Shown in pieces: positions 1-64,000 of a stretch of 64,000 nt of DNA. Under the pieces are notes generated by a model, which was not told the origin of the DNA, did not search any database, and worked only from the letters and a program-made list of their open reading frames with translations. Both the position numbers and the translations under genes were made by a program. Location of the stretch: the NCBI RefSeq assembly GCF_003018255.1, contig NZ_CP027440.1. One strand, given 5' to 3'. Source of the stretch: Escherichia coli (GTDB lineage: Bacteria; Pseudomonadota; Gammaproteobacteria; Enterobacterales; Enterobacteriaceae). How positions within the stretch are numbered: the stretch's first letter is position 1; every line of letters starts with the position of its first letter.

Positions 1-854
<854 letters not shown>

Positions 855-1115
855 TTACTCCAGAATGCAGCGCAAGGCGAGGAGTATCCCCGTCTCATCT
901 CTCTGGTTTCAGGGTTACGGTGCGTTGGCAGGAATTAACGCGTACGTCTTTTCAGAAGGAAATCGACAAAGCGGGAAGTTTGCCTGGTACAGGCGGCGAT
1001 TGTCAATGATGTGAAAAAGGGAACCATAGGGTTCCCTTATTCTTTAGTACCGGAGGCAGCATTGCCGCATATCGTCGGATGCGACGCTGACGCGTCCTAT
1101 CCGACCTACTCCGAA

Positions 1116-2336
1116 TTAATCTTTCAGCTTGCGCATTACCAGCGTGGCGTTGGTGCCGCCGAAGCCGAAGCTGTTAGACATAACGGTGGTCAGTTCGCGA
1201 TCGGTCGTTTCGGTCACGATGTTCAGACCCGCAGCCTGCTCGTCCAGCTCTTCAATGTTGATGCTCGGGGCGATAAAGCCGTGTTCCAGCATCAGCAGAG
1301 AGTAGATAGCTTCCTGTACGCCAGCAGCGCCCAGAGAGTGACCGGTCATTGCTTTGGTTGCAGAAATCGCCGGGCTCTTATCGCCGAACACTTCACGGAT
1401 AGCAGCCAGCTCTTTCACGTCGCCAACCGGAGTCGAAGTACCGTGGGAGTTCAGGTAGTCGATTGGGGTATCAACACCGTGCATCGCCATCTTCATGCAA
1501 CGCACTGCGCCTTCGCCAGACGGAGCAACCATGTCTGCGCCATCAGACGTTGCGCCGTAGCCAACGATTTCAGCGTAGATATGAGCACCACGTGCCAACG
1601 CGTGTTCCAGTTCTTCGACCACCACCATACCGCCGCCGCCAGCGATAACGAAACCGTCACGGTGAGCGTCATAAGTACGGGAGGCTTTTTCCGGGGTGTC
1701 GTTGTATTTGGTAGACAGCGCACCCATCGCGTCGAATTCACAAGCCATTTCCCAGCACAGCTCTTCGCCGCCACCAGCAAACACGATGTCCTGTTTGCCC
1801 AGTTGGATCTGCTCTACTGCGTTACCGATACAGTGTGCGGAGGTCGCACACGCGGAGCTGATGGAGTAGTTTACACCGTGAATTTTAAACGGCGTGGCGA
1901 GACAGGCAGAAACGCCGGATGCCATCGCTTTGGTGACCACATACGGGCCAACCGCTTTCAGGCCGCGCGGGCCGCGCATTGCGTCAGCGCCGAACACCTG
2001 AAAACGCGGGGAACCGCCGCCGGAACCTGCAATCAGGCCAACGCGCGGGTTATTCTGGTAAGCTTCCGGAGAGAGGCCAGCATCTGCAATTGCCTGCTCC
2101 ATAGAAAGGAATGCATAAATGGATGCGTCGCTCATAAAGCGCACAACTTTGCGGTCAATGAGGCCAGTGGTATCCAGTTTTACGTTGCCCCAGACGTGGC
2201 TACGCATGCCGGAATCCTTCAGCTCCTGAGAGAAAGTGATCCCTGAACGTCCTTCACGCAGAGATGCCAGGACTTCCTGCTGGTTATTACCGATGCTGGA
2301 AACAATGCCCAGGCCAGTAATCACTGCACGTTTCAT
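1116..2336 (-). CDS. fabB: 3-oxoacyl-ACP synthase I (KAS I)
   Basis: 406 aa ORF, recognisable FabB sequence ([22 protein letters not shown]..., active-site region [12 protein letters not shown]). Confidence 0.97.
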
Positions 2337-2384
2337 TCAATACCTCTGTAAGTCGCACATAGAGTAAGTTTCGAATGCACAATA

Positions 2385-2400
2385 GCGTACACTTGTACGC
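2385..2400. promoter_or_regulatory. Inverted repeat GCGTACA-N2-TGTACGC in fabB upstream region, candidate FabR operator
   Basis: Palindromic arms read directly in the fabB-mnmC divergent intergenic region; matches recalled FabR operator position at fabB. Confidence 0.5.
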
Positions 2401-2428
2401 CGAACAAGTCCGATCAGCCAATTAATAG

Positions 2429-4501
<2,073 letters not shown>

Positions 4502-4519
4502 TCAGCTCTGGCATTGCTT

Positions 4520-4549
4520 GCCGGATATGGCGTGAACGCCTTATCCGGC
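4520..4549. repeat. REP-like palindromic unit (GCCGGATA...TATCCGGC)
   Basis: Imperfect palindrome with the typical REP motif in the mnmC-yfcL convergent intergenic region. Confidence 0.5.
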
Positions 4550-4556
4550 ACATTAC

Positions 4557-4835
4557 TTACTGCTGTGACGCCTTCTGAAACAGGTTTTCCCACATATCGG
4601 TCACCAGCGCCTGGTCACGCGGCGACAACTCACCGGCACCAATCGCTTTTTCCAGACTCTGGCTAACGGTTGTATGTACCGCCTGGGCGGAGTGGTCATC
4701 ACCACTTTCCAGTTCTGCGATGGCTAATGTCAGGTGGCCACGCAAATACCCACTGGCAAACAACTCATCATCACTGGCATGGTCAACCATACCGTCGATT
4801 AATGCCAGAATGCGTGATTCAAACTCCGCGATCAT
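4557..4835 (-). CDS. yfcL: Uncharacterised protein YfcL
   Basis: 92 aa ORF, conserved position and sequence. Confidence 0.85.
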
Positions 4836-4868
4836 CTTCTTTCCTCATTGTAAAACGTGGCGCTGGCT

Positions 4869-5417
4869 TCAGTTGAGCGCTTCCGGCCACGGGAACTGTT
4901 CCGCCGTAAGTTCCGGCGTGTGATAATAATTTTGTAGTGCTTTAATGAAGCGTGCCGGACGTTCGGGAATGCCGTTTGCCAGATAATCCATTACCTGCGC
5001 ATGTACCCGCCGTTGAAACACCACGCGGTCCGGTTCGAAATCCCCTTCCAGATTGTCGCAGCTAACATTAAACGGATATCCCGCCGCCACGCAGAACAAC
5101 CAGTCCAGCGCCTGCGGCTTCACTTCAACATCTTCAAACTGGCTTTGCGTCTGGGCATCGCGACCGTCCGGGCAATACCAGTAGCCGAAATCAACCTGCT
5201 CACGGCGCGCTTTTCCGGCAATACACCAGTGCGAAATCTCATGAATTGCGCTGGCATAAAAGCCATGAGCAAAGACGATTCGGTTATACGGTACTTCCGC
5301 ATCAGCAGGAAGATAGATCGGTTCGTCGTCGCCTTTAATCAGACGGGTATTAAATTCATCGGCAAAGCAGCTATTAAAAATCTCAATCAACTGCTCATAG
5401 TGGTGTGTACTGTTCAT
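4869..5417 (-). CDS. epmC: Elongation factor P hydroxylase EpmC (YfcM)
   Basis: 182 aa ORF, recognised sequence and synteny. Confidence 0.88.
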   Translation of the reverse strand: MNSTHHYEQLIEIFNSCFADEFNTRLIKGDDEPIYLPADAEVPYNRIVFAHGFYASAIHEISHWCIAGKARREQVDFGYWYCPDGRDAQTQSQFEDVEVKPQALDWLFCVAAGYPFNVSCDNLEGDFEPDRVVFQRRVHAQVMDYLANGIPERPARFIKALQNYYHTPELTAEQFPWPEALN

Positions 5418-6226
5418 TAGTTCATCCCCAACCAGTGGAGGATCTCCTGTCCGTGGCTATCGTAAAGTAATTTTGCACTCATCACCGCCGAGACGATAAC
5501 GATCATCGGGCGGATCAGCTTTTGTCCTTTGCTCAACACCAGTCTTGAACCCATGCGCGCGCCGAGGAACTGCCCCACCAGCATCACAAAGCCCGTCGCC
5601 CAAATCACTTTGCCGCCGAGAATAAACAGCAGCAGACCGCCAATGTTTGACGTTGCGTTGAGTAATTTGGCGTGAGCCGTGGCTTTGGCGAGGTTGAATC
5701 CGCACAGCGTAACGAAGGCCAGCGCGTAAAACGATCCGGCAGCTGGCCCAAAGAATCCATCGTAAAAACCGACGCAGCCCCCCGCCACCAGCGCAAATGG
5801 CAGTCCATACATCCGGCGCTGGCGATCTTCTTCACCCAGCTTTGGCATCAGCAAGAAATAGAGGCCGATACAAATCACCAGAATGGGCAGAATCTGCCGT
5901 AAGACATCAGCCTGAACATACTGCACCAGTAATGCGCCGCTCATTGAGCCGACAAAGGTCATGGCGATATTGAGTTTCTGATCGCTTAAACTAACCACTT
6001 TGCGGCGAATAAAGTAGATAGTGGCGGAAATAGAGCCGCCGCAGGCTTGCAGTTTATTGGTTGCCAGCGCGTTAGCCGGAGACATCCCCGCCGCCATCAA
6101 TGCCGGAATGGTGAGTAACCCACCGCCACCGGCAATCGAGTCGATAAATCCCGCCAGCATGGCGACAAAAAAGAGAACTCCCAGCAGCAGCGGGGAAACC
6201 ATAAACAGGCTATTAAACGTTTCCAT
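5417..6226 (-). CDS. yfcA: TauE/SafE-family inner membrane protein YfcA
   Basis: 269 aa hydrophobic ORF with Gly-rich TM segments; synteny. Confidence 0.88.
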   Translation of the reverse strand: METFNSLFMVSPLLLGVLFFVAMLAGFIDSIAGGGGLLTIPALMAAGMSPANALATNKLQACGGSISATIYFIRRKVVSLSDQKLNIAMTFVGSMSGALLVQYVQADVLRQILPILVICIGLYFLLMPKLGEEDRQRRMYGLPFALVAGGCVGFYDGFFGPAAGSFYALAFVTLCGFNLAKATAHAKLLNATSNIGGLLLFILGGKVIWATGFVMLVGQFLGARMGSRLVLSKGQKLIRPMIVIVSAVMSAKLLYDSHGQEILHWLGMN

Positions 6227-7050
6227 TAGATCACGTGCTCATCCAGTAGCGCCTGGCAGGAAGGCGGCAACGGAGGCGGTGTCTTCTTCTCAGGCTTTGT
6301 TGTTCCCGGTTTTGGTGGTTCAAACCAGCTTTGCAGTTCTGCCCCGCAACCATCGCCCGGTGGCGGTAAAGGTTGATCTTCACACTCCAGGCTATCGGCA
6401 GGACAACGTAGTCGTACATGCATATGGGCGCGATGCTGGAACCAGGGCCGCACTTTGCGTAACCAGTCGCGATCGGTGCCCGCATCAAGGCAAAGTTGTT
6501 GTTTAATCGCCGGATTAACAAAAATGCGCGTGACGTCTTTGTCCTGCGCGGCGAGTTTAATCAAGCTGAAAATTTCCGGCTTCCACAGCGTCGGGACAAC
6601 GTGTTTACCGTCGCGGGAAACTAAATCTAACGCTTGCGGGCGCAAGAGCTGCGCGGAGGTCCAGCGTGTTTTTGGCAGTTGCAGGAAGATATCGACATCC
6701 AGTCCAGTCTGGTGGCTGGCGTGACCGCCGTTGAAACGACCACCAGCAGGCATCCCCATATCGCCAATCAGCACCGTACCCATACCCAGATTGCTCACCT
6801 GGCGACTCAGACGCTGGATAAACATCACCAGATCCGGGTGTCCGAAATAGCGACGCTGATCGGTACGCATGACCTGATAATGTTCGGACTGTATCGGCAG
6901 CGTGTCAGCACCGACGATACAGCCATTTGAAAAACTGCCTATCGATTGTGCACTACCCGGCACAGGTTGGGTTATTTTTTGCCACGGCGTCGCTGCCAGG
7001 CTGGCGCTACTGGCAAGCAGGGCCAGCAGCACAATCGCAGTTTTGTTCAT
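6226..7050 (-). CDS. mepA: Penicillin-insensitive murein DD-endopeptidase MepA
   Basis: 274 aa ORF with signal peptide; recognised MepA sequence. Confidence 0.92.
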
Positions 7051-7052
7051 TT

Positions 7053-8138
7053 TTACCAGCGTGGAATATCAGTCTTCACATCAGCATTTTGCGCCCGTTG
7101 CCGTAACAGGTGATCCATTAAAACGATCGCCAGCATCGCTTCAGCGATCGGCACCGCGCGGATCCCAACACACGGATCGTGACGGCCTTTGGTGATCATC
7201 TCAACTTCTTCGCCAAAGCGGTTAATCGTGCGCCCCGGCACAGTAATGCTTGAGGTCGGTTTCAGCGCCATATGGGCAATGATTTGCTGCCCGCTGCTGA
7301 TACCACCAAGAATGCCGCCCGCATGGTTGCTCTGGAAACCGTCTTTGGTGATTTCGTCACGGTTCTGGCTGCCACGCAGCGCTACCACGTCAAAACCATC
7401 ACCAATTTCCACACCTTTCACCGCGTTAATGCTCATTAGCGCATGGGCGATGTCGGCATCCAGGCGGTCAAAAACCGGCTCGCCAAGTCCGGCGGGTACG
7501 CCACTGGCAACGACGGTGACTTTCGCGCCGATGGAGTCACCCTCTTTTTTCAGCGCGCGCATCAGTTCATCTAACGCGTCGATTTTGTCCGGGTCCGGGC
7601 AGAAAAACGGATTTTGCTCGACCTGCGACCAGTCTTTGATTTCCAGCGGAATATCACCCATCTGGGTCAGGCAGCCGCGAATCTCAATGCCAAATTTCTC
7701 GGCGAGATATTTTTTGGCAATCGCCCCTGCTGCAACGCGCATAGCGGTTTCGCGGGCGGAAGAACGTCCACCGCCGCGATAATCGCGCAGGCCGTATTTT
7801 TGTTCATAGGTGTAATCGGCATGACCTGGACGGAAAACGTCCTTAATCGCACTATAATCCTGAGAACGCTGGTCGGTATTTTCGATCAACAATCCGATGC
7901 TGGTGCCAGTAGTAACACCTTCAAAAACACCGGAGAGAATTTTGACCTGATCCGGCTCGCGGCGCTGGGTGGTATAGCGCGATGTCCCAGGTCGACGACG
8001 ATCAAGGTCATGTTGCAAGTCCGCTTCCGTCAGCGGAATGCCTGGCGGAACACCATCGACGATGCAGCCGAGCGCCAGCCCGTGCGATTCGCCGAAGGTG
8101 GTTACGCGAAAGAGTTGTCCAATTGTGTTTCCAGCCAT
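7053..8138 (-). CDS. aroC: Chorismate synthase
   Basis: ORF 7053-8141; second Met taken as start giving 361 aa [20 protein letters not shown]... Confidence 0.95.
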
Positions 8139-8172
8139 CACGGCTCCGTTATTGTTGTGTTTGCGTGTTTAC

Positions 8173-9105
8173 TTAATCTTTATAAATCGCGAAATGTTCT
8201 CGTGCGGCAATAAGCTGCTCTTTAGTGAGCATAAACACACCATCGCCGCCGTTATCAAACTCCAGCCAGGTGAACGGAACATCCGGATATTGTTCCATAA
8301 GATGTACCATGCTGTTGCCCACTTCACAAATCAGCACGCCATCATCAGCGAGGTAATCTGCCGCGTTACCAAGAATGCGACGCGTCAGTTTCAGGCCGTC
8401 AGTGCCAGATGCCAGACCGAGTTCCGGCTCGTGGCGGTATTCGTTTGGCAGGTCGGACATATCTTCCGCATCGACATACGGCGGGTTGGTGACAATCAGG
8501 TCGTACTGCACTTTCGGCAAATCACGGAACAAGTCGGAACGAATCGGAATGACGTTGTGGATCAAACCGTGTTCTTCGATGTTCTGTTCAGCAACCGCCA
8601 GCGCGTCGGGAGAGATGTCTACCGCGTCGACTTCCGCTTCCGGGAAGGCATAAGCACAGGCAATGGCGATGCAGCCGCTACCGGTACACATATCTAAAAT
8701 GTGCTGCGGTTGCTTGCTGATGAGTCCGGCAAATTTATTGTTGATCAGTTCACCAATCGGCGAGCGCGGCACCAGCACGCGTTCATCGACGTAAAATTCA
8801 TGGCCACAGAACCAGGCTTTATTGGTCAGGTAAGCCACCGGAATGCGTTCGTTGACGCGGCGGATCACGCGCTCAACAATACGGTGTTTTTCGCTGGAAG
8901 TCAGACGCGCGGTGCGCATATCTTCCGGAATATCCAGCGGCAGGTAGAGTGAAGGCAACACCAGTTGCACGGCTTCATCCCACGGGTTATCGGTGCCGTG
9001 GCCGTACCAGATATTCGCCGCGCTGAAGCGGCTCACCGACCAGCGCAACATGTCCTGAATGGTTTGCAGCTCATTTACTGCTTCATCAACGAAAATTTTA
9101 TCCAC
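8173..9105 (-). CDS. prmB: Ribosomal protein uL3 glutamine N5-methyltransferase PrmB
   Basis: Six-frame ORF is 421 aa; start placed at in-frame GTG (complement of 9103-9105) giving 310 aa (M)[12 protein letters not shown]...; NPPY motif present. Confidence 0.88.
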
Positions 9106-9270
9106 GTATTCCTCCAGGGCATGATCGCAATAATTTCGGCGGCTAGTTTGCCATGAAGATGACGATAAATCAGCATTCACGCGCTGTGAGTGAGGAAAAA
9201 TACGTTTAAAACGATCGATTGTGCTACGAGTCAGGTAAACTGTAGGAAAATTAGAAATAGAGACAGTTAA

Positions 9271-9822
9271 ATGAAAAAGAAAACAACACTTAGCGAGGAG
9301 GACCAGGCGCTGTTTCGCCAGTTGATGGCGGGGACTCGCAAGATTAAGCAGGACACGATTGTCCACCGACCGCAGCGTAAAAAAATCAGCGAAGTACCGG
9401 TCAAGCGGTTGATTCAGGAGCAGGCCGATGCCAGCCATTATTTTTCCGATGAGTTTCAGCCATTATTAAATACCGAAGGTCCGGTGAAATATGTTCGCCC
9501 GGATGTCAGCCATTTTGAAGCGAAGAAACTGCGGCGCGGTGATTATTCACCGGAGTTGTTTCTTGATTTGCACGGTCTGACGCAGTTGCAAGCCAAACAG
9601 GAACTGGGGGCGTTGATTGCCGCCTGCCGCCGTGAACATGTGTTTTGTGCCTGCGTGATGCATGGTCACGGGAAGCATATTTTGAAGCAGCAAACGCCGC
9701 TGTGGCTGGCGCAGCATCCACATGTAATGGCATTTCACCAGGCACCAAAAGAGTATGGTGGCGATGCGGCTTTGTTGGTGTTGATTGAAGTGGAAGAGTG
9801 GCTGCCGCCTGAATTGCCCTGA
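9271..9822 (+). CDS. smrB: Smr-domain ribosome rescue endonuclease SmrB (YfcN)
   Basis: 183 aa ORF, recognised sequence. Confidence 0.9.
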
Positions 9823-9937
9823 ATGCTGGCATCGAATGCTGTAGAGGGAAAGTTCGCCTTAGCCATCATATCATAAAACAGACGCCGGAAATGACGACAG
9901 GGCCAGATGGCCCCGTCGACTTGTGAAAATATCGTCA

Positions 9938-10780
9938 CTACAATTCATTCAGTACATACTGGAATCGGCACGTAGAATCAATCGGTTGTCGGCTACTGGT
10001 GTTCACATTTACCACGATATCATGTAGCTGTTTATCGGTTACCGGATGCCGTGTGGGAGAAACCGTTACCGTTGATTTATCGCAACCGTAGGAGGTAAAG
10101 GTTAACAGTTCCGAGACCACGCGGCAGTATGCACCTCTGCTATCAAAAACGCTGCCATCACAGAGTTTGCCATCTTCCATCAGGTAGGTCGAAAGCGTGG
10201 TGGTGATTGTCGAGCCATTGGATTGCAACTGTAACGCCTTATTGTGGCTGACGTAATTCTCACTCCACGAGATGTCATACGACGCGACAGGGATCGTCGG
10301 ACATACTGTGGCATGGTTCGTTGGCCCAGTATATCTCCCGAATCCGGGTTGATCTGTGATCGTATAAAAAGAAGCGAGCCACGGGCAACCATAACTGTCG
10401 GACTGAACGGTTATCTTAAACGTCTCATATGCACACTGAAATGTCGCCGTATTTATCCCAGGACAATTCGAGCTATCAGCATTACCGTAGTCAGTTAAGA
10501 TCAACACTGGCGCTGGTCCCGACCCCGTCCACGAAATAACGCTGGCTTGCTCGTTCTTCCTTATGGCATCGTTGTACACCCCATAGGCCGCCTCGTTGGG
10601 AGTTAACACCGTGACATACAAACCTCCGGTGTTATGAATAGACATTTTCCCCTTCCCATAATAAATCTTCACACTGTCGAAACTCGCGCTGGTGAGTTTA
10701 TCCCCGGCATAGCTCTTTGGAACGCTCGCACTCATCACCAGCAACACCAGGCTCGCAAAAATCATTGTCCATTTTTTCAT
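9938..10780 (-). CDS. yfcO: Fimbrial-type protein YfcO (putative tip adhesin of Yfc fimbriae)
   Basis: ORF 9938-10825; start placed at MKKWTMIFASLVLLVMSA (signal peptide) immediately after yfcP stop; last gene of fimbrial operon. Confidence 0.7.
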   Translation of the reverse strand: MKKWTMIFASLVLLVMSASVPKSYAGDKLTSASFDSVKIYYGKGKMSIHNTGGLYVTVLTPNEAAYGVYNDAIRKNEQASVISWTGSGPAPVLILTDYGNADSSNCPGINTATFQCAYETFKITVQSDSYGCPWLASFYTITDQPGFGRYTGPTNHATVCPTIPVASYDISWSENYVSHNKALQLQSNGSTITTTLSTYLMEDGKLCDGSVFDSRGAYCRVVSELLTFTSYGCDKSTVTVSPTRHPVTDKQLHDIVVNVNTSSRQPIDSTCRFQYVLNEL

Positions 10781-10781
10781 G

Positions 10782-11306
10782 TTAAAAATACTCAAAGGTT
10801 GCCGTCGCCGTAGCGCTGAAATCACCGGACGTCACATCCCGCCCGCCCTTCGCCTGTAGCCAGGCATTAAAATTGAGACTGTTATTGCCCTGGTTTAGCG
10901 GGAACGTGACACCCGTTGTGCTGTTGACTGGCACCGCCGCGCCTGCCGCCGTTTCAATACCAATCCCAGCTCCGGATGCAGAAGATGAGGCGTCAAAGGC
11001 CAGAAATCCGGGCAGTTCGCTATCTTCCGTTCCCGTCAGCGTTACCCTGACGCTAAACAGCGTGGAGCTTTTGCAATCCTTCAATTGAAATACCAACGGT
11101 ACTCGCTCTGACTGCCCGAGGTTCATTAAATCGCTGGCGGCAATGGTGGGAAAGTGCACCTCCGCCAACAGGCTACCGTTGATCACTGGCGTACAGGATT
11201 TACCGAGCAAATTACCGGTAAAGTGCAGGTTGTCGACCGCCGGGGCAGTAACGCTGTACAACAGCATCAGGCTACAGATAAAAACCAACGCACGCTTTTT
11301 CTTCAT
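10782..11306 (-). CDS. yfcP: Fimbrial minor subunit YfcP
   Basis: 174 aa ORF with signal peptide and C-terminal beta-strand motif (...FEYF) typical of pilin subunits. Confidence 0.75.
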   Translation of the reverse strand: MKKKRALVFICSLMLLYSVTAPAVDNLHFTGNLLGKSCTPVINGSLLAEVHFPTIAASDLMNLGQSERVPLVFQLKDCKSSTLFSVRVTLTGTEDSELPGFLAFDASSSASGAGIGIETAAGAAVPVNSTTGVTFPLNQGNNSLNFNAWLQAKGGRDVTSGDFSATATATFEYF

Positions 11307-11773
11307 TGATAATCCACCTGTAACGTGGCCCAGGCTTCAAAGTCTGCCTCAGGCAAATCGACACCGCTCTTTTTGACCGGTACTGCGGTTAACACCGGTA
11401 AGGCCGTTTCATTCACCACCAGTGCCGTATTGAGCTTAAAGCTCTGCCCTGCCTGTTTAAGCCGAATCGCCAGGCCAGAGATATCGGTGCTAACCGCGGC
11501 ATCGTCAAAGTCGCTCTGCGTACCGCTCCAGCTCAATTTCATTTCCATTGATGGGTCGCGAACCGCCGTATCACAGGTAATGGAATACGGCACGGTTTGC
11601 TCATAGTTACTGCCATTAATGTCATCAACAAAAACATCCTGAAAGGTTATTTCAATGGTTTTACCGTTGCTAATAGTGCAGTTAGGTGGCTGCACTAAAT
11701 AGCCGTGAAAAGAGACATTTGAGAGTGCCATCGAGCTAAAGCCCCACAGCATAAGAAGTGAGATCCGTTTCAT
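11303..11773 (-). CDS. yfcQ: Fimbrial minor subunit YfcQ
   Basis: 156 aa ORF with signal peptide, C-terminal ...VDYQ pilin-like terminus; overlapping stops/starts with neighbours. Confidence 0.75.
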   Translation of the reverse strand: MKRISLLMLWGFSSMALSNVSFHGYLVQPPNCTISNGKTIEITFQDVFVDDINGSNYEQTVPYSITCDTAVRDPSMEMKLSWSGTQSDFDDAAVSTDISGLAIRLKQAGQSFKLNTALVVNETALPVLTAVPVKKSGVDLPEADFEAWATLQVDYQ

Positions 11774-12276
11774 TGGTAATCCACCACAATTGTGGCACTG
11801 GCGTTAAATTCCGCTGCCGATAAGGTTGTACCACTCTGTTTCACCGGCACTGCTTCGAGTGCAGGGACGCCCGAGGAAAAATTAAACGGCAACCATGAAC
11901 CAGACGTTAAGTCGAGTGTTGAGTGATCACTACTTTTCTGAACCCGAATACCAAACCCTGAAATACCTGTGCTGATAACTGTTTCACCGTTGATCACAAC
12001 CGTTGTTGCCCGCATCTGTAAACGCAGGTCATCCATTGCCAGGTTGTTACAAACAAGCGAGTAATCAATGGGTTGTTTATAACCTACCCCATCGATCTTA
12101 TTGATGAATACATTACCAAACTCAACCGTCGCACCATTAACCGTGCAAGGAGGAGGGGCATCAACGAGCACTCGTAAACTCAAATTTACTGATTTACTCC
12201 CTGCAACTGCAAAGTCGCTACCAATACAACACATCAGTAACCATGTTCCCGCCCAGACTGAACAAGATCTTTTCAT
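11770..12276 (-). CDS. yfcR: Fimbrial minor subunit YfcR
   Basis: 168 aa ORF with signal peptide, C-terminal ...VDYQ pilin-like terminus. Confidence 0.75.
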   Translation of the reverse strand: MKRSCSVWAGTWLLMCCIGSDFAVAGSKSVNLSLRVLVDAPPPCTVNGATVEFGNVFINKIDGVGYKQPIDYSLVCNNLAMDDLRLQMRATTVVINGETVISTGISGFGIRVQKSSDHSTLDLTSGSWLPFNFSSGVPALEAVPVKQSGTTLSAAEFNASATIVVDYQ

Positions 12277-12292
12277 ACTTACTTCCCCGTCA

Positions 12293-13042
12293 TTAACCTT
12301 TGCGGCTCAGCTCTTCATCAACCTGACAACTGTTGCCGCTACAGGTGAAAAAGAGTGGCATCCGTGCGCCATAGTCGTTGACATAGGTCAGCACCGGCAC
12401 GCTAGCCATCTTCACCTTGAGCGGTGCGGAGGTTTTTGGCGACATCACTATCGGCGAGAAACCGTCTGCCGGATTGCCATTTTTTTGCGCGCTGGCATTA
12501 CTGAAAATGACGTAATACGGAGTAGGGTTATTGACGGTAAATTCCTGACCGTTACGGGTTAAGGTCACTTTATGCTGCCATGGGTTTTGCATGCTAGCTT
12601 TTTCCAGGGCTTTAGGTCGCCAGAAAAGTTTGATGCGTGTCTGCAGCGCAATTTGTAACGTATTGGCTTTGTTCGATTTCGGCGGAATTTCACGCACATT
12701 GAAATAAAATATCGATTCACGATCGGCAGGCAATTTATGGATATCTGGCAATCCCTGAATTTTCACCTGACCATTCATCATTGCATCAATGCGCTGTACG
12801 GGGGGCAATACTGCCAGCGGCGAACTAATCTTGACGCCCTTTTCATCTTCGATCCAGCTTTGTGCCAGATAAGGCTGTTTCGGGTCGTTATTACGCAGCG
12901 TGACGCTGATGGATTTATCGCTTTCATTAAAAATCAGGCGAGTACGATCGGGCGTTACTGACGCCAGAGCAGAAAAACTTACCGTTGCAGCCAGTAACGA
13001 CAGTACCGTTGCCAATGTTTTGACAGAGAGATGTTTAGTCAT
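12293..13042 (-). CDS. yfcS: Periplasmic fimbrial chaperone (PapD-like) YfcS
   Basis: 249 aa ORF with signal peptide and PapD-family features. Confidence 0.85.
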   Translation of the reverse strand: MTKHLSVKTLATVLSLLAATVSFSALASVTPDRTRLIFNESDKSISVTLRNNDPKQPYLAQSWIEDEKGVKISSPLAVLPPVQRIDAMMNGQVKIQGLPDIHKLPADRESIFYFNVREIPPKSNKANTLQIALQTRIKLFWRPKALEKASMQNPWQHKVTLTRNGQEFTVNNPTPYYVIFSNASAQKNGNPADGFSPIVMSPKTSAPLKVKMASVPVLTYVNDYGARMPLFFTCSGNSCQVDEELSRKG

Positions 13043-13061
13043 GGATCATTCCTTAATCACG

Positions 13062-15701
13062 TTATTGGTTCGATGAAACAGACATCGGCGGTTCCATTGG
13101 TGTCACCTGTTGTGTCTGCTCCTGAATTACAGGTTGAATATCATGCGTTATGACGGGAGCACTTCCCCCTTTTTGCTGGCATGGCAACAACAAGCCATTG
13201 AACAGGTCATTCGGTAACGGATCTGGCAGGCTGATATCGCAGTGAGATTCTCCCTCCCAGAAAACGGTCATATGTTCACCCGGCTTAACGCCTGCAAGAT
13301 AAACATTACCTTCGTCATCAACCAGCCCAACTTGTTGTTGATTATCGTTTTTCACTTCCGCCCCAAATGGCGGATGGCTGCCATCCTGCAAGCGCAGCAC
13401 TACCATCGCCTTCTCACCGCTGATCACCGCAAATTTACGGTAGCCAATAGCGCCTTCCGTCAGCGTTGCCTGGACCACCGATTGGGTAGCTTCGGCGTTT
13501 TCCGGTAGTTTGTTCAAATCGATATAAGCCTGGTTACGGTAGTAATCATTAACATCTGCCACCACCGCTTTCCCGAACATGTTGGTATAAACGGCGGAAC
13601 CATTACCTTCGACCGGCACATTAGCAACGCCATCGGCGTCGATTAGCAGACGTGTGCCTCCCATATTTTGCGTACGATGCAACGCCCCGCCGTGAGCAGT
13701 CAGTGTTACACCGCCCTGTAAGGAGACCCCCGCAGATGTGTATTGCCCCTCATGGTAGTTTGCACTCAGGTCAACTTTTGCCAGCGTACCGTCATGACTG
13801 TAATAACCATCAAGACTGGTGTGATTTTCACTGGTTCCGGCGCTCAACGTATAGTGGCTAGCGTCATCGATGCGGTGATACAAACTCGCCTGGCTGCTGT
13901 CGGCACCACTGCCATAATTGCCGTTGTAACTGATGGTGCTGTTGTCACCCCATGGCAAACTCAAGGACAGATAAACACCTTTGTCGGCACTTTTATCATA
14001 TTCGTAGCGATAACCGGTGAGAGAAACGCTCAGGTTGCGAAGACTTCCTAAATTGAAATAATGAGAAAGCATCATGTTGTAGTTGGTCTGATCCTCGCGA
14101 TCCCAATAGGTATGGTGAGAATAATTGAGATAGACCGAAACGCGCGCATCCCTAAAGTTCTGGTTGTAAGTGACCGTGTACATTTCCTTGTCGTTACCCG
14201 TGCGCGCACGGTCGGTGTCGTTCGCATCCAGATACTCACTCATGGTCATGTAGTTTTTTTCAGAGAAGCGATATCCGGCAAACGTCACCCGACTGTTGAG
14301 TTCATCGAAATCTTTGGCATAGCTGACGCGATAAGAGTTGCCGTCCAGCGTTTTGTTGCCATACACGCTGTTATCGTCGAGTTGAACACGAGAGTGAGTG
14401 ACATCAAACGCTAGCGCTCCGAACAGCGCGAGGTCACGACCGAGGCCTAACGCTGCCGACTGGTAGTTTTCATCGGCCAATGCCCCGCCGTAGAGCGACC
14501 AGCCATTCGCAATCCCCCATGACGCCTCACCGCCCGAGAAGAAGCTGCCTGCAACCTGATGGTCCCAGTTTTGTGGACGCCCCATTGTCACTTTGTAACG
14601 CACCTGACCGGGGCGGGTCAGAAACGGCATGGACGCCGTGCTGACGTCATATTCCTGTACCTGACCGTTTTGTTCTTCAATGCGGACATGCAGCGTGCCA
14701 GATACGGAATCGCCAATATCCTGAATGCGGAATGGACCTGCGGGCACCTGGGTTTCGTAAATGACACGGCCCATTTGGGTTACGGTCACTTTAGCGGTAG
14801 TGTGTGCAACGCCGGAAATATCGGGTGCGTAGCCGCGCATGTTTGGCGGTAACATTTGATCATCGGTACTGATGCTGCCGCCAATGTAACTGAAGCCATC
14901 AAAAATATCGGAGTTGAGATAATCTTCACCCAGCGAAAGTTTGGCTTTTAATGACGGCAAGGCGCGCCAGGCGTAGTAACGGCTCCACTCCCAGTTTTTT
15001 TGCGTACCGCTATCATCAGTGTCGCCGTCATCGTTACTGCGGGTATGTTGGTAATCGCTCTGCCAGTCGGCTCGTAAGCGCCACGGCCCCACGTTAACGC
15101 CGACCGTACCATTACCGCTGATGTCGTTAGTGTCATCCCCCCCATTTTCATGTCGGGTTTGTGCGTTGATACTGTAATCGGCAATAAGCCCAGGAATCCC
15201 CTCATCCCAACGCGAAGGTGGGTCCCAGTCATCGTCAGTGTATTCGAGATATGCCTGTGGCACAGAAACTAAGAGCGCAGATTGACTTAAATCGCCCTTA
15301 ATTTCCATACCTCCTATTTGGTCAGTTTTCAGACATTGTCCATCATGACCCCATTGCAAACTCTTCGCAAAATCATCTTTGAAGCCAAACTGGGCTATCA
15401 GTTCAGGTGGTAAGCAGGCATATGATTTATTCGGATCGTTTTCAGCTACATACCAATAGATATCGTATTCATCAGGTAATGGGTGATTATTTACATGAAC
15501 ACGTAAATTGTATTTCCCTGGTTCAACATACCCTTTTTGAGAAAAACGCCCCAGATCAATTTTGGTATTTCCTTTTAACTCCAGAAATCGAGCATCAAAT
15601 TGAATGGTATCATCTGCCAGTACATTAAAAGGACTCCCGGAAATTGCCAGAGCAATCCACCATGAAAGCCCCCGTAAACGAAGAAAAGAATGTTCAGGCA
15701 T
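13062..15701 (-). CDS. yfcU: Outer-membrane fimbrial usher, intact (879 aa)
   Basis: Single uninterrupted 879 aa ORF with usher-family composition and C-terminal domain; in K-12 the equivalent is split (yfcT/yfcU pseudogene). Confidence 0.85.
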   Translation of the reverse strand: MPEHSFLRLRGLSWWIALAISGSPFNVLADDTIQFDARFLELKGNTKIDLGRFSQKGYVEPGKYNLRVHVNNHPLPDEYDIYWYVAENDPNKSYACLPPELIAQFGFKDDFAKSLQWGHDGQCLKTDQIGGMEIKGDLSQSALLVSVPQAYLEYTDDDWDPPSRWDEGIPGLIADYSINAQTRHENGGDDTNDISGNGTVGVNVGPWRLRADWQSDYQHTRSNDDGDTDDSGTQKNWEWSRYYAWRALPSLKAKLSLGEDYLNSDIFDGFSYIGGSISTDDQMLPPNMRGYAPDISGVAHTTAKVTVTQMGRVIYETQVPAGPFRIQDIGDSVSGTLHVRIEEQNGQVQEYDVSTASMPFLTRPGQVRYKVTMGRPQNWDHQVAGSFFSGGEASWGIANGWSLYGGALADENYQSAALGLGRDLALFGALAFDVTHSRVQLDDNSVYGNKTLDGNSYRVSYAKDFDELNSRVTFAGYRFSEKNYMTMSEYLDANDTDRARTGNDKEMYTVTYNQNFRDARVSVYLNYSHHTYWDREDQTNYNMMLSHYFNLGSLRNLSVSLTGYRYEYDKSADKGVYLSLSLPWGDNSTISYNGNYGSGADSSQASLYHRIDDASHYTLSAGTSENHTSLDGYYSHDGTLAKVDLSANYHEGQYTSAGVSLQGGVTLTAHGGALHRTQNMGGTRLLIDADGVANVPVEGNGSAVYTNMFGKAVVADVNDYYRNQAYIDLNKLPENAEATQSVVQATLTEGAIGYRKFAVISGEKAMVVLRLQDGSHPPFGAEVKNDNQQQVGLVDDEGNVYLAGVKPGEHMTVFWEGESHCDISLPDPLPNDLFNGLLLPCQQKGGSAPVITHDIQPVIQEQTQQVTPMEPPMSVSSNQ

Positions 15702-15786
15702 CTACGTATCCATCCATGATTATTATAATTTAGTTATCTTTTATTTATAAACCCCATAACATTGCAGTTATGGGGGAACAGCATAA

Positions 15787-16353
15787 TTAGAGATATGTAA
15801 TCTGGAACGTCGTTAGCGTTTCAAACGGCGCTGGGGTTGGTGTTACCGCTGCAGTTTCACCTACTAACCAGGCTTTAAAGTTCAACGTTTGTTTCTGTTT
15901 GCCTTTTCCTGTTGAACTGTCCATCGCGATGTCCTGATCGATGCCTGCCCCCAGGTCATAACCAGTACCACGTTGGTCGCCAATCACCAGACTTACATTT
16001 GGAATTTCAGTTCCATTATCCATGTTAGACAGGGAATAGTTTTTTGAGTTGCCGGAGTACGGATTACCAGTGAATGTCGTGGTCATTGTCGTTTCAGTAT
16101 TGAAATTACAATCCTGTAAACGAATCTGGAAATCTTTAGGTGTGGTAGTCTTGCCACCGGTTAAAGAACCTGTACCAATGCTGCCCATATCCACTTCCAG
16201 TTTATGATCGTCAGGAACAATCGAGCACGGAGAGTCTTCAATTGTGCCGTAAAATCTCACTGTACCGTTGTTACCTGCGGCAACGACTGATGCTGAAGTC
16301 AGCGCCCCCATGAGCATTGCCGTGGCAACTGCTGCTTTTACAAACTTACTCAT
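15787..16353 (-). CDS. yfcV: Major fimbrial subunit YfcV
   Basis: 188 aa ORF with signal peptide, Cys pair, C-terminal ...FQITYL; first gene of operon. Confidence 0.8.
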   Translation of the reverse strand: MSKFVKAAVATAMLMGALTSASVVAAGNNGTVRFYGTIEDSPCSIVPDDHKLEVDMGSIGTGSLTGGKTTTPKDFQIRLQDCNFNTETTMTTTFTGNPYSGNSKNYSLSNMDNGTEIPNVSLVIGDQRGTGYDLGAGIDQDIAMDSSTGKGKQKQTLNFKAWLVGETAAVTPTPAPFETLTTFQITYL

Positions 16354-16959
16354 TATTTGTCCTTAAATCATAAATAATTAGAATATAAGCCAACTGAAAT
16401 ATTGACGCAGAGCTTCTTCAATTTTTACAGCGACTTTTAACCAGCCAATGAACAGATTTTCAGCTCCTGAAAAAACAGGTTCCTTGATATAATATTCTTT
16501 GGCGTGCCGAACATATTGATATTTTAATATGACTGACGCAATTTAGATTTTCTAACATTCAAAGTTAGAAATGCTTAATTAATAGGCAGGAATAATAATT
16601 ACTGAAATTTTTCATCTCAATCATGAAGAATAAGTTCAAAAAAACGGCAAATGCAAAAACCCAGTGAATAAATTAAAGTCAAAAACAATCACATGGCAAT
16701 GACTATCTTGTGATATTAATTTCGCAACGATATAATATTAAAACACTATAATTAATATAAAATCAAGACCCAATTATATTTTTCACTTTAGTCATTATTT
16801 ACCTAAAAATGCTTCCAGAAAAATAATTTATGAATAAAAGTAAATTCTCTTTCAATATGTAAATTTTTACAAATAAAAGCGTCATGCCGTATAAAATAAA
16901 GACCATTCGATCACAAGCGGATCATTGTTAGTACAATAAGATTGAATAAATTCAACATT
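16354..16959. promoter_or_regulatory. AT-rich upstream region of yfc fimbrial operon (promoter / likely nucleoid-protein-bound region)
   Basis: About 600 bp with no credible ORF and visibly very high A+T content directly upstream of yfcV. Confidence 0.4.
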
Positions 16960-17003
16960 GCCAGAAAAAATAAAGGCCCGATAGCTTACGCCAGCGGGCC
17001 TTG
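16960..17003 (-). terminator. Putative intrinsic terminator downstream of sixA
   Basis: GC stem GGCCCG/CGGGCC with 13-nt loop; A-run on plus strand (= U-run on minus transcript) following the stem. Confidence 0.45.
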
Positions 17004-17013
17004 TGCATGCGTA

Positions 17014-17499
17014 TTAAATCGCCTTTGCCATCTTCAAATTACATGGGCTCATCTGCCAGTTAAATGTGCCGTTTCCGCTTTCATCAAGCGTTACGCTGGC
17101 AATGGCCGAGGTGGTAAACATAGGCGGCGTTTCGCCCGGACATAACTCAGCAACCAGATACCCGACTAAGGGTAAGTGGGAGATCACCAGTACCGAAGCA
17201 ACACCTTCATTGGTCAACGCCTGCAAATAGGCACTGACCAGACCAACATCGCCGCAGGGCGTTAACTCCGGCAGAACTTCTGCACTGGAAGGCAGGTTCA
17301 GACAATCCCCTACTTCTTCAAGTGTTTGCTCGGCTCGCAGGAACGGGCTCACCAGAACGCGTTCGATTTCCACTTTTTGACCTTTCAGCCAGTTCGCCAT
17401 CAGGCGAGATTCGTCACAACCGTTAGTGGTCAGAGGACGAACCGAATCACTGGCGGCATCGAGGGCTGCGTCGCCGTGACGCATGATAAAAACTTGCAT
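17014..17499 (-). CDS. sixA: Phosphohistidine phosphatase SixA
   Basis: 161 aa ORF, RHG motif at N-terminus (MQVFIMRHGDA...). Confidence 0.93.
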   Translation of the reverse strand: MQVFIMRHGDAALDAASDSVRPLTTNGCDESRLMANWLKGQKVEIERVLVSPFLRAEQTLEEVGDCLNLPSSAEVLPELTPCGDVGLVSAYLQALTNEGVASVLVISHLPLVGYLVAELCPGETPPMFTTSAIASVTLDESGNGTFNWQMSPCNLKMAKAI

Positions 17500-17701
17500 A
17501 TTGCACCGCTTTTGTTAACCAGATTCGCCCGTTTTCTTTCATCTGAAACCAGAGAAAGAAAACGGTGGCCGGCATTGTGCCTTATCCATTCACCGAATGA
17601 AACGCTGTTTTTTACCTCAATGGCGTAAGTATAGTCAATATGCGTTTACATTTTGAGCAACACTCCGCCATTCAGCGCGGATTCATATAGCTTTGACCTT
17701 C

Positions 17702-19846
17702 TTATTGCAGGTCAGTTGCAGTTGTTTTCCAAAAACTTTCCCCACGCTTGCTCATCTCGACTAAACGCTCGCAAGGGGTAAAACGGGAACCATACTGCGT
17801 GGCCAGTCGTTGCATTATTGCAACCACTTCACCCGCACCGAGAGAATCGATGTAGCGGAACGGACCACCGAGAAATGGCGGAAAACCAATGCCAAATACC
17901 GCGCCAATATCTCCGTCACGCACGCTACGGATAACCTGCTCGTCCAGACAACGTACTGCTTCATTCAGCATCAACATCACACACCGTTCAGCTACCTGCG
18001 GTGCGGAGAGTCGCCCCTGCCCTTGTGTGCCAATGAGCGGGTAAATGGCGGGATCGACCTGTTTTTTGCTTTTACGCCCTTTCTGACCATAAAGATAGAA
18101 ACCCCGGCCATTTTTTCTGCCTTTGCGATCGTCGTTCAAAATTGAAGAAACAACATTTGCAGGCGCGCTAAAACGTTCTCCATAAGCGGCTTCCAGTACA
18201 GGAATAATTTTAGTCCCGGTGTCGATTCCTACCTCATCCAAAAGTTGGATTGGGCCTACCGGAAAACCAAATTTCACCAGCGCGGTATCAATGTGCTCTA
18301 CCCGTTCACCTTCGGTCAACATGCGGATAGCTTCATTAATGTAAGGCGCTAAGATGCGATTGACGTAAAACCCGGCTTTGTCACGCACGACAATTGGCGT
18401 TTTGCCCTGTTTTTTCGCCAGTTTTACTGTGGTGGCGATGGTTTGCGCCGATGTACCGGCATGGGGAATAATTTCTACCAACGGCATTTTTTCCACCGGA
18501 CTGAAGAAATGCAGGCCAATAACTTGCTCAGGTCGCGCGGCGTGAGCGGCGATATCGCCAATCGGTAAAGATGACGTGTTCGAAGCAAAGATGGTATGAG
18601 CGGCGCAATTTTGCTCAACTTCCGCCACCATTTGTTGTTTTAATTCGAGATTTTCAAACACCGCTTCAATAATCAGATCGCGATGGGCAAAGCCGCAATA
18701 GTCCGTCGTTCCGGAGATTAATGCCAGCTGTCTGTCACGTTCGCTGGCTTTGAGATGACGACGGCGAACTTTGCCCTCCAGCTGATCCCAACTGTACTTC
18801 AGCGCATGATTTATGCCCTGCGGGTTGATATCTTTAATTCTGACCGGAAGCCCCGCTTTACAAGCAGTGACATAAGCAATACCGCCGCCCATCAAGCCAC
18901 CACCTAAAATTCCCACGCTGTTTAATGGCGCAGGCGGCGCATCACTGCCAGGATCTTTCTTCACGTCCGTACTGGCAAAAAAGATACTACGCAGCGCCTG
19001 CGATTGCGGCGTCATCACCAGTTCGCCAAAAGCACGGGCTTCAGCGTCATAGCCGCCACTGGTGCCCTGCGCTAATCCCGTTTCGACAACCTCCAGGATG
19101 CGTTCTGTCGCCGGATAGTTACCTTGAGTTTTGTGTTCTGTTTTCTTACCGACCATTTTGAACAGCAGCGCACGACCTAACGGCCCCGCCAGAATACGCT
19201 CGCGTACAGGTAGAGGGCGTGAAGATGGGCGATCCTGCTTTGCCAGCTCAACAGCGGCTTCCAGTAAAATGGATTGCGGAACGACGTCATCCACCAGCCC
19301 CAGCTTTAATGCCTGTTTCGCCCGAAGTTGTTTTCCAGTGAGGATCATCTCCAATGCTGTGCTGACACCTATCAGGCGCGGTAAACGCTGGGTGCCGCCT
19401 GAACCGGGTAATAATCCAAGTTGTACTTCAGGCAAACCGAGCACCGTTTTAGGATCGTCAGTACACATGCGACCGTGGCACGCCAGCGCCAACTCCAGCC
19501 CACCGCCCAGGCAAGCGCCATGAATAGCCGCGATAACCGGAACGGGCAAAGCATGAATCTCCGCCATCAACTGTTGGCCCTGCCGCGCCAGTGCTTCCGC
19601 TTCTTGCGCCGTTTTGCAGTTGGCGATCATGTTGATGTCTGCGCCAGCAATGAAGTTGTCTGGTTTCGCGGAGATAAACACCACGCCGCGCAACTCTTTG
19701 TTTTCACGGAGTTGCTTAATAATGGCGCGCACCTGCGAGGCAAACTCCGCCTTCAGGGTATTCATTTTCTCACCCGGTACGTCGATGGTGATAACAGCAA
19801 TGTTGTCCAGACGGACATTAAGGGTAAACGCTGATGCCATTTCCAT
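17702..19846 (-). CDS. fadJ: Anaerobic fatty-acid oxidation complex alpha subunit (enoyl-CoA hydratase / 3-hydroxyacyl-CoA dehydrogenase)
   Basis: 714 aa ORF, recognised FadJ. Confidence 0.95.
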
Positions 19847-21156
19847 TATTCCGCCTCCACAACCATTGCCGCGCCAAGCCCACCCGCAGCACAGGCGGTC
19901 ACTAAACCAAATCCACCGCCGCGACGGCGAAGTTCATGCAATGTCTGGGTAATCATCCGCGCGCCGGTCGCCGCGAAGGGATGCCCGTAAGCAATCGAAC
20001 CGCCAAGCACGTTAAATTTGCTATCGTCCATTTCGCCAGTGGCATGTGCACGCCCCAGTACATCACGAGCAAAACGTTCGCTACCCAGCAACTGAATATT
20101 CGCCAGTGTCTGAGCTGCAAAGGCTTCGTGCATATCGAGCAATGTCAGATCGCTCATTGTCAAACCGGCACGTTCCAGCGCCAGCGGCGTTGACCAGGCC
20201 GGACCGAGCAACATGTCCTGCCAGACATCTATCGCAGTAAATGCGTAACTGCGCAGATACCCCAGCGGTACCAGCCCTAATTCTTTCGCCCGCGATTCGG
20301 TCATCAGGATCACCGCCGCTGCGCCATCGGTCAGCGGCGTACTGTTTGCTGCCGTTACCGTCCCGTGTTTACGATCAAACGCCGGACGCAACTTTGCGTA
20401 ATCAGCAAGCGAGGAATTACCGCGAATATTGTTGTCTTCGGCAAGCGGTTGTTTATAAGGAGGGATAAAGGCAGTCATCACCTCTTCTTTGAGTTTACCG
20501 TCTGACCACGCCTGAGCGGCTCGCTGATGCGAACGGTGCGCTAATGCATCTTGCTGTTCGCGAGTAATACCGTAGGTTTTCGCCATTTGTTCAGCGGTGT
20601 CGCCCATCCGCAAGCCAGTAGAGTATTCCGCCACTGCCGGAGGCACCGGCATTAAGTCGCGCAAACGCAGGCGAGAGAAGAGTTTCAGGCGCTGGCTCAT
20701 GGTTCGAGCTTTGTTGACATCAACCAGCACGCGCGCCAGTTTTTTACTGACGCCAATTGGCAATACGGAAGAGGAATCGGCCCCACCGGCAATCCCCGCG
20801 CGAATAGTTCCCGCCATCAGGCTTTCTGCGACGTTTGCAATCGCCTGGAAACTGGTAGCGCAAGCGCGGCTGACGCTGTAAGCATCGGTATGCACATTCA
20901 TTCCGGTACCGAGAACAATTTCACGCGCAATGTTGGGGGCTTCAGGCATTTGTACGACCTGACCAAAAACCAGTTGTTCAATCACTTCGGCGGGGATCTC
21001 GCTGCGTGCCAGCAGTTCGCCTACCACCATCTTCCCCAAATCAACAGCAGGAATGCCATGAAAAGCCGTCGCCTGGCGGGCAAAAGGCGTACGTAAACCG
21101 CTAACAATGGCGATACGATCGCCCTGGCGGGTAACCAGCGGTAAAACCTGACCCAT
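19846..21156 (-). CDS. fadI: 3-ketoacyl-CoA thiolase FadI
   Basis: 436 aa ORF, thiolase motifs, stop/start overlap with fadJ. Confidence 0.95.
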
Positions 21157-21183
21157 AACACTCCCCTGTAAAATAATAAATAA

Positions 21184-21199
21184 AGTGGTCTGACCTGAT
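21184..21199. promoter_or_regulatory. FadR-box-like site AGTGGTCTGACCTGAT upstream of fadIJ
   Basis: Sequence matches FadR operator consensus (TGGTCNGACCTG core) about 30 bp upstream of fadI start. Confidence 0.5.
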
Positions 21200-21274
21200 C
21201 ATAGTCTTAACCATTTTTTTACATTTAGCCAAGTGGAGAAAAGGGAAAGTGGGAGCTATGACACAGAGAGAAAA

Positions 21275-21320
21275 GTAGAAGAGAAAAGAAAACGCCCCTG
21301 CCAGCAACTGACAGGGGCGT
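21275..21320 (-). terminator. Putative intrinsic terminator downstream of yfcZ
   Basis: Stem GCCCCTG/CAGGGGC with loop, followed on the minus transcript by a U-rich run. Confidence 0.45.
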
Positions 21321-21336
21321 ATGTACCCGAGAGGAA

Positions 21337-21621
21337 TTAACGCAGACCCAGCTGGAAGATCAGCATTTCAGCTTCGCAGGCAAAAGTGAAATCGATATCC
21401 AGGCGCACACCGTCAGACTCTTCAGTGAAAGTCGGGGTGATTTTGCACGGTTCGGATTCCACGCTACGGGCTTTTTCAGTCAGCGCCGCCAGCGTTTGTT
21501 CTGCTTCTGCGCGGTTTGCAAACACACGGCTGTAAGACGCGGTGCAGTCGGAGTTGTCCATAATGGTGCCAACATCCATACAGCAGCAAACCGGGGTTTC
21601 ATCAGCACTACATTTACTCAT
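21337..21621 (-). CDS. yfcZ: UPF0381 protein YfcZ
   Basis: ORF 21337-21645; start placed at internal Met giving 94 aa MSKCSADETPVCCCMDVG... Confidence 0.85.
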   Translation of the reverse strand: MSKCSADETPVCCCMDVGTIMDNSDCTASYSRVFANRAEAEQTLAALTEKARSVESEPCKITPTFTEESDGVRLDIDFTFACEAEMLIFQLGLR

Positions 21622-21866
21622 CGTTGATTTCCTCTGTATGTGCACCCAAGGTGCCAGATAAACGTTGTGGATATTTTACGCTTCCGGAAAGTGCTGCTCC
21701 AGTTGTTAATTCTGCAAAATCGGATAAGTGACCGAAATCACACTTAAAAATGATCTAAAACAAAATTCACCCGAATCCATGAGTGCGCCACCTCCCAATT
21801 TTGCCAGCTGGATCGCGTTTCTTAGATCATATCTGAAAAAAGATAGAAACATACTTGCAACATTCC

Positions 21867-21883
21867 AGCTGGTCCGACCTATA
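21867..21883. promoter_or_regulatory. FadR operator in fadL promoter (AGCTGGTCCGACCTATA)
   Basis: Strong match to FadR consensus about 110 bp upstream of fadL start. Confidence 0.6.
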
Positions 21884-21891
21884 CTCTCGCC

Positions 21892-21907
21892 ACTGGTCTG
21901 ATTTCTA
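21892..21907. promoter_or_regulatory. Second FadR-like half-degenerate site (ACTGGTCTGATTTCTA) in fadL promoter
   Basis: TGGTCTGA core adjacent to first site. Confidence 0.4.
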
Positions 21908-21992
21908 AGATGTACCTCAGACCCTACACTTCGCGCTCCTGTTACAGCACGTAACATAGTTTGTATAAAAATAAATCATTGAGGTTATGGTC

Positions 21993-23333
21993 ATGAGCCA
22001 GAAAACCCTGTTTACAAAGTCTGCTCTCGCAGTCGCAGTGGCACTTATCTCCACCCAGGCCTGGTCGGCAGGCTTTCAGTTAAACGAATTTTCTTCCTCT
22101 GGCCTGGGCCGGGCTTATTCAGGGGAAGGTGCAATTGCCGATGATGCAGGTAACGTTAGCCGTAACCCCGCATTGATTACCATGTTTGACCGCCCGACAT
22201 TTTCTGCGGGTGCGGTTTATATTGATCCGGATGTAAATATCAGCGGAACGTCTCCGTCTGGTCGTAGCCTGAAAGCCGATAACATCGCGCCTACGGCATG
22301 GGTTCCGAACATGCACTTTGTTGCACCGATTAACGACCAATTTGGTTGGGGGGCTTCAATTACCTCTAACTATGGTCTGGCGACAGAGTTTAACGATACT
22401 TATGCAGGCGGTTCTGTCGGTGGTACCACCGACCTCGAAACCATGAACCTGAACTTAAGCGGTGCATATCGCTTAAATAATGCATGGAGCTTTGGTCTTG
22501 GTTTCAACGCCGTCTACGCTCGCGCGAAAATTGAACGTTTCGCAGGCGATCTGGGGCAACTGGTGGCTGGTCAGATTAGGCAATCTCCTGCTTGGCTGAC
22601 TCCTCAGGGGCAAGCATTAGCAGCTACCGCCAACGGCATCGACAGTAATACCAAAATCGCTCACCTGAACGGTAACCAGTGGGGCTTTGGCTGGAACGCC
22701 GGTATCCTGTATGAACTGGATAAAAACAACCGCTACGCATTGACCTACCGCTCTGAAGTGAAAATTGACTTCAAGGGTAACTACAGCAGCGATCTTAACC
22801 CGGCTTTTAATAACTACGGTTTGCCAATTCCTACCGCGACAGGTGGCGCAACGCAGTCGGGTTATCTGACGCTGAACCTGCCTGAAATGTGGGAAGTGTC
22901 GGGTTATAACCGTGTTGATCCGCAGTGGGCAATTCACTATAGCCTGGCTTACACCAGCTGGAGTCAGTTCCAGCAGCTGAAAGCGACCTCAACGAGTGGC
23001 GACACGCTGTTCCAGAAACATGAAGGCTTTAAAGATGCTTACCGCATCGCGTTGGGAACCACTTATTACTACGATGATAACTGGACCTTCCGTACCGGTA
23101 TCGCCTTTGATGACAGCCCAGTTCCGGCACAGAATCGTTCTATCTCCATTCCGGACCAGGACCGTTTCTGGCTGAGTGCAGGTACGACTTACGCATTTAA
23201 TAAAGATGCTTCAGTCGATGTTGGTGTTTCTTATATGCACGGTCAGAGCGTGAAAATTAACGAAGGCCCATACCAGTTCGAGTCTGAAGGTAAAGCCTGG
23301 CTGTTCGGTACTAACTTTAACTACGCGTTCTGA
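21993..23333 (+). CDS. fadL: Long-chain fatty acid outer membrane transporter FadL
   Basis: ORF 21987-23333; start at [21 protein letters not shown] (signal peptide); C-terminal ...FNYAF. Confidence 0.95.
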
Positions 23334-23343
23334 TAACGCGTTC

Positions 23344-23376
23344 GCTTAATAAGAAAAAAGGTGAGTTTTGCGACTC
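23344..23376. terminator. Bidirectional intrinsic terminator between convergent fadL and mlaA
   Basis: Perfect stem AGGTGAGT/ACTCACCT with 6-nt loop flanked by A-run upstream and T-run downstream. Confidence 0.65.
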
Positions 23377-23394
23377 ACCTTTTTTGTTTGTTTC

Positions 23395-24150
23395 TTATTC
23401 AGAATCGATATCTTTTAAATCATCCTGAATCGCTTGCGCGTTCGGATTTTCCTGCGGTTTGAGTTCGCCGCCATTAGCGATGAAATCATGACGCTGGAAG
23501 TACGCTTCGCGCACCATAATATAAGGATCGGACGACTGACGCAGCAGACCATCGGAATCCAACAACTGCGCACGAGTTTCTATCCCTTCAAGCGTCCATT
23601 TACCCACAGACATCGGCCAGGTCAGCCAGGAAAGAACCGGGTAAAGACCATCCGCCATATCACCACCGTCATCACGCAGCGTGAAGCTACCGTAGAACGG
23701 TAACTGAACGTATGGCCCATAACCCACACCATAATGACCAAGCGTACTACCGAAGCGGTGAGGTTCAGTCCGTTGCAGTTTCGGGTTCGCCATCCCTGCA
23801 ACATCAATAAAGCCGCCCATCCCCAAAATGGTGTTCAGGAAAAAGCGGGTAAAGTGGACCATCCCCTGATAAGGGTCGCCCTGCAAGAAGTAGTTAACCA
23901 TCACCGCAGGTTCTTCAAGGTTGCCAGTAAAGTTGCTCAAACCGTTACGCGCCGGTTGCGGAACATAATCACGCCAGGCGACAGCGACCGGTCGAACAAT
24001 ATACGGGTCTAATACATTGAAATTGAAGTTGTACATGGTGCGGTTGAACCCTTCTAGCGGGTCAGAACGCCCTTGCTGATCTGTACCGGAACTCGCACAC
24101 CCCACCAGAAGCGTAGTTCCCAGAGCAAGCGCCGACAGGCGAAGCTTCAT
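23395..24150 (-). CDS. mlaA: Outer-membrane lipoprotein MlaA (VacJ), phospholipid asymmetry maintenance
   Basis: 251 aa ORF with lipobox (LLVGC), recognised sequence. Confidence 0.93.
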   Translation of the reverse strand: MKLRLSALALGTTLLVGCASSGTDQQGRSDPLEGFNRTMYNFNFNVLDPYIVRPVAVAWRDYVPQPARNGLSNFTGNLEEPAVMVNYFLQGDPYQGMVHFTRFFLNTILGMGGFIDVAGMANPKLQRTEPHRFGSTLGHYGVGYGPYVQLPFYGSFTLRDDGGDMADGLYPVLSWLTWPMSVGKWTLEGIETRAQLLDSDGLLRQSSDPYIMVREAYFQRHDFIANGGELKPQENPNAQAIQDDLKDIDSE

Positions 24151-24443
24151 AAATGTCTCCCTGTTTTTTTATGGCTTATGCAGTTTGCCATCCATGACGG
24201 AACGATACCGTATCCGCCTGTTTAGGTGTGGGCGATTGTAACAGCACGTCAACTGATGTCCAGACGCCCTGATTTGCTGATTTGATCATAGCCTGGTAAT
24301 CGCCGCCCTGTAGGCTACTTGATTCTATAGAAACAGAAAAAGGCAAACGCAGCCTTTTCTACATTTTCAGAGTAACTCCCGCCAGTTGCGAGCAAAAAAG
24401 CCGCTACGCTTTAGCTATACGTGCTAATTCAAGAGAAGAGACC

Positions 24444-25376
24444 ATGGACAACGACAAAATTGATCAACACAGCGACGAAATTGAAGTTGAGAGCGAAGAA
24501 AAAGAGCGCGGCAAAACAATAGAAATAGATGAAGATCGACTCCCCTCCCGGGCGATGGCAATTCATGAGCATATCCGCCAGGATGGTGAAAAAGAGCTGG
24601 AACGCGACGCAATGGCACTACTGTGGTCAGCCATTGCGGCGGGTCTGTCGATGGGCGCTTCGCTACTGGCAAAAGGGATATTTCATGTCGAACTGGAAGG
24701 CGTGCCGGGCAGCTTCTTGCTGGAGAATCTCGGTTATACCTTTGGTTTTATTATCGTCATTATGGCCCGCCAGCAATTATTTACCGAAAACACCGTGACT
24801 GCGGTACTACCCGTCATGCAAAAACCGACAATGAGCAACGTTGGCTTACTTATGCGGTTATGGGGCGTCGTGCTGCTGGGTAATATTCTCGGGACAGGTA
24901 TTGCGGCGTGGGCATTTGAATATATGCCAATCTTCAATGAAGAAACTCGCGATGCATTTGTCAAAATCGGCATGGATGTGATGAAGAACACCCCCAGCGA
25001 GATGTTTGCCAACGCGATCATTTCCGGCTGGCTGATCGCCACTATGGTTTGGATGTTTCCTGCAGCGGGTGCGGCAAAGATTGTGGTGATTATATTGATG
25101 ACCTGGCTTATTGCCCTGGGTGACACCACTCACATCGTTGTCGGTTCTGTTGAAATCCTCTATCTGGTGTTTAACGGTACGCTGCACTGGAGCGATTTCA
25201 TCTGGCCCTTCGCACTACCTACTTTAGCGGGGAACATCTGCGGCGGCACCTTTATCTTCGCGTTAATGAGTCATGCACAGATCCGTAACGACATGAGCAA
25301 CAAGCGCAAAGCAGAAGCACGCCAAAAAGCAGAACGTGCGGAAAACATTAAGAAAAATGATAAAAACCCGGCATAA
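24444..25376 (+). CDS. yfdC: Formate/nitrite transporter family inner membrane protein YfdC
   Basis: 310 aa ORF, recognised sequence and synteny upstream of argW. Confidence 0.9.
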   Translation: MDNDKIDQHSDEIEVESEEKERGKTIEIDEDRLPSRAMAIHEHIRQDGEKELERDAMALLWSAIAAGLSMGASLLAKGIFHVELEGVPGSFLLENLGYTFGFIIVIMARQQLFTENTVTAVLPVMQKPTMSNVGLLMRLWGVVLLGNILGTGIAAWAFEYMPIFNEETRDAFVKIGMDVMKNTPSEMFANAIISGWLIATMVWMFPAAGAAKIVVIILMTWLIALGDTTHIVVGSVEILYLVFNGTLHWSDFIWPFALPTLAGNICGGTFIFALMSHAQIRNDMSNKRKAEARQKAERAENIKKNDKNPA

Positions 25377-25451
25377 ATGGCGAGGGTTTAAGCAATCGAG
25401 CGGCAGCGTACTTACCCCGCAGTCCATTAGCGGGTATACTCATGCCGCATT

Positions 25452-25526
25452 GTCCTCTTAGTTAAATGGATATAACGAGCCCCTCCTAAGGGCTAATTGC
25501 AGGTTCGATTCCTGCAGGGGACACCA
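25452..25526 (+). tRNA. argW: tRNA-Arg (anticodon CCU)
   Basis: 75-nt sequence GTCCTCTTAGTTAAATGGATATAACGAGCCCCTCCTAAGGGCTAATTGCAGGTTCGATTCCTGCAGGGGACACCA; cloverleaf with CCT anticodon loop, T-loop GGTTCGATTCC. Confidence 0.95.
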
Positions 25527-25735
25527 GATACCCTTCAAACCAAATCTACCTTCACCCCGTAAAAGATGGGTTTGGCAGCACACTTGCCCTATATCTACTC
25601 ATTTTTACTGCAACAGGTTGAAATCTCAGCACTGTCAGAAAGCGCTGATGACTAAACAGCCCTGGGCCGGGCGATGTAACCATCATACAGAATCCTGATA
25701 GCGAAATATGGCGTGACTCGATACTTCACTCTGCA

Positions 25736-25888
25736 ATGCATTCCTTGATGAATTCGCAGGCCCGTGATACACGGGACACGTGGCTGAATGACGACAATGT
25801 CCTGGAAATCAGCGAACCGCGTATCCGGAGTACATTTGAGCGACTGTACCAGAACATGAATGAGGCGTTTGGATTAGGTGATTATTAG
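25736..25888 (+). other. Short unassigned ORF (50 aa) / possible gene remnant adjacent to argW
   Basis: Open frame with internal ATG 25736 ending TAG 25886-25888; frame is open back to 25652 and an out-of-frame ATG at 25648 precedes it, suggesting a degraded or frameshifted gene; below the 60 aa cutoff of the ORF track. Confidence 0.2.
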
Positions 25889-25967
25889 CAGGGGTAAGCA
25901 TTTTTGTATTATTATTTTCCGGTTGAGGGATATGGAGATATCGACAACAACCGGAAAAAGTTTACGT

Positions 25968-27215
25968 CTATATTGCTGAAGGTACAGGCGTTTCCATAAC
26001 TATTTGCTCGCGTTTTTTACTCAGGAAGAAAATGCCAAATAGCAACATCAGGCAGACAATACCCGAAATTGCGAAGAAAACTGTCTGGTAGCCTGCGTGG
26101 TCAAAGAGTATCCCAGTCGGCGTTGAAAGCAGCACAATCCCAAGCGAACTGGCAATTTGAAAACCAATCAGAAAGATCGTCGACGACAGGCGCTTATCAA
26201 AGTTTGCCACGCTGTATTTGAAGACGGATATGACACAAAGTGGAACCTCAATGGCATGTAACAGCTTCACTAATGAAATAATCCAGGGGTTAACGAACAG
26301 CGCGCAGGAAAGGATACGCAACGCCATAATCACAACACCGATAAGTAATGCATTTTTTGGCCCTACCCGATTCACAAAGAAAGGAATAATCGCCATGCAC
26401 AGCGCTTCGAGTACCACCTGGAATGAGTTGAGATAACCATACAGGCGCGTTCCTACATCGTGTGATTCGAATAAACCTGCATAAAAGACAGGAAAGAGTT
26501 GTTGATCAAAAATGTTATAGAAAGACCACGTCCCCACAATAAATATGACAAAAACCCAGAAGTTTCGATCCTTGAAAACTGCGATAAAATCCTCTTTTTT
26601 TACCCCTCCCGCATCCGCCGCTATGCACTGGTGATCCTTATCTTTAAAACGCATGTTGATCATCATAAATACAGCGCCAAATAGCGAGACCAACCAGAAG
26701 TTGATATGGGGACTGATACTAAAAAATATACCAGCAAAGAACGCGCCAATAGCATAGCCAAAAGATCCCCAGGCGCGCGCTGTTCCATATTCGAAATGAA
26801 AATTTCGCGCCATTTTTTCGGTGAAGCTGTCAAGCAAACCGCATCCCGCCAGATACCCCAGGCCAAAAAAGAGCGCCCCCAGAATTAGACCTACAGAAAA
26901 ATTGCTTTGCAGTAACGGTTCATAAACGTAAATCATAAACGGTCCGGTCAAGACCAGAATGAAACTCATACACCAGATGAGCGGTTTCTTCAGACCGAGT
27001 TTATCCTGAACGATGCCGTAGAACATCATAAATAGAATGCTGGTAAACTGGTTGACCGAATAAAGTGTACCTAATTCCGTCCCTGTTAATCCTAGATGTC
27101 CTTTCAGCCAAATAGCGTATAACGACCACCACAGCGACCAGGAAATAAAAAAGAGAAATGAGTAACTGGATGCAAAACGATAGTACGCATTTCTGAATGG
27201 AATATTCAGTGCCAT
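25968..27215 (-). CDS. cscB: Sucrose:H+ symporter (MFS, oligosaccharide/H+ symporter family)
   Basis: 415 aa ORF with 12-TM composition, recognised CscB sequence. Confidence 0.93.
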   Translation of the reverse strand: MALNIPFRNAYYRFASSYSFLFFISWSLWWSLYAIWLKGHLGLTGTELGTLYSVNQFTSILFMMFYGIVQDKLGLKKPLIWCMSFILVLTGPFMIYVYEPLLQSNFSVGLILGALFFGLGYLAGCGLLDSFTEKMARNFHFEYGTARAWGSFGYAIGAFFAGIFFSISPHINFWLVSLFGAVFMMINMRFKDKDHQCIAADAGGVKKEDFIAVFKDRNFWVFVIFIVGTWSFYNIFDQQLFPVFYAGLFESHDVGTRLYGYLNSFQVVLEALCMAIIPFFVNRVGPKNALLIGVVIMALRILSCALFVNPWIISLVKLLHAIEVPLCVISVFKYSVANFDKRLSSTIFLIGFQIASSLGIVLLSTPTGILFDHAGYQTVFFAISGIVCLMLLFGIFFLSKKREQIVMETPVPSAI

Positions 27216-27286
27216 AATTACCTGCCTGTCGTTAAAAAATTCATGTCCTATTTAGAGATAAGAGCGGCCTCGCCGTTTACTTCTCA

Positions 27287-28201
27287 CTATTCCAGTTCTT
27301 GTCGACATGGCAGCGCTGTCATCGCCCCTTTCGCCGTTACTGCAAGCGCTCCGCAACGTTGAGCGAGATCGATAATTCGTCGCATTTCTCTTTCATCTGT
27401 AGATAATCCCGTAGAGGACAGACCTGTGAGTAACCCGGCAACGAACGCATCTCCCGCCCCCGTGCTATCGACACAATTCACAGACATTCCAGCAAAATGG
27501 TGAACTTGTCCTCGATAACAGACCACCACCCCTTCTGCACCTTTAGTCACCAACAGCATGGCGATCTCATACTCTTTTGCCAGGGCGCATATATCCCAAT
27601 CGTTCTGTGTTTTTCCACTGATAAGTCGCCATTCTTCTTCCGAGAGCTTGACGACATCCGCCAGTTGTAGCGCCTGCCGCAAACACAAGCGGAGCAAATG
27701 CTCGTCTTGCCATAGATCTTCACGAATATTGGGATCGAAGCTGACAAAACCTCCGGCATGCCGGATCGCCGTCATCGCAGTAAATGCGCTGGTACGCGAA
27801 GGCTCGGCAGACAACGCAATTGAACAGAGATGTAACCATTCGCCATGTCGCCAGCAGGGCAAGTCTGTCGTCTCTAAAAAAAGATCGGCACTGGGGCGGA
27901 CCATAAACGTAAATGAACGTTCTCCTTGATCGTTCAGATCGACAAGCACCGTGGATGTCCGGTGCCATTCATCTTGCTTCAGATACGTGATATCGACACC
28001 CTCAGTTAGCAGCGTTCTTTGCATTAACGCACCAAAAGGATCATCACCGACCCGACCTATAAACCCACTTGTTCCGCCTAATCTGGCGATTCCCACCGCA
28101 ACGTTAGCTGGCGCGCCGCCAGGACAAGGTAGTAGCCGCCCGTCTGATTCTGGCAAGAGATCTACGACCGCATCCCCTAAAACCCATACTTTGGCTGACA
28201 T
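27287..28201 (-). CDS. cscK: Fructokinase (ROK/pfkB-family sugar kinase of csc regulon)
   Basis: 304 aa ORF with pfkB-family motifs (GG..N, DSTGAGDAF). Confidence 0.93.
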   Translation of the reverse strand: MSAKVWVLGDAVVDLLPESDGRLLPCPGGAPANVAVGIARLGGTSGFIGRVGDDPFGALMQRTLLTEGVDITYLKQDEWHRTSTVLVDLNDQGERSFTFMVRPSADLFLETTDLPCWRHGEWLHLCSIALSAEPSRTSAFTAMTAIRHAGGFVSFDPNIREDLWQDEHLLRLCLRQALQLADVVKLSEEEWRLISGKTQNDWDICALAKEYEIAMLLVTKGAEGVVVCYRGQVHHFAGMSVNCVDSTGAGDAFVAGLLTGLSSTGLSTDEREMRRIIDLAQRCGALAVTAKGAMTALPCRQELE

Positions 28202-28306
28202 TTTTTTCCCTTAAATTCATCTGACTTACGCATAGTGATAAACCTCTTTTTCGCAAAATCGTCATGGATTTACTAAAACATGCATATTCGATCACAAAAC
28301 GTCATA

Positions 28307-28318
28307 GTTAACGTTAAC
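28307..28318. promoter_or_regulatory. Perfect 12-bp palindrome GTTAACGTTAAC, candidate CscR operator (site 1)
   Basis: Read directly in the cscK-cscA divergent intergenic region; identical copy 64 bp downstream. Confidence 0.5.
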
Positions 28319-28370
28319 ATTTGTGATATTCATCGCATTTATGAAAGTAAGGGACTTTATTTTTATAAAA

Positions 28371-28382
28371 GTTAACGTTAAC
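28371..28382. promoter_or_regulatory. Perfect 12-bp palindrome GTTAACGTTAAC, candidate CscR operator (site 2)
   Basis: Identical to site 1, about 35 bp upstream of cscA start. Confidence 0.5.
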
Positions 28383-28416
28383 AATTCACCCAATTTGCTT
28401 AACCAGGATGATAAAA

Positions 28417-29850
28417 ATGACGCAATCTCGATTACATGCGGCGCAAAACGCACTAGCAAAACTTCACGAGCGCCGAGGTAACACTTTCTATCCCCATTTT
28501 CACCTCGCGCCTCCCGCCGGGTGGATGAACGATCCAAACGGCCTAATCTGGTTTAACGATCGTTATCACGCGTTTTATCAACATCACCCGATGAGCGAAC
28601 ACTGGGGGCCAATGCACTGGGGACATGCCACCAGCGACGATATGATCCACTGGCAGCATGAGCCTATTGCGCTAGCGCCAGGAGACGAGAATGACAAAGA
28701 CGGGTGTTTTTCAGGTAGTGCTGTCGATGACAATGGTGTCCTCTCACTTATCTACACCGGACACGTCTGGCTCGATGGTGCAGGTAATGACGATGCAATT
28801 CGCGAAGTACAATGTCTGGCTACCAGTCGGGATGGTATTCATTTCGAGAAACAGGGTGTGATCCTCACTCCACCAGAAGGCATCATGCACTTCCGCGATC
28901 CTAAAGTGTGGCGTGAAGCCGACACATGGTGGATGGTAGTCGGGGCGAAAGATCCAGGCAACACGGGGCAGATCCTGCTTTATCGCGGCAGTTCATTGCG
29001 TGAATGGACTTTCGATCGCGTACTGGCCCACGCTGATGCGGGTGAAAGCTATATGTGGGAATGTCCGGACTTTTTCAGCCTTGGCGATCAGCATTATCTG
29101 ATGTTTTCCCCGCAGGGAATGAATGCCGAGGGATACAGTTACCGAAATCGCTTTCAAAGTGGCGTAATACCCGGAATGTGGTCGCCAGGACGACTTTTTG
29201 CACAATCCGGGCATTTTACTGAACTTGATAGCGGGCATGACTTTTATGCACCACAAAGCTTTTTAGCGAAGGATGGTCGGCGTATTGTTATCGGCTGGAT
29301 GGATATGTGGGAATCGCCAATGCCCTCAAAACGTGAAGGCTGGGCAGGCTGCATGACGCTGGCGCGCGAGCTATCAGAGAGCAATGGCAAACTTCTACAA
29401 CGCCCGGTACACGAAGCTGAGTCGTTACGCCAGCAGCATCAATCTATCTCTCCCCGCACAATCAGCAATAAATATGTTTTGCAGGAAAACGCGCAAGCAG
29501 TTGAGATTCAGCTGCAGTGGGCGTTGAAGAACAGTGATGCCGAACATTACGGATTACAGCTCGGCACTGGAATGCGGCTGTATATTGATAACCAATCTGA
29601 GCGACTTGTTTTGTGGCGGTATTACCCACACGAGAATTTAGATGGCTACCGTAGTATTCCCCTCCCGCAGGGTGACATGCTCGCCCTAAGGATATTTATC
29701 GATACATCATCCGTGGAAGTATTTATTAACGACGGGGAGGCGGTGATGAGTAGCCGAATATATCCGCAGCCAGAAGAACGGGAACTGTCGCTCTATGCCT
29801 CCCACGGAGTGGCTGTGCTGCAACATGGAGCACTCTGGCAACTGGGTTAA
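28417..29850 (+). CDS. cscA: Sucrose-6-phosphate hydrolase / invertase (GH32)
   Basis: ORF 28408-29850; start placed at MTQSRLHAAQN; GH32 N-terminal motif WMNDPNG present. Confidence 0.93.
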   Translation: MTQSRLHAAQNALAKLHERRGNTFYPHFHLAPPAGWMNDPNGLIWFNDRYHAFYQHHPMSEHWGPMHWGHATSDDMIHWQHEPIALAPGDENDKDGCFSGSAVDDNGVLSLIYTGHVWLDGAGNDDAIREVQCLATSRDGIHFEKQGVILTPPEGIMHFRDPKVWREADTWWMVVGAKDPGNTGQILLYRGSSLREWTFDRVLAHADAGESYMWECPDFFSLGDQHYLMFSPQGMNAEGYSYRNRFQSGVIPGMWSPGRLFAQSGHFTELDSGHDFYAPQSFLAKDGRRIVIGWMDMWESPMPSKREGWAGCMTLARELSESNGKLLQRPVHEAESLRQQHQSISPRTISNKYVLQENAQAVEIQLQWALKNSDAEHYGLQLGTGMRLYIDNQSERLVLWRYYPHENLDGYRSIPLPQGDMLALRIFIDTSSVEVFINDGEAVMSSRIYPQPEERELSLYASHGVAVLQHGALWQLG

Positions 29851-29857
29851 CATAATA

Positions 29858-30853
29858 TCAGGTGGAACAACGGATCAACAGCGGGCAAGGGATCCGCGTC
29901 ACTCTTCCCCCTTCACGATCTTCAATAATATGCAATGCAGCTTCCCGCCCGATAATGTCATGTGGAAGCTGAATTGTGGTCAGCGGCGGTAAAAACAGAT
30001 GCCCGACGCCAACCAGATTATCAAAGCCCATTACGGCGACATCCTGCGGGATACGTACCCCCTTCGCCAGGAGAACCTGATAAGCGACAAAGGCTGCGCG
30101 ATCGTTACCACATATCAGAACATCAAAATCTGGTTTGCCCGATTTGAAGTGGTCATTGAGTAAACTTGCGAGATCGGTGTAGTGATCATCACCTGTTGCC
30201 ATGTGAAATTGTTTCACCTCAGCCAGATCTCGTCCAGCATCACGCCAGGCCTGCTCAAATCCCTGCCGACGATACCCTGTTGCCAACGCACTTTCCGGTA
30301 GCCAGAAGCATAACGGTTGACGATAGCCCGCCGCGAGCAAATGCTGTGTTGATTCATATTGTGCAGTGTAATCATCAGGGATATAACTGGGTAACGCTGG
30401 GTCATCCGCCACACAGTTCGCCAATACAATATTTTCACCATACAGAGACTCAGGCAGCGAGATATGTCGCAGCCCCATTGTAGTATAGATAATGCCATCC
30501 GGACGGTGGGCAAGCAGCTGACGTGCCGCGCGGGCAGCGTCATCTTCAGAAAAAATATTGATTAAAAAACTATTCCAGCCAAACTCGCTGGCGGTTTGCT
30601 CAATGGCAAGCAGAATATCAACAGAGAAAGGAGTGGTGGCCGTGTCCTGCGCCAGCACGGCGAGAGTCGACGGCTTACGTCCTTGAGCGCGCATCTTACG
30701 GGCGGAAAGATCAGGAACATAATTCAGGGTCTGGATTGCCTGCAATACGCGGTCACGCGTTGCAGGACGCACAGATTCTGCATTATGCATCACCCGGGAG
30801 ACTGTCATCATCGACACTCCCGCCAGGCGTGCGACATCCTTTAATGAAGCCAT
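29858..30853 (-). CDS. cscR: LacI-family sucrose operon repressor
   Basis: Six-frame ORF is 397 aa; start placed at internal Met giving 331 aa MASLKDVARLAGVSMMTVSRV (LacI-type HTH at the N-terminus). Confidence 0.9.
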   Translation of the reverse strand: MASLKDVARLAGVSMMTVSRVMHNAESVRPATRDRVLQAIQTLNYVPDLSARKMRAQGRKPSTLAVLAQDTATTPFSVDILLAIEQTASEFGWNSFLINIFSEDDAARAARQLLAHRPDGIIYTTMGLRHISLPESLYGENIVLANCVADDPALPSYIPDDYTAQYESTQHLLAAGYRQPLCFWLPESALATGYRRQGFEQAWRDAGRDLAEVKQFHMATGDDHYTDLASLLNDHFKSGKPDFDVLICGNDRAAFVAYQVLLAKGVRIPQDVAVMGFDNLVGVGHLFLPPLTTIQLPHDIIGREAALHIIEDREGGRVTRIPCPLLIRCST

Positions 30854-31083
30854 ACCCAAGCCGTTTGCCGTAAAACGGGCACTGTAGCAGAAACAGACGT
30901 CACTGGCGAGATCCAACGATATTCTCAACGCCCTATCACCCGACACGGCAATACAATAAAAAATAACAATAATTCCCGGACAATTGTACCCAATTCCGCC
31001 TCTGTTCTCGCCAACGAGTAACCATGTAGGCAAGTAGGTAAAACATGCCAACTGGCATCGCCAACCTGGAGAAGAAAATATAA

Positions 31084-31314
31084 ATATGGATCATTGTGCT
31101 GCCGCTGTATCCCGACATCAGTCCGGAAATTATTGCGATTGCTATCGGTTCAGGTGCGATTGGCTGCACGATCGTTACGGACTCGCTTTTCTGGCTGGTG
31201 AAGCAATATTGCGGCGCTACGCTCAATGAAACATTTAAATACTATACGACAGCGACATTTATCGCTTCAGTCGTCGCTCTGGCGGGCACATTCCTGCTGT
31301 CATTTATCATCTAA
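31084..31314 (+). pseudogene. dsdX: 3' remnant of D-serine permease gene dsdX (GntP family), truncated at the csc cassette boundary
   Basis: Open frame of about 76 codons ending 18 bp before dsdA; hydrophobic C-terminal TM segment consistent with DsdX C-terminus; no full-length permease ORF upstream. Confidence 0.75.
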
Positions 31315-31331
31315 GCGCAAAGAGACGTACT

Positions 31332-32663
31332 ATGGAAAACGCTAAAATGAACTCGCTCATCGCCCAGTATCCGTTGGTAAAGGATCTGGTTGCTCTTAAA
31401 GAAACCACCTGGTTTAATCCTGGCACGACCTCATTGGCTGAAGGTTTACCTTATGTTGGCCTGACCGAACAGGATGTTCAGGACGCCCATGCGCGCTTAT
31501 CCCGTTTTGCACCCTATCTGGCAAAAGCATTTCCTGAAACTGCTGCTACTGGGGGGATTATTGAATCAGAACTGGTTGCCATTCCGGCTATGCAAAAACG
31601 GCTGGAAAAGGAATATCAACAACCGATCAGCGGGCAACTGCTACTGAAAAAAGATAGCCATTTGCCCATTTCCGGCTCCATAAAAGCACGCGGCGGGATT
31701 TATGAAGTCCTGGCACATGCAGAAAAACTGGCTCTGGAAGCGGGGTTGCTGACGCTTGAAGATGACTACAGCAAACTGCTTTCTCCGGAGTTTAAACAGT
31801 TCTTTAGTCAATACAGCATTGCTGTGGGCTCAACCGGAAATCTGGGGTTATCAATCGGCATTATGAGCGCCCGCATTGGCTTTAAGGTGACAGTACATAT
31901 GTCTGCTGATGCCCGGGCATGGAAAAAAGCGAAACTGCGCAGCCATGGCGTTACGGTCGTGGAATATGAGCAAGATTATGGTGTTGCAGTCGAGGAAGGA
32001 CGTAAAGCAGCGCAATCTGACCCGAACTGTTTCTTTATTGATGACGAGAATTCCCGCACGTTGTTCCTTGGGTATTCCGTCGCTGGCCAGCGTCTTAAAG
32101 CGCAATTTGCCGAGCAAGGTCGTATTGTCGATGCTGATAACCCTCTGTTTGTCTATCTGCCGTGTGGTGTTGGCGGTGGTCCTGGTGGCGTCGCATTCGG
32201 GCTTAAACTGGCATTTGGCGATCATGTTCACTGCTTTTTTGCCGAACCAACGCACTCCCCTTGTATGCTGTTAGGCGTCCATACAGGATTACACGATCAG
32301 ATTTCTGTTCAGGATATTGGTATCGATAACCTTACCGCAGCGGATGGCCTTGCAGTTGGTCGCGCATCAGGCTTTGTCGGGCGGGCAATGGAGCGTTTAC
32401 TGGATGGCTTCTATACCCTTAGCGATCAAACCATGTATGACATGCTTGGCTGGCTGACGCAGGAAGAAGGTATTCGTCTTGAACCTTCGGCACTGGCGGG
32501 TATGGCCGGACCTCAGCGCGTGTGTGCATCAGTAAGTTACCAACAGATGCACGGTTTCAGCGCAGAACAACTGCATAATGCCACTCATCTGGTGTGGGCG
32601 ACGGGAGGTGGAATGGTGCCGGAAGAAGAGATGGAGCAATATCTGGCAAAAGGCCGTTCATAA
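31332..32663 (+). CDS. dsdA: D-serine ammonia-lyase (D-serine dehydratase)
   Basis: 443 aa [22 protein letters not shown]..., PLP-lysine region SGSIKARGG. Confidence 0.95.
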
Positions 32664-32767
32664 CGTTTCAACGCAGCATCGCCATCCTTTCCCTGGGTGA
32701 GCGATGCTGCCGATGGCGCAGACTTAAGATCCCCGGTCTTACCTGCTATAATTCTCTCTTTATACCA

Positions 32768-34306
32768 TCACCCAACGCCTTTCGCTGTAAACGGCGGTTT
32801 CGCAAACCAAACCAATACCGTAAGTAAGATAAAAGCAATAGCCGCCATACGGAAAATCTCATTTGCAGAAATTGAAAGTGACTGCTGAGTTATTTCATTA
32901 TTAATTTCATTAAGAACTCCTGAAAGCGAACCATAGTATTTATCCATAATTTGTGACGATGAATTAAATACGGGGTTAAATTGATCGATGGTTGCTGTCA
33001 ACTGACTATGGTGTAACGATTCGCGTCGTCCCCACAGCGTCATTGTCAACGACGTACCAACTGATCCTGACAAGGTACGAAAAAAATTACTCATACTCGA
33101 GGCATTGGCAAATTTATTATCTGGCAACCCTGAAAACGAAATCGTTGTTAAGGGTAAAAAGAAACAGGCAACGGCGAATCCCTGGAAAAACTGTGGCAAA
33201 ATGATGCCTGTAAAATCAATCGTTGGCATAAATGTCACAGAACGCCAGTAATAGCAAACCGCATACATCAAAAAACTAAATGTCACCAACAACCGCATAT
33301 CAATTTTGTTGCCATAACGTCCTATCAAAGGTGATATTAATAGCGGCATGATGCCGATGGGCGCATAGGCAAGTCCGGCCCATATCGCATTATACCCCAT
33401 CGTTTCCTGGAGTAACTGCGGCATAAGGACTATCGCCCCAGAGTAAAATAAATACGCGCATGTGATACTCACAATACCAATGGTGAAATTACGGGACTTA
33501 AACAAACTGAGATCAAGAATCGGATTCTCTGAGGTCGACTCCCAAATGACTAAAGAAATCAGAGAAATAACTGACACTACTGTTAGTATTATTATTGTAC
33601 TCGAGTTGAACCAATCCAGATCGCGCCCTTTATCAAGCATTATCTGCAAGCCACCAACACCGAGCACTAACAGGGTCAGTCCTGGTAGATTCATTTTGAC
33701 CGGTGAAGTCTCAGTTTCTCTTCCTTTAAGTAAGGTTAAGCATAATGTCAGAACGATAATCCCCATAGGGACATTGATTAAAAATATCCAACCCCAGCTA
33801 AAGTTATCGCAAATATAGCCGCCCAATATCGGCCCACATATCGGAGCGATAATTACGGTCATTGACCATAATGCCAAAGCAAATGTTCTTTTTTCTGGCG
33901 GATAATTCCTTAATAATAAACTCTGTGACAGTGGAATTAACGGCCCCGCCATTAAGCCCTGAACGACTCTAAAAAATATCAGCACATCAAGATTGGTCGA
34001 TAGGCTACACATTAATGAAGATAGTGAAAAAAAGGTTACTGAAAGTAAAAATAATCTTAATTCGCCTATTCTTTGTGCCAGCCTGCCGGTAACAGGGATC
34101 GCAATGGCATTTGCTACGCCAAACGAAGTGATAACCCAGGTGCCTTCGTCTGTTGATGCTCCCAGAAAGCCAGATATTGTCGGTATTGCGACGTTAGAAA
34201 TAGTGGAATCCAACATTTGCATAAACGTCGCTAAGGACAATGCAATAGTAACGCACCATAACGTCCCACCGGTTAATGGTGCCGGAGTTGATTTAGTGAT
34301 TGCCAT
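32768..34306 (-). CDS. emrY: MFS multidrug efflux pump EmrY (EmrB paralogue)
   Basis: 512 aa 14-TM-type ORF, recognised sequence. Confidence 0.93.
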   Translation of the reverse strand: MAITKSTPAPLTGGTLWCVTIALSLATFMQMLDSTISNVAIPTISGFLGASTDEGTWVITSFGVANAIAIPVTGRLAQRIGELRLFLLSVTFFSLSSLMCSLSTNLDVLIFFRVVQGLMAGPLIPLSQSLLLRNYPPEKRTFALALWSMTVIIAPICGPILGGYICDNFSWGWIFLINVPMGIIVLTLCLTLLKGRETETSPVKMNLPGLTLLVLGVGGLQIMLDKGRDLDWFNSSTIIILTVVSVISLISLVIWESTSENPILDLSLFKSRNFTIGIVSITCAYLFYSGAIVLMPQLLQETMGYNAIWAGLAYAPIGIMPLLISPLIGRYGNKIDMRLLVTFSFLMYAVCYYWRSVTFMPTIDFTGIILPQFFQGFAVACFFLPLTTISFSGLPDNKFANASSMSNFFRTLSGSVGTSLTMTLWGRRESLHHSQLTATIDQFNPVFNSSSQIMDKYYGSLSGVLNEINNEITQQSLSISANEIFRMAAIAFILLTVLVWFAKPPFTAKGVG

Positions 34307-35469
34307 TAAAGTTGTCCATTATGCGAAATAATGTTGCTAATTTCTTTTTCTATCGGAGTAGTATCGATAACTAAAGCCTTACTGGTATAAGCAGGCATGG
34401 AGGTCACGGTTGAAGCCAGCTCAGGCATCTCAGCAATGTCTTCGTCCTTCGTATCAATAGTTGCAGTCATCGATAAACCAATACGTAAGGGATGTTCCAT
34501 GAGTTCTTTTGGATCAAGAGAAACTTCAACCGGTACACGCTGAACGATTTTGATCCAGTTCCCTGTCGCATTTTGTGCAGGTAATAAGGAGAACGCATTG
34601 CCGGTTCCCATATTGATTCCTGTCACCCGACCATGAAACACAACATTTTCACCATAAAGATCGCTGATAATATTGACCGATTGACCAATCCGTACATCCG
34701 TGAGTTGTGTTTCTTTAAAGTTGGCATTAACCCACATTTGACGTGCCGGTACGACAGCCATTAACGATTGTCCGGGACTCACTGTTTCGCCGACCTGAAC
34801 ACTTCGCTGGGCAATATAGCCGGTAACAGGACTCTTAATATCCGTACGTTTAAGCGCTAACCAGGCTTCTTTGGTTGCATCTGCCGCTTCAACGACTTGT
34901 GGCTGACGGTTTAATGGTGTGTTCATTACTAAAGCTTTATTCGCTTTATAAGCCTGGATAGCGGCATTCAATGCCGCTTTGCTACTTATTAACGTATCTT
35001 TGGTATGCTCCAGCGTTTCTTTTGAAATAACCCCCTGCTTCGCTAAAGGCACACGACGGTTATAATCTTCTAAAGATTGTTGATACTGAATACGTGCTGA
35101 AGCGACTTCGGCACTGTATTGTTTATCCTGTAAGTACAGTTTATTCGTTTGCCGAACAATATTTGCCAGATTATTTTTAGCTTTATTGAGTGCGATAGTG
35201 GCATCAGTCTTATCCAGTGAGACTAAAATGTCACCCTGTCGAACGTAGTTCGTATCTTTATGATTAACGACAGTGACGCTGCCTGAAACTTGTGCAGAAA
35301 TTGGATCTGCATTCCCCGTGACATAGGCGTCATCTGTACTAATCATGTCTTCTAATTCCATTGACCAATAGGCATAGGCACCTGAAAACGCAATAAATAA
35401 AACTACCGCCAATAAAGAAAAGTATTTTCTTCTGTTAGAATGTTTTTTATTTGAATTAATCTGTTCCAC
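34306..35469 (-). CDS. emrK: Membrane fusion protein EmrK (EmrA paralogue)
   Basis: 387 aa ORF with N-terminal TM anchor and coiled-coil region; stop/start overlap with emrY. Confidence 0.93.
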   Translation of the reverse strand: MEQINSNKKHSNRRKYFSLLAVVLFIAFSGAYAYWSMELEDMISTDDAYVTGNADPISAQVSGSVTVVNHKDTNYVRQGDILVSLDKTDATIALNKAKNNLANIVRQTNKLYLQDKQYSAEVASARIQYQQSLEDYNRRVPLAKQGVISKETLEHTKDTLISSKAALNAAIQAYKANKALVMNTPLNRQPQVVEAADATKEAWLALKRTDIKSPVTGYIAQRSVQVGETVSPGQSLMAVVPARQMWVNANFKETQLTDVRIGQSVNIISDLYGENVVFHGRVTGINMGTGNAFSLLPAQNATGNWIKIVQRVPVEVSLDPKELMEHPLRIGLSMTATIDTKDEDIAEMPELASTVTSMPAYTSKALVIDTTPIEKEISNIISHNGQL

Positions 35470-35642
35470 TTTTATCTCTCATTTCGCATAGATGAAATTT
35501 ATGAATTGAATGAAAAGAGTATTCATTCTTCATATCAAACACAGTGCATGTGTTGCACATTATCCCAGGAACGTTGGAGGCCTAATTTAAATGAGGTGCA
35601 AAAAAAACAACAGAGGACTAAACCGTGGCTTTTGCAATACAA

Positions 35643-35660
35643 TTCTTACGCATGTAGGAT
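35643..35660. promoter_or_regulatory. 18-bp EvgA-box-like inverted repeat TTCTTACG-CA-TGTAGGAT in emrK-evgA divergent region
   Basis: Matches the TTCYTACA-NN-TGTARGAA pattern shared by three other sites in this window. Confidence 0.5.
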
Positions 35661-35884
35661 TAGTGAGAAGACTTATAGTGCTAATGTGAAACTATAAATC
35701 ATCGGTACAATCCCTGATTTTATTGTTGACATTTCATTTATGCCGACTATTTATATGGTATACTTGTTGAATTATCTTAAAGGAAGCTCAAATTTTCTTA
35801 TTTTGATTGAGAAAATGAGATGATGCCTTATGTCTGTATTACTACAGGGAGAAGGGAAATGCTTCATTGCAAAGGGAATAATCT

Positions 35885-36499
35885 ATGAACGCAATAATTA
35901 TTGATGACCATCCTCTTGCTATCGCAGCAATTCGTAATTTATTGATCAAAAACGATATTGAAATCTTAGCGGAGTTGACTGAAGGGGGAAGTGCCGTTCA
36001 GCGGGTGGAAACACTTAAACCTGATATCGTCATCATTGATGTCGATATCCCCGGAGTTAACGGTATCCAGGTGTTAGAAACGCTGAGGAAGCGCCAATAT
36101 AGCGGAATTATTATTATCGTCTCCGCTAAAAATGACCATTTTTACGGGAAACATTGTGCTGATGCTGGCGCTAATGGTTTCGTGAGTAAAAAAGAAGGCA
36201 TGAACAATATCATTGCAGCTATTGAAGCTGCAAAAAATGGCTACTGCTATTTCCCCTTCTCTCTCAACCGGTTTGTTGGAAGTTTAACGTCCGACCAGCA
36301 AAAACTCGACTCCTTATCGAAACAAGAAATTAGTGTCATGCGGTATATTCTTGATGGCAAGGATAATAATGACATTGCTGAAAAAATGTTCATCAGCAAC
36401 AAAACTGTCAGCACTTATAAAAGTCGCTTGATGGAAAAATTAGAATGCAAATCACTGATGGATCTTTACACATTCGCACAACGTAACAAAATCGGCTAA
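35885..36499 (+). CDS. evgA: Response regulator EvgA (NarL/FixJ family)
   Basis: 204 aa ORF, receiver domain plus LuxR-type HTH. Confidence 0.95.
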   Translation: MNAIIIDDHPLAIAAIRNLLIKNDIEILAELTEGGSAVQRVETLKPDIVIIDVDIPGVNGIQVLETLRKRQYSGIIIIVSAKNDHFYGKHCADAGANGFVSKKEGMNNIIAAIEAAKNGYCYFPFSLNRFVGSLTSDQQKLDSLSKQEISVMRYILDGKDNNDIAEKMFISNKTVSTYKSRLMEKLECKSLMDLYTFAQRNKIG

Positions 36500-36503
36500 C
36501 CAC

Positions 36504-39500
36504 ATGAAGTTTTTACCCTATATTTTTCTTCTCTGTTGTGGTCTTTGGTCGACCATAAGTTTCGCAGACGGAGATTACATCGAATATCGTGGCATCAGTA
36601 GTAACAACCGTGTCACACTTGATCCACTACGTCTGAGCAACAAGGAATTACGTTGGCTCGCGAGCAAAAAAAATCTTGTGATTGCAGTACACAAGTCCCA
36701 AACAGCTACGTTGTTGCATACCGATTCGCAGCAACGGATTCGTGGTATTAATGCTGATTATTTAAATCTTTTAAAAAGAGCGTTAAATATCAAATTAACA
36801 CTCCGGGAATACGCAGATCATCAAAAAGCAATGGACGCGCTGGAAGACGGTGAAGTTGATATAGTGTTATCACATTTAGTTGCTTCGCCGCCTCTTAATG
36901 ATGACATTGCTGCAACCAATCCTCTGATAATTACCTTTCCGGCGCTGGTCACTACCCTTCACGATTCAATGCGACCGCTTACCTCATCAAAACCAGTAAA
37001 TATTGCTCGAGTAGCAAATTATCCCCCAGACGAGGTAATTCATCAATCATTTCCAAAAGCAACAATTATCTCTTTTACAAATTTATATCAGGCATTAGCA
37101 TCCGTCTCAGCCGGACAGAATGATTACTTTATTGGTAGTAACATCATTACCAGCAGTATGATTTCCCGTTATTTTACTCACTCCTTAAATGTAGTGAAGT
37201 ATTATAACTCACCGCGTCAATATAACTTTTTATTAACCAGAAAAGATTCTATCGTTCTTAATGAAGTACTCAATCGATTTGTTGATGCTTTAACAAATGA
37301 AGTTCGCTATGAAGTATCACAAAATTGGCTTGATACAGGAAATCTGGCCTTTCTGAACAAACCATTAGAACTCACTGAACATGAAAAACAGTGGATTAAG
37401 CAGCATCCCGATTTAAAGGTGCTAGAAAATCCTTACTCGCCACCCTATTCTATGACAGATGAAACTGGCTCAGTTCGGGGCGTGATGGGTGATATTCTTA
37501 ATATTATTACCTTGCAAACAGGTTTAAATTTTTCTCCGATCACCGTTTCACACAATATTCATGCTGGGACACAGCTTAACCCCGGTGGATGGGATATATT
37601 GCCCGCCGCTATTTATAGTGAAGATCGAGAAAATAATGTTTCATTTGCTGAAGCCTTCATAACAACGCCTTACGTTTTTGTCATGCAAAAAGCGCCTGAC
37701 AGTGAACAAACATTAAAAAAAGGAATGAAAGTTGCCATTCCCTATTATTATGAGCTTCATTCGCAATTAAAAGAGATGTATCCGGAGGTAGAGTGGATAA
37801 AAGTCGATAACGCCAGCGCTGCATTTCACAAGGTTAAAGAAGGTGAACTTGATGCTCTGGTCGCGACACAGTTAAATTCGCGTTACATGATCGACCATTA
37901 CTATCCTAATGAACTTTATCATTTTCTTATTCCCGGCGTTCAGAATGCATCACTTTCGTTCGCTTTTCCTCGCGGAGAACCGGAACTTAAGGATATTATT
38001 AATAAAGCACTGAATGCAATTCCCCCAAGCGAAGTTCTGCGCCTGACCGAAAAATGGATTAAAATGCCCAATGTGACCATTGACACATGGGACCTCTATA
38101 GCGAGCAATTTTATATTGTTACGACATTATCCGTTTTATTAGTTGGCAGTAGCCTTTTATGGGGATTCTACCTGTTACGCTCAGTTCGTCGTCGTAAAGT
38201 TATTCAGGGTGATTTAGAAAACCAAATATCATTCCGGAAAGCGCTCTCGGATTCCTTACCGAATCCAACTTATGTTGTAAACTGGCAAGGTAATGTCATT
38301 AGTCACAATAGTGCATTTGAACATTATTTCACTGCTGATTACTATAAAAATGCAATGTTACCATTAGAAAACAGTGAATCCCCCTTTAAAGATGTTTTTT
38401 CTAATACGCATGAAGTCACAGCAGAAACGAAAGAAAACCGAACAATATACACACAGGTATTTGAAATTGATAATGGCATCGAGAAAAGATGCATTAATCA
38501 CTGGCATACCTTATGTAATCTGCCAGCAAGCGAACATGCTGTTTATATTTGTGGTTGGCAAGATATTACCGAGACGCGTGATTTAATTCATGCACTCGAA
38601 GTAGAGAGAAATAAAGCGATCAATGCAACTGTCGCAAAAAGCCAGTTTCTGGCAACAATGAGTCACGAAATAAGAACACCAATAAGCTCCATTATGGGCT
38701 TCCTGGAACTTCTGTCGGGTTCTGGTCTTAGCAAGGAACAACGGGTGGAGGCGATTTCACTTGCCTACGCCACCGGACAATCACTCCTCGGCTTAATTGG
38801 TGAAATCCTTGATGTCGACAAAATTGAATCGGGTAACTATCAACTTCAACCACAATGGGTCGATATCCCTACTTTAGTCCAGAACACTTGTCACTCTTTC
38901 GGTGCGATTGCTGCAAGCAAATCGATCGCATTAAGTTGCAGCAGTACGCTTCCTGAACGCTACCTGGTTAAGATCGACCCTCAGGCGTTTAAGCAGGTCT
39001 TATCTAATTTACTGAGTAATGCTCTCAAATTTACTACCGAGGGGGCAGTAAAAATTACGACCTCCCTGGGTCACATTGATGACAACCACGCTGTTATCAA
39101 AATGACGATTATGGATTCTGGAAGTGGATTATCGCAGGAAGAACAACAACAACTGTTTAAACGCTATAGCCAAACAAGTGCAGGTCGTCAGCAAACAGGT
39201 TCTGGTTTAGGCTTAATGATCTGCAAAGAATTAATTAAAAACATGCAGGGCGATTTGTCATTAGAAAGTCATCCAGGCATAGGAACGATATTTACGATCA
39301 CAATCCCGGTAGAAATTACCCAACAAGTGGCGGCTGTCGAGGCAAAAGCAGAACAACCTATAACACTACCTGAAAAGTTGAGCATATTAATCGCGGATGA
39401 TCATCCGACCAACAGGCTATTACTCAAACGCCAGCTAAATCTATTAGGATATGATGTTGATGAAGCCACTGATGGTGTGCAAGCGCTACACAAAGTCAGT

Positions 39501-40097
39501 ATGCAACATTATGATCTGCTTATTACTGACGTTAATATGCCGAATATGGATGGTTTTGAGTTGACTCGCAAACTCCGAGAGCAAAATTCTTCCTTACCCA
39601 TCTGGGGGCTTACAGCCAACGCACAGGCTAACGAACGTGAAAAAGGGTTAAATTGCGGCATGAACTTATGTTTGTTCAAACCGTTGACTCTGGATGTACT
39701 GAAAACACATTTAAGTCAGTTACACCAGGTTGCGCATATTGCACCTCAGTATCGCCACCTTGATATCGAGGCCCTGAAGAATAATACGGCGAATGATCTA
39801 CAACTGATGCAGGAGATTCTCATGACTTTCCAGCATGAAACGCATAAAGATCTACCCGCTGCGTTTCATGCACTAGAAGCTGGCGATAACAGAACTTTCC
39901 ATCAGTGTATTCATCGCATCCACGGTGCGGCTAACATCCTGAATTTGCAAAAGTTGATTAATATTAGCCACCAGTTAGAAATAACACCTGTTTCAGATGA
40001 CAGTAAGCCTGAAATTCTTCAGTTGCTGAACTCTGTAAAAGAACACATTGCAGAGCTGGACCAGGAGATTACTGTTTTCTGTCAGCAAAATGACTAA
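36504..40097 (+). CDS. evgS: Hybrid sensor histidine kinase EvgS (BvgS-like, periplasmic Venus-flytrap domains, HK, receiver, HPt)
   Basis: 1197 aa ORF, H-box (MSHEIRTP), receiver and HPt regions recognisable. Confidence 0.95.
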   Translation: MKFLPYIFLLCCGLWSTISFADGDYIEYRGISSNNRVTLDPLRLSNKELRWLASKKNLVIAVHKSQTATLLHTDSQQRIRGINADYLNLLKRALNIKLTLREYADHQKAMDALEDGEVDIVLSHLVASPPLNDDIAATNPLIITFPALVTTLHDSMRPLTSSKPVNIARVANYPPDEVIHQSFPKATIISFTNLYQALASVSAGQNDYFIGSNIITSSMISRYFTHSLNVVKYYNSPRQYNFLLTRKDSIVLNEVLNRFVDALTNEVRYEVSQNWLDTGNLAFLNKPLELTEHEKQWIKQHPDLKVLENPYSPPYSMTDETGSVRGVMGDILNIITLQTGLNFSPITVSHNIHAGTQLNPGGWDILPAAIYSEDRENNVSFAEAFITTPYVFVMQKAPDSEQTLKKGMKVAIPYYYELHSQLKEMYPEVEWIKVDNASAAFHKVKEGELDALVATQLNSRYMIDHYYPNELYHFLIPGVQNASLSFAFPRGEPELKDIINKALNAIPPSEVLRLTEKWIKMPNVTIDTWDLYSEQFYIVTTLSVLLVGSSLLWGFYLLRSVRRRKVIQGDLENQISFRKALSDSLPNPTYVVNWQGNVISHNSAFEHYFTADYYKNAMLPLENSESPFKDVFSNTHEVTAETKENRTIYTQVFEIDNGIEKRCINHWHTLCNLPASEHAVYICGWQDITETRDLIHALEVERNKAINATVAKSQFLATMSHEIRTPISSIMGFLELLSGSGLSKEQRVEAISLAYATGQSLLGLIGEILDVDKIESGNYQLQPQWVDIPTLVQNTCHSFGAIAASKSIALSCSSTLPERYLVKIDPQAFKQVLSNLLSNALKFTTEGAVKITTSLGHIDDNHAVIKMTIMDSGSGLSQEEQQQLFKRYSQTSAGRQQTGSGLGLMICKELIKNMQGDLSLESHPGIGTIFTITIPVEITQQVAAVEAKAEQPITLPEKLSILIADDHPTNRLLLKRQLNLLGYDVDEATDGVQALHKVSMQHYDLLITDVNMPNMDGFELTRKLREQNSSLPIWGLTANAQANEREKGLNCGMNLCLFKPLTLDVLKTHLSQLHQVAHIAPQYRHLDIEALKNNTANDLQLMQEILMTFQHETHKDLPAAFHALEAGDNRTFHQCIHRIHGAANILNLQKLINISHQLEITPVSDDSKPEILQLLNSVKEHIAELDQEITVFCQQND

Positions 40098-40099
40098 AT

Positions 40100-40135
40100 A
40101 GCGGCTCCCACAATGTTCAAATGTGGGAGCTATTT
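40100..40135. terminator. Bidirectional hairpin terminator between convergent evgS and yfdE
   Basis: Perfect 9-bp stem GCTCCCACA/TGTGGGAGC with 9-nt loop, T-rich downstream. Confidence 0.55.
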
Positions 40136-40152
40136 ACCAGCACATCTTACAT

Positions 40153-41298
40153 TTATGATGAGAACTCCTGGCGAATTTGTTCCCCATGCTGGTCGAGCGT
40201 TGCCGCTCCCGGCATAACATGCGGGTCCGCGCAGCCGCTGATTTTTATCGGATTCCCCGGCATCATTATTCCCCCGGCTTCAATCAACATATTTCTCGCC
40301 TGAGTTTGTGGCAAATTAATGGCCTCAGCCACACTTAATAACGGCGCGACGGGTACACCAACTTCATGTATTCTGGCTAACCAAACTTCAGCTGCCTGCG
40401 TTTTTAACGTCCGCTCAATATATTGTTTAAGAATAGCCTGGTTTTGTACGCGTAAAATATTGCTGCTAAATCTGGGATCATTAACCAGTTCCGTAAGCTC
40501 CAGTGCCTGGCATAACGCAGAAAAAAGCTTGTCATTACCACAACAAATCGTAATCGGCTTATCCTGAGTATCGAAAACATCAAAAGGTGCCATGTAGGGA
40601 TGGCGATTTCCCAGGCGTTGTGGTGACTTCCCTGTCGCAATATATGCCATCAGACCATGCTCCAGAAAACTCAGCGTGGCATCAAACATCGCTATATCGA
40701 CATGCGCCCCTCTTTGGCTCTTTTCGCGGCCATAAAGTGCACTCACTATTCCGCTGAATAAATAGACACCGCCGCATAGATCCGCAAGAGAGGTACCCAC
40801 GCGCACTGGCGGAGCATCAGGGTATCCTGTTTCCATCATTATCCCGCTCATTGCCTGAATGATGGTATCGTAGGCAGGAGCATCTTTTAGCGGACCGGTA
40901 TGTCCGAAACCTGACGATGAAGCATATATAAGGCGCGGGTTGATTTCTTGTAACCTTTCCCATGAAAACCCGAGTTTTTCCATTGTACCTGGGCGAAAAT
41001 TCTCAGCTAATACATCCGCTTGTTTAAGCATATTTATAAATATACTTTTATCGTGATCATTCTTTAAATCAAGAACCACACTCTCTTTGCCATGATTAAT
41101 AAAACTGTAATAGAGTGACTGTCCATCCACATAGGGACCAAATGTGCGGGTATCATCACCATGACCCGGCGGCTCAACTTTAATTACCCTTGCGCCCATA
41201 TTACAAAGAAGTTGAGTTCCGAAAGGCCCATTAAGGACATGCGTCATATCGATAACTAATAAGCCTTCAAACGGCCCTTTGCATTCATTATTTGTCAT
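40153..41298 (-). CDS. yfdE: Acetyl-CoA:oxalate CoA-transferase (family III CoA-transferase)
   Basis: ORF 40153-41337; start placed at MTNNECKGPF giving 381 aa. Confidence 0.9.
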   Translation of the reverse strand: MTNNECKGPFEGLLVIDMTHVLNGPFGTQLLCNMGARVIKVEPPGHGDDTRTFGPYVDGQSLYYSFINHGKESVVLDLKNDHDKSIFINMLKQADVLAENFRPGTMEKLGFSWERLQEINPRLIYASSSGFGHTGPLKDAPAYDTIIQAMSGIMMETGYPDAPPVRVGTSLADLCGGVYLFSGIVSALYGREKSQRGAHVDIAMFDATLSFLEHGLMAYIATGKSPQRLGNRHPYMAPFDVFDTQDKPITICCGNDKLFSALCQALELTELVNDPRFSSNILRVQNQAILKQYIERTLKTQAAEVWLARIHEVGVPVAPLLSVAEAINLPQTQARNMLIEAGGIMMPGNPIKISGCADPHVMPGAATLDQHGEQIRQEFSS

Positions 41299-41371
41299 TT
41301 GCTTATGCCTTGAAAAAAGCCGAAGGTGAAAAGACACTTCGGCATTTATGTAAAATCAATAACATGATTAA

Positions 41372-42316
41372 TTATGAAACCAGTCGACTGACATAAATCC
41401 ACAAAGGAGCCGTGACGACAAAACCCAGTACGCTCACAGCCAATGACGCTGTACCAGTGCGGGTGTAGACATTAAACCGGCTGGCAATAATGATTCCGGA
41501 GAATGCCGGCGGTAAGGCGCCTGCCAGTACCATCATCTGCAAATGTTCGCTGTTCAAATGACATGCCATACCAACGAGAAGCAGCGCCAGTGGCATCAGA
41601 ATCAGCTTCAGGAAGGTGTTATAAGCAATTTCGGCACTGAACTCGAATTTATGTGCAGCCAGAGTCAACCCCGCAGCGAATACCGCTACCCCTGAGTTAG
41701 CCTTCGCAATCAGATTAAAGGTTGGGTCCCATGCTGCCGGAATTTTTACCCCAACCAACACCAGGATCGTTGCCAGAACAGGTGCCCATACTACTGGCTC
41801 CTTTGCCGCAGAAATTAATGCGCTCAGATTACTATTCTTCTTACCATCCGCTCCTGAGGAAGGATTCAGCAAATACAGACCAATAGGAATAGTAATTGCA
41901 TTAACAATAATAGAAATAATTGCTACCACTAAACCTGTTGATACGGAATCACCATAAATAGGATCGAGAACTGCAAATCCCAGGAATCCAATGGTAGGTG
42001 AACCTGCAATTAATGCACATACTGCTGCTTCTGCATGAGTACGTTTAAAAAATTTGTAGCAACCGAACCAGGAGAAAAAGAAACATCCGACAATAACCAC
42101 AAGTGATACAAGGGTCAGACGAGTGTCCGCAAAAATCATTTCCCTGTTTGCCCGGGTAATAGATACAAATAGAGCTGCAGGAAGAGCGTAGTTTAATACC
42201 AGTTTATTAAATGCCCGGGCTTGATCTTCTGAAAAAGTTTCTCGTCTGCCGCTAAAATAACCCAACAGCATGATTACGATAATAGGCAATAAATCGCCAA
42301 TAAAAAATGTTAGCAT
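41372..42316 (-). CDS. yfdV: AEC-family membrane transporter YfdV
   Basis: 314 aa hydrophobic ORF; synteny in oxalate catabolic cluster. Confidence 0.9.
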
Positions 42317-42385
42317 AATAGTATTTCCGATAAGGGTCCCCTCACCATCGCATAATGAGTTGGCAAGAGGAGACGATGTCAGTAT

Positions 42386-44080
42386 TTAATTACCAGCGAC
42401 TTGTTTTGGGTTAAGTTTGGTAATATGGCCACTTTCAGTTCCTGCTGCAGGGTCGATGACCACATTAATAATGGTCGGTTTGCGCGACTGAATACCGGTG
42501 GTTAAAGCATGACGAAGTTCATCTGTCGTAGTGACGTTATAGCCAACGCCACGAAACGCATCCATTAATTTGTCATACCTTGCATGGTGCAGCAGATCCG
42601 TTGGTGATGGTGCACCAGCGCCGCTGAGATCAACACCGTCTCCTCTGTAGATGCCGCCATTATTAAAAATAACGATCGTCACCGGCAGGTTATATCGACA
42701 AATCGTTTCAATTTCCATCCCACTGAAACCAAAAGCACTATCACCTTCAATGGCAACAACCGGAGAACCAGAGGTCACGCTAGCACCGATGGCATAGCCC
42801 ATACCGATGCCCATGACACCCCAGGTGCCACAATCCAGACGACGACGTGGTTTATACATATCAATAATATTTCGTGCATTATCCAGGGTATTTGCCCCTT
42901 CATTAACTAAATAAATATCCTGGTTCTCGCGCAATACGTCGCGCACAGCACTTAATGCATTAAAGTAATTTAATGGTTGAGTATCTGTGCTTAACTTTTC
43001 ATGCATTTTTTGTGCATTTTGCTGCTTGTGGATATTTAAAATATCGCGCCATACCAGTGGAGTCGTAAATGTGTTTTGTTTCAGTTCTGCCAGCATACCT
43101 TGCATACTGGATGCAATATCGCCAACGACTGGCACAGCAATGGGGCGGTTGCTGTCAATTTCCTGCGGTTCAATATCCAGTTGAATAAACTGTGTATCTG
43201 CCGCCCATCCTTTTTTACCGTGTGCCAGTAACCAATTCAGTCGTGCACCAACAAGCATGACAACGTCAGCATTTGCCAGGGCAAACGAACGCGCAGCCGC
43301 CGCAGAAAGTGGATGCGTATCTTCGAGGATCCCTTTCGCCATAGACATTGGCAGGAATGGAATCTGGGCACTTTCAATAAATTCACGAAGCTGTTCATCC
43401 GCTTGTGAATACGCCGCGCCTTTGCCAAGGATAACTAATGGTCGTTCAGCTTTTGCTAATAGCGAAATTGCGCTAGCGACTGACTTCGGGCATGGCAATA
43501 ATGCTGGCGACGGATTTTCAACTTTTACAATCGTGGTTAACGCTTCGTCTTTTTCCATCGTCGCGGCCAGGACATTTGCTGGCAAATCAAGATAAACTCC
43601 GCCAGGGCGACCCGATACTGAGACCCGGATAGCGCGTGCCAATGCAATGCCAAGATCCTGCGGCTGATTAACGCGGAATGCTGCTTTGGCATACGGTTTT
43701 GCCGCATTCATTTGGTCCAGCTCTTCATAATCACCTTGCTGTAGGTCGACGATCGCGCGGTCGCTGGAGCCGCTAATCATGATCATCGGAAAACCATTTA
43801 CCGTTGCGTTGGCCAATGCGGTCAAACCATTGAGGAATCCTGGCGCAGAAACTGTCAGGCAGATCCCCGGTTTTTGGGTAAGAAAACCGCTTGCCGCAGC
43901 GGCATAGCCTGCCGACTGCTCATGACGAAAACCAATATAACGAATGCCTTCCGCCTGGGCATGGCGCGCCATATCCGTCACAGGAATACCTACAACACCA
44001 TAAATAGTGTCAATACCATTCTGTTTTAATGCTTCAACGATGATATGCATACCATCTGTCATTTGAAGTTGATCTGACAT
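42386..44080 (-). CDS. oxc: Oxalyl-CoA decarboxylase (ThDP-dependent)
   Basis: 564 aa ORF with ThDP-binding motif region. Confidence 0.95.
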   Translation of the reverse strand: MSDQLQMTDGMHIIVEALKQNGIDTIYGVVGIPVTDMARHAQAEGIRYIGFRHEQSAGYAAAASGFLTQKPGICLTVSAPGFLNGLTALANATVNGFPMIMISGSSDRAIVDLQQGDYEELDQMNAAKPYAKAAFRVNQPQDLGIALARAIRVSVSGRPGGVYLDLPANVLAATMEKDEALTTIVKVENPSPALLPCPKSVASAISLLAKAERPLVILGKGAAYSQADEQLREFIESAQIPFLPMSMAKGILEDTHPLSAAAARSFALANADVVMLVGARLNWLLAHGKKGWAADTQFIQLDIEPQEIDSNRPIAVPVVGDIASSMQGMLAELKQNTFTTPLVWRDILNIHKQQNAQKMHEKLSTDTQPLNYFNALSAVRDVLRENQDIYLVNEGANTLDNARNIIDMYKPRRRLDCGTWGVMGIGMGYAIGASVTSGSPVVAIEGDSAFGFSGMEIETICRYNLPVTIVIFNNGGIYRGDGVDLSGAGAPSPTDLLHHARYDKLMDAFRGVGYNVTTTDELRHALTTGIQSRKPTIINVVIDPAAGTESGHITKLNPKQVAGN

Positions 44081-44133
44081 GATTAATAACCTCGAAATTT
44101 TTATAAATTGGGAGCCAGAAGCCCCCGTTAATA

Positions 44134-45384
44134 TCAGATGGCGTGGTTTTGCTTCATTGCAGCAATTTCATCGTCGCTATAACCCAGCTCCTGCAATACA
44201 GCAGCGGTATGCTCACCTAATAGCGGCGCAGCTTTAATATCCGGCGTAAAGGCAGAGAATTTCATTGGACAACCAACGGTCAGATATTTTCCACGCAACG
44301 GTTGTTCCACTTCGACAACACTACCACTTTGGCGCAAAGAGGGATCAAGTGAAATTTCTTTCATACTTAAAACCGGTGCACAAGGAATATCAAACTGAGT
44401 CAAATAGGCCACCGCTTCATGTTTATCAATAGTGACAGTGTATTTTTCGATTTCAGCAAAAATATCGAAAATATGTGGCTGTCGGGCATGGGCTGTACTG
44501 TATGCCGGATCGGTAATCCATTCTGGTTTGCCGATGGCTTTACAGGTGTTTTCCCAGTTTTGCTCCTGAATAGTGAAATAAATATAGGCGTTAGGATCGG
44601 TTTCCCAGCCTTTACATTTCAGGATCCAGCCAGGCTGACCGCCACCACCCGCATTACCACCGCGGGGAACTGCATCACCAAATGTGCCATTCGGATACTG
44701 CGGGTATTCTTCCAGATACCCCAACTTATCGAGACGCTGCTGGTCGCGTAATTTCACGCGGCAAAGGTTCAACACGGCATCCTGCATTGACATGGTGACT
44801 CGTTGCCCACGCCCCGTTTTTTCGCGATGCAGCAAAGCAGCAAGTAAACCGATCAGCAAATGCATTCCGGTGTTGCTGTCACCCAACGCTGCAGCGCTTA
44901 CCAGCGGCGGACCGTCCCAAAAACCTGTAGTAGATGCCGCGCCACCCGCTGCCTGAGCAACGTTTTCATAGGCTTTTACATTCACATAAGGCGAACACTC
45001 ATCAAACCCTTTGATCGAACCAAAAATCAGACGTGGATTGATTTCTTGAATATGCTCCCAGGTGAAGCCCATATGATCAATGGCCCCTGGATGAAAGTTC
45101 TCGACTAAGATATCAGCTTCGCGGATCAGCTTTTCCATTACCTCTTTGCCTTCCGCTGTTTTGGTATTTAATTCAATAGAACGTTTGTTACTGTTAAGCA
45201 TGGTGAAGTAAAGCGCATCGATATCAGGAATATCTCGCAGCTGGTGGCGCGTTACGTCACCAACGCCGGGACGTTCAATTTTAATGACGTCAGCGCCAAA
45301 CCAGGCCAGCATCTGAGTACAAGATGGGCCAGATTGCACACCAGTGAAATCGAGAACTTTAATTCCTTGAAGTGGAGTTGACAT
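44134..45384 (-). CDS. frc: Formyl-CoA:oxalate CoA-transferase
   Basis: 416 aa ORF, family III CoA-transferase, recognised sequence. Confidence 0.95.
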
Positions 45385-45636
45385 AGCAATACCTATTAGT
45401 TAATTAAATATATGTTAATTTAGCGTTTATTTAAGGCATAATGCTCTCTATAAATAATCCGCAAAATATCGTCGTAGCTGCACTCGATATTTTTAAATTC
45501 CTGTATCAAGTGCTGATAATCATTTCATCGCCACTTCCAATTCCTTTCTGCATGGTAAGTAGTGAGGACGAAAAGAAGAATATGATAAATATTGGTTCGC
45601 GGTAATCAGAGAGGGCCGCGACATTTGTGATGTTAT

Positions 45637-45654
45637 TCTTACAACTGTAAGAAG
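45637..45654. promoter_or_regulatory. 18-bp EvgA-box-like inverted repeat TTCTTACA-AC-TGTAAGAA upstream of frc
   Basis: Near-perfect palindrome about 250 bp upstream of frc start; best match to the shared pattern. Confidence 0.55.
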
Positions 45655-45804
45655 CGCCGGTGATGTACAAGTAAGGGTATGATTACGCTTTTTAAAGCGT
45701 ACCATAAAACATAACATAATAAATGATTTATGATGACACGGGATTATTGCGGTTTACTTTGAAGAATATAAAATGCGAGTTTATAGCACCGCGAGCGCCA
45801 AATA

Positions 45805-45846
45805 ATTTTATGGCCACAACCTGTCGTATTGTGGCCATAAAAAATT
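45805..45846 (-). terminator. Hairpin terminator downstream of yfdX
   Basis: Perfect 10-bp stem ATGGCCACAA/TTGTGGCCAT with 9-nt loop, flanked by T-run and A-run. Confidence 0.55.
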
Positions 45847-45896
45847 GTCGGCTGGAGGGAGTAAAATCCTTTACCTCAATATATTGCCTGTCAGCT

Positions 45897-46529
45897 TTAG
45901 TTCACAAACAGTGCTTCGCTATCGACGATGATTCCATCTTCCGCACCTTTAAGCGCCAGGTTTGCCTCGTAGTATTGCTTTTTATCAAGCAGTTTCTGCG
46001 CATCAGCAAGTGCATTACGAGTCTGTTTGAGCGGCATCAGATATTGGTTTTCCATTACACCAACACCGGCCAGGCGAAGCTCTTCCATTGCGCCCTTTTT
46101 ATCCCCTTTCGCCATTTTTTCGTTGGCAATTTTTATCGCGGCTTCTTTTTCGGGTGTCGCTACATAACTCTCAGAAATTCCGACAGATGCATTAATGACA
46201 ATATATTGGTCATCATTGAGATTGGTCTTTTTACCTGGCTTAGCGAACTTTGCCCATTCGGTACTGTCATCTGACAACAAAGCTGAAGCTTCATTGGTCA
46301 GTTCTTTTGCCTTTTCCGGATCGCCATGAAACAGAGCCAGGCGCGCTACCTGCACGTCACGCATCGCATATAAACCTTGTTCAGAGATACGCTCTGCTGC
46401 TGCCGTTTTCTGGGTTTGCTGAACTTGCTGAGTTTGCTGTTGTGCCGCTACCGGTGCATTATCAGCAGCCCATACAGTTGAAGATGCCAGAATTGCTGTG
46501 ACCATCGTAGCCATAATTAAACGTTTCAT
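45897..46529 (-). CDS. yfdX: Periplasmic protein YfdX (EvgA-regulated)
   Basis: 210 aa ORF with signal peptide, recognised sequence. Confidence 0.9.
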
Positions 46530-46626
46530 ACTTACCTCATTCTTTAACAGTTTTAGAAAACGCCGCCATCATATTGGGTGAGCATGAAATGAGAAATCAG
46601 AGAGCAACGGTCATTTTGAAAGGGTT

Positions 46627-46644
46627 ATCTTACAGTTGTAGTTA
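46627..46644. promoter_or_regulatory. EvgA-box-like inverted repeat ATCTTACA-GT-TGTAGTTA upstream of yfdX
   Basis: Matches shared pattern; about 100 bp upstream of yfdX start. Confidence 0.45.
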
Positions 46645-46664
46645 TTATCGCAAGAAGTATTTTA

Positions 46665-46682
46665 GTCTTACAATTGTAGGAA
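46665..46682. promoter_or_regulatory. EvgA-box-like inverted repeat GTCTTACA-AT-TGTAGGAA upstream of yfdX
   Basis: Matches shared pattern; second site 38 bp from the first. Confidence 0.5.
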
Positions 46683-46824
46683 TATGCTTCCTGTCACAGA
46701 GAACTATTCTTATATACCACAAAGAGATGTCATTTATTATATCGATGTAAATACTGATTAATTAAATGTAAATACAGCCATAACATCGTAGGTTCTCAGT
46801 GAACCATTTTCAGGATAACTTTCT

Positions 46825-47100
46825 ATGAAAGTAAACTTAATGATTTTTAGCTTATTTTTATTGGTCTCTATTATGGCATGCAATGTTTTTGCATTTTCCA
46901 TTTCTGGTGGTAGAAGTGAGACGAGCTATAAAGAGACAGAAAAAACGTCAGTGATGACGACAACTCATTCTACAAAACTTCAGCCATCACAGGCGATTTT
47001 GTTTAAGTTGAGAGAAGATGCGCCACCATTAAATCTCACAGAAGACATTACGCCCCCTTTTTCGACAAAGGCGAATTATCTTATTCATCCTGTGCGATAG
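46825..47100 (+). CDS. ypdI: Small lipoprotein YpdI
   Basis: 91 aa ORF with signal peptide and Cys lipobox-like motif (IMAC). Confidence 0.8.
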   Translation: MKVNLMIFSLFLLVSIMACNVFAFSISGGRSETSYKETEKTSVMTTTHSTKLQPSQAILFKLREDAPPLNLTEDITPPFSTKANYLIHPVR

Positions 47101-47176
47101 CGTCTGTCACCTGGCAGGTGAACAATCATGCCTGATGCTGATGTGAACACCTGCCCAAATGAACCATCCTGACCCA

Positions 47177-47419
47177 CTAGCGCCTGCCATACCCCACCAT
47201 AAAGCGAATCATCAAGCCACAAGCCGGGGCAAGAAACATAAATATCCCCGTCACTAGTTCATTACCGCCAGTTAACCACATGGTGAAGTAGTAAATGAGT
47301 GCAGCGAGGATCACCATGCCGAAGAAAGAAGAGACCGCCGAGACCACGTTCAGTACCTGACCGATGTATCCGCTTACGCAGACAATACACAGGGCGAGAA
47401 ACATCCATAAATAAATCAT
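47177..47419 (-). CDS. yfdY: Small inner membrane protein YfdY
   Basis: 80 aa ORF, two predicted TM helices. Confidence 0.8.
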   Translation of the reverse strand: MIYLWMFLALCIVCVSGYIGQVLNVVSAVSSFFGMVILAALIYYFTMWLTGGNELVTGIFMFLAPACGLMIRFMVGYGRR

Positions 47420-47771
47420 AGCTCAACCTCCTGCCGCGCTAAAAAACCTGTAACTTCAGTCACTTTAATAGTAAGACAATCCTTAACCTCTGGCAATTTT
47501 TGCTAAGCATCAATGAAAACAGCACGTTAAATGCAACGCTATTGCGTGCGGAAAATTTTTTACTTTGCACGATTAATAATCAGTAGCTGAAAGCAGTCAG
47601 CCAGTGATAAAGTAGAGCCACCGCATTCATGCTCCTCGTGGTTATGTCCTGACTAGTCTTTACACTCTTTACAGGAACCATTGTCGTACATGATGGCCCA
47701 ACCAATTGAGTGTACCGCTGTCGACATGGAATCTTCTGCGATACAACAATTCGTATCTACAGAAGGTAACT

Positions 47772-48692
47772 ATGTTTCCACAATGCAAATTTTCCCGCGA
47801 GTTTCTACATCCTCGCTACTGGCTCACATGGTTTGGGCTTGGTGTACTCTGGCTTTGGGTACAGCTTCCTTATCCTGTTCTCTGCTTTCTCGGCACGCGT
47901 ATTGGCGCAATGGCGCGACCATTCCTGAAACGGCGTGAATCTATCGCCCGTAAAAACCTGGAACTTTGTTTCCCACAGCATTCTGCGGAAGAACGCGAGA
48001 AGATGATTGCCGAAAACTTTCGTTCACTCGGCATGGCGCTGGTAGAAACCGGCATGGCGTGGTTCTGGCCCGACAGTCGCGTACGTAAATGGTTTGATGT
48101 TGAAGGGTTGGATAACCTTAAACGCGCACAAATGCAAAATCGCGGCGTAATGGTTGTCGGCGTCCATTTTATGTCGCTGGAACTGGGCGGCCGCGTGATG
48201 GGACTGTGCCAACCAATGATGGCTACCTATCGTCCACATAATAATCAGCTGATGGAATGGGTGCAGACCCGTGGGCGCATGCGCTCTAACAAAGCGATGA
48301 TCGGCAGAAATAATCTGCGCGGCATTGTCGGTGCACTGAAGAAAGGTGAAGCGGTATGGTTTGCTCCCGATCAGGATTATGGTCGTAAAGGCAGCTCCTT
48401 CGCGCCGTTCTTTGCGGTGGAAAATGTCGCCACAACCAATGGTACGTATGTCCTTTCACGTCTCTCTGGCGCAGCCATGTTAACCGTAACGATGGTAAGA
48501 AAAGCAGATTACAGCGGATATCGTTTGTACATCACCCCAGAGATGGAAGGCTACCCGGCAGATGAAAATCAAGCCGCTGCCTATATGAACAAGATTATCG
48601 AAAAAGAGATCATGCGCGCACCGGAGCAGTACCTCTGGATCCACCGTCGCTTTAAAACGCGCCCGGTGGGAGAATCGTCGCTATACATTTAA
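47772..48692 (+). CDS. lpxP: Lipid A palmitoleoyltransferase (cold-induced Kdo2-lipid IVA acyltransferase)
   Basis: ORF 47706-48692; start placed at MFPQCKFSREF giving 306 aa; LpxL/LpxM family. Confidence 0.9.
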   Translation: MFPQCKFSREFLHPRYWLTWFGLGVLWLWVQLPYPVLCFLGTRIGAMARPFLKRRESIARKNLELCFPQHSAEEREKMIAENFRSLGMALVETGMAWFWPDSRVRKWFDVEGLDNLKRAQMQNRGVMVVGVHFMSLELGGRVMGLCQPMMATYRPHNNQLMEWVQTRGRMRSNKAMIGRNNLRGIVGALKKGEAVWFAPDQDYGRKGSSFAPFFAVENVATTNGTYVLSRLSGAAMLTVTMVRKADYSGYRLYITPEMEGYPADENQAAAYMNKIIEKEIMRAPEQYLWIHRRFKTRPVGESSLYI

Positions 48693-49046
48693 CAAACTGC
48701 TCTTACTCTTTCCCTCCTCAAATCAGCCATAATAACCTCATGGTTTTTATGGCTTTTTTCTTAAGGTTTTTTCCTTCGCTGAATCTCTAATTATTACCGT
48801 CAGAAATTAAACTGTCGCCGATATGAGACACCTGTAAGTTACTAAAAGTAAATAAGAAAATGCCTCTTGTCTCGTTTCAGTTTTAGGCGTACATTAGCGC
48901 CGTCTGGAGCAGTTTAGCTCAGAATTCTGGGGTGATGCCCACGGTAAAATACAGGACTTTTAAGGTCGTTTTGCCCGGTGTCAACTCACTGTATCAGGTG
49001 TAATGAAGTCATTCAGGCGTAACAGTAATTACGCGGAGAGATGTAA

Positions 49047-49118
49047 AGTGAAATATTTCTTTATGGGCATTTCTTTTATGGTCATCGTTTGGGCCGGTAC
49101 TTTTGCCCTGATGATCTA
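49047..49118 (+). CDS. ypdK: Small membrane protein YpdK (23 aa)
   Basis: GTG-initiated 24-codon frame encoding (M)KYFFMGISFMVIVWAGTFALMI; too short for the ORF track; matches recalled small protein between lpxP and alaC. Confidence 0.5.
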
Positions 49119-49183
49119 AAAGCAAACTGTGCAATGAAAAACAGGAGCCATCTGGCTCCTGTTTGCATTTCTGGCGATGGTGT

Positions 49184-50422
49184 TTATTCCGCGTTTTCGT
49201 GAATATGTTTGCTGCTGGCGGGTAGTAAACCGTCGGCACGGAACATCGCTTTAATTCCACGAATCGCCTGACGAATACGGTCGCGGTTTTCAATCAGTGC
49301 AAAGCGAACATGCGTGTCGCCGTAGTCGCCAAAGCCAATCCCCGGCGAGACACAGACCTTCGCTTCGTTCAGCAGCTTCTTGGCAAATTCCAGCGAGCCC
49401 ATGGCAGCATACGGTTCCGGGATTTTCGCCCAGACATACATCGAAGCCTTCGGCATTTCGACCATCCAGCCCGCTTCATGCAGCCCTTTTACCAGTACAT
49501 CACGGCGGCGTTTGTACTGTTCAGCAATGTCGCGCACGCACTGTTGATCGCCCTCCAGCGCCGCAATCGCTGCCACCTGCAACGGCGTAAAGGTGCCGTA
49601 ATCGTGATAGCTTTTAATACGTGCCAGCGCGCTGACCAGCGTTTTGTTGCCAACCATAAAGCCGATACGCCAGCCCGCCATGTTGTAGCTTTTCGACAGC
49701 GTAAAGAACTCGACCGCCACATCGCGTGCACCTGGCACCTGCATGATTGACGGCGCTTTCCAGCCATCGTAGACGATATCGGCATAGGCCAGGTCATGGA
49801 CCACCAGCACATCGTAGCGTTTCGCCAGCGCCACAACCTTTTCGAAGAACTCCAGCTCCACGCATTGCGCGGTTGGATTCGACGGGAAGCCGAGGATCAT
49901 CATCTTCGGTTTCGGATAACTTTCGCGAATGGCGCGTTCCAGTTCGTTGAAGAAATCGACACCTTCCACCAGCGGCACTGAGCGTACCTGCGCCCCGGCA
50001 ATCACCGCGCCGTAAATATGAATCGGGTAGCTTGGATTAGGCACCAGTACAGTGTCACCATGATCCAGCGTCGCCAGCATCAGATGCGCCAGTCCCTCTT
50101 TCGAACCAATAGTGACGATGGCTTCTGATTCCGGGTCGATCTCAATGCCGTAGCGATCCTGATACCAGCGGGAAATGGCGCGACGTAACCGCGGAATGCC
50201 GCGTGACGTGGAGTAACCATGCGTGTCCGGGCGCTGGGCCACCGTACATAATTTTTCGACGATATGCGGCGGAGTCGCACCGTCCGGGTTACCCATACTG
50301 AAATCAATAATATCTTCGCCGCGCCGACGCGCAGCCATTTTCAGTTCAGCGGTAATGTTAAAAACATAGGGCGGGAGACGATCAATGCGCGTAAAGCGAC
50401 GTTCAGGGCGAGTGTCAGCCAT
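49184..50422 (-). CDS. alaC: Glutamate-pyruvate aminotransferase AlaC (YfdZ)
   Basis: 412 aa ORF, class I aminotransferase with PLP-lysine region. Confidence 0.93.
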
Positions 50423-50798
50423 AATTTCCTCAGATTAACGTTAGCGCCCGGACCGTCCGAGCGACGCTGCCACGATGGTGGCTGTTTTGAAAATAGCCTG
50501 ATTAATTTCTGTCTGTCCAGCGTTTTAGAACATTTTTATTAATGACGTTAAATGAGGAACTCTGCTTTAAAAACAGGAAATTTATCTGCGCTAACAAGAA
50601 AATTACCACCCATTTTATTAACATAATAATTTCAATAAATTTACTAACCAGAAGTGCATTATCAAGAGATGCATTGCTAATACACCATTTATCTATCAAT
50701 CCCCTTTTAAAATTGTGGTTTTTCCTCAAAAACGGCCTGCTGGTCATCAGCCTTCAGGTTACCTATCATAGAGGTTTAATCCTTATTCAGAGTCACCC

Positions 50799-52496
50799 GT
50801 GCACGAAATATTCAACATGCTGCTGGCGGTCTTCGATCGGGCAGCGTTAATGCTTATCTGCCTGTTCTTTCTCATCCGTATCCGTCTGTTTCGCGAACTG
50901 TTGCACAAGTCGGCGCACTCCCCAAAAGAGTTGCTCGCCGTTACCGCCATTTTCTCGCTGTTCGCCCTGTTCAGCACCTGGTCCGGCGTTCCTGTAGAAG
51001 GTTCGCTGGTGAACGTACGTATTATCGCGGTGATGTCAGGCGGGATTCTGTTTGGCCCGTGGGTGGGCATCATTACCGGCGTGATTGCGGGTATTCACCG
51101 TTATTTAATTGATATCGGTGGCGTGACGGCGATCCCCTGCTTTATCACCAGCATTCTGGCGGGTTGTATATCGGGCTGGATCAACCTGAAAATCCCCAAA
51201 GCACAGCGCTGGCGCGTCGGTATTCTCGGCGGCATGTTGTGTGAAACGTTGACCATGATTCTGGTGATTGTCTGGGCACCAACTACCGCATTGGGGATCG
51301 ATATCGTCTCTAAAATCGGGATTCCAATGATCCTCGGCAGCGTCTGTATCGGCTTTATTGTGTTGCTGGTACAAAGTGTTGAGGGCGAAAAAGAGGCCAG
51401 CGCCGCGCGGCAGGCCAAGCTGGCGCTGGATATCGCCAACAAAACGCTGCCGCTGTTTCGCCATGTCAATAGCGAGTCATTACGCAAGGTCTGCGAAATT
51501 ATCCGCGATGACATTCACGCTGACGCGGTGGCAATCACCAATACCGATCATGTGCTGGCCTACGTTGGCGTGGGTGAACATAACTATCAGAATGGCGATG
51601 ACTTCATTAGCCCGACTACCCGCCAGGCGATGAATTATGGAAAAATCATCATTAAAAACAATGATGAAGCCCACCGCACACCAGAGATTCATTCCATGCT
51701 GGTGATCCCATTGTGGGAGAAAGGCGTTGTGACCGGAACGCTGAAAATTTACTACTGCCACGCGCATCAGATAACCTCGTCATTACAGGAAATGGCGGTC
51801 GGTCTGTCACAAATCATCTCCACGCAACTGGAAGTTTCGCGCGCTGAGCAGCTGCGTGAAATGGCAAATAAGGCAGAGCTTCGCGCCCTGCAAAGCAAAA
51901 TTAATCCCCATTTCCTGTTTAACGCTTTGAACGCTATTTCATCGTCAATCCGTCTGAATCCGGATACCGCTCGCCAGCTGATCTTTAATCTGTCGCGTTA
52001 TCTGCGCTATAACATTGAATTAAAAGACGATGAGCAAATCGATATCAAAAAAGAGCTGTATCAAATTAAAGACTATATTGCCATTGAGCAGGCCCGCTTT
52101 GGCGACAAGCTGACGGTTATCTATGATATTGATGAAGAGGTGAATTGCTGCATTCCCAGCCTGCTGATCCAGCCGTTGGTGGAAAACGCCATTGTCCACG
52201 GTATCCAGCCTTGCAAAGGTAAAGGCGTTGTCACCATCAGCGTTGCAGAGTGCGGTAATCGGGTACGCATTGCGGTGCGGGATACCGGGCACGGCATCGA
52301 TCCAAAGGTGATTGAGCGGGTCGAAGCGAACGAAATGCCGGGCAATAAAATTGGCCTGCTGAATGTCCATCATCGCGTGAAGTTATTGTATGGCGAGGGG
52401 CTGCATATCCGCCGCCTGGAACCAGGAACGGAAATTGCGTTTTACATTCCTAACCAACGCACCCCTGTCGCCTCACAGGCTACGTTATTGCTTTGA
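50799..52496 (+). CDS. ypdA: LytS-type sensor histidine kinase YpdA (pyruvate-responsive)
   Basis: 565 aa ORF with 5TM-LYT N-terminus, GAF and His-kinase domains. Confidence 0.93.
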
Positions 52497-52510
52497 GCCG
52501 GAGTGATATT

Positions 52511-53245
52511 GTGAAAGTCATCATTGTTGAAGACGAATTCCTGGCACAACAGGAACTGAGCTGGCTAATTAAAGAGCACAGCCAGATGGAGATTGTCGGC
52601 ACCTTTGACGACGGTCTGGACGTGTTGAAGTTTTTGCAGCATAACCGCGTCGACGCCATTTTTCTGGATATCAATATTCCGTCGCTGGATGGTGTGTTAC
52701 TGGCACAAAACATCAGCCAGTTCGCCCATAAACCGTTTATTGTGTTTATCACCGCGTGGAAAGAACATGCGGTAGAAGCGTTTGAACTGGAGGCGTTTGA
52801 CTACATTCTCAAACCGTATCAGGAGTCACGCATTACCGGGATGCTGCAAAAACTGGAAGCAGCCTGGCAGCAACAGCAGACCAGCAGTACGCCTGCCGCG
52901 ACGGTAACGCGTGAGAATGACACCATTAATCTGGTGAAAGATGAGCGAATCATCGTCACGCCAATTAACGATATCTATTACGCCGAAGCGCACGAGAAAA
53001 TGACCTTTGTCTATACGCGGCGTGAATCCTACGTAATGCCGATGAACATTACCGAATTTTGCAGCAAACTGCCGCCATCGCATTTTTTCCGCTGCCATCG
53101 CTCATTTTGTGTCAATCTGAACAAAATCCGCGAGATCGAACCGTGGTTTAATAACACCTATATTCTGCGGCTGAAAGATCTGGATTTTGAAGTGCCGGTC
53201 AGCCGCAGCAAAGTTAAAGAATTCCGCCAGTTAATGCATCTTTAA
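52511..53245 (+). CDS. ypdB: LytTR-family response regulator YpdB
   Basis: ORF 52493-53245; start placed at GTG 52511 giving 244 aa (M)KVIIVEDEFLAQ... Confidence 0.92.
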   Translation: MKVIIVEDEFLAQQELSWLIKEHSQMEIVGTFDDGLDVLKFLQHNRVDAIFLDINIPSLDGVLLAQNISQFAHKPFIVFITAWKEHAVEAFELEAFDYILKPYQESRITGMLQKLEAAWQQQQTSSTPAATVTRENDTINLVKDERIIVTPINDIYYAEAHEKMTFVYTRRESYVMPMNITEFCSKLPPSHFFRCHRSFCVNLNKIREIEPWFNNTYILRLKDLDFEVPVSRSKVKEFRQLMHL

Positions 53246-53257
53246 TCGGGAACTTTC

Positions 53258-54115
53258 ATGAAAGCACCAGGCTTGCCCGCCGATCAACAATTTTTCGCCG
53301 ATCTGTTCAGCGGCCTGGTGCTTAACCCGCAACTACTGGGGCGCGTCTGGTTTGCCAGCCAGCCTGCCTCGTTACCGGTGGGCAGTTTATGTATTGATTT
53401 TCCCCGTCTGGATATCGTGCTGCGCGGCGAATACGGCAATCTGCTGGAAGCAAAGCAGCAACGTATGGTTGAAGGAGAAATGCTGTTTATTCCGGCGCGC
53501 GCGGCTAATTTACCGATCAACAACAAACCGGTGATGCTGTTAAGCCTGGTGTTCGCACCGACCTGGCTTGGGTTATCGTTTTACGATAGCCGCACCACGT
53601 CGTTGTTGCATCCGGTTCGCCAGATCCAACTTCCCAGCCTGCAACGCGGCGAAGGTGAAGCAATGCTTACTGCCCTCACCCATCTTAGCCGTTCGCCGCT
53701 GGAGCAGAATATCATTCAGCCGCTGGTGTTAAGTTTGCTGCATCTTTGCCGTAACGTGGTGAATATGCCGCCGGGCAATTCGCAGCCGCGCGGCGATTTT
53801 CTCTATCACAGCATTTGTAACTGGGTTCAGGATAATTATGCCCAGCCGCTCACCCGTGAGAGCGTGGCGCAGTTTTTTAATATCACGCCAAATCATCTGT
53901 CAAAACTGTTTGCTCAGCATGGAACAATGCGTTTTATCGAGTATGTTCGCTGGGTACGAATGGCAAAAGCGAGGATGATTTTGCAAAAATATCATCTGTC
54001 GATTCATGAAGTGGCGCAGCGTTGCGGGTTTCCGGATAGCGACTATTTTTGTCGCGTTTTCCGGCGTCAGTTTGGTCTGACGCCGGGAGAGTACAGCGCC
54101 CGTTTTCAGGGCTAA
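53258..54115 (+). CDS. ypdC: AraC-family transcriptional regulator YpdC
   Basis: 285 aa ORF with C-terminal AraC-type HTH. Confidence 0.9.
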   Translation: MKAPGLPADQQFFADLFSGLVLNPQLLGRVWFASQPASLPVGSLCIDFPRLDIVLRGEYGNLLEAKQQRMVEGEMLFIPARAANLPINNKPVMLLSLVFAPTWLGLSFYDSRTTSLLHPVRQIQLPSLQRGEGEAMLTALTHLSRSPLEQNIIQPLVLSLLHLCRNVVNMPPGNSQPRGDFLYHSICNWVQDNYAQPLTRESVAQFFNITPNHLSKLFAQHGTMRFIEYVRWVRMAKARMILQKYHLSIHEVAQRCGFPDSDYFCRVFRRQFGLTPGEYSARFQG

Positions 54116-54117
54116 CG

Positions 54118-56613
54118 TCAGAAGGTTAATTCTGTTTCCAGCAGCGTCAGGATGCTTTGTGCATCTTGCGCGGCAAACAACGACTGGCGGAAGTTTTTAT
54201 TCACCAGTTTACGCGCCAGCTGCGAGAAGACTTTCACATGATTCATCCCTTCGTTAGCGCCCAGTGTCAGCATGATCACCAGTTCGACTTCGCCCATTTC
54301 TGACTGCCAGTCAACCGGTTTCACCAGTCGGGCAATGCTGATACTGGAATGACGGATCCACTGAGATTTGGTGTGCGGGATCGCTACGCCAAAACCAACG
54401 CCGGTGGTAACAATCTCTTCCCGCTGCCAGACATCCTCTTCCAGCTCGAACGGATGTTCAGTGCGCCCGTTAACGCCGAGGTTACCGCACAGGAACTGGA
54501 TCGCCTGCTCTTTATTGCTAAAAGCCTGATCAACAAAGATATTCTCCAGCGCCAGCAGAGGGCGAACGTCTTCTTCCGGCGTAAACGCGGTGAGTAACGC
54601 TTCAATCTCCTGCGCGCTGCGGCATTCACATGCCTGACGCGCCAGTTCCCGACACGCCTCGCTATCCAGTTGACGAAGCTGGCTTTTCACCGCCGGAATG
54701 CGCGGGCTACTCATACTCAGCTCGTCCAGGCCCAGCCCAAGCAGTAGCGGCAGATAACGGCTTTCACCGCCCAGTTCACCGCAAATACCTACCCATTTAC
54801 CCCGCTGATGCGCAGTGGTAACAATCTGCTGCAACATGCGCAGGAACGATGGCGTAATCGGGTTATACAGCGGCGATACGCGCGGGTTATTACGATCGAC
54901 CGCATACAGATACTGGGTCATATCGTTGGAGCCGATACTGAAGAAATCGACCTCATCGCAGAAGTGATCGATGATGTAGCACACCGACGGCACTTCCACC
55001 ATGATACCCAGCGTAATCGTCTCTGCATGACGCAGGCCATCGCGCTTAAGCTCAACGATCGCTTTTTGGATCTCGCCCTTCACCCATAAGATCTGATCGA
55101 GGCTGTGAACCATTGGGATCATCAACTGGGCGTTGCCGAAACTGGCGGCGCGCAAAATGGCCCGCAGTTGAGTGCGGAACAGGCCAGCAAATTCCGGGTA
55201 AATTCGTACCGCACGATAGCCGAGGAACGGGTTCTCTTCCTGGGGAATGTTGAGGTAAGGAATGCTTTTATCGCCGCCGATGTCCATTGTGCGGAAGATA
55301 ATCGGCTTGTCGCCCGCGGCCAGTAGCACCTGCTGGTAGGCTTCAAATTGCTCCTGCTCGTCCGGCGCACTGTCGCGATCCATATAGAGCATTTCGGTAC
55401 GAAACAGCCCGACGCCTTCCGCGCCGTTGGCAAACGCGCCAGGCGCTTCCAGCGCGGTGCCAATATTCGCCGCGATATCAATGCGCTTGTTATCACGGGA
55501 ATAGGCCAGCTGCGCGGCGGCCTGCGCCTGCTGCTGCTGACGTTTATCCGCCAGCATCTGCGCAACCTGATAATAACCGCTCACCGCGTCATTCGGGTTA
55601 ATCGCCAACACGCCGCACTGGGCGTCAAGCACCGCCGGTTGCCCGGCATAGCGCGCAATGGCATCCAGCGGCAGGCCGCTCAGTACCGGGATCGCCGAGG
55701 CGCGGGCCAGAATCAGGGTATGCGAGGTGCGCCCGGTTTTCTCCAGAATCATGCCCGCAAGATTTTTTAAATTGAGGCTCAAAAACTGGCTAGGGGTTAA
55801 ATCCTCTGCCACCAGAATGGTCGGTTTTTCCAGCACCAGATTGTTGCGCGGTTTTAGTTCCGGCCAGGTGATATGCAGTAACTGTTCGCTGATATCGCGA
55901 ATGTCGCTAACCCGCTCGCGCAGATAATCACTGGCAGAAGCAGAAAGTTTGGCGCAAACCTGCTCCATATTGCTGATGATCGCCGCCCCCAGCCCCTGAT
56001 GCTGTTCTGCCATCAGGTGACGGATATTGCCTGCAAATTCATCATCCTGAATCAGCGACAAATGGGCGCTGAGGATAGTTTTGCTTTCGCCGTCACGCTC
56101 ACGCAATTGCTGGTTCAGTTGCTCGGCAAGCGTTGCCAGGCTGTGCTCCAGCCGGGTGGAATCTTGCGCACTGGCGGGGATCGCCCGGTAACTGTCGAGG
56201 CTGTCGCTCTGTAACAGGGTCAGCGTACCCACGCCGACGCCGCTTGCCAGCACATTGCCGTACAGTAAATCAGGATTCAGACGGCTTAATGAACGCGGCA
56301 GCGGATGCGCCGTCAGTTCTGCCTGCGTTGGCTGGACGCTGTCGCTGTCGATAAAGCGCACCTGGATGTACTCTTCCAGCACGCGCCGCGCCTGCTCTTC
56401 ATCGCTGCCGCTAATGTTCAGGCTGCAACCGTCATTAAATAGGGTGCCGGTGCCAATCAGCGCCAGCGAGCTTTTGGCATCTGCCTTTGCGTTCTGGCGA
56501 TGGTTAATAAAAGTGATTTCGCTTTGCCACTGGCTGCACTGTTCTTTAAGTTCCCACGCCGGACGAGCATGCAGACCGTTTGGCAAAGGACAGAGAAATT
56601 GAATCGTTAACAT
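54118..56613 (-). CDS. fryA: PTS multiphosphoryl transfer protein FryA (EIIA-HPr-EI fusion)
   Basis: 831 aa ORF, recognised domains. Confidence 0.93.
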   Translation of the reverse strand: MLTIQFLCPLPNGLHARPAWELKEQCSQWQSEITFINHRQNAKADAKSSLALIGTGTLFNDGCSLNISGSDEEQARRVLEEYIQVRFIDSDSVQPTQAELTAHPLPRSLSRLNPDLLYGNVLASGVGVGTLTLLQSDSLDSYRAIPASAQDSTRLEHSLATLAEQLNQQLRERDGESKTILSAHLSLIQDDEFAGNIRHLMAEQHQGLGAAIISNMEQVCAKLSASASDYLRERVSDIRDISEQLLHITWPELKPRNNLVLEKPTILVAEDLTPSQFLSLNLKNLAGMILEKTGRTSHTLILARASAIPVLSGLPLDAIARYAGQPAVLDAQCGVLAINPNDAVSGYYQVAQMLADKRQQQQAQAAAQLAYSRDNKRIDIAANIGTALEAPGAFANGAEGVGLFRTEMLYMDRDSAPDEQEQFEAYQQVLLAAGDKPIIFRTMDIGGDKSIPYLNIPQEENPFLGYRAVRIYPEFAGLFRTQLRAILRAASFGNAQLMIPMVHSLDQILWVKGEIQKAIVELKRDGLRHAETITLGIMVEVPSVCYIIDHFCDEVDFFSIGSNDMTQYLYAVDRNNPRVSPLYNPITPSFLRMLQQIVTTAHQRGKWVGICGELGGESRYLPLLLGLGLDELSMSSPRIPAVKSQLRQLDSEACRELARQACECRSAQEIEALLTAFTPEEDVRPLLALENIFVDQAFSNKEQAIQFLCGNLGVNGRTEHPFELEEDVWQREEIVTTGVGFGVAIPHTKSQWIRHSSISIARLVKPVDWQSEMGEVELVIMLTLGANEGMNHVKVFSQLARKLVNKNFRQSLFAAQDAQSILTLLETELTF

Positions 56614-56637
56614 AACCGCTCCGGGTTAATCAGGAGA

Positions 56638-57675
56638 TCATCTGAAATCCGTCAGTTGAACAACCGTCTCACGCGTAAGACGTTGAATAAGGGCAGATAA
56701 AAGCTGCTGCATCTGCAAAATGTCACGGCAATCGGCAATCGATGCGGCGCAATGTCCGTGGCGGGTGGCAGGCCCCATCACCACTGTGGGTACGCCAGTG
56801 CCGGTTAAGTGCACCGCCCCACCGTCCGTGCCACCGTTGCTGAACATATCCGCCTGCAACGGCACGCCAATTTCTGCCGCCACGGTTTCAATCCACGCGG
56901 TAAGTTTTGGCGGCGCAATCAGCGATTTATCGCTTAACACCAGCATCGGCCCGTTACCAATCTGACGATGGTTAGCCGCGCCATAATCAAAGTTTTTCGC
57001 CCAGCAGGCGGTATCAAGCACAATGGCGACGTCCGGCGACACCGCGCGGGTGGCAGTTTGCCCGCCGCGTAATCCCACCTCTTCGCTGGAACTTGCCACC
57101 AGCCACACCTCCGCAGGCAGTTCGGCGTCGTGCAGCTCACGTAGTAACGTCACCAGCAGATAGCAACCGAGGCGATCATCAAAGGCTTTCCCCATCACCC
57201 GCTGGTGAGGGAGAACCTGAAAAGTTGTATCAAAGGTGACGCGATCGCCTGGACGAATTCCCGCCTGCATCACTTCGTCATACGAGCGCGCACCAATGTC
57301 CACGCGTATGGTGCTGACGTCATTCCCCTGCCGGTCGCCGTCAAGCAGGCCTGGAATTTTGCACTCTTCACGGGTAGTGATACGCACCGACTGAAGCTGG
57401 CGGGCAGCCATGCGTACATTGCCAACCGGCAACACATCGATCGCCCCTTCGCGGGAGATGCTGCGCACCATAAATCCCACTTCGTCCATATGCGCACAGA
57501 TCATCACCTTCGGACCTGTCGACTCATTGAGTCGGATCAGCACCGATCCCAGCCCATCAAATCGCACTTCTTTTTGCAGGCGATCCGCTTCTTCCAGCAG
57601 GATCTGCCGTACTTCCTGTTCCGAGGAGGCGATCGCATCTGCCTCGCTCAACGCTTTTAATAACGATAAATCCAT
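56638..57675 (-). CDS. ypdE: M42-family aminopeptidase YpdE
   Basis: 345 aa ORF. Confidence 0.9.
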
Positions 57676-58760
57676 TATGCCTCTCCCGTGAGCAACACTG
57701 TTTTCGGCATGGCGTAGAGCACTTCTACGCCTTGCGGGGTGACCAGCACAACATCTTCGATGCGCACGCCCCCTTGCCCTGGCAAATAAATCCCCGGCTC
57801 CACGGTCAGTAACATGCCTGGCTGTAGCGTCGTGGTGTCCCGCGGTGAAAAACGCGGATCCTCATGGACTTCAATACCGATAGCATGACCGGTGTTATGA
57901 CCGAAATAGTCGCCATAACCGGCTTCTGTAATCACCCGGCGCGCGGCGTCGTCAACCTGCTGGCAGCGTACGCCGGGGCGAATCGCGGAGATTGCTGCGA
58001 GCTGTGCCTGCAGGACAATCTGATAGACGTTAAACAGCGGGTGGGATTCGGCACTTACCCCTTCGCCATTCACCAGCAAGGTGCGCGTCATATCAGAGCA
58101 GTAGCCCTGATACAGCGCACCGAAATCGAGAGTGACAAACTCGCCCGCTGCAACAATCTTGTCGCTGGCTTTGCCGTGCGGCAGCGCCCCACGCCAGCCG
58201 CTGGCGACAATGGTATCGAAAGAGGCTTTTTCTGCGCCCTGCTGGCGCATAAACCACTCCAGTTCAGCGGCTATCTCGCGCTCGCTCATCCCCGCCTGAA
58301 TAAAGCGGCGAATATGCTCTGCACCGCGATCGGCAATCCCACAGGCGAGACGGATTTTCTCCACCTCCTCTGGCGTTTTGAGTTGCCGCAGCACATCCGG
58401 CGTGGCGCTAACCAGTTTCGCATTGAGTTCAGACTGCCAGCGGTGCGCGGTTTCCCAACTCACCTGCTGGCCTTCAAAACCGAGCGTTTGCAACTGCTCA
58501 TCGGCAAAGATTTGCCTGACGATGGTGGCAAGCGTGTGCATCGCGTCGAGCAAATGCAGCTGGTAACCTTGCGTGCGGGCTTCTACATCCGCGTAATAGC
58601 GCGAGTCCACCAGAATGTGCGCACTTTCACGGCAAATCACCACATAGCCTGATCCGGTGGAGATCCCCAGATGCGGCTGTTTGTTCTGCCGTGAGGAGAG
58701 AAGCACCGCATCCAGTTGTTGCGCCTTAAGCCAGTCGCGCAGCGAAGCGAGTAATGTCAT
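57675..58760 (-). CDS. ypdF: M24-family Xaa-Pro aminopeptidase YpdF
   Basis: 361 aa ORF; stop/start overlap with ypdE. Confidence 0.9.
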
Positions 58761-58774
58761 CAGGATTGTCCTTC

Positions 58775-60022
58775 TTACAGGCTATCGATTAACAATTTGC
58801 CTTTACGGAACATCATCAGACGCAGGAACACCACCATCAGCGCAGTTATGACTGCCCCCAGCGCGATCCCCGCCATGTAGACGCCGAGGTTAGTGACCAG
58901 CGGCCATGCCCAGATAGCGGACTCCGGGAACCATTGCACTGCGCCCAGCCAGACAGCGGCGGTTGAGCCGACAATCGCGCCGACCATATAGGACGGAATG
59001 GCGGTGATGGGGCTTTCCAGCGCAAACGGAATCGCACCCTCACTGATCCCCATAAACGCCAGGAACATGGCGGTTTTACCCTGCGGATAAAGCTGAGCAC
59101 TGAACAGACGTTTGCCGGTTAAACGGCGGTCGATAATGGTCGCCAGACCCAGACCAATCGGCGGAATAACAATAGCGATGGAACGCGCGGTAACCGGTAA
59201 TACGTGGTCAGTGGTAAAGCTGAAGGCAACGAAACCAGCTGCTTTGTTGATCGGGCCACCAAGGTCGATTGCTGTCGCCGCGGCGATCCCCATCGCGTAC
59301 ATTAGCGCACCCTTCTCACCTGCGGCAGTCAGCACGGTACGGATACCGCCGTTGATCCAGCCACCAAAGGGGGTGATGACGTAGTACATCGCCAGCATGA
59401 CAAAAATGGCGGAAAGAATCGGTAGCAAAAATGTGGTTTTGAACGCTAACAGGAAATCCGGTAACTGGATTTTCTGGTTCATCCACTTCACAAGGTAACC
59501 AGCAACGATAGAAATAATCAGGGCACCAATGAAGGTGGACGGCACCGGCGAAGAGGTCGCCCATTGCATCGTGCTGGGATCGAAGTTCAGCAGTTGCGTC
59601 GGCTGGGTAGACATCAACCCACCGATAAAACCAGCCGGGAACGCCAGTTTGCCACCGATAGAGTTCGCCACAAATGCAGCAAACATCGGAATGGCAAAAC
59701 CAAACAACACGCCGCCGAAGGACTGCGACAACCAGGCAAATTTCAGTAAGGAGAGGTCGAAACCGGAGAATTTCCCGCTATTAAGAGCATCCATGATGCC
59801 GATATCAGCAGGAATTTTAAGCCAGCTATAAGCAATCAGCTGGCTGAAAGCGAGGATCACACCGCCCATAATTAAGGTCGGCACCATGCGTGAAATCCCT
59901 GACATCACATGCTGCGGGAGTTCACCCCAGAAGCTGGTTTTAGAGGCCTGCGGATTCTTAACTGCCGCTGCCGCACCGGATGCGCCAGGCACAACGGTTG
60001 CACTGCGTTTTTTAATGGCCAT
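58775..60022 (-). CDS. fryC: PTS fructose-like EIIC component FryC
   Basis: 415 aa polytopic membrane ORF. Confidence 0.9.
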
Positions 60023-60043
60023 AACAATTATCCCTGTCGAATA

Positions 60044-60370
60044 TTACTGTTGTTCAGAGGCAATCATCTCTTCGATTTCTTTGATGATGCCCGCAGCGTT
60101 TTTAATTGCGTCCTGCAAAGTGATTTCATAAACGTCGCGTGATTCGAAACGTTCGTTATCTTCCGGGGTAACCGCCACGGAGTGGATGATGATGGTCGCT
60201 TCGGCGATATCCTGCGCGGTCAGGCGATTCTGGATGCCGTCCGCGCCCTGAGTTTCAATTTTCACTTCATAGCCTGCTTCCACCGCCGCTTCTTCCAGCG
60301 CCTGGGCTGCCATAAAGGTGTGAGTCAGACCCATCGGGCAGGCACATAAAGCAATCAGTTTCTTACTCAT
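60044..60370 (-). CDS. fryB: PTS fructose-like EIIB component FryB
   Basis: ORF 60044-60421; start placed at MSKKLIALCACPMG (EIIB active-site Cys) giving 108 aa. Confidence 0.9.
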   Translation of the reverse strand: MSKKLIALCACPMGLTHTFMAAQALEEAAVEAGYEVKIETQGADGIQNRLTAQDIAEATIIIHSVAVTPEDNERFESRDVYEITLQDAIKNAAGIIKEIEEMIASEQQ

Positions 60371-60588
60371 CGTTAATTCCTCGTTCAGTGATAGTTGACG
60401 AGTGAAATTATGAACGTGCAAAACAAATCGCCGTTACCAGACAAATAATGCATTTACTGGAGAATTAATCCCGCTGTACGGAAGTGTGACGCAGGTCGGC
60501 CTTGTGAGGGGACACAAAGGAAAATTGAATTAACTGTATGATTTAAAAGATTATCGGGAGAGTTACCTCCCGATATAACAGGAAGGAT

Positions 60589-61554
60589 TTAGAGAATGTG
60601 ACCTAAGGTCTGGCGTAAATGTGCACCGGAACCAAGAAGGCCCGGATTGTCATGGACGATGAGATACACCGGAATATCATGGACATATTCTTTAAAGCGC
60701 CCTTTATCTTCAAATGCGGCACGGAAACCAGAGGCTTTGAAGAACTCAAGGAAGCGCGGCACGATACCACCCGCAATAAACACGCCGCCAAATGTCCCGA
60801 GATTGAGCGCCAGATTGCCGCCAAAACGGCCCATAATGACGCAAAACAGCGACAACGCGCGGCGGCAATCGGTGCAGCTGTCAGCCAGCGCGCGTTCGGT
60901 AATATCTTTTGGCTTGAGATTTTCTGGCAGGCGGTTGTCGGCTTTAACAATTGCGCGATACAAATTCACCAGCCCAGGGCCAGAAAGCACGCGCTCTGCC
61001 GAAACATGACCAATTTCTGCACGCAGTATTTCGAGGATAATGCCCTCTTCTTCACTATTCGGCGCAAAATCAACGTGACCGCCTTCGCCTGGCAAGCTTA
61101 CCCAACGCTTATCGACATGGACCAGATGCGCAACCCCTAGCCCCGTTCCGGCACCGTAAACCGCAATAGGCTTACCTTCTACCGGTTCTGCGCCACCAAA
61201 CTGAATCAGATGCTCTTTTTTCAGCATCGGGATCGCCATCGATACAGCGGTAAAATCGTTGATAATTTCCAGATGGCTAAAACCGAGATTCTTTTTCATT
61301 TCGGCAATTGAGAACGCCCAGGTATGGTTGGTCATTGCCACCCAGTCACCGGTAATTGGGCAAGCGATGGCAATACAGCCGTCTTGCACCTCGATCTTAT
61401 GTTCTTCAAGATAAACGCGAATGACCGCTTCGAGGCTGGGGTAATCAAGCCCTGAATAGGTCTTAGCCTGCGAGATTTCACCACTGGCAATATCACACAG
61501 AGCAAGACGTGCGTTGGTGCCGCCCACATCACCGACTAATGCATACTTTGTCAT
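60589..61554 (-). CDS. glk: Glucokinase
   Basis: 321 aa [23 protein letters not shown]... Confidence 0.95.
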
Positions 61555-61757
61555 TCTTCAACTGCTCCGCTAAAGTCAAAATAATTCTTTCTCACACTGT
61601 AAATACCTGGGGGCATAACAACAACGCCGGAAAGGCAGGCTCCCTGTAAATATCGATCTGGGTCACACAATTACTTTATCGTTTCAGCACCAATTGCAGC
61701 GATGCCTTTTTGCAAGCTGGGCAAACTAAGTATCTGACCCCGCATAAGGAATAGAAC

Positions 61758-63014
61758 ATGCTCCATCCGCGAGCCAGAACCATGTTGTTATTATCGCTCC
61801 CCGCCGTGGCAATTGGGATTGCGTCCAGTCTTATTCTGATTGTGGTGATGAAAATCGCCTCGGTATTACAGAATTTGCTCTGGCAACGACTGCCGGGAAC
61901 TCTGGGGATAGCCCAGGATTCACCTCTCTGGATCATCGGTGTATTAACGCTAACGGGTATTGCAGTGGGGTTGGTTATCCGTTTCAGCCAGGGTCATGCC
62001 GGACCAGACCCCGCCTGTGAACCGCTGATCGGCGCACCAGTTCCGCCCTCTGCGCTACCAGGACTTATCGTAGCATTAATTCTTGGTCTTGCTGGTGGCG
62101 TCAGCCTGGGGCCAGAACATCCGATCATGACCGTCAATATCGCCCTTGCGGTTGCCATTGGCGCTCGTCTGTTACCGCGCGTCAACCGAATGGAGTGGAC
62201 TATTTTAGCCTCTGCCGGAACCATCGGCGCGCTGTTTGGCACACCTGTTGCGGCGGCGTTGATATTTTCGCAAACCTTAAATGGCAGTAGTGAAGTTCCG
62301 CTATGGGATCGTCTTTTTGCGCCGTTAATGGCGGCAGCAGCTGGTGCACTAACTACCGGATTATTTTTCCATCCTCATTTTTCACTGCCCATTGCGCATT
62401 ACGGACAGATGCAAATGACCGATATTCTCAGTGGTGCAATTGTCGCGGCGATTGCCATCGCAGCAGGGATGGTCGCCGTATGGTGCTTACCACGATTGCA
62501 CGCGATGATGCATCAAATGAAAAATCCGGTGCTCGTGCTGGGTATTGGCGGATTTATTCTCGGTATTCTGGGGGTTATGGGTGGACCAGTTTCGCTGTTT
62601 AAAGGGCTGGATGAGATGCAGCAGATGGTGGCAAATCAGGCTTTCAGCACCAGCGATTACTTTTTGCTGGCGGTGATTAAACTTGCCGCCCTGGTCGTTG
62701 CTGCCGCCAGTGGCTTTCGCGGTGGGCGAATCTTCCCGGCAGTGTTTGTCGGCGTGGCATTAGGGTTGATGCTGCATGAGCACGTCCCCGCCGTTCCAGC
62801 GGCAATAACCGTTTCCTGCGCTATTCTCGGCATCGTGCTGGTGGTAACACGCGATGGCTGGTTAAGTCTTTTTATGGCGGCAGTCGTTGTACCCAATACC
62901 ACATTGCTACCGCTGCTCTGTATCGTCATGCTTCCGGCATGGCTGTTATTAGCAGGTAAGCCGATGATGATGGTCAATCGTCCGAAGCAACAGCCCCCCC
63001 ACGATAACGTTTAG
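61758..63014 (+). CDS. yfeO: ClC-family putative ion transporter YfeO
   Basis: 418 aa hydrophobic ORF. Confidence 0.9.
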
Positions 63015-63128
63015 CAAAAAATGCTCTCCTTTATGATTTAAGAGTTATGGCGATGATACGGGGCTTTACCTCCCCGTAATATTGCGTTAACAGGCCGCTG
63101 ACGGCTTCGATCGTGAAGGAGAATAACA

Positions 63129-63455
63129 ATGTTCAGGTCACTGTTTCTGGCGGCCGCCCTGATGGCATTTACCCCGCTTGCGGCAAACGCAGGTGAAATC
63201 ACCCTACTGCCATCAATCAAATTACAAATTGGCGATCGCGATCATTACGGTAATTACTGGGACGGTGGTCACTGGCGCGACCGTGACTACTGGCATCGCA
63301 ATTATGAATGGCGTAAAAACCGCTGGTGGCGTCATGATAATGGCTACCACCGTGGCTGGGATAAGCGTAAAGCGTATGAGCGTGGCTATCGTGAAGGCTG
63401 GCGCGATCGTGACGATCATCGCGGAAAAGGCCGCGGACATGGACACCGCCATTAA
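63129..63455 (+). CDS. ypeC: Periplasmic DUF2502 protein YpeC (basic, W/R/H-rich repeats)
   Basis: 108 aa ORF with signal peptide and repetitive WR/HR-rich mature region. Confidence 0.85.
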
Positions 63456-63477
63456 ACACATTCGCCAATGGAGCACA

Positions 63478-64000
<523 letters not shown>

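Follow-up and report, generated by a model that had tools for sequence, protein, structure and literature searches.

An intact usher gene in a divergent cassette at the Escherichia coli yfc chaperone-usher locus

The window, a stretch of 64,000 nucleotides of E. coli DNA, includes a seven-gene chaperone-usher operon on the minus strand in the order yfcV-U-S-R-Q-P-O, with sixA on one side and smrB (yfcN) on the other, as in K-12. The features of this region are as follows:

9823..17017, no strand assigned: extent of a divergent allelic cassette relative to K-12 (blastn against K-12)
9938..10780, minus strand: yfcO-type (StfH/YfcO, DUF2544) putative tip adhesin, 280 aa (Pfam DUF2544, E=4e-76)
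10782..11306, minus strand: yfcP-type minor subunit, 174 aa (Pfam Fimbrial; top NCBIfam relative StfG, under the equivalog cutoff)
11303..11773, minus strand: yfcQ-type minor subunit, 156 aa (Pfam Fimbrial; top NCBIfam relative StfF, under the equivalog cutoff)
11770..12276, minus strand: yfcR-type minor subunit of 168 aa; the tip module starts with this gene (Pfam Fimbrial)
12293..13042, minus strand: yfcS-type periplasmic chaperone, 249 aa (Pfam PapD_N and PapD_C)
13062..15701, minus strand: yfcU-type outer-membrane usher, intact (ORF, Pfam, NCBIfam, PapC alignment, dN/dS)
13971..13973, minus strand: TAT (Tyr577), counterpart of the K-12 amber codon 579 (TAG) (pairwise alignment with K-12 yfcU)
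15752..15775, minus strand: 9-bp GC-rich stem-loop just past the yfcV stop codon, followed by a U/A-rich tract (RNA fold centroid)
15787..16353, minus strand: yfcV-type major fimbrial subunit, 188 aa (Pfam Fimbrial PF00419)
16354..17013, minus strand: AT-rich regulatory region upstream of yfcV, 660 bp, 29.4% GC (GC content, sequence)

The ORF listing gives the usher gene as one minus-strand ORF of 879 aa starting with ATG, and the reverse-complement translation of 13062-15701 contains no internal stop codon, in agreement with the original prediction, which named no strand, of a single uninterrupted ORF; the frameshift or premature stop that would have contradicted it was not found on re-translation. 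By simple arithmetic, the chance of 879 sense codons in succession is about (61/64)^879, or about 5e-19. Strain 104 has identical usher DNA, annotated in RefSeq with the same start and stop (WP_001114071.1). The plus-strand frame of the same segment contains many stop codons.

The usher has a full set of domains in Pfam: PapC_N (PF13954), the N-terminal periplasmic domain which recruits chaperone-subunit complexes, at residues 34-180 (profile 1-146 of 146, E=3.6e-36); the Usher domain (PF00577), a beta-barrel with an internal plug, at full length at residues 197-757 (profile 3-549 of 549, E=8e-188); and PapC_C (PF13953), the C-terminal periplasmic CTD1/CTD2, at residues 767-824. The NCBIfam model NF011812 is matched end to end (protein 1-879, profile 1-881 of 881) with 1783.6 bits against a cutoff of 972, and the second-best NCBIfam model scores 1104 bits, under its cutoff of 1371. 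These three domains and the adjoining PapD-like chaperone and pilins identify the predicted product as an usher of the PapC/FimD family.

Comparison with solved structures of the P pilus (7lhg, 6cd2, 3fip) extends this assignment. Usher residues 34-842 align with residues 2-806 of mature PapC (7lhg_C, E=2.8e-217). All indels are small, and the two Cys pairs line up, including the C-terminal HC...LLPC cysteines. The alignment is continuous over the barrel and plug structures 3fip and 2vqi, and the CTD aligns with 3l48 and 2kt6. Unlike PapC, the usher has an additional conserved Q/P-rich tail of about 37 aa past the last PapC-aligned residue. The YfcS chaperone aligns with PapD (E=4e-59) and keeps the counterparts of Arg8 (DRTR) and Lys112 (RIKLF). 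As these residues and the usher Cys pairs are conserved, the same assembly mechanism as for Pap is expected. In one search the usher was closer to PapC (727 bits) than to the gamma-clade FimD (266-268 bits), and yfc is placed in the pi clade in the literature (Nuccio and Baumler scheme), suggesting that the operon is pi-clade and Pap-like. The pap operon itself occupies a separate locus, and its PapI/B regulators, PapH terminator and PapG adhesin are absent from the operon in the window.

The six genes around the usher gene are likewise uninterrupted, so that the complete parts list that had been claimed (chaperone, major subunit and four further subunit or adhesin genes) is present. Four PF00419 pilins and one DUF2544 adhesin share a strand with yfcS, and each pilin carries a signal peptide, a Cys pair and an aromatic residue in the penultimate position; YfcV, for example, has a signal peptide, the Cys43/Cys82 pair and a C-terminal ...ITYL. 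For yfcR, the start annotated in RefSeq for strain 104 was dropped, as the 14-codon N-terminal extension holds a stop codon here (SNP at 12309); the ATG at 12276 was used, which gives a normal signal peptide and a length equal to that in K-12. Over all seven genes dN/dS is 0.05-0.18 despite saturated synonymous divergence, and purifying selection acts on all of them. The dN/dS of the usher (0.05-0.07) and the conserved PapC/PapD features support a working machine, and it seems reasonable to regard the usher as potentially functional.

In K-12 MG1655, yfcU is annotated as a pseudogene (b4661), as the original prediction held; the further claim that the K-12 gene is split did not stand. The alignment that was proposed for locating the lesion places it at codon 579, where TAC is changed to the amber codon TAG. 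The 2,646-bp K-12 pseudogene otherwise forms one reading frame with this lone TAG, which rules out a frameshift or split gene, and both strain 4/2-1 and BL21 have TAC at this codon. To call the two genes corresponding says too much: they occupy the same locus but belong to different allelic cassettes, with 75.8% nucleotide and 80.4% amino acid identity between the ushers and 43-56% identity between the tip proteins.

A survey of 5,426 complete E. coli genomes indicates how common intact ushers are. The amber allele occurs in 363 genomes, the sampled rows of which are mostly K-12 laboratory derivatives, and the Tyr (TAC) allele in at least 2,685. In 5,385 genomes (about 99%) an usher covered to at least 80% is present at this locus, and it is intact in all seven non-K-12 representatives inspected (a commensal strain, BL21, O157:H7, 536, 19AR0646, CRE1540 and 15.TR.026). 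The usher of the commensal representative is one nucleotide from that of K-12. In accordance with this, Yfc was described as core-associated and as the sole core cluster intact in every genome examined (Wurpel 2013, PMC3559732). Because the usher is this widely carried, is intact in the non-K-12 representatives and was found intact in the earlier study, intactness fails to distinguish the strain, and the idea that it sets this strain apart from K-12 has to be abandoned. The intact usher is the ordinary and already known state of E. coli, from which the K-12 lineage departs by a single nonsense SNP.

In organisation, the operon matches that of K-12 in its site, in the order and orientation of its seven genes, in domain architectures and in the NCBIfam model of the usher; the differences are the amber codon, the distant sequences and the non-aligning regulatory region. 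By blastn against K-12, the two flanks are 95.1% and 96.7% identical and the cassette interior is 68-75% identical or unalignable. Amino acid identity to K-12 is 83% for the chaperone, 67% for YfcV, 48-56% for YfcR/Q/P and 43% for YfcO. The subunits and adhesin are homologous to those of K-12, but it is doubtful that they confer the same receptor or serotype. Usher alleles are at most 76% identical at the nucleotide level with dS above 2, and dS in the flank (sixA) is about 0.1.

The two halves of the operon resemble different alleles. The yfcV/U/S module is 93-95% identical at the amino acid level to the type of 19AR0646 and 15.TR.026 (93% for YfcV against the 19AR0646 type) and 66-80% identical to the O157 type. 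The tip module (yfcR/Q/P/O) is 69-83% identical to that of O157, and CRE1540 and 15.TR.026 have 84-90% identity to it in YfcR/Q/P and 72-73% in YfcO. The resemblance is to the 19AR0646 type up to yfcS and, exactly from yfcR on, to the O157 type. As judged from these identities, the operon is a mosaic of yfcV/U/S of one type and yfcR/Q/P/O of another, with the breakpoint at the yfcS/yfcR junction. The yfc genes have been reported to be highly diverse, with trees that are incongruent with MLST (PMC4850163). The O157:H7 cluster ECs3216-ECs3222 and that of E. coli W have the same locus and organisation and are the nearest general type to the tip module in the window, but the yfcV/U/S type of ECs3216-ECs3222 differs from that in the window. 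This site in E. coli W and O157 (sixA-yfcN) has been described as carrying a different pi-type cluster under a separate name (Archer 2011, PMC3032704).

Variation is strongest in the N-terminal half of YfcO, which is hypervariable among alleles (25-58% identity); the C-terminal half is conserved (62-95%). The N-terminal half of YfcO in the window is at most 58% identical to every other sampled allele and 27% identical to K-12. An adhesin role is assigned to YfcO because of its family naming (the RefSeq product is 'StfH/YfcO family fimbrial adhesin') and this pattern of a variable N-terminus and a conserved C-terminus, and yfcO is said to contribute to APEC adherence in a paper citing the original work (Li 2016, via PMC8069529). 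A sequence search of the PDB with YfcO found no relative. An AlphaFold model built from a seven-sequence alignment is of low confidence (mean pLDDT 63.6; 71-91 in the N-domain and below 55 in the C-domain), and a Foldseek search of the PDB with this model returned generic Ig-like/Fab matches only (TM 0.3 or less) and no specific structural relative.

The regulatory region upstream of yfcV is 94-97% identical to that of the 19AR0646 type and does not align with those of K-12, O157 and 536 (31-57% identity). At its distal end, the sixA terminator hairpin forms an inverted repeat at 16973-17002. A search of this region for repeats, among them an invertible switch like that of fim, gave weak AT-rich matches and the sixA terminator only. 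Consensus scans for sigma-70 promoters and intrinsic terminators over 9700-17100 are uninformative, because the counts equal those of shuffled controls. Yfc has been termed 'functional but cryptic' (PMC3559732), and papers citing Korea 2010 credit that study with the finding of H-NS silencing of Yfc. They also attribute to it the observation that Yfc of K-12 is adhesive in spite of the stop codon. As far as these citations go, a cryptic, H-NS-silenced state would fit the AT-richness of the promoter region, which has a GC content of 29%.

The hairpin just past yfcV also occurs in the K-12, O157, 536 and 19AR0646 alleles, whose stem substitutions are compensatory. It was unflagged by the consensus terminator scan, and folding of the whole intergenic region gave a non-significant z-score (-1.19), so that only this local 9-bp hairpin is supported, by its conservation across alleles. 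It is probably an intercistronic attenuator or an mRNA-stabilising hairpin.

The Salmonella Stf fimbriae (stfACDEFGH) provide the top NCBIfam named relatives of every gene (StfA, StfD, StfE, StfF, StfG and the StfH/YfcO family). The equivalog cutoffs are missed for StfA (139.7 vs 267 bits), StfD (335.9 vs 447), StfE (159.2 vs 264), StfF (184.2 vs 253) and StfG (156.7 vs 253); the Stf proteins are homologues and not equivalents of the proteins in the window.

Taken together, it is highly probable that the gene encodes the usher of a complete pi-clade chaperone-usher operon at the yfc locus, which is normally intact and selectively maintained, and which here is a divergent mosaic cassette that is probably silent in the laboratory. 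By homology with Pap and Fim, YfcS, in the periplasm, would take up each subunit by donor-strand complementation, and the 879-aa usher would form a plugged beta-barrel pore, the N-terminal domain of which recruits chaperone-subunit complexes while its C-terminal domains hold the growing fibre. A tip made of the YfcO adhesin together with YfcP/Q/R would come first and the YfcV rod after, and donor-strand exchange would polymerise and extrude them. The intact usher reflects what is normal for E. coli, a state kept up by selection. The operon is one of a number of strongly divergent allelic cassettes at this site, and its AT-rich, H-NS-type promoter region suggests expression only in particular niches.

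A restoration or gain of an intact usher in this strain, rescuing an otherwise defective E. coli operon, might be imagined from the pseudogene annotation in MG1655 and the intact ORF here. This has a negligible probability and is refuted by the genome census: the amber codon is largely confined to K-12 laboratory derivatives among the sampled rows of the 363 genomes, the Tyr allele is widespread, all other allele classes inspected are intact, as are the yfc loci in all genomes of Wurpel 2013, and at 76% nucleotide identity the allele in the window is no derivative of the K-12 allele. A sequence-intact relic which is never expressed and is heading for decay is also very improbable. Crypticity of Yfc under laboratory conditions, the extremely AT-rich promoter region and a promoter scan with nothing above chance are all compatible with it, but purifying selection on all seven genes at saturated synonymous divergence, retention of the locus in about 99% of genomes and compensatory changes in the conserved hairpin argue for maintenance. 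In addition, secondary accounts in the literature describe phenotypes of yfcO in APEC, both in vivo and in adhesion, and yfcV is reported to be differentially expressed in STEC.

That a separate pi-type fimbria displaced yfc by horizontal transfer, so that the operon is not Yfc proper, would account for the low identities to K-12 in the usher (76% at the nucleotide level) and tip proteins, a dS above 2 as compared with about 0.1 for sixA, the unalignable regulatory region and the separate name given by Archer 2011. However, every allele sits at one and the same insertion point, with the same number of genes in the same order, and the same curated model for the subfamily is matched by the usher along its whole length. 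Conserved features across alleles are the C-terminal tail, the hairpin after yfcV and the C-domain of YfcO. Modules reassort among alleles, which therefore behave as one recombining gene pool. Under the scheme of Wurpel 2013, which combines locus and usher phylogeny, the alleles count as one type: the operon lies at the Yfc location, and the NF011812 score would group its usher with YfcU. Displacement is quite improbable, and whether to call the operon Yfc is for the most part a matter of nomenclature.

Yfc is a known core-associated and usually intact operon, and this exact usher protein is already in RefSeq. As K-12 pseudogenes are often lineage-specific accidents, a gene that is intact where the K-12 copy is broken is what should be expected by default and no discovery. 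Of more use is a by-product, the record of a locus with several deeply divergent, reassorting cassettes, in which the presumed receptor-binding half of the adhesin is the most variable part. This diversity bears on the use of yfcV and yfcO as PCR or virulence markers and on the host tropism of poultry-associated ExPEC. A more speculative and rather unlikely extension is that yfc is an ancient recombining polymorphism whose modules reassort at a yfcS/yfcR hotspot, and that a private YfcO receptor-binding domain, whose distinct specificity would aid host or tissue tropism, brought the chimeric cassette to fixation in an ExPEC lineage enriched in poultry. Copies of the cassette with at least 99% identity occur in 77 of the 5,426 genomes, many of them from poultry.

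The yfc usher of the window is encoded by a single uninterrupted ORF, as the original prediction held; its coordinates also stand, and the strand, which had not been given, is the minus strand. The reverse-complement translation of this interval has no internal stop, and the plus-strand frame has many.

13062-15701, minus strand: usher gene yfcU, 879 aa, start codon ATG
13971-13973, minus strand: TAT (Tyr577), counterpart of K-12 codon 579 in the alignment with K-12 yfcU
usher residues 34-180: PapC_N (Pfam)
usher residues 197-757: Usher domain (Pfam; profile positions 3-549 of 549, E=8e-188)
usher residues 767-824: PapC_C (Pfam)

The absence of internal stops, the three full domains and an end-to-end match to the curated usher subfamily model NCBIfam NF011812 (1783.6 bits versus a cutoff of 972) confirm the intact ORF and rule out a chance origin. 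The exact protein is already held in RefSeq (WP_001114071.1). Usher residues 34-842 align to residues 2-806 of mature PapC (7lhg_C; E=2.8e-217) with small indels only, and both cysteine pairs, N-terminal and C-terminal, line up. Past the last PapC-aligned residue, the window usher continues for about 37 aa in a Q/P-rich C-terminal tail (...IQPVIQEQTQQVTPMEPPMSVSSNQ; residues about 843-879, window 13062-13175). This tail lacks a PapC counterpart and is well kept in all five allele classes compared.

The usher lies in a cluster of seven genes on one strand (assignments from Pfam and RefSeq annotation), placed between sixA-fadJ-fadI and smrB-prmB-aroC as in K-12 MG1655. The operon is of an already known kind, Yfc / pi-clade chaperone-usher fimbriae.

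15787-16353, minus strand: yfcV, Fimbrial domain
15752-15775, minus strand: GC-rich 9-bp hairpin immediately 3' of the yfcV stop codon; a U/A-rich tract comes next
12293-13042, minus strand: yfcS, PapD_N and PapD_C
11770-12276, minus strand: yfcR, Fimbrial domain
11303-11773, minus strand: yfcQ, Fimbrial domain
10782-11306, minus strand: yfcP, Fimbrial domain
9938-10780, minus strand: yfcO, DUF2544 / StfH-YfcO adhesin family

None of the seven genes is interrupted, in agreement with the predicted full set of chaperone, usher, major subunit and four further subunit/adhesin genes. YfcS aligns to PapD (E=4e-59) and retains residues matching Arg8 and Lys112, with which PapD anchors subunits; each of the four pilins has a signal peptide and the typical Cys pair, with Tyr or Phe as its next-to-last residue. 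By homology to Pap and Fim, fimbriae would be assembled by the mechanism of those systems. The parts list is complete and the operon probably functional. In RefSeq, yfcR of strains 104, CRE1540 and 15.TR.026 has a 14-codon N-terminal extension overlapping yfcS (window 12277-12318; 11384-11425 in the strain 104 locus). Because a SNP at 12309 in the window places a stop codon inside this extension, translation probably begins at the ATG at 12276, a start that provides the product with a normal signal peptide.

The K-12 gene had been regarded as a pseudogene split into yfcT and yfcU. The K-12 usher is indeed broken, and alignment places the lesion at one codon: K-12 yfcU (b4661; 2,646 bp) has one reading frame with one stop, TAG at codon 579, and differs by 1 nt over the whole gene from that of strain 4/2-1, which has TAC (Tyr) and is annotated as intact YfcU. 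The yfcT/yfcU split is therefore a nonsense SNP; a frameshift is ruled out by the single frame and the lone TAG. BL21(DE3) also has TAC at this codon.

The lesion was counted in 5,426 complete E. coli genomes using 55-mers that carried the SNP at their midpoint; any 28-nt megablast word then has to include it. The TAG 55-mer matched in 363 genomes and the TAC 55-mer in at least 2,685. The TAG rows sampled were mostly K-12 laboratory derivatives (such as MG1655, W3110, BW25113, DH1, HB101 and MC4100); a few were isolates recorded with a different origin. At lower stringency, an usher with query coverage of 80% or more was present at the yfc locus in 5,385 of the genomes, and the usher was intact in every non-K-12 representative opened (4/2-1, BL21, O157:H7 2159, 536, 19AR0646, CRE1540 and 15.TR.026). 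Yfc has been described as core-associated and 'functional but cryptic', and yfc as the sole cluster intact in all genomes examined (Wurpel et al., 2013; PMC3559732). From these counts, representatives and that report, an intact usher is the E. coli norm and K-12 the exception; the contrast with K-12, originally put forward as the point of interest of this strain, comes from a nonsense mutation in the K-12 lineage, not from anything particular to the window strain. According to a 2024 review, conservation of YfcU is limited to highly virulent pathotypes (PMC11014939), a restriction which the census does not support. Among the usher search matches, IS1 was seen inside the usher itself in other genomes.

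Nor is the window usher simply the gene corresponding to that of K-12, as had been assumed: it belongs to a different allelic cassette, with 75.8% nt and 80.4% aa identity to K-12 yfcU. The divergent block spans about 9823-17017, and its flanks are 95.1% and 96.7% identical to K-12 at the nt level. Protein identity to K-12 is 100% for the flanking SixA, 83% for YfcS, 80% for YfcU, 67% for YfcV, 56% for YfcP, 49-51% for YfcR, 48% for YfcQ and 43% for YfcO. Usher dS against the K-12, O157 and 536 alleles is saturated (>2; sixA, about 0.1), and the usher has a dN/dS of 0.05-0.07, with no yfc gene above 0.18, a pattern pointing to old alleles held by purifying selection.

A gene-by-gene matrix and a 150-bp sliding comparison reveal a sharp type switch at the yfcS/yfcR junction, at about 12276. 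In the promoter region and in yfcV, yfcU and yfcS, upstream of the junction, the window follows the 19AR0646 / 15.TR.026 type (93-95% aa and 85-99% nt identity). From yfcR to yfcO, downstream of the junction, it follows the O157 / CRE1540 / 15.TR.026 tip family (69-90% aa), and the 19AR0646 tip is of an unrelated type (44-57% aa).

CRE1540: K-12-type yfcV/U (98% aa to K-12; yfcS 92%), window-like tip (R/Q/P 86-88% aa)
19AR0646: window-like yfcV/U/S, different tip
15.TR.026: window-like yfcV/U/S, window-like tip

Judged from these sequence types, the yfcV/U/S and tip modules reassort between strains. Different pi-type clusters at the yfc site were reported earlier for E. coli W and O157 versus K-12 (PMC3032704), and yfc genes show high nucleotide diversity with trees incongruent with MLST (PMC4850163). 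In 19AR0646, the IS3-family element IS1397 lies between yfcO and smrB (11871-13219 of that locus), at one edge of the variable cassette.

Ushers with ≥99% identity to the window allele occur in 77 genomes; another 556 have one at about 92%, and the remaining genomes one at 74-77%. The tip module occurs at ≥99% in 77 and at 80-90% in 1,352, and 77 genomes match the complete cassette at 99.9-100% identity. Among the best 60 of these 77 cassette matches, about 35 are from avian hosts (chicken, turkey, other), including APEC O78:H4 strains, and about 17 are of human origin (hand count of the host column). The window and strain 104 differ at 122 positions over 18.6 kb, mostly in fadJ/fadI (window 19000-21500) and with 3 in the 7.2-kb yfc cassette. 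This clustering suggests that the two strains, closely related elsewhere, differ by a recombination tract local to the fad genes.

The N-terminal half of YfcO is hypervariable (25-58% identity between alleles) and the C-terminal half conserved (62-95%), as would be expected if YfcO were a tip adhesin of two domains, the variable one being a putative receptor-binding domain. Seven of its eight cysteines are invariant across alleles. No PDB relative of the StfH/YfcO (DUF2544) family was found by sequence. The AlphaFold model has a moderately confident all-beta N-domain (pLDDT 71-91) and a poor C-domain, and Foldseek gave no specific match to it. The remaining interest lies in the modular, deeply divergent polymorphism at the yfc locus and in the predicted lineage-private receptor-binding domain of YfcO, a picture already documented in part by published work.

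Upstream of yfcV lies a 660-bp region of 29.4% GC that has no alignment with K-12 and no convincing invertible-element repeats; consensus promoter and terminator scans gave background level only. Passages in papers citing Korea 2010 describe yfc-type operons as cryptic and H-NS-repressed, and the AT-rich promoter region is consistent with such a state. The hairpin at 15752-15775 is kept, with compensatory stem changes, in the window, K-12, O157, 536 and 19AR0646 classes, unlike the remainder of the yfcV-yfcU spacer, which has diverged; it is likely an intercistronic attenuator or mRNA stabiliser. In the pap and fim operons, comparable intercistronic hairpins determine how much major subunit is made relative to usher.

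Elsewhere in the window (25452-32663), a csc-type sucrose utilisation cluster lies between a tRNA gene and dsdA. Judged against the K-12 gene order, the cluster has apparently replaced dsdC/dsdX, at a site (argW-dsdCXA) known as a variable island.

25452-25526: tRNA-Arg(CCT)
25968-27215, minus strand: MFS oligosaccharide transporter
27287-28201, minus strand: fructokinase
28408-29850, plus strand: sucrose hydrolase
29858-31051, minus strand: LacI-family regulator
31332-32663, plus strand: dsdA, D-serine ammonia-lyase

Follow-up and report, generated by a model that had tools for sequence, protein, structure and literature searches.

The 660 bp between yfcV and sixA in the E. coli DNA studied here very probably act in cis to regulate the Yfc (Stf-type) chaperone-usher operon, under silencing by H-NS, and they also contain the terminator of the gene upstream. 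The composition, anatomy and conservation pattern of this spacer, and the terminator, are direct observations from the sequences compared, and silencing of yfc through the spacer is supported by published work, in which the ChIP data are for the K-12 allele, only 61% identical to the allele studied. Direct binding of H-NS to the studied allele is inferred. Silencing at this spacer is already in the literature, in the K-12 data and in an RNA-seq table for the same allele, and to that extent our analysis has little discovery value, being a sequence-based confirmation of textbook H-NS silencing of a cryptic fimbrial operon. What is newly added is descriptive, and comprises the sixA terminator, a division into allele families with sharp boundaries, a composition that is kept where the sequence is not, a bidirectional promoter-like core, the constant length of the leader and a set of islands shared across genera.

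Both edges of the spacer are exact, with the start codon of yfcV on one side and the stop codon of sixA on the other (Table 1). The YfcV protein has StfA as its best NCBIfam match (E = 9.5e-41, under the model's cut-off), and yfcV is followed in the operon by genes for the usher (intact at this locus, 879 aa), the chaperone, three minor subunits and an adhesin of the yfcO family. The spacer is 100% identical in chicken isolate 104 and in APEC O78:H4 E14033.

The earlier note had described a 660-bp AT-rich non-coding stretch upstream of the yfc operon with lower GC content than the flanking genes, and in this it was right, the GC content being 0.294 as against 0.491 for the window (the whole 64-kb stretch of DNA analysed) and 0.46-0.53 for the yfc genes. 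A windowed comparison agrees: only 0.11% of 660-bp windows have an equal or lower GC content, every one of them overlaps the spacer, and the minimum is 0.282. Within the core of the spacer (16600-16900) the value is 0.239. Nine neighbouring intergenic spacers are 61-371 bp in length with GC content of 0.36-0.55, except for the yfcV-usher gap (85 bp, GC 0.306), and from comparison with these and with the yfc genes the studied spacer is the longest and most AT-rich nearby. Given the GC content of the yfc genes, the AT-richness is limited to non-coding DNA and there is no AT-rich island. The description as AT-rich holds for most of the spacer but not for the sixA-proximal end (about 16958-17013), which has a GC content of 0.52 and contains the sixA terminator.

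Table 1. Positions of the features discussed (numbering of the window; promoter elements and leader are predictions)
Feature	Position	Strand	Details
yfcV-sixA intergenic spacer	16354..17013	.	660 bp, GC 0.294
yfcV	15787..16353	-	major subunit gene, first of yfc operon, proposed target of silencing; ORF, annotation, best NCBIfam match StfA
sixA	17014..17499	-	conserved core gene upstream; ORF, annotation
sixA intrinsic terminator	16965..17002	-	hairpin AAGGCCCG...CGGGCCUU, arms 16995-17002 and 16973-16980, then UAUUUUUU (16972..16965)
Distal variable AT-rich filler	16776..16957	.	GC 0.247; no block common to alleles; length 156-208 bp
Conserved promoter-like core	16700..16775	.	GC 0.22; alignment with K-12 promoter site
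Sense candidate promoter P1	16745..16773	-	-35 TTGGGT (16773..16768), 17-nt spacer, -10 TATAGT (16750..16745); predicted
Sense candidate promoter P2	16732..16761	-	-35 TTTATA (16761..16756), 18-nt spacer, -10 TATTAT (16737..16732); predicted
Antisense (divergent) promoter-like element	16708..16736	+	-35 TTGTGA (16708-16713), 17-nt spacer, -10 TATAAT (16731-16736)
Predicted long AT-rich 5' leader of yfcV	16354..16731	-	about 375 nt; length conservation
Leader island	16491..16507	-	sense C(G/A)CCAAAGAATAT; left arm of imperfect inverted repeat
Leader island	16435..16454	-	sense TGTTCATTGGCTGGTTAAAA, in other alleles TATTCAATGGCTGG.TATAAA; right arm of inverted repeat
Translation initiation region	16354..16388	-	TTATATT.TAATTATTTATG.TTTAAGGACAAATA; SD AAGGA at 16364..16360

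The last 50 bp or so on the sixA side are the intrinsic terminator of sixA. A GC-rich hairpin and a U-tract come right after the sixA stop codon, and a 62-nt segment that includes them folds at -22.7 kcal/mol (z = -2.6). Five alleles retain the hairpin; 92% of cells are paired in them, and three of the pairs have compensatory changes. A pattern scanner missed the sixA hairpin, and reported no terminator-like site inside the spacer. Since it is the terminator of sixA, this end is outside the yfc regulatory region.

The filler adjoining the terminator has a mean pairwise identity of 0.34 over six allele families. Beyond it is the promoter-like core, with GC content of 0.16-0.30 across alleles, which aligns with the TTGAAA-17-TATAGT site that was read as the constitutive yfcV promoter of K-12 (Shimada 2014, PMC3946193). 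Two candidate promoters face yfcV. P1, which scores 8/12 and is the one aligned to the K-12 hexamers, would give a start site near 16738, and P2 scores 8-9/12 at identical alignment columns in seven of the eight sequences, the exception being CFT073. The top-scoring and best-conserved sigma-70 match in the spacer is on the plus strand and faces away from yfcV: it is TTGTGA-17-TATAAT, at 10-11/12 and again at identical alignment columns in 7/8 alleles. Its -10 hexamer overlaps that of P2 on the opposite strand, and because of this overlap the core resembles a symmetrical promoter that faces both ways. These promoter positions and the start site are predictions from sequence, made with a simple consensus scan and not with PlatProm. 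The scan placed 7 of the 21 sigma-70-like matches of a 20-kb stretch inside the spacer, five on the plus and two on the minus strand, a number not significantly above that for composition-matched shuffles (4.0 ± 1.9). By the same scan the spacer has dense sites on both strands over at least 300 bp, which is how the Ozoline group recognise promoter islands.

With regard to the predicted leader, the segment 16354-16699 is 334-349 nt long in all of the Escherichia alleles aligned, with a GC content of 0.24-0.32, and folding of the leader RNA gave no significant structure (z = -1.1). The parts that survive the divergence between alleles are short islands, which read in the sense direction AGTAAA..TAAATTG, CACCAAAGAATAT, an island containing GGA at 16461-16469, TATTCAATGGCTGG.TATAAA, and the last 35 nt with the SD sequence AAGGA; the terminator hairpin and the promoter core also survive. 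O157 and E. whittamii have the island at 16491..16507 as an exact CACCAAAGAATAT, and this island is found in both Pseudocitrobacter species too. In the block at 16331-16388, which includes the first 23 nt of yfcV, 49 of the 59 columns are invariant over four allele families, and the TTTAAGGA ribosome-binding region is retained in stfA of Salmonella, Citrobacter and Enterobacter. The island containing GGA lies between two arms, CCAAAGAATA / TATTCAATGG, which are separated by about 44 nt and make up the imperfect inverted repeat. RNAalifold gave only -5.3 kcal/mol for this conserved repeat, with a covariation term of 0.06 and no covariation, a result that is uninformative because the pairs are nearly invariant.

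Within E. coli the spacer falls into four allele families that cover 98% of 5426 complete genomes. Counted at a coverage of at least 80%, the K-12 type is in 3072 genomes, the CFT073/B2 type in 1206, the studied type in 633 and the O157 type in 429, and there are further types in strain E69 and in E. whittamii. Identity between families is only 0.57-0.64, as against 0.53 for shuffled sequence, and all families are 566-687 bp in length with a GC content of 0.26-0.32. It has been reported that H-NS-bound regulatory spacers in general evolve faster (Higashi et al., PMC4720273). The filters used in that study (at most 300 bp, distance below 1) would exclude the yfcV-sixA spacer (PMC4720273). As a control we took the stretch across the emrK-evgA spacer, which ranks second in the window for AT-richness. 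It is present in 5401 genomes, and nearly all of these have it at an identity of 95% or more. The allele divergence begins exactly at the sixA stop codon, spans the entire operon and stops within smrB-proximal DNA. Between alleles the usher and chaperone are about 75-80% identical, the YfcV protein 67-72% and the tip subunits about 50-60%.

H-NS is understood to act via bulk AT content, and the features of the spacer are in agreement with this. TpA steps are at 2-fold and A/T tracts at 3-fold the density of the window, both matching the expectation from local composition. The high-affinity H-NS motif TCGATAAATT has three matches with at most two mismatches, which is 3.3-fold the window density but no enrichment beyond composition (2.7 ± 1.7 are expected from the spacer's own composition). 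As TpA steps, A/T tracts and motif are all at the level set by composition, the silencing would rest on bulk AT content and not on a special site. A high-affinity motif or strong intrinsic curvature speaks for H-NS silencing where present, but neither is required for it. Predicted curvature, which had been proposed as a check, is raised, but only modestly, with 15.8 in the top 200-bp bin against a background of about 10 and with other bins at up to 15.2; these values come from a wedge model and are weak evidence either way.

That the spacer is an H-NS target, and that this explains the cryptic expression of yfc, was proposed from the sequence in the earlier note and is supported by published data. 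In K-12 the yfcV/sixA spacer is promoter island 2453647_489, one of 78, and was scored as H-NS-bound in the ChIP studies of Kahramanoglou (MG1655) and Oshima (W3110) (PMC3661553). It has a genomic SELEX peak for the RpoD holoenzyme with a predicted promoter and an HNS flag (PMC3946193), and is also in a table of the stationary-phase sigma section of another study (PMC5493296). The evidence is most direct for EAEC 042, in which the spacer is 96.5% identical to that studied here, and the gene adjoining it, EC042_RS13790, is among the genes most derepressed by deletion of hns, its expression rising 235.5-fold at 25 °C but only 4.2-fold at 37 °C (PMC7582179 Table 2A). Part of this effect could be indirect, since many regulators are altered in an hns deletion and growth of the mutant is poor at 25 °C. 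The spacer has both an AT excess over several hundred bp and, from the literature on 042, a downstream gene that is derepressed in an hns deletion, two of the properties by which an H-NS-silenced region is recognised. Wurpel 2013 reported yad, yeh and yfc to be functional but cryptic, and the same paper, citing Korea et al. 2010, gives many chaperone-usher fimbriae of commensal E. coli as cryptic and H-NS-repressed (PMC3559732). Expression of yfcV is raised by overproduction of TosR in CFT073 (PMC5956150) and of BolA in K-12 (PMC4337573), effects that fit a silenced promoter open to counter-silencing. A literature search for LeuO and yfcV gave nothing specific.

On the minus strand the elements are arranged as the end of sixA with its hairpin and U-tract (16965-17002), about 180 bp of filler, the core (16700-16775) and then a predicted leader of about 375 nt to the yfcV ribosome-binding site. 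As there are about 600 bp at 24-30% GC, we infer that H-NS forms a filament across the promoter core and the leader, probably together with StpA or Hha. Such a filament would block productive initiation and probably elongation too, and would also block spurious initiation at the many promoter-like hexamers. A block on initiation by the filament would account for the yfc operon being cryptic in the laboratory, and more tightly so at 25 °C than at 37 °C.

The AT-richness could also be passive, arising from AT-biased mutation in weakly constrained DNA or as a relic of horizontal acquisition, with no silencing role and with the hns effect in 042 being indirect. Several observations are compatible with this, as the filler of about 180 bp is unconstrained in sequence and variable in length, the H-NS nucleation motif is no more frequent than composition predicts, the predicted curvature is unremarkable, and the ChIP evidence for H-NS covers the diverged K-12 allele only. 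Nonetheless we consider it unlikely. The most conserved parts, the core and the leader, are as AT-rich as the unconstrained filler or more so, which argues against pure mutational decay. The same composition is found in every allele and across five genera, the GC content of the operon genes speaks against an AT-rich island, and the K-12 allele is bound by H-NS in vivo. A hidden small protein gene or small RNA as the real functional content of the spacer is very improbable. The only lead is the strong and conserved promoter-like element on the plus strand, TTGTGA-17-TATAAT, from which non-coding RNA of about 260 nt could be transcribed toward the sixA terminator; in the O157-type allele this terminator has U-runs on both sides. 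However, nowhere in the spacer is conservation lower than in the DNA downstream of this element. The finding of a conserved small gene or sRNA had been named in the earlier note as counting against silencing, and searches for one by ORF, tblastn, Pfam, NCBIfam and Rfam were all negative. The longest ORF within the spacer is 35 aa, and the claim that there is no credible ORF stands, as ten ORFs reach 15 aa or more and all of them lack a Shine-Dalgarno sequence, conservation in other alleles by tblastn (best E = 0.03 over 11 aa) and a match in Pfam or NCBIfam. A leader peptide at 16437-16514 was considered and rejected because in the alignment its ATG is absent from K-12, O157 and CFT073. The Rfam scan, at a permissive E-value, gave chance matches alone, with nothing better than E = 0.1. 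PGAP annotation placed no feature in the spacer of a genome in which it is 100% identical, and there is no annotated feature under the spacer match among the matches listed for 634 genomes.

We also considered a phase-variation switch, working by inversion of a promoter element (as at fimS) or by Dam/Lrp methylation (as at pap), and regard it as extremely unlikely. A perfect 9-bp inverted repeat (16511-16519 and 16852-16860) does bracket the promoter core, but it is one of four perfect 9-bp inverted repeats seen, when by our estimate about three are expected by chance at such AT content. Further, in 633 of the 634 matching genomes the alignment is a single colinear one over at least 80% of the query and the inverted orientation was not seen, so that inversion of the fimS type is rejected as far as assemblies show; there is also no recombinase gene between smrB and fadJ. 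In the case of a pap-type switch, two GATC sites do lie upstream of the ATG, at a distance of 559-570 bp and with a spacing of 11 bp, but this type is rejected because such sites are not conserved, being absent from CFT073 and varying in number and position among the other alleles. There are also no small regulator genes like papI or papB between smrB and fadJ.

Beyond bulk silencing by H-NS, there is some chance, though we think it a low one, and offer it tentatively, that the bidirectional core about 380 nt from the ATG, the leader of conserved length and the islands with the AAGGA Shine-Dalgarno sequence constitute an undescribed dedicated control module. If so, these elements could be sites for an anti-silencer, or parts of a switch that acts after initiation, for example by premature termination under regulation or through a protein of the CsrA type that binds there. 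The surviving islands mark where to seek specific regulators of Yfc/Stf fimbriae. There is also a practical point, as yfcV is in wide use as a marker of uropathogenic strains. When its presence or absence is scored by PCR or BLAST, it needs to be considered that the operon and its control region occur in four or more allele families, which have diverged deeply between sharp limits at smrB and the stop codon of sixA.

With regard to the systems already known, the K-12 spacer has the same position between sixA and yfcV, is similar in length (680 bp as against 660 bp) and GC content (0.32 as against 0.29), and shares the conserved promoter core, leader islands and terminator hairpin. However, it belongs to a separate allele family, with an overall identity not far above the 53% for shuffled sequence, and the usher gene yfcU is a pseudogene in K-12, whereas it is intact at the studied locus. 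The EAEC 042 locus is much closer, the conserved blocks of the spacer being identical and the yfcV, usher and chaperone genes 80-97% identical. In contrast the distal genes (equivalents of yfcR to yfcO) are only about 55% identical to those of 042, with a breakpoint near 12270, and the yfc operon is thus a mosaic.

The fimS and pap systems are both subject to H-NS. They resemble the yfc locus in that an extended AT-rich control region precedes the gene for the major fimbrial subunit, but differ in that yfc has neither a recombinase nor papI or papB, is seen in a single orientation in 633 genomes and lacks a conserved pair of GATC sites. In the case of mat/ecp, the regulator MatA has an anti-silencing role. 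The mat/ecp genes are in the same hns-deletion table for 042, which also names MatA (PMC7582179), but whereas mat/ecp has this regulator of its own, no regulator gene accompanies yfc. The yad and yeh fimbriae are like yfc in being described as cryptic in the laboratory (PMC3559732).

The spacer can also be compared with those of the stf operons of other genera. In Salmonella, Citrobacter, Enterobacter and Pseudocitrobacter the stfA/yfcV gene is preceded by 465-720 bp at a GC content of 0.23-0.30, in differing chromosomal contexts. The first three have a homologous major subunit (43-48% identity), the long AT-rich spacer and the TTTAAGGA ribosome-binding region, but the leader islands are mostly unrecognisable, and only the ribosome-binding region and in part the hexamers can be seen; in Salmonella the operon is located after sspB. 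Promoter-like elements about 380 nt from the ATG are present in Citrobacter, Enterobacter and Pseudocitrobacter. In Pseudocitrobacter the operon again comes after sspB and not sixA, and here both the leader islands and the core are kept, with a distance from core to ATG of 389 nt as against 388 nt, and P. corydidari has an antisense promoter match of 10/12 at the same distance. As it is kept across genera and chromosomal contexts, the long AT-rich region upstream belongs to the conserved architecture of this fimbrial family and moves with the operon.

The entire yfc operon and its upstream yfcV-sixA spacer (window 9700-17013) form a hypervariable block, with sharp edges at smrB and at the sixA stop codon. 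Against both K-12 and CFT073 the flanks of this block are 95-100% identical to the window, the usher and chaperone genes about 75-80% and the tip subunits about 50-60%. Comparison with EAEC 042, which has the same spacer type as the window, gives a mosaic, with 85-97% identity from about 12270 to 17013 and only about 55% from about 9870 to about 12270. This alignment pattern implies a recombination breakpoint within the operon.

In Pseudocitrobacter corydidari and Salmonella enterica a homologous operon is found after sspA-sspB and not after sixA. An AT-rich upstream spacer of 573-601 bp is nevertheless kept at this different location, and it is thus indicated that the control region moves along with the operon. 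A spacer of the window type is also present, between the end of sixA and yfcV, on a 2.2-kb contig (JAIJJM010000567.1) of a metagenome-assembled genome labelled Collinsella sp. The identity to the window is 96.7% for the spacer and 93% for yfcV, and the contig is almost certainly a mis-binned one from E. coli.

Features of the yfc control region and operon (window coordinates unless an accession is given)
Feature	Sequence	Position	Strand	Remark
Sigma-70-like element	TTGTGA-17-TATAAT	16708-16736	+	top-scoring and best-conserved such match of the spacer
Promoter-like element	TTTATA-18-TATAAT	15751..15722	-	inside the yfcV-usher gap
Imperfect inverted repeat	CCAAAGAATA / TATTCAATGG	16435-16507	-	two conserved leader islands
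IS1A-bearing spacer		NZ_CP068041.1 3339661-3341117		strain XJW9B277

The predicted sigma-70-like element is oriented towards the sixA terminator, that is away from yfcV. Its -10 overlaps a -10 on the sense strand, so that the core of the spacer, as a promoter predicted from sequence, would be symmetrical and bidirectional. Also AT-rich, with a GC content of 0.306, is the 85-bp gap that separates yfcV from the usher gene (window 15702-15786). It may serve for internal transcription initiation or for attenuation between the major subunit and usher genes.

The two islands of the inverted repeat, in the predicted leader of yfcV, are conserved among the diverged spacer alleles and are also present in Pseudocitrobacter. 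They are separated by about 44 nt, with a GGA-containing island between them. No covariation was found between the arms, and the repeat could therefore be read either as an RNA hairpin or as paired protein sites, which are indistinguishable on this evidence.

In one bovine E. coli, strain XJW9B277, an IS1A has inserted into a K-12-type yfcV-sixA spacer. Cryptic operons can be switched on by IS insertion in H-NS-silenced control regions, bgl being the example given in PMC9678765.

Elsewhere in the window, at 25453-25888 by coordinates transferred from the annotation of the near-identical strain 104, there is a tRNA-Arg gene and after it a DUF4942-domain gene of 153 bp, which strain 104 has annotated as a complete CDS. 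The next gene encodes an MFS transporter. The arrangement resembles a remnant left at a tRNA integration site.

Among the 660-bp stretches of the window, the second most AT-rich has a minimum GC of 0.333 and spans the divergent emrK-evgA spacer (35470-35884). In contrast to the yfcV spacer, a 1.6-kb query taking in parts of both genes (34800-36400) has an identity of 95% or more in almost all the 5401 E. coli genomes in which the region is present.

Follow-up and report, generated by a model that had tools for sequence, protein, structure and literature searches.

The stretch analysed here (64,000 nucleotides, hereafter the window) is E. coli chromosome with fadJ and fadI on the minus strand, yfcZ also on the minus strand, and fadL on the plus strand, in that order. 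The open reading frame and annotation agree on fadI (19846–21156, minus strand), which encodes a 3-ketoacyl-CoA thiolase, is the first gene of the fadIJ operon and stands under a box at 21183–21199 (below), and annotation places fadJ at 17702–19846 (minus strand). The open reading frame and annotation likewise agree on fadL (21993–23333, plus strand), which encodes the outer-membrane long-chain fatty-acid channel and stands under two further boxes, here called box 1 and box 2. The regulated promoters of fadIJ and fadL are separated by yfcZ (21337–21621, minus strand), annotated as a DUF406 gene (Pfam DUF406, E = 1.3e-36) and followed by its own terminator at 21292–21320 (minus strand), and mlaA is annotated at 23395–24150 (minus strand). 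The names fadI, yfcZ and fadL, which the original prediction had assigned to these genes, are those of the annotation.

A 1.2-kb query around the boxes was matched in 5425 of 5426 complete E. coli genomes, and fadR, which lies outside the window, is present in 5422 of the same 5426. Comparison of the window with K-12 MG1655 over positions 21100–22000 gave 11 scattered differences (for example at 21833 and 21797, which flank the boxes), none of which is inside any FadR box. The boxes are identical to those of K-12, and the K-12 literature is therefore directly applicable to them.

Transcription start sites were taken from genome-wide data (Kim et al. 2012, supplementary file 2) and converted to window coordinates. 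The fadL +1 is the A at 21892 (K-12 position 2459227; 248 reads), and the fadI +1 is the A at 21196 (K-12 position 2458531; only 3 reads), which gives a 5' UTR of 40 nt; yfcZ starts at 21666 (15 reads), and there is a minor divergent start at 21832 (10 reads). The hexamers read from the sequence give a fadL core promoter at 21855–21892 (plus strand), with a -35 element TTGCAA (21855–21860), a 19-bp spacer and a -10 element TATACT (21880–21885), both hexamers being conserved. The fadIJ core promoter read in the same way (21196–21232, minus strand) has a -35 element TTGGCT (21232..21227), an 18-bp spacer and a -10 element AAGACT (21208..21203), and conservation of TTGGCT and TAAGAC(T) extends over 72 species. 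A generic sigma-70 consensus scan missed both of these real promoters, owing to their weak hexamers and to spacers of 19 and 18 bp, and it returned two plus-strand hits that have no start-site support.

The fadL start can be cross-checked, since the two CRP sites discussed by Feng & Cronan (2012) both fit a +1 at 21892. These authors found CRP-cAMP bound at a fadL site centred 157 bp upstream and rejected a CRP site 57 bp downstream. In the window AGTGAccgaaaTCACA at 21727–21742 has its centre at 21734.5, which is 157.5 bp upstream of +1; it is the only palindrome at that distance and is invariant in nearly all 81 species. The rejected downstream site is TGTTACagcacGTAACA at 21940–21956 (centre 21948). 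The text of the paper that is cited for a CRP site at fadIJ does not mention fadI. The ArcA-P site at fadL lies 5 bp from FadR site 1 (Feng & Cronan 2012) and would therefore end near 21861, over the -35 element. On the fadI side, a conserved block, ATGTAAAAAAATGGTTAAG (21225..21207, fadI strand), looks like ArcA direct repeats with 11-bp spacing and may be a candidate for such a site.

Three boxes and the FadR motif

With the start sites at 21892 and 21196 (the latter from 3 reads), the three boxes fall at -25 to -9 and -1 to +16 of fadL and at -3 to +14 of fadI, that is, on -10 elements and start points. The fadIJ box is AAGTGGTCTGACCTGAT on the plus strand (21183–21199; it serves the minus-strand promoter) and reads ATCAGGTCAGACCACTT in the fadI sense; a 16-nt part of it, AGTGGTCTGACCTGAT, occupies 21184–21199 on the plus strand. 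It has a perfect GGTC-T-GACC core, and each of its outer arms has a single deviation (GTGGTC and CAGGTC). Site 1 of fadL (box 1) is AGCTGGTCCGACCTATA at 21867–21883 (plus strand), the final four bases of which are the first four of the -10 hexamer TATACT. Site 2 of fadL (box 2) is CACTGGTCTGATTTCTA at 21891–21907 (plus strand), with a perfect left half-site CTGGTC and a degenerate right half. The fadI promoter also contains ATGGTTAAGACT, which was considered as a further, weaker FadR box and rejected; its half-sites are one base too far apart and it gives no score.

The FadR consensus given in a 2022 review is aaCTGGTCnGACC(T/A)Gtt, and we scored the 12 specified bases of its core, CTGGTCnGACC(T/A)G, on both strands of the 64 kb. 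In the fadI box, as in fadL box 1, 11 of the 12 core bases match, and no other site on either strand of the window has one mismatch or fewer; dinucleotide shuffles contain 0.22 such sites per window on average, and 2% of the shuffles contain two or more. The sites upstream of fadI and fadL that were originally claimed to match the FadR consensus are thus present as stated, on the plus strand and with one mismatch each to the core. The weaker neighbour claimed at fadL is box 2; it has three core mismatches, and its binding by FadR is published (below).

Five published FadR sites outside this locus (fadBA, fadD1, fadD2, fabA and fadE) were also used to make a symmetric weight matrix. The fadI box scores 18.5 bits and ranks first in the window, a score that 1% of shuffles attain, and the fabB box, which was left out of training and serves as an in-window positive control, ranks second. 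Box 1 of fadL scores 11.5 bits and ranks third; 1.7 such sites are expected by chance, so it is not significant window-wide by score alone. Box 2 scores 5.9 bits and ranks 32nd, with 38 such sites expected, which is chance level. Judged by score, then, only the fadI site stands out clearly; box 1 is a borderline case and box 2 would go unnoticed. The original prediction had proposed a matrix scan as the check on its reading and a low score as the outcome that would speak against it: that outcome was found for box 2 alone, which is nonetheless bound experimentally, while the scan bore out the fadI box and left box 1 at the margin. The membership of box 2 in the set rests on its position, on its conservation and fixed 24-bp spacing and on published EMSA, not on its score.

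Among known FadR sites, the fadBA operator ATCTGGTACGACCAGAT, which is published as an EMSA probe for FadR and was one of our matrix training sites, is like the present boxes in being a 17-bp pseudo-palindrome with TGGT/ACCA arms in a repressor position. Unlike it, the fadI box deviates once in each outer arm and fadL box 2 retains one good half-site. The fadBA operator is presumably the reference high-affinity site that was used for the FadR-DNA crystal structure. The activator sites of fabA and fabB (CTGATCGGACTTGTT) belong to the same protein and the same motif family and differ in placement: they lie upstream of the -35 element, near -40, and activate, whereas the boxes of fadI and fadL are repressor sites placed over the -10 and +1. 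The fabB FadR box is itself in the window, at 2403–2419.

Conservation of the boxes

A scan with YfcZ collected 80 loci, which represent about 20 Enterobacteriaceae genera, and the order fadL / yfcZ / fadI is kept in 78 of the 78 loci that reach fadI, the other two stopping short of it. Our alignments covered about 80 Enterobacteriaceae species and comprised 72 distinct spacers on the fadI side and 81 on the fadL side. No 17-mer of the fadI-yfcZ spacer is better conserved than the fadI box (rank 1 of 164), which has 98% identity to the window against 65% in the remainder of the spacer. In 67 of 69 species the fadI -35 element and the centre of the box are 41 nt apart, while the distance from the box to the ATG drifts between 32 and 42 nt through an indel-rich A/T stretch; because the first distance is fixed and the second is not, the box is tied to transcription initiation rather than to translation.

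Variation in fadL box 1 across the 81 species is essentially confined to positions 1, 2 and 9, the last of which is the consensus-free central base (A in most genera and C in E. coli), and 77 of the 81 spacers show no other change in CTGGTC-n-GACCTATA. In box 2 the string CACTGGTCTGATTTCT is nearly invariant in the 81 species. The centres of the two boxes are 24 bp apart in all 79 of 79 species; the sequence between them changes and its length does not. Conservation alone is nevertheless not specific to the fadL boxes, because the entire yfcZ-fadL spacer is highly conserved (box 1 ranks 74th and box 2 31st among 355 windows). Within the species, the 62-bp module that holds the two fadL boxes is 100% identical in 4781 of 5425 E. 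coli genomes, and the corresponding identity of the fadI promoter is uninformative because the window has a flanking polymorphism at 21174. Published comparative genomics gives fadIJ and fadL as the operons that are kept in the FadR regulon even in Shewanellaceae and Vibrionales.

FadR binding and other readings of the boxes

FadR gel-shift probes for fadL were published by Zhang et al. 2014 (Table 2) as fadL-FadR1-F, GCAACATTCCAGCTGGTCCGACCTATACTCTCGCC, and fadL-FadR2-F, CTCTCGCCACTGGTCTGATTTCTAAGATGTACCTC. Probes fadL-FadR1 and fadL-FadR2 correspond exactly to window positions 21857–21891 and 21884–21918 and contain box 1 and box 2, respectively. In the EMSA experiments of Feng & Cronan (2012) both fadL sites bound FadR with equal affinity, binding was essentially complete at 50 nM, and FadR was lost from both sites at 25–50 uM oleoyl-CoA. 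Comparison with footprinted FadR sites, the other check originally suggested, gives the same picture for fadL, as the sites agree with earlier DNase I footprints according to Feng & Cronan (2012), who also described FadR repression of fadL in vivo as modest; a fadL-lacZ fusion is reported to be up about 2-fold in a fadR mutant. The 2022 review states that FadR directly represses fadIJ and fadL from sites that overlap the start sites, that long-chain fatty acids induce fadIJ in a FadR-dependent manner, and that the fadIJ site is credited to Campbell et al. 2003. The exact string of the fadI box is absent from the searchable literature, where no direct binding data for that box were located, and we infer direct FadR binding to it second-hand, via the review.

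FadR is one of several regulators that recognise this kind of palindrome, and the boxes might mainly be operators of other members of the FadR subfamily of GntR regulators, LldR at fadL and PdhR at fadI, with FadR secondary. PdhR, LldR and GlcC are paralogous to FadR, and their operators (AATTGGTnnnACCAATT type) have the TGGT-N3-ACCA architecture in common with the present boxes. An LldR genomic SELEX study found a peak in the yfcZ/fadL spacer, the LldR boxes that its authors named there, AgcTGGTCcGACCtaTa (11 of 14) and cAcTGGTCtGAtttcTa (9 of 14), are the fadL boxes, and changes in fadL and yfcZ mRNA were reported. For PdhR, a SELEX study located a peak at fadI/yfcZ, where the gel shift was smeared, and by our own count the fadI box matches the consensus of that study, AATTGGTnnnACCAATT, at 10 of 14 positions against 7 of 14 for the intragenic site that its authors named. 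Against this, the boxes fit the FadR consensus better than that of LldR or PdhR (their outer arms are closer to CTGGTC...GACCTG than to the AATTGG...CCAATT of the PdhR/LldR/GlcC type), FadR binding and its release by acyl-CoA are known for exactly these fadL probes, fatty-acid induction of fadIJ and fadL through FadR is established, and the resolution of SELEX-chip is coarse. We consider a primary role for LldR or PdhR very unlikely. Their cross-binding, if physiologically relevant, would add to FadR control, not replace FadR.

It is harder still to credit that the boxes resemble FadR sites by chance and owe their conservation to core promoter elements only (the -10, the start site and the initial transcribed sequence). 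Box 1 does include part of a -10 hexamer, box 2 and the fadI box cover start sites, so that their bases are constrained in any case, neither fadL box is significant by matrix score alone, and much of both spacers is conserved. However, the two core matches with at most one mismatch, against an expectation of 0.22, both lie exactly on fad promoters; the CTGGTC/GACC arms of the palindrome are conserved while box 1 varies at its central base; nothing in a promoter element calls for a palindrome; and the published EMSA experiments used these exact sequences in the case of fadL. We give this explanation almost no weight. A third reading places the palindromes in the mRNA, where they would form hairpins at the 5' ends of the fadI and fadL transcripts and affect stability or translation. 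It has in its favour that box 2 (+1 to +16) and the fadI box (+1 to +14) are transcribed, and is excluded for practical purposes because GGTC-N-GACC has a one-base loop and cannot make a hairpin and because folding of the fadL 5' UTR does not surpass that of shuffles (z = -0.59); box 1, moreover, lies outside the transcript of the fadL promoter. An Rfam scan of 20500–22500 gave only sub-threshold chance matches (Spot 42, with 20 bits where the gathering threshold is 80, and aceE-II, with 16 where it is 100).

FadR control of fadIJ and fadL

We conclude with high confidence that the three boxes at the E. coli fadIJ and fadL promoters are native operators for FadR, the regulator of the GntR family that responds to acyl-CoA. 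Boxes 1 and 2 do not differ from the K-12 fadL operators, sites 1 and 2, in sequence or in position relative to +1. These sites we take to be the OL1 and OL2 of DiRusso et al. 1993. The fadI box likewise is identical in sequence to the K-12 FadR site of fadIJ (yfcYX) and lies across the start site, in agreement with the review, with no difference between the two. The finding is thus one of known K-12 operators under ordinary textbook regulation, with nothing new in it. The original prediction had called the sites expected rather than novel, and the identity of the boxes to the K-12 sequence and the listing of both fadIJ and fadL as direct targets of FadR repression in the 2022 review support that judgement.

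FadR is a winged-helix dimer that long-chain acyl-CoA prevents from binding DNA, and the arrangement of the boxes suggests the following course of events. When long-chain fatty acids are absent, one FadR dimer would sit on each 17-bp pseudo-palindrome: at fadL, a first dimer would cover the spacer and -10 hexamer (-25 to -9) and a second the start site (-1 to +16), and at fadIJ the one strong box (-3 to +14) would be occupied. FadR bound in these positions would exclude RNA polymerase or block open-complex formation, probably by steric occlusion. Fatty acid entering by FadL would be converted by FadD to acyl-CoA, which would bind FadR and take it off the DNA, and both promoters would then fire if CRP-cAMP is present and ArcA-P absent. 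Such a circuit would give feed-forward induction of uptake (fadL) together with degradation (fadIJ).

The position of box 1 raises a further possibility, that FadR bound there both represses fadL and activates the minor divergent start at 21832, which reads into yfcZ. The centre of box 1 (21875) is at -43 of this start, and divergent activation was considered because -43 resembles the activating position of FadR at fabA and fabB. The promoter of this start has a poorly conserved -10 element, TATCTT (21845..21840), the start itself is represented by 10 reads, and our search for expression data linking yfcZ to FadR found none. We regard dual action of box 1 as improbable; if it did occur, yfcZ (DUF406) would be an unrecognised and oppositely regulated member of the FadR regulon.

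The value of the FadR assignment is partly one of calibration, as three real operators were correctly recognised from raw sequence. A simple matrix scan would recover the fadI and fabB sites, rank fadL site 1 marginally and miss site 2; weak half-site operators of this kind require positional and comparative evidence. FadIJ is a second beta-oxidation complex, and the significance of the sites goes little beyond annotation: they belong to the circuit that switches on FadL uptake and FadIJ beta-oxidation only when long-chain acyl-CoA is present.

Conserved elements of the yfcZ-fadL spacer

The order fadL, yfcZ, fadIJ is common to all of the approximately 80 Enterobacteriaceae species in which the locus reaches fadI (loci L003-L082), and across these loci the yfcZ-fadL spacer (21622-21992 in the window) has a near-constant length of about 371 bp. 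Its median identity to the window is 77%, compared with 66% for the fadI-yfcZ spacer. Two blocks within it are near-invariant, ACTTAAAAATGATCTAAAACAAAAT at 21742-21770 and TTGCCAGCTGGATCGCGTTTCTTAGATCAT at 21801-21830; together they hold three GATC sites, and the second contains a sigma-70-like match with no supporting start site. Genomic SELEX papers report that RpoN holoenzyme and NtrC, as well as a minor sigma holoenzyme, bind the yfcZ/fadL spacer, with K-12 position 2458968 (about 21633 in the window) among the positions given, and that fadL and yfcZ mRNAs are both reduced under nitrogen limitation.

The fadL 5' UTR carries an inverted repeat, TGTTAC-N5-GTAACA, at 21940-21956 (+49 to +65), which is not bound by CRP (Feng & Cronan 2012). 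Among the 81 species aligned, the commonest variants do not differ in either arm, whereas the N5 centre is free to vary. The motifs GTTACA, GTAACA and TTTGTA are phased here at about 10 bp, an arrangement that appears similar to tandem OmpR half-sites.

yfcZ promoters and CRP sites

The main yfcZ start site is at 21666 and has a conserved -10 element, TAAAAT, at 21678-21673. A minor divergent start directed towards yfcZ lies at 21832 on the minus strand (10 reads); its -10 element, TATCTT at 21845-21840, is poorly conserved across genera. Read as its reverse complement, fadL FadR box 1 forms the -51 to -35 region of this minor start, with the box centre at -43. The CRP site at 21727-21742 shows almost no variation. 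As assigned to fadL it lies at -157.5, which is unusually distant. The yfcZ start at 21666 is nearer, only 68.5 bp from the site, which is upstream of it, a spacing whose helical phase differs from the classical -61.5 and -71.5 positions; its target could be yfcZ in place of fadL, or both genes.

A CRP site reported for fadIJ was looked for in the paper cited for it and was not located there. It may correspond to the purine-rich stretch GGAGAAAAGGGAAAGTGGGAGCTATGAC at 21236-21262, upstream of the fadI -35 element, within which the sub-blocks GCTCCCAC (fadI strand) are conserved.

Further FadR-like sites in the window

The fourth FadR box of the window, TTGGCTGATCGGACTTGTTCG, is on the minus strand at 2401-2421 (17-mer at 2403-2419), 67-83 nt upstream of the fabB ATG (2336). 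It is the known fabB site, of the activator type, and the matrix scan of the window placed it second despite its exclusion from training. The palindrome GCGTACAAGTGTACGC, which we take to be the FabR site, comes directly next in the sequence after this box. Within the fadL coding region, CTGGTCAGATTAG at 22567-22579 is similar to fadL box 2, CTGGTCTGATTTC. It departs from the FadR core at two positions, and its score of 10.1 bits (rank 5 in the window) is consistent with chance.

Other regulators at the FadR boxes

The PdhR genomic SELEX paper gives the fadI target as cAgcGGTaaaACCtgac, which is at 21136-21152, within fadI codons, and matches the PdhR consensus of those authors, AATTGGTnnnACCAATT, at 7 of 14 positions. 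The fadI FadR box (21183-21199), 40 bp away, matches it at 10 of 14, and by this comparison would be the likelier target underlying the PdhR peak. At fadL, the LldR boxes listed in the LldR genomic SELEX paper, which describes activation of fadL and yfcZ by LldR, are exactly the two FadR boxes (21867-21907), and this identity suggests that regulators of the FadR subfamily share or compete for operators there.

Follow-up and report, generated by a model that had tools for sequence, protein, structure and literature searches.

Between argW and dsdA, the stretch of Escherichia coli DNA analyzed here (‘the window’; 64,000 nucleotides of contig NZ_CP027440.1) carries a complete set of csc genes for sucrose catabolism. 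The left anchor of the locus is argW, the gene for tRNA-Arg(CCU) (positions 25452–25526, plus strand, anticodon CCT), which was called by ARAGORN and scores 63.4 bits with the Rfam tRNA model, the sole match in an Rfam scan of the whole window. Next come a 441-bp spacer (25527–25967, plus strand), cscB (25968–27215, minus strand, 415 amino acids), cscK (27287–28201, minus strand, 304 amino acids), a divergent cscKB/cscA control region defined from the sequence and a repeat finder (28202–28416), cscA (28417–29850, plus strand, 477 amino acids) and cscR (29858–30853, minus strand, 331 amino acids). The upstream region of cscR, which reaches to the right-hand boundary of the foreign DNA (30854–31096), lacks homology to K-12. 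It is followed by a 3′ stub of dsdX (31097–31314, plus strand), a pseudogene that blastn and tblastn comparisons with K-12 dsdX equate to codons 374 through 445 of 445, and by dsdA (31332–32663, plus strand), whose product is a D-serine ammonia-lyase. There are no internal stop codons in cscB, cscK, cscA, cscR or dsdA. The gene order and orientation given in the original prediction, as well as its description of a dsdX stub followed by an intact dsdA, are thus borne out by profile matches, gene calls and the K-12 alignment.

Alignment with K-12 MG1655 had been proposed as the means of defining the exact breakpoints, and blastn places these at 25526/25527 and 31096/31097. Colinearity with K-12 stops at the final base of argW and restarts at K-12 position 2478967, within dsdX, leaving a segment of 5570 bp (25527–31096) that has no K-12 counterpart. 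The interval originally proposed (25527–31331) does contain the csc segment, but it extends too far to the right, as the foreign DNA stops at 31096 and nucleotides 31097 through 31331 are native DNA comprising the dsdX 3′ end and the dsdX-dsdA intergenic region. Likewise, the csc genes do follow argW, but not directly, as the 441-bp spacer precedes cscB. The flanks resemble those of K-12, with 98.3% identity from yfdC to argW and 97.4–98.2% identity through the dsdX 3′ end, dsdA and emrY. However, K-12 holds the 10.2-kb prophage CPS-53 along with pawZ, an attR copy of argW, and also dsdC and a complete dsdX, as had been claimed, whereas the window has none of these. DNA and protein searches of the whole 64-kb window found no match to CPS-53, intS, dsdC, the 5′ part of dsdX or yfdF of K-12. 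Therefore, no full dsdC-dsdX, which would have contradicted the proposed arrangement, is present in the window, and the cassette occupies the argW-dsdA position with dsdC lost and dsdX truncated.

All four csc open reading frames are full length and identical to RefSeq proteins. CscB matches the TIGR00882 model for oligosaccharide MFS transporters with 594.6 bits (cutoff of 220), is an exact member of the UniRef cluster named CSCB_ECOLX, and aligns with LacY structures (E=3e-63) such that the equivalents of LacY residues E269, R302, H322 and E325 are kept. It is therefore predicted to be an intact sucrose:H+ symporter of the LacY-type oligosaccharide MFS group. CscK is identical to WP_001274890.1 and matches the NF006957 fructokinase equivalog with 505.9 bits (cutoff of 450). 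Its gene is located 71 bp upstream of cscB in the same orientation, and we predict an intact PfkB-family fructokinase that is co-transcribed with the permease. The divergently oriented cscA gene is predicted to encode an intact cytoplasmic GH32 invertase (sucrose hydrolase), as evident from a TIGR01322 (scrB_fam) score of 478.1 bits (cutoff of 356.4), from the GH32 motifs WMNDPNG, RDP and ECP at residues 36, 160 and 215, and from a best solved relative, 7vco, at E=4e-174. Finally, CscR has LacI-family matches and is identical to WP_024196199.1, and an orthologue carries the name CscR in RefSeq strain E5. The cscR gene is convergent with cscA, their stop codons lying 7 bp apart, and it is predicted to encode an intact LacI-family repressor of the csc genes. 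No PTS component was found among the window genes.

The control region between cscK and cscA contains two copies of the 12-bp palindrome GTTAACGTTAAC, at 28307–28318 and 28371–28382, which are candidate operators for CscR. Between them, at 28322–28337, lies a CRP-like site, TGTGAtattcaTCGCA, with the pattern TGTGA-N6-TCGCA. These predicted sites match the two 12-bp inverted-repeat operators and the CRP site described previously (Jahreis 2002, as summarised in PMC11251922). The operator pair is located beside csc-like genes in 74 of 103 matches across species. A consensus promoter scan of the cassette revealed no convincing sigma-70 site, but as it gave fewer matches than shuffled sequence, this result is uninformative.

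If these components function as described for strains EC3132, W and EDL933, sucrose would be imported together with a proton by CscB, cleaved in the cytoplasm to glucose and fructose by CscA, and the fructose would be phosphorylated by CscK. The divergent cscKB and cscA promoters would be repressed by CscR through the two operators until sucrose is plentiful, and cAMP-CRP would add catabolite control. The phenotype predicted from these assignments is slow, CscR-repressed growth that requires a high sucrose concentration. It could be argued instead that the cassette is silent or defective and that the strain is sucrose-negative, like Shigella and some csc-positive E. coli. Among csc-positive isolates that lack scr, 5 of 29 fail to grow on sucrose, and four of these have no obvious genetic defect, while csc loci in Shigella are disrupted by IS elements (PMC11251922). 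In addition, the O157:H7 assembly TR01 carries a stop at codon 26 of cscB, and an intact CscR holds expression down at low sucrose. However, in the window every csc reading frame is full length, CscB is identical to its UniRef namesake, the catalytic residues of CscA and the coupling residues of CscB are kept, and the operators and CRP-like site are intact. The dN/dS values of 0.06–0.19 for the csc genes also indicate that function is maintained across lineages. We therefore consider a defective cassette to be unlikely.

The stub of dsdX informs on the order of events at this site. It consists of 72 codons, is annotated by PGAP as ‘incomplete; missing N-terminus’, and retains the sequence upstream of dsdA. 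Because this stub is present, a dsdCXA locus must have come first. The opposite order, with csc ancestral here and dsdC-dsdX a later insertion in K-12-like strains, might be entertained given that the two states are about equal in frequency and that csc is also found in L034, an Escherichia genome serving as a GTDB species representative, with somewhat diverged Csc proteins (92–96% identical to those of the window). However, a 72-codon 3′ fragment that has neither promoter nor start and keeps the reading frame of K-12 dsdX must derive from a gene that was once complete, and the stub is decaying further by deletions in strain F11 and in L034. This reading is effectively refuted by the stub.

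Downstream of the stub, DsdA matches the D-serine ammonia-lyase equivalog TIGR02035 with 811.8 bits, above the curated cutoff, and is intact, its 443 amino acids including one additional C-terminal serine relative to K-12. In the window, dsdA stands without the activator DsdC and without the transporter DsdX, such that only dsdA and 72 dsdX codons remain of the dsdCXA tolerance locus. From this gene content, no growth on D-serine is predicted, and the strain should also be sensitive to D-serine if the rest of its genome holds no further copy of dsdCXA. The csc arrangement has been described as exclusive of D-serine use (PMC11251922, PMC13054288, PMC4366372, PMC3032704), and dsdA of EHEC is silent without DsdC (PMC7486766). 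The dN/dS for dsdA is 0.05–0.12, and it is 0.05–0.10 between csc-positive lineages in which the dS of the cassettes has reached 0.03–0.17. Such purifying selection in csc-positive genomes fits poorly with a fully silent gene, unless recombination reintroduces dsd-positive alleles. One tentative and rather doubtful idea is that dsdA in csc-type genomes is more than a silent relic, and is selected under DsdC-independent control that gives low-level D-serine detoxification coupled to sucrose availability. Such control could come from an internal promoter in the stub or from transcription entering from the csc side. Alternatively, frequent recombination from dsd-positive strains, seen as SNP mosaics, refreshes the gene.

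The arrangement in the window is an ordinary one for the species. The same cscR-dsdX junction was found in 2661 (49%) of 5426 complete E. coli genomes, and 2771 (51%) carry the state in which dsdC adjoins the dsdX 5′ region. The two states are nearly mutually exclusive and almost complementary, and in csc-free genomes the match to the junction query starts precisely at its base 101, corresponding to window position 31097. An alternative right junction with 40 more bp of dsdX was found in only one of the 5426 genomes, the O157:H7 assembly TR01, and is taken as a singleton or an assembly artefact. Over the cassette region, identity to most genomes is 99.5%, and identity to JNE112863 reaches 99.9%. 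Between lineages, the csc genes differ with dS values of up to 0.17. Together with their low dN/dS, this divergence points to an old allele that is exchanged by homologous recombination. The SNPs around the cassette are clustered and mosaic, and the junction is likewise found in L034.

The same sample bears on the proposal that the cassette stands in place of both a prophage and dsdC/dsdX. The second part holds, as dsdC and the 5′ 84% of dsdX have been replaced. Prophage occupancy, in contrast, is independent of the csc state. The argW att site is empty in the window, but argW is joined directly to the csc spacer in only 1470 genomes, versus the 2661 with the csc-dsdX junction, and an insert at argW is also present in ~45% of csc-positive genomes. 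In strain F11, for example, a lambdoid prophage ending in torI lies between argW and the csc spacer.

The spacer itself harbors what is left of a DUF4942 gene, a decayed internal piece (approximately 25593–25888), which corresponds to about residues 38–151 of a 281-amino-acid protein and carries a frameshift and stops. PGAP calls a 60-amino-acid open reading frame at 25706–25888, which we take to be probably z3622 of O157:H7 EDL933, judging only by its position upstream of cscB. Homology of the spacer to full-length DUF4942 genes is weak (72–74% nucleotide identity over query bases 144–345 only), and tblastn gives 47% identity to a DUF4942 protein of strain Nissle across residues 76–151. The full-length gene follows cbeA/cbtA at the far end of a CP4-like island. 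The spacer is present in 2644 of the 5426 genomes, where the number of places it occupies has a median of one and a maximum of two, and it always accompanies csc.

These features invite the suggestion that the cassette arrived recently as a mobile island, either integrated at the argW att site by an integrase or carried by a phage or plasmid. The cassette adjoins a tRNA gene that serves as a phage attachment site, its spacer holds the relic of a gene characteristic of CP4-like islands, and it appears in four phage records and four ‘plasmid’ records. However, a search with the last 10–20 nucleotides of argW found no duplicate of its 3′ end in the window comparable to the pawZ attR of K-12, and neither an intS homologue nor any other integrase is present there, such that both the integrase and the far-boundary tRNA repeat expected of a tRNA-linked island or prophage are missing. 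Apart from the operator pair and chance matches, there are also no direct or inverted repeats flanking 25527–31096. The ‘plasmid’ records with the whole cassette measure 0.37–4.9 Mb, and the one that was inspected (CP137936.1, 365 kb) has the chromosomal context fadL-mlaA-yfdC...dsdA-emrY. Of the phage records, ON470594.1 was inspected. In this P22-like (Lederbergvirus) record, the sequence continues beyond the excisionase into the cassette, which is located at the end of the record, and the remaining three phage records have the cassette at the record end as well. Neither near-identical cassettes elsewhere in the chromosome or on genuine plasmids, nor excision or circularisation of 25527–31096, was seen. 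Furthermore, divergence of the cassette between lineages is at least that of the flanking core genes, and one junction is common to 49% of genomes. Recent mobile acquisition is therefore highly improbable.

We favor, with a probability of about 95%, the interpretation that the segment is the chromosomal csc regulon for non-PTS sucrose catabolism in its usual argW-dsdA position, established by one ancestral replacement and maintained afterwards as an old two-state polymorphism. In an ancestor bearing dsdCXA, a single illegitimate replacement would have exchanged the DNA from the base after argW to codon 373 of dsdX for a 5.57-kb block, taking out dsdC, the dsdXA promoter and most of dsdX. Both the singularity of this event and its direction are inferred. 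Since then, the csc and dsdCXA alleles would have persisted side by side in the species, with homologous recombination through the conserved flanks, rather than mobile-element machinery, accounting for their exchange.

Replacement in one step leaves two parts of the segment unaccounted for, which are the DUF4942 remnant and a 40-bp block at its right end (31057–31096). The latter has no K-12 homology by blastn or in the junction alignment, a short-word blast for its source among the sequences compared here was empty, and the possibility that it is an inverted dsdX segment was rejected by short-word blast comparison.

Comparisons with characterized loci place the window among known csc systems. 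The csc regulon of EC3132 and W (Bockmann 1992; Jahreis 2002; PMC3032704) matches the window in its four genes, including their order and orientation, in its pair of 12-bp operators and its CRP site, and in its placement between argW and a truncated dsdX, and the window CscB is identical to CSCB_ECOLX. Strain W carries a lambdoid prophage remnant at argW (PMC3032704) where the window has an empty att site, but there is otherwise no substantive difference, as the remaining ones are allelic SNPs only. In the EDL933-type arrangement of O157:H7, argW-z3622-cscBKAR-‘dsdX-dsdA (PMC7486766, PMC4366372), the spacer is 96.6% and the cassette genes are 98.5–99.1% identical to those of the window, and the right junction and silent-dsdA configuration are the same. 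However, O157:H7 genomes have extra DNA between argW and the spacer that is absent from the window.

More distant systems differ in transport or location. The scr (PTS) regulon of Klebsiella, pUR400 and E. coli B2 lineages (PMC11251922) likewise serves sucrose catabolism and, like csc, includes a LacI-type repressor along with a fructokinase and a GH32 hydrolase, but it imports sucrose by a PTS enzyme II and a porin and hydrolyzes sucrose-6-phosphate, whereas the window encodes an MFS symporter. It also resides elsewhere in the genome and supports fast growth (PMC11251922). Loci similar to csc in Pluralibacter gergoviae, Tatumella, Rosenbergiella and Citrobacter amalonaticus have the operator pair with the same 76-nt span, and the P. 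gergoviae locus (L023) has the same cscB-cscK / cscA / cscR architecture with proteins that are 65–73% identical. Unlike the window, these loci of other Enterobacterales are not beside argW or dsdA and lack the DUF4942 remnant, and in most other genera the transporter is only ~40% identical to CscB.

The csc cassette is the main accessory segment of the window, and nothing about it is new. The csc/dsd arrangement was reportedly already known to Moritz and Welch in 2006. Its description in the original prediction as a known, strain-variable arrangement agrees with its occurrence in about half of completely sequenced E. coli and with published accounts (Jahreis 2002; PMC11251922; PMC7486766; PMC3032704; PMC4366372; PMC13054288). 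The importance of the finding lies solely in strain typing, in that the csc/dsd state at argW predicts a slow sucrose-positive, D-serine-negative metabolism. According to the literature, the same state is associated with whether a lifestyle is gut-restricted or instead urinary or extra-intestinal, as well as with carriage of the LEE (PMC4366372, PMC7486766, PMC13054288).

The window covers the yfcJ-mntH stretch of the E. coli chromosome, and all 64 kb are colinear with strain JNE112863 (NZ_AP045072.1) at 99.68% identity. The tRNA-Arg(CCU) gene argW (25452-25526, + strand), on which ARAGORN and Rfam agree, is followed by four intact open reading frames: cscB (25968-27215, -; 415 aa), cscK (27287-28201, -; 304 aa), cscA (28417-29850, +; 477 aa) and cscR (29858-30853, -; 331 aa), after which come a dsdX fragment and dsdA (31332-32663, +). 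CscB, CscK, CscA and DsdA score above the curated NCBIfam cut-offs for oligosaccharide MFS transporters, the fructokinase equivalog (NF006957), the scrB/GH32 family and the D-serine ammonia-lyase equivalog, respectively, and CscR matches general LacI-family models only. RefSeq annotates the same gene set in near-identical genomes, with the labels cscB, cscK, cscA and cscR in strain E5. All four Csc proteins of JNE112863 are identical to those of the window, and the UniRef entry CSCB_ECOLX is the exact CscB sequence. The GH32 motifs WMNDPNG, RDP and EC are present in CscA, and the equivalents of LacY E269, R302, H322 and E325 are conserved in CscB, as evident from alignment with LacY structures. 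In RefSeq/PGAP, the usual name of CscK is 'aminoimidazole riboside kinase', whereas the current NCBIfam equivalog is a fructokinase; this mismatch is an inconsistency of annotation, not of biology.

Alignment with K-12 MG1655 confirms that the csc genes lie between argW and dsdA, where the original prediction had placed them. Colinearity with K-12 ends at position 25526, the final base of argW, and restarts at 31097 (K-12 position 2478967). Therefore, the segment that has no K-12 counterpart spans 25527-31096, or 5570 bp. Because the restart falls at dsdX codon 374 of 445, the stub retains 72 codons, and an in-frame TAA is located just 5′ of it. The same interval of K-12 holds the CPS-53 prophage (intS to torI plus pawZ, the 15-bp attR copy), dsdC and a complete dsdX. 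None of these yields a DNA or protein match anywhere in the 64-kb window, which agrees with the claim that a full dsdC-dsdX is missing.

A 200-bp probe for the right junction is matched in full in 2661 (49%) of 5426 complete E. coli genomes from RefSeq, and in every other genome the first matching base is exactly the equivalent of 31097. The 5′ segment of K-12 dsdC-dsdX is present in 2771 of the 5426 (51%); the csc-junction and dsdC-dsdX states are close to complementary. A full match to the left-junction probe is found in only 1470 genomes, compared with 2661 for the right, and therefore roughly 45% of the csc-positive genomes carry an insert at argW. In strain F11, a lambdoid prophage resides at argW and its attR abuts the same csc spacer. 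Since such inserts occur in part of the csc-positive genomes, prophage occupancy is independent of the csc/dsd replacement. The statement that the cassette stands in place of a prophage is the one point of the original prediction to be adjusted: the window has no CPS-53, but occupancy of argW by prophages is separate from the csc/dsd exchange.

Every testable defining feature of a known strain-variable arrangement is present, consistent with the earlier view that this is not a new system. Jahreis in 2002 and Moritz and Welch in 2006 reportedly described the csc arrangement seen here. The argW-csc-dsdA order is already known, and half of the species has it. It is restated in several later accounts (PMC3032704, PMC4366372, PMC7486766, PMC11251922, PMC13054288).

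The 441-bp spacer that separates argW from cscB holds a decayed, frameshifted internal remnant of a DUF4942 gene (25593-25888, roughly residues 38-151 of 281). Residues 76-151 of the 281-aa protein are 47% identical to the spacer, and the match to residues 38-70 is weaker and out of frame. CP4-like islands carry full-length copies of this gene at their distal end, following cbeA/cbtA. The spacer is found in 2644 of the 5426 genomes, with a median of one location in each, and because this count approximates the number of csc-positive genomes, the spacer belongs to the cassette. The remnant is a constant component of the csc spacer, present in essentially all csc-positive genomes, and it hints that an argW-linked island was once beside or around csc. 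A sequence search for the source of the rightmost 40 bp of the foreign segment (31057-31096) detected none. In O157:H7 strain TR01, authentic dsdX sequence occupies the positions of this block, and this variant junction is unique to TR01 (1 of 5426 genomes).

Neither an integrase nor a duplicate of the argW 3′ end is present in the window, and no terminal repeats were found flanking 25527-31096. Carriage by plasmids is unlikely: the 'plasmid' records with a complete cassette are 0.37-4.9 Mb in size, and the one inspected (CP137936.1, locus L010) has the chromosomal fadL...emrY context. Carriage by phages is likewise unlikely, as the cassette lies at the record end in phage matches, and the P22-like (Lederbergvirus) record inspected (ON470594.1, locus L009) runs past the excisionase into the cassette. 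Of the PLSDB 'plasmid' records that contain csc, several are in fact chromosomal, either complete or as fragments, and some 'phage' entries in public databases, for P22-like prophages of the argW type, have the csc cassette of the host at one end.

Divergence of the csc genes from lineage to lineage amounts to dS values of 0.03-0.17, with dN/dS values of 0.06-0.19, and equals or exceeds that of the flanking dsdA (dS 0.06-0.08). A genome that GTDB uses as a species representative (L034, titled E. coli) shares the csc-dsdA junction, and its Csc proteins show 92-96% identity to those of the window. SNPs relative to near relatives fall in blocks around the cassette: 60 differences from E5 lie within 32000-34000 (dsdA 3′-emrY), with the adjacent cassette nearly identical, and 25 from JNE112863 lie within 22500-24500 (fadL-mlaA region). 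These blocks resemble mosaics produced by recombination around the hotspot, and 'recombination hotspot' as used in the literature implies homologous shuffling. We propose that a single, old event of illegitimate replacement, in an ancestor that had dsdCXA, gave rise to the csc state; the dsdX stub fixes this direction. Thereafter, the cassette would have been inherited and shuffled by homologous recombination.

The flanks of the cassette have additional features. In K-12, yfdF separates fadL from mlaA; the window lacks this gene, its fadL-mlaA gap being just 61 bp (23334-23394), but some other csc-positive records (e.g. CP137936.1) have it. The dsdA product is 443 aa and ends ...KGRS (final codon 32661-32663), compared with 442 aa and ...KGR in K-12, E5, F11 and O157, and 724 contigs on record carry exactly this allele. 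The emrK-evgA intergenic region and evgA start (35000-36500) have a G+C content of 35-40%, below all of the csc cassette (42-54%). According to the annotation of the closest genome, a seven-gene chaperone-usher fimbrial operon of the yfcO-yfcV type occupies 9936-16351 on the - strand.

The palindrome GTTAACGTTAAC occurs twice in the cscK-cscA intergenic region (28307-28318 and 28371-28382) and brackets a CRP-like TGTGA-N6-TCGCA (28322-28337), in agreement with the csc operators and CRP site defined by Jahreis et al. (summarised in PMC11251922). When one genome per species is scanned for exact copies of the pair GTTAACGTTAAC...GTTAACGTTAAC, 103 matches result (loci L011-L113; e.g. L025, L047, L073, and L023 of Pluralibacter gergoviae at 3804-3879), mostly with a 76-nt span, where by our own arithmetic far fewer than one would be expected by chance. 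CscA-, CscB-, CscK- or CscR-like genes adjoin the pair in 74 of the 103, across many Enterobacterales, with Yersinia, Serratia, Rahnella, Proteus, Tatumella, Rosenbergiella, Pluralibacter and others represented. The P. gergoviae locus has the same four-gene architecture as the window, with proteins 65-73% identical, whereas for most other genera the identity between CscB and the local transporter is only about 40%. The operator pair is more widely spread than the nucleotide-BLAST-based distribution in PMC11251922, and the verdict on the window is unchanged.

According to the literature, sucrose is imported by CscB through H+ symport and hydrolysed in the cytoplasm, and the fructose is phosphorylated, under CscR repression and CRP control (PMC11251922, PMC3032704). 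For this strain, these functions are predicted from sequence integrity. Growth of csc-only isolates on sucrose is slow or absent (PMC11251922), and in EHEC a dsdA without DsdC is silent and D-serine is toxic, unless deletions place dsdA under cscAp or z3622p (PMC7486766). Following this literature, and subject to a second dsdCXA or scr locus that may reside elsewhere in the genome, the phenotype predicted from the 64-kb window is slow, concentration-dependent use of sucrose and no use of D-serine.

Follow-up and report, generated by a model that had tools for sequence, protein, structure and literature searches.

A frameshifted DUF4942 gene relic of probable island origin lies between argW and cscB in Escherichia coli

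Organization of the locus

The window, that is, the whole 64,000-nt stretch of Escherichia coli contig NZ_CP027440.1 that was analysed, is ordinary E. coli chromosome, co-linear with E. coli strain 104 and 98.8–99.4% identical to it across its whole length. The lone break in co-linearity is a small indel at ~4547–4555, where strain 104 has ~72 nt and the window ~7 nt. The local gene order is mlaA, yfdC, argW, cscB, cscK, cscA, cscR, a truncated dsdX and dsdA (Table 1), and argW is the only tRNA gene that ARAGORN finds in the window. Upstream of these genes, yfdF represents a second presence/absence polymorphism near argW. It lies between fadL and mlaA in K-12 and in Ec-042-T0, is absent from the lineage of the window (gap at ~21800–23400), is truncated in Z142-2 and is interrupted by IS1 in strain 1223.

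The gap between argW and cscB (25527–25967) measures 441 bp and consists of a 66-nt segment adjoining argW, a gene relic in two pieces, and the 3' flank of cscB. The 66-nt segment occurs once per genome, and at this locus only, in 2,630 of 5,426 complete E. coli genomes. It has no match in K-12 or in DUF4942 genes, and gave no hit in a DNA-pattern scan of 100,044 species-representative genomes. With a mean pairwise difference of 7.9%, the segment is more variable than any other part of the locus, and it has no significant fold (z −0.9). At a guess, it may be the left end of a lost island.

The cscB flank contains a stable hairpin at 25915–25958, 10 nt past the cscB stop codon, with an 11-bp stem (TTTTCCGGTTG/CAACCGGAAAA) and a 22-nt loop. 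Its fold z-scores are −4.7 on the minus strand and −3.8 on the plus strand, and among five alleles the stem is nearly invariant (a single change, in F11) while the loop is variable. There is no U-tract. The hairpin may define or stabilize the 3' end of the cscB mRNA. Further into the block, the cscK–cscA intergenic region carries two copies of AGTTAACGTTAAC, both palindromes (28304–28322 and 28367–28386), which fit the CscR operators of Jahreis et al. as these are summarized in PMC11251922.

Table 1. Features in and around the argW–cscB gap (positions in the window).
Feature	Position	Strand	Remarks
argW, tRNA-Arg(CCU)	25452–25526	+	ARAGORN; Rfam tRNA, 63 bits
Last base of argW	25526		Exact left edge of the csc-type block; K-12 homology ends there
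66-nt segment of unknown origin	25527–25592		Between argW and relic; single-copy
Relic, 5' piece	25593–25680	+	Gene nt 112–199 (aa 38–67); blastn 74% identity, E=1e-13
Out-of-frame ATG	25648–25650	+
G-run	25664–25666	+
Deletion junction	25670–25680	+	11 nt, GGCGATGTAAC, matching gene nt 189–199 and gene nt 243–254
Relic, 3' piece	25670–25871	+	Gene nt 243–445 (aa 81–149); blastn 74% identity, E=3e-37
50-codon ORF, ATG start	25736–25888	+	RefSeq WP_001317963.1, 'DUF4942 domain-containing protein'
cscB 3' flank	25872–25967		No homology to DUF4942 genes
cscB, sucrose permease	25968–27215	−	415-aa ORF; first gene of the csc block; used as comparator under selection
dsdX', 3' end of dsdX from nt 1121	31097–31314	+	Annotated 'DsdX, incomplete, missing N-terminus'

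Boundaries and distribution of the csc block

Relative to K-12, homology runs to the final base of argW and sets in again at nt 1121 of dsdX, and the sequence following argW differs from its first base on. This delimits a csc-type block of 5,570 bp (25527–31096). In K-12 its place is taken by the CPS-53 prophage, the pawZ att copy, dsdC and most of dsdX. A remnant of CPS-53/KpLE1 was considered as a source of the gap and is ruled out, since the interval from argW to dsdX has no sequence similarity to K-12. The preliminary description had seen a far boundary near 31050–31090; a boundary does exist, but its true place is 31096/31097, inside dsdX.

Strain-specific DNA thus starts exactly at the 3' end of a tRNA gene, as in tRNA-integrated islands, but the other marks of an intact island, an integrase beside the tRNA gene and a direct repeat at the far end, are missing. 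The preliminary description had reported both absences, and they hold. No integrase occurs in the gap or elsewhere in the window, and none is annotated in the corresponding stretch of strain 104. Searches of the 64 kb with the last 25 or 17 nt of argW gave no second copy, even with up to 3 mismatches allowed, and a repeat search over 25300–31500 found no boundary repeat. The lack of an att repeat at the far end is explained by the nature of the right edge of the block, which is an illegitimate junction in dsdX and not the end of an island.

The block is common in the species. Among the 5,426 complete E. coli genomes, about half have the left 66-nt segment, 2,645 have cscB and 2,658 have the right junction. 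Where a genome gives two matches to the right junction, the second is a dsdX elsewhere. None of the 5,426 has an intermediate or alternative right junction (for example csc followed by attR and dsdC). The breakpoints are identical in all nine alleles that were compared, and the relic is always accompanied by csc. The same junctions and the same breakpoints throughout indicate that this haplotype arose once.

Dissection of the DUF4942 relic

Intact DUF4942 genes of E. coli are 846 nt long and encode 281 aa, with the domain at aa 87–275. When two of them (loci L003 and L004) were used as subjects in a sensitive blastn search, the gap gave two co-linear matches on the plus strand (Table 1). In a global alignment these are separated by a single 55-nt gap (gene nt 200–254), at which the two blastn matches overlap. 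The deletion is flanked by 11-nt direct repeats, and it has shifted the reading frame. By tblastn the 3' piece has 47% amino acid identity, and a further match lies in a second frame that holds two stops; the ancestral frame of the 5' piece is closed by TAA codons at 25653–25655 and 25677–25679. The limits of the 3' piece (query 144–345) recur against ~1,780 genomes that hold only the paralogues. Missing from the relic are gene nt 1–111, 200–254 and 446–846, and homology ends at 25871. Judged from these alignments, the surviving part is the middle third of a DUF4942 gene, truncated at both ends and frameshifted. With its truncations, frameshift and premature stops relative to intact homologues, it has the features of a pseudogene. 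The preliminary description had suspected a frameshift, which the 55-nt deletion and the two upstream TAA stops bear out, and had taken the region for a gene remnant; the remnant is real, although it begins earlier than was claimed, at ~25593, and in a different frame.

At the protein level, the 78-aa open frame matches Pfam DUF4942 (PF13708) with 35.4 bits (E=1.1e-8), above the gathering cut-off of 25 bits, while the 50-aa ORF alone reaches 23.3 bits and falls below it. The match spans only profile positions 5–62 of 190, so that ~30% of the domain is left, compared with positions 1–189 in an intact paralogue; a complete domain within a protein of ~281 aa is not present. A chance ORF is ruled out by the homology statistics, both this Pfam E-value and the DNA matches (E=3e-37 and 1e-13). 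The tblastn check that had been proposed for the region therefore finds DUF4942 homologues, rather than frames devoid of homologues and conservation.

No close intact relative of the relic has been found. In a word-indexed search of 5.8 billion proteins, the sole hits were further short alleles of the relic (44–131 aa), and an exhaustive HMMER search of 1.84 billion representatives returned full-length matches that are only ~50% identical. A pattern scan for relic peptides in the 100,044 species-representative genomes found nothing. At this level of identity, the full-length proteins do not identify a donor island. The intact DUF4942 protein itself has no match in NCBIfam, PADLOC or the PDB sequences. 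In PHROGs, the intact 281-aa protein (L003 8759–9601) matches phrog_6263, 'DNA methyltransferase', at positions 92–287 of 548 (E=6e-18), and DUF4942 may be a domain that is also found fused to phage methyltransferases.

Open reading frames over the relic

All coordinates given in the preliminary description for the 50-codon ORF, its open frame and the upstream ATG proved correct. The frame of the ORF is open back to 25652, directly after a TGA at 25649–25651. Its ATG is not preceded by a Shine-Dalgarno sequence, and its final five codons and stop fall in sequence unrelated to DUF4942 genes. The ATG at 25648 runs for only 16 codons (translation MTKQPWAGRCNHHTES*) and belongs to neither ancestral frame. 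In allele P0001 (79 aa, MTKQPWPGDV..., MTKQPWPGDVTIIQ...), the equivalent ATG is in frame with the ORF; going by the two protein sequences, P0001 apparently has one G fewer in the G-run.

ORFs recorded over the relic in databases are 44, 50, 54, 60, 73, 79 or 85 aa long, and among strains overall the ORF ranges from 19 to 85 codons or is interrupted. Many genomes have no CDS called over the relic at all, and others carry a PGAP CDS. The 60-aa RefSeq alleles P0005 and P0012 (L002 20202–20384) start with M where the window and O157 have ATA (E-I-W/R-R-D), and their annotated start appears to be a non-canonical codon picked from homology evidence. The 50-codon ORF is an accidental open stretch, the length of which depends on the strain.

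Sequence divergence and selection

As expected of a dead gene, the relic lacks the codon-position pattern of a sequence under purifying selection. Compared with an intact gene, the relic has mismatches in similar proportion at the 1st, 2nd and 3rd codon positions (25/97, 22/96 and 27/97), while two intact paralogues differ over the same segment mostly at the 3rd position (1/112, 4/111 and 19/111). The same is seen among nine alleles of the locus (the window and loci L001, L002 and L008–L013), where the variable sites at the three positions number 10/14/8 in the relic versus 18/4/63 in cscB. In-frame stops interrupt the relic in three of the nine alleles (L008, L011 and L013, from F11, Ec-042-T0 and strain 20.1). 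A functional DUF4942 member would be expected to show purifying selection, and the flat spectrum of the relic does not; a neutral substitution pattern together with an ORF that is unstable between strains is what a pseudogene displays.

The rate of change points the same way. Relative to the window, the relic diverges by 3.3% in O157 (cscB dS 0.033), by 6.7% in MS15236 (cscA dS 0.075) and by 8.5% in F11 (cscB dS 0.166). For the csc genes dN is 0.002–0.012, and for cscB dS is 0.03–0.17. Mean pairwise difference is 3.5–7.9% for the relic and the 66-nt segment, versus 1.9% for cscB. The relic drifts neutrally, and its divergence is close to the dS of the csc genes, not to their dN.

Two further observations concern the genes around it. 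In Ec-042-T0 (L011 7029–8276), cscB is interrupted by an internal stop and carries a pseudogene annotation, and the relic of that strain likewise has an in-frame stop. Between the window and MS15236 (L009), dsdA (31332–32663) shows a dS of 0.25, compared with 0.03–0.07 for the csc genes and 0.08 for yfdC in the same pair, which suggests that a divergent dsdA allele was brought in by recombination at the argW hotspot.

Elements integrated at argW in other strains

A search for repeats of the argW 3' end in related genomes, as had been proposed, was productive in lysogens, which have a 15–23-nt copy directly left of the base equivalent to 25527. Such copies accompany the IntS-prophage remnant of O157, TorI-bearing lambdoid/P22-like prophages in F11 and JNE21-009, and a composite element in strain 20.1. 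This position of the repeat places both relic and csc outside the present-day mobile elements, as a fixed right flank of the attachment site.

The composite element of strain 20.1 (NZ_AP027170.1; L013 1–6500 and L014 35376–42443) includes a CP4-type module in argW, situated behind a P22-like prophage, IS elements and an hsdR-like gene. The module carries genes for a GTPase, Ag43/Cah, DUF932, an antirestriction protein, RadC/JAB, DUF987 and a YeeU-family antitoxin, and a 19-nt repeat of the argW 3' end follows ~80 nt after it. Genes for a toxin, DUF5983, DUF957 and DUF4942 are all lacking, which makes this a composite argW element with antitoxin but no toxin. This arrangement means that a CP4-type module can occupy argW. 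In O157 strain 180-PT54 (L002 10032–12790), integrases lie on both sides of argW, that of a lambdoid prophage just upstream and the intS of a degraded P22-like element just downstream, and the attR copy has a 1-nt deletion (TGCA-GGGACACCA).

Four deposited 'complete phage genomes', vB_EcoP-611R6 among them, extend past excisionase and attR into the relic, cscB, cscK and cscA (ON470589.1, at L015 5712–10323, ON470594, ON470608 and ON470622). The host csc genes in these records stem either from a prophage boundary that was set wrongly or from aberrant excision. The label 'A-kinase anchor protein 5' is given there to an ORF that overlaps the relic on the opposite strand.

Origin of the relic

Intact DUF4942 paralogues close islands of the CP4 (cryptic P4-like) type, in which genes for a GTPase, Ag43/Cah, DUF932, an antirestriction protein, RadC/JAB, DUF987 and a CbeA-family antitoxin are followed by the toxin end, i.e. 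a CbtA-family toxin, DUF5983, DUF957 and, last, DUF4942. None of the other genes of this module is present in the window, neither those for the GTPase, Ag43, DUF932, KlcA, RadC and DUF987 nor those for CbeA, CbtA, DUF5983 and DUF957. The relic points away from argW, which is the orientation expected at the far end of an island with its integrase beside the tRNA gene. Very probably, then, the argW–cscB gap holds a non-functional relic of a DUF4942 gene of the kind that forms the last gene of CP4-type tRNA-integrated islands. The proposal of the preliminary description, that a gene of an earlier island or prophage had decayed to a remnant, is supported in this form, the homology being to the middle third of the terminal gene of such islands.

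The most straightforward history would begin with an old island in argW. Deletions would have removed everything from ~66 nt past argW to codon 37 of the DUF4942 gene, and a second event would have joined the middle of that gene to the 3' flank of cscB. The attR of the island, dsdC and the first 1,120 nt of dsdX would also have been lost, and losses of this kind would account for the absence of an integrase and of an att repeat. From then on, in csc-positive E. coli, the block 25527–31096 would have flanked the argW attachment site on the right as a fixed sequence, with later prophages and islands inserting between argW and the relic. The csc genes may have come before, with or after the island; no intermediate is found among the 5,426 genomes. 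Tentatively, csc may have arrived only once, in or beside an already dead CP4-type island in argW, and the relic would then be a datable scar of csc fixation. If so, the three junctions (argW end/66-nt segment, mid-DUF4942/cscB flank and cscR/dsdX nt 1121) would form one haplotype shared by every csc-positive E. coli; it would predate the splitting of the csc alleles and could come from another species.

A related possibility, which we regard as less likely than not, is that the gene did not die in argW of E. coli but that the relic arrived already dead, in an imported block together with cscBKAR from another species, and that recombination in argW set the left boundary. The linkage of relic and csc is almost perfect, and the left edge coincides precisely with the end of a conserved tRNA. 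In addition, no csc dS within E. coli (maximum 0.17) is as large as the ~24% mismatch to intact genes at the first two codon positions, suggesting that decay started before the csc alleles diverged, although some of the 24% may have accumulated long ago between paralogues that were still functional. Against an import stands the lack of a donor, relic peptides and 66-nt segment alike being absent from the species-representative genomes. An imported block would alter the place where the gene died, not the identity of the feature.

It is very unlikely that the sequence has been kept as a non-coding element, be it a terminator of argW, the end of the cscB transcript or an arm of a phage attachment site. 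There is a stable hairpin with a conserved stem just past the cscB stop, and phages and islands do integrate directly left of the 66-nt segment. However, the hairpin, which is the sole conserved structure, lies outside the relic and has no U-tract, no part of the locus varies more than the relic and the 66-nt segment, the only Rfam match is the tRNA, and promoter or terminator signals do not rise above chance. Moreover, K-12-type strains have a wholly different sequence after argW and still host the same IntS-type prophages, so that the flank is not needed for integration.

Least probable of all is a functional small protein, a domesticated DUF4942 fragment under selection as the RefSeq CDS annotation implies: PGAP calls a CDS in many genomes, the relic is kept in ~2,630 of them and the open frame scores above the Pfam threshold, but the variable sites lack a third-position excess, divergence is near the synonymous divergence of the neighboring genes, three of nine alleles have premature stops, starts and lengths vary (19–85 aa), some genomes have no CDS call, the domain is reduced to 30%, a Shine-Dalgarno sequence is lacking, the 50-aa ORF scores under 25 bits, and retention is accounted for by tight linkage to csc.

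Significance and comparison with known systems

The argW hotspot, the replacement of dsdC and part of dsdX by csc, and the family name of the ORF in annotation were already known. Added here, from comparison of sequences, is the reading of the annotated CDS as a pseudogene, along with its precise dissection. The relic is an ordinary evolutionary scar common to about half of E. coli, and its importance beyond bookkeeping is little. The RefSeq annotation is inconsistent, the ORF being called at 44 to 85 aa or not at all, and should mark it as a pseudogene. At present the csc block is no mobile element but a fixed flank, probably left after an older island was deleted to a stub. Its three invariant junctions provide a clean marker of a single csc origin in E. 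coli. They also mark the ends of argW-integrated prophages, which is relevant since four phage records overrun into csc.

The closest systems are the CP4-44/CP4-57-type islands, with L0010 in the LEE-adjacent element of O157 and orf56 in the SRL PAI of Shigella. The SRL PAI has the same gene order, with orf56/L0010 as its DUF4942 gene (PMC6980539). Over aa 38–149, the relic is 74% identical to these genes in DNA and 47–50% in amino acid sequence. In contrast to them, it is a frameshifted one third of a gene, evolves neutrally, and is not accompanied by CbtA, DUF5983, DUF957 or an integrase.

The recombination hotspot at argW–dsdCXA/csc has been established (Jahreis et al. 2002; Moritz and Welch 2006; as cited in PMC4366372 and PMC11251922), and the window has the same architecture, with cscBKAR in place of dsdC and the 5' part of dsdX beside argW. 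The accounts of the hotspot in PMC4366372 and PMC11251922 that cite these studies, as far as they were available to us, make no mention of a DUF4942 relic. A further parallel is pawZ of K-12, a 15-nt pseudo-copy of argW that constitutes the attR of CPS-53/KpLE1. The relic is a gene fragment and not an att copy, no repeat of that kind occurs in the window, and CPS-53 and the relic have no sequence in common; yet both pawZ and the relic are scars of mobile elements that target argW.

Follow-up and report, generated by a model that had tools for sequence, protein, structure and literature searches.

The closest described system is the csc regulon of Escherichia coli EC3132 and W (Jahreis 2002, J Bacteriol 184:5307; Sabri 2013). 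As related in the part of PMC11251922 (2024) that deals with it, Jahreis et al. 2002 named two 12-bp inverted repeats as putative operators of the repressor CscR, one of which carried an up-mutation. In the same account, cscA is said to be expressed more strongly when the operator is mutated. The CRP site adjoins the -35 region and the repeats are conserved in five species (PMC11251922). Two CRP sites and a dependence on cAMP have been reported (PMC3938415, PMC11251922), and loss of cscR by deletion or truncation derepresses the csc regulon (PMC3938415, PMC6599523). A spontaneous point mutation in the 'cscKB operator binding site' was re-isolated in 2014 in strain Tn69 and leads to growth on low sucrose; according to that study such a mutation had been seen before (PMC3938415).

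The scrY promoter of pUR400 and Klebsiella, controlled by ScrR, resembles csc in having a CRP site and a downstream repeat that covers part of the transcription start region (Cowan 1991; Jahreis and Lengeler 1993, both as summarized in passages of PMC11251922). In the same passages the scrY CRP site lies further upstream than the csc CRP site, the ScrR operators are 14-bp repeats of a different sequence, and the inducers are fructose and fructose-1-phosphate. ScrR is placed in a different orthologous group from CscR, one related to FruR (PMC4052901 and the account in PMC11251922).

Two further comparisons concern the geometry. In the two-operator systems of LacI and GalR, as in csc, LacI-family operators bracket a CRP-dependent promoter with same-face spacing. 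The spacing is 92 bp for lac O1-O3 and 113 bp for gal OE-OI, both longer than the 64 bp of csc, and unlike LacI, CscR is without the tetramerisation tail. In CytR-CRP anti-activation (deoP2, cdd, udp), as in csc, the site of a LacI-family repressor lies between two CRP sites. CytR operators are weak, degenerate and dependent on CRP contacts, whereas the csc operators are perfect, strongly conserved palindromes. The CRP sites are about 52 bp apart in CytR systems and 41 bp apart in csc, and CscR is not a CytR orthologue (see below).

Here we examined a pair of identical palindromes in the csc region of an E. coli chromosome, using the whole 64-kb stretch of DNA (the window) and a set of CscR orthologue loci. 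The palindromes are very probably the operators of the sucrose repressor CscR. The pair is the already known pair of csc operators (Jahreis et al. 2002), so that the idea of the earlier note on this DNA is a correct re-discovery. The strain shows no difference of substance from the csc regulon of EC3132 and W, having the same locus, repeats, CRP sites and repressor.

Results

Genes and location of the csc block

Gene identities were obtained from NCBIfam models and RefSeq annotation (Table 1). Both bear out the gene names of the earlier note, including a LacI-type cscR adjoining the other genes. In most genomes the RefSeq/PGAP product name of cscK is 'aminoimidazole riboside kinase', though the NF006957 fructokinase cutoff is passed. 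An in-frame ATG at 28408 lies three codons upstream of the annotated cscA start at 28417 (MIK-MTQ...), and the ORF lister gives the longer form of cscA that starts there.

Table 1. Genes of the csc block and predicted regulatory features of the cscK-cscA intergenic region (window coordinates)
Feature	Position	Strand	Description
cscB	25968-27215	-	sucrose:H+ symporter, oligosaccharide MFS transporter; TIGR00882, 594.6 bits
cscK	27287-28201	-	fructokinase, first gene of the cscKB operon; NF006957 equivalog, 505.9 bits vs cutoff 450
CRP-KB	28281..28296, centre 28288.5		weaker CRP-like site on the cscK side of O1; TGCATATTCGATCACA, 3 mismatches
O1	28307..28318		operator distal to cscA, named 'cscKB operator' in papers on csc; GTTAACGTTAAC between two CRP sites
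CRP-A	28322..28337, centre 28329.5		putative site of cAMP-CRP at the cscA promoter; TGTGATATTCATCGCA (TGTGA-N6-TCACA with 1 mismatch)
-10 region	28358..28369	+	candidate for the cscA promoter, read from the sequence; TATTTT 28358-63 or TATAAA 28364-69
O2	28371..28382		proximal operator; GTTAACGTTAAC, 35 bp upstream of the cscA ATG
cscA	28417-29850	+	sucrose hydrolase (invertase), scrB-family; TIGR01322, 478 bits
cscR	29858-30853	-	LacI-family repressor, 331 aa; LacI-family NCBIfam models

The window covers the chromosomal argW - csc - dsdA region. On one side the csc block is flanked by tRNA-Arg argW (25452-25526) and then a DUF4942 fragment (the two within 25452-25888), on the other by a truncated dsdX pseudogene (31096-31314) and an intact dsdA (31332-32663). 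This placement agrees with the published csc/dsd hot spot (PMC11251922). The 5.2-kb block is 100% identical to that of E. coli JNE112863. Of 5,426 complete E. coli genomes, 2,645 contain the block at >=80% coverage and 2,662 contain the cscK-cscA intergenic region. Only 4 matches were labelled as plasmid, and at least two of these are multi-megabase records. Plasmid spread of csc was considered and rejected; the one record inspected was a 1.4-Mb sequence labelled plasmid, and the matches look like chromosome filed as plasmid. Autoregulation of cscR in E. coli was likewise rejected, as no operator-like site was found upstream of cscR in the window, where the best match has 4 mismatches.

The palindrome pair

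Reading of the sequence and a pattern search both found GTTAACGTTAAC at the two positions of Table 1 and nowhere else in the window. The earlier note had claimed two identical perfect palindromes at exactly these positions, between the divergent cscKB and cscA, and the coordinates agree with that placement in the 215-bp intergenic region. Its statement that they are '64 bp apart' holds as a start-to-start distance; the gap between them is 52 bp. The palindrome consists of GTTAAC followed by GTTAAC. It is of even length, with a central CG step at C6-G7, and the E. coli flanks of the 12-bp core are not palindromic. The identity of the two copies stretches to 17 nt (AGTTAACGTTAACATTT and AGTTAACGTTAACAATT), a direct repeat that can be written as AGTTAACGTTAACA(T/A)TT.

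Both the form and the position of the sites are those of LacI-family operators. A central CG is found in the operators of 1173/1303 LacI-family regulators (PMC4052901), which confirms the earlier note in calling a CG-centred palindrome typical of the family. The first base of O1 is 106 bp away from the cscK start (28201), and both sites lie within ~30-140 bp upstream from the regulated gene's start codon, the range of LacI-family operators (PMC4052901). A full-text literature search for the operator sequence itself returned unrelated primers only.

A single 12-bp palindrome is ordinary in DNA of this kind, as the window holds 17 perfect ones against 15.8 +/- 4.0 in shuffles. GTTAACGTTAAC is the sole palindrome present twice, with both copies inside one intergenic region. 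Sites with <=2 mismatches to it number 8 in the window against 1.83 expected, and 0/100 shuffles reached 8. A chance origin of the pair was rejected because the two copies are identical and conserved across genera. The six sites with 2 mismatches were also considered as extra CscR targets. None is paired or conserved, and they are treated as chance. They lie in coding sequence (a fimbrial adhesin gene, fadL, evgA, lpxP, yfeO) with one exception near alaC. This site, ATTAACGTTAGC at 50434-50445, falls between alaC and ypdA, 12 bp upstream of where alaC starts, and is the only near-match in the window outside coding sequence.

Anatomy of the intergenic region

O1 stands between two putative CRP sites, 3 bp from CRP-A and 10 bp from CRP-KB. 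The centres of the CRP sites are 41 bp apart, and the centre of O1 is 17 bp from one and 24 bp from the other. In the 64 kb just four sites have <=1 mismatch, CRP-A among them. An 8-nt inverted repeat, ATCACAAA / TTTGTGAT, flanks O1 and contains the TCACAAA/TTTGTGA halves of the CRP sites.

A simple consensus scan of the region found no canonical sigma-70 promoter, which is expected because the promoter is activator-dependent. The transcription starts given below are therefore inferred. O2 is preceded by an AT-rich stretch that holds both candidate -10 hexamers. With TATTTT as the -10 hexamer, transcription of cscA would start at ~28370-71, CRP-A would be centred near -41.5, a class II position, and O2 would cover ~+1 to +12. 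O2 is therefore likely to lie over or just downstream of the cscA start. On the other side, the centre of O1 would be near -65 relative to a class II cscKB start driven by CRP-KB. It would thus be upstream of the activator and not over the cscKB core promoter. Since a position around -65 is not that of classical occlusion, the mode of action of O1 on cscKB is uncertain.

These positions bear on the suggestion of the earlier note that one site could serve each promoter. In a strict form of it, O1 would act only on cscKB and O2 only on cscA by independent, simple occlusion. The location of O2 in the cscA start region fits this suggestion. The mutation of the cscKB operator also fits, as it alone allows growth on low sucrose (PMC3938415). 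The position of O1 upstream of CRP-KB does not. O1 is moreover so close to CRP-A that its occupancy should affect cscA too, and the operator mutation was described, in the account available through PMC11251922, as raising cscA expression. An independent division of labor between the two sites appears doubtful, and is further weakened by the comparison of loci that follows.

Conservation of the pair among CscR loci

To examine conservation, a protein scan with CscR was carried out using one genome per species. It yielded 73 loci (1.16 Mb) with orthologues ranging from 96% to ~50% identity. The genera include Escherichia, Citrobacter, Pluralibacter, Tatumella, Pectobacterium, Samsonia, Rahnella, Rosenbergiella, Providencia, Proteus, Enterobacter, Klebsiella, Raoultella, Serratia, Yersinia, Aeromonas and Gilliamella, among others. 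Perfect GTTAACGTTAAC sites occur 74 times in the 73 loci against 0.085 expected (~870-fold enriched), and sites with <=1 mismatch 153 times against 3.1 expected. A pair of sites is present in 58/73 loci, and most of the remaining loci have a single site, which in Providencia is perfect. The spacing of the pair is 64 bp in 38 loci, 63 bp in 6, 62 bp in 1, 57 bp in 4 (Gilliamella) and 68-69 bp in 9 (Proteus). These results, which rest on sequence comparison, indicate that across Enterobacterales both the motif and its paired arrangement accompany cscR orthologues.

Among 140 distinct sites the central CG is 96% conserved. LacI-family operators are 16-22 nt long and consist of two conserved inverted half-sites. 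Here the strongly conserved core is 12 bp, and a weak extension of the symmetrised profile, at 0.4-0.8 bits for each flank position, reaches 18 bp. The symmetrised family-wide consensus, AAT-GTTAACGTTAAC-ATT, is an 18-bp palindrome, and its centring on CG is the norm for the family (PMC4052901).

The distal neighbor of the pair varies by group and may be cscK, cscB or cscR, in at least five gene arrangements. The module next to the first catabolic gene is constant. It consists of the proximal operator ~35-50 bp before the gene, the promoter, a CRP site, 3 bp, the distal operator, 10 bp and a CRP-like site. In an information profile of 28 dereplicated loci, two maxima fall exactly on the operators, the CRP blocks lie at fixed offsets and the remainder is unconserved; the profile holds for each of the three distal neighbors. 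O1 does not vary among these 28 loci, and its distance from the CRP core is 3 bp in all of them. O2 is conserved too; the single mismatch that it tolerates, GTTAACGTTACC, is that of the Enterobacter/Klebsiella group. CRP-A corresponds to a high-information block, TGTGATTAACATCA, in the orthologous loci, and CRP-KB to a conserved block, TTTGATCnCGATCnCA, at the same offset of 10 bp from O1.

Because this layout is constant across CscR loci, the pair brackets the cscA-side promoter as a unit. In Enterobacter/Klebsiella-type loci cscR is divergent from the operator pair, so that the pair is conserved around the catabolic promoter even where no second catabolic operon lies distally. Pectobacterium, Samsonia and Rahnella keep the pair with yet another distal arrangement. 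Neither situation is that of an O1 reserved for cscKB. We argue instead, from the conserved sequence, that the unit would be two operators bracketing the CRP-dependent promoter on the cscA side, with O1 common to both promoters.

A second operator-like pair was observed between cscB and cscR in the Gilliamella loci L039, L042, L043, L073 and L079 (~7820-7850) and in the Orbaceae loci L040 and L053. The two sites, for example TTTAACGTTAAC then GTTAATGTTAAC, are 14 bp apart start-to-start in most of these loci and 20 bp apart in L053. These sites come on top of those between cscA and cscK, which form a 57-bp pair or stand singly, and the regulon of the Gilliamella loci is split over two operator regions.

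We considered whether the palindromes could be read by another regulator, such as Cra/FruR or another LacI-type protein, or be non-functional repeats produced by duplication or paired HpaI sites. An AACGTT core is common to several LacI-family operators, which favors the first possibility. Cra has the consensus TGAA...TTCA, unlike the outer half-site bases of the palindromes, GTT...AAC. Whatever the gene arrangement, the motif stays with cscR orthologues at the enrichment given above, and its conservation is base-perfect while the flanks diverge freely, so the repeats are not a neutral duplication. No report of CscR-DNA binding by EMSA or footprint was found in the literature searched, which covers Jahreis 2002 and Sabri 2013 through later summaries. 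Deletion or truncation of cscR, however, derepresses csc (PMC3938415, PMC6599523). Both another regulator and non-functional repeats are extremely improbable.

The CscR protein and the spacing of its operators

CscR gives full-length matches to LacI-family NCBIfam models. The top-scoring model is CytR at 139.5 bits, far under its 436-bit cutoff. The protein has the layout of a LacI/GalR repressor, with an N-terminal HTH and hinge helix followed by a periplasmic-binding-protein-like effector domain, and it aligns from residue 1-3 onward to structures of PurR, LacI, CcpA and RbsR. The closest solved structure is that of an orthologue, 6NDI (E 8e-113), deposited with two chains. Residue 54 of CscR was placed by the ungapped offset of the LacI headpiece match and presumably corresponds to the hinge-helix 'leucine lever' (LacI Leu56 / PurR Leu54). 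It is Met in CscR and Ile in the 6NDI orthologue, and the operator is still CG-centred.

The regular spacing of the operators raises the possibility of a DNA loop, in which CscR dimers on O1 and O2 would touch in the manner of LacI or GalR and enclose the 52 bp that hold CRP-A and the cscA promoter. Helical phasing would in that case be what keeps the spacing at 64 bp. By arithmetic, 64 bp amounts to ~6.1 helical turns, so that the two sites share one face of the DNA. The spacing is 62-64 bp in 45/58 loci, across genera in which CscR is only ~50-55% identical. In E. coli, the sites are identical and flank the promoter, as at the ScrR-controlled scrY promoter (PMC11251922). The protein argues otherwise. 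Residues 3-318 of CscR align to residues 5-313 of the 360 residues of LacI, and CscR ends at 331, leaving 13 residues. The LacI tetramerisation helix, a C-terminal heptad repeat, comprises residues ~340-357, beyond the point where the alignment stops. The two chains of 6NDI also speak against a loop. CscR is probably a dimer. Phasing is not universal either, as the spacings in Proteus (68-69 bp) and Gilliamella (57 bp) are roughly half-turn shifts. A fixed spacing also follows without a loop, since CRP-A is held in place relative to both O1 and the transcription start, and O2 relative to that start. Because CscR is without the LacI tetramerisation tail, looping is unproven, and we regard it as unlikely.

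In nearly every CscR locus O1 keeps fixed distances from the CRP sites on its two sides. This also admits a defined CRP-CscR-CRP complex like that of CytR, or bridging between dimers to O2 over an unusually short loop of ~64 bp, rather than simple independent occlusion. Such cooperative arrangements seem quite unlikely.

Variation within E. coli

Among 8 sampled E. coli alleles, O1 and O2 are free of SNPs, and this strain differs from the other alleles by only a few SNPs, all outside the operators. The absence of operator SNPs is not significant alone, as 14 variable columns in 215 predict ~1.6 in 24 bp. Population variation was thus rejected as proof of constraint; the alleles are >=97% identical and have too few SNPs. 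The identity bands of searches with a 30-mer and a 40-mer could not tell operator SNPs from flank SNPs.

Two alleles are rearranged. E. coli O78 strain 3 (NZ_CP084096.1, locus L089) has a clean 64-bp deletion of one repeat unit, equivalent to window 28306-28369, which fuses O1 and O2 into a single operator and removes CRP-A and the cscA promoter. The deletion looks like the product of recombination or slippage between the 17-nt direct repeats. In E. coli UTAK-5 (NZ_CP157152.1, locus L008), an IS100 element (IS21-family, istA/istB) is inserted on the cscK side of the intergenic region at the equivalent of window ~28265. It separates the cscKB promoter region from the operators and leaves O1, CRP-A and O2 intact.

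Discussion

The palindromes that the earlier note put forward as candidate CscR operators are the same two 12-bp repeats as in the csc operator mapping of Jahreis et al. 2002, so far as that work is reported in PMC11251922. That assignment is supported by the operator mutation (PMC3938415) and by co-occurrence with cscR orthologues. Co-occurrence by itself cannot separate CscR from another factor that is always found with the csc genes; the locus encodes no regulator other than CscR. Repression by CscR, dependence on cAMP-CRP and derepression by operator mutation are reported in the literature cited above, and the present analysis adds the conservation of the sites and their linkage to cscR.

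Taken together, we propose that CscR controls the two operons as follows. Each CG-centred palindrome would be bound by one CscR dimer. At O2, at or just downstream of the cscA start, the repressor would block RNA polymerase at the cscA promoter. Since O1 is close to both CRP-A (3 bp) and CRP-KB (10 bp), repressor bound there would hinder CRP-dependent activation in both directions, and may in this way repress cscKB as well. Any cooperation between O1 and O2 would come in addition. When the inducer, sucrose or a product of sucrose, accumulates, CscR would leave the DNA and cAMP-CRP would activate both operons.

The pair and its CRP-operator-CRP geometry are kept across Enterobacterales, Aeromonas and Orbaceae, well beyond the five species in which the repeats had been shown before. 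Industrial E. coli strains fed on sucrose, both E. coli W and engineered K-12, are built on the csc regulon. The bases read by CscR explain the growth of cscR or operator mutants on low sucrose, and this knowledge is already in use.
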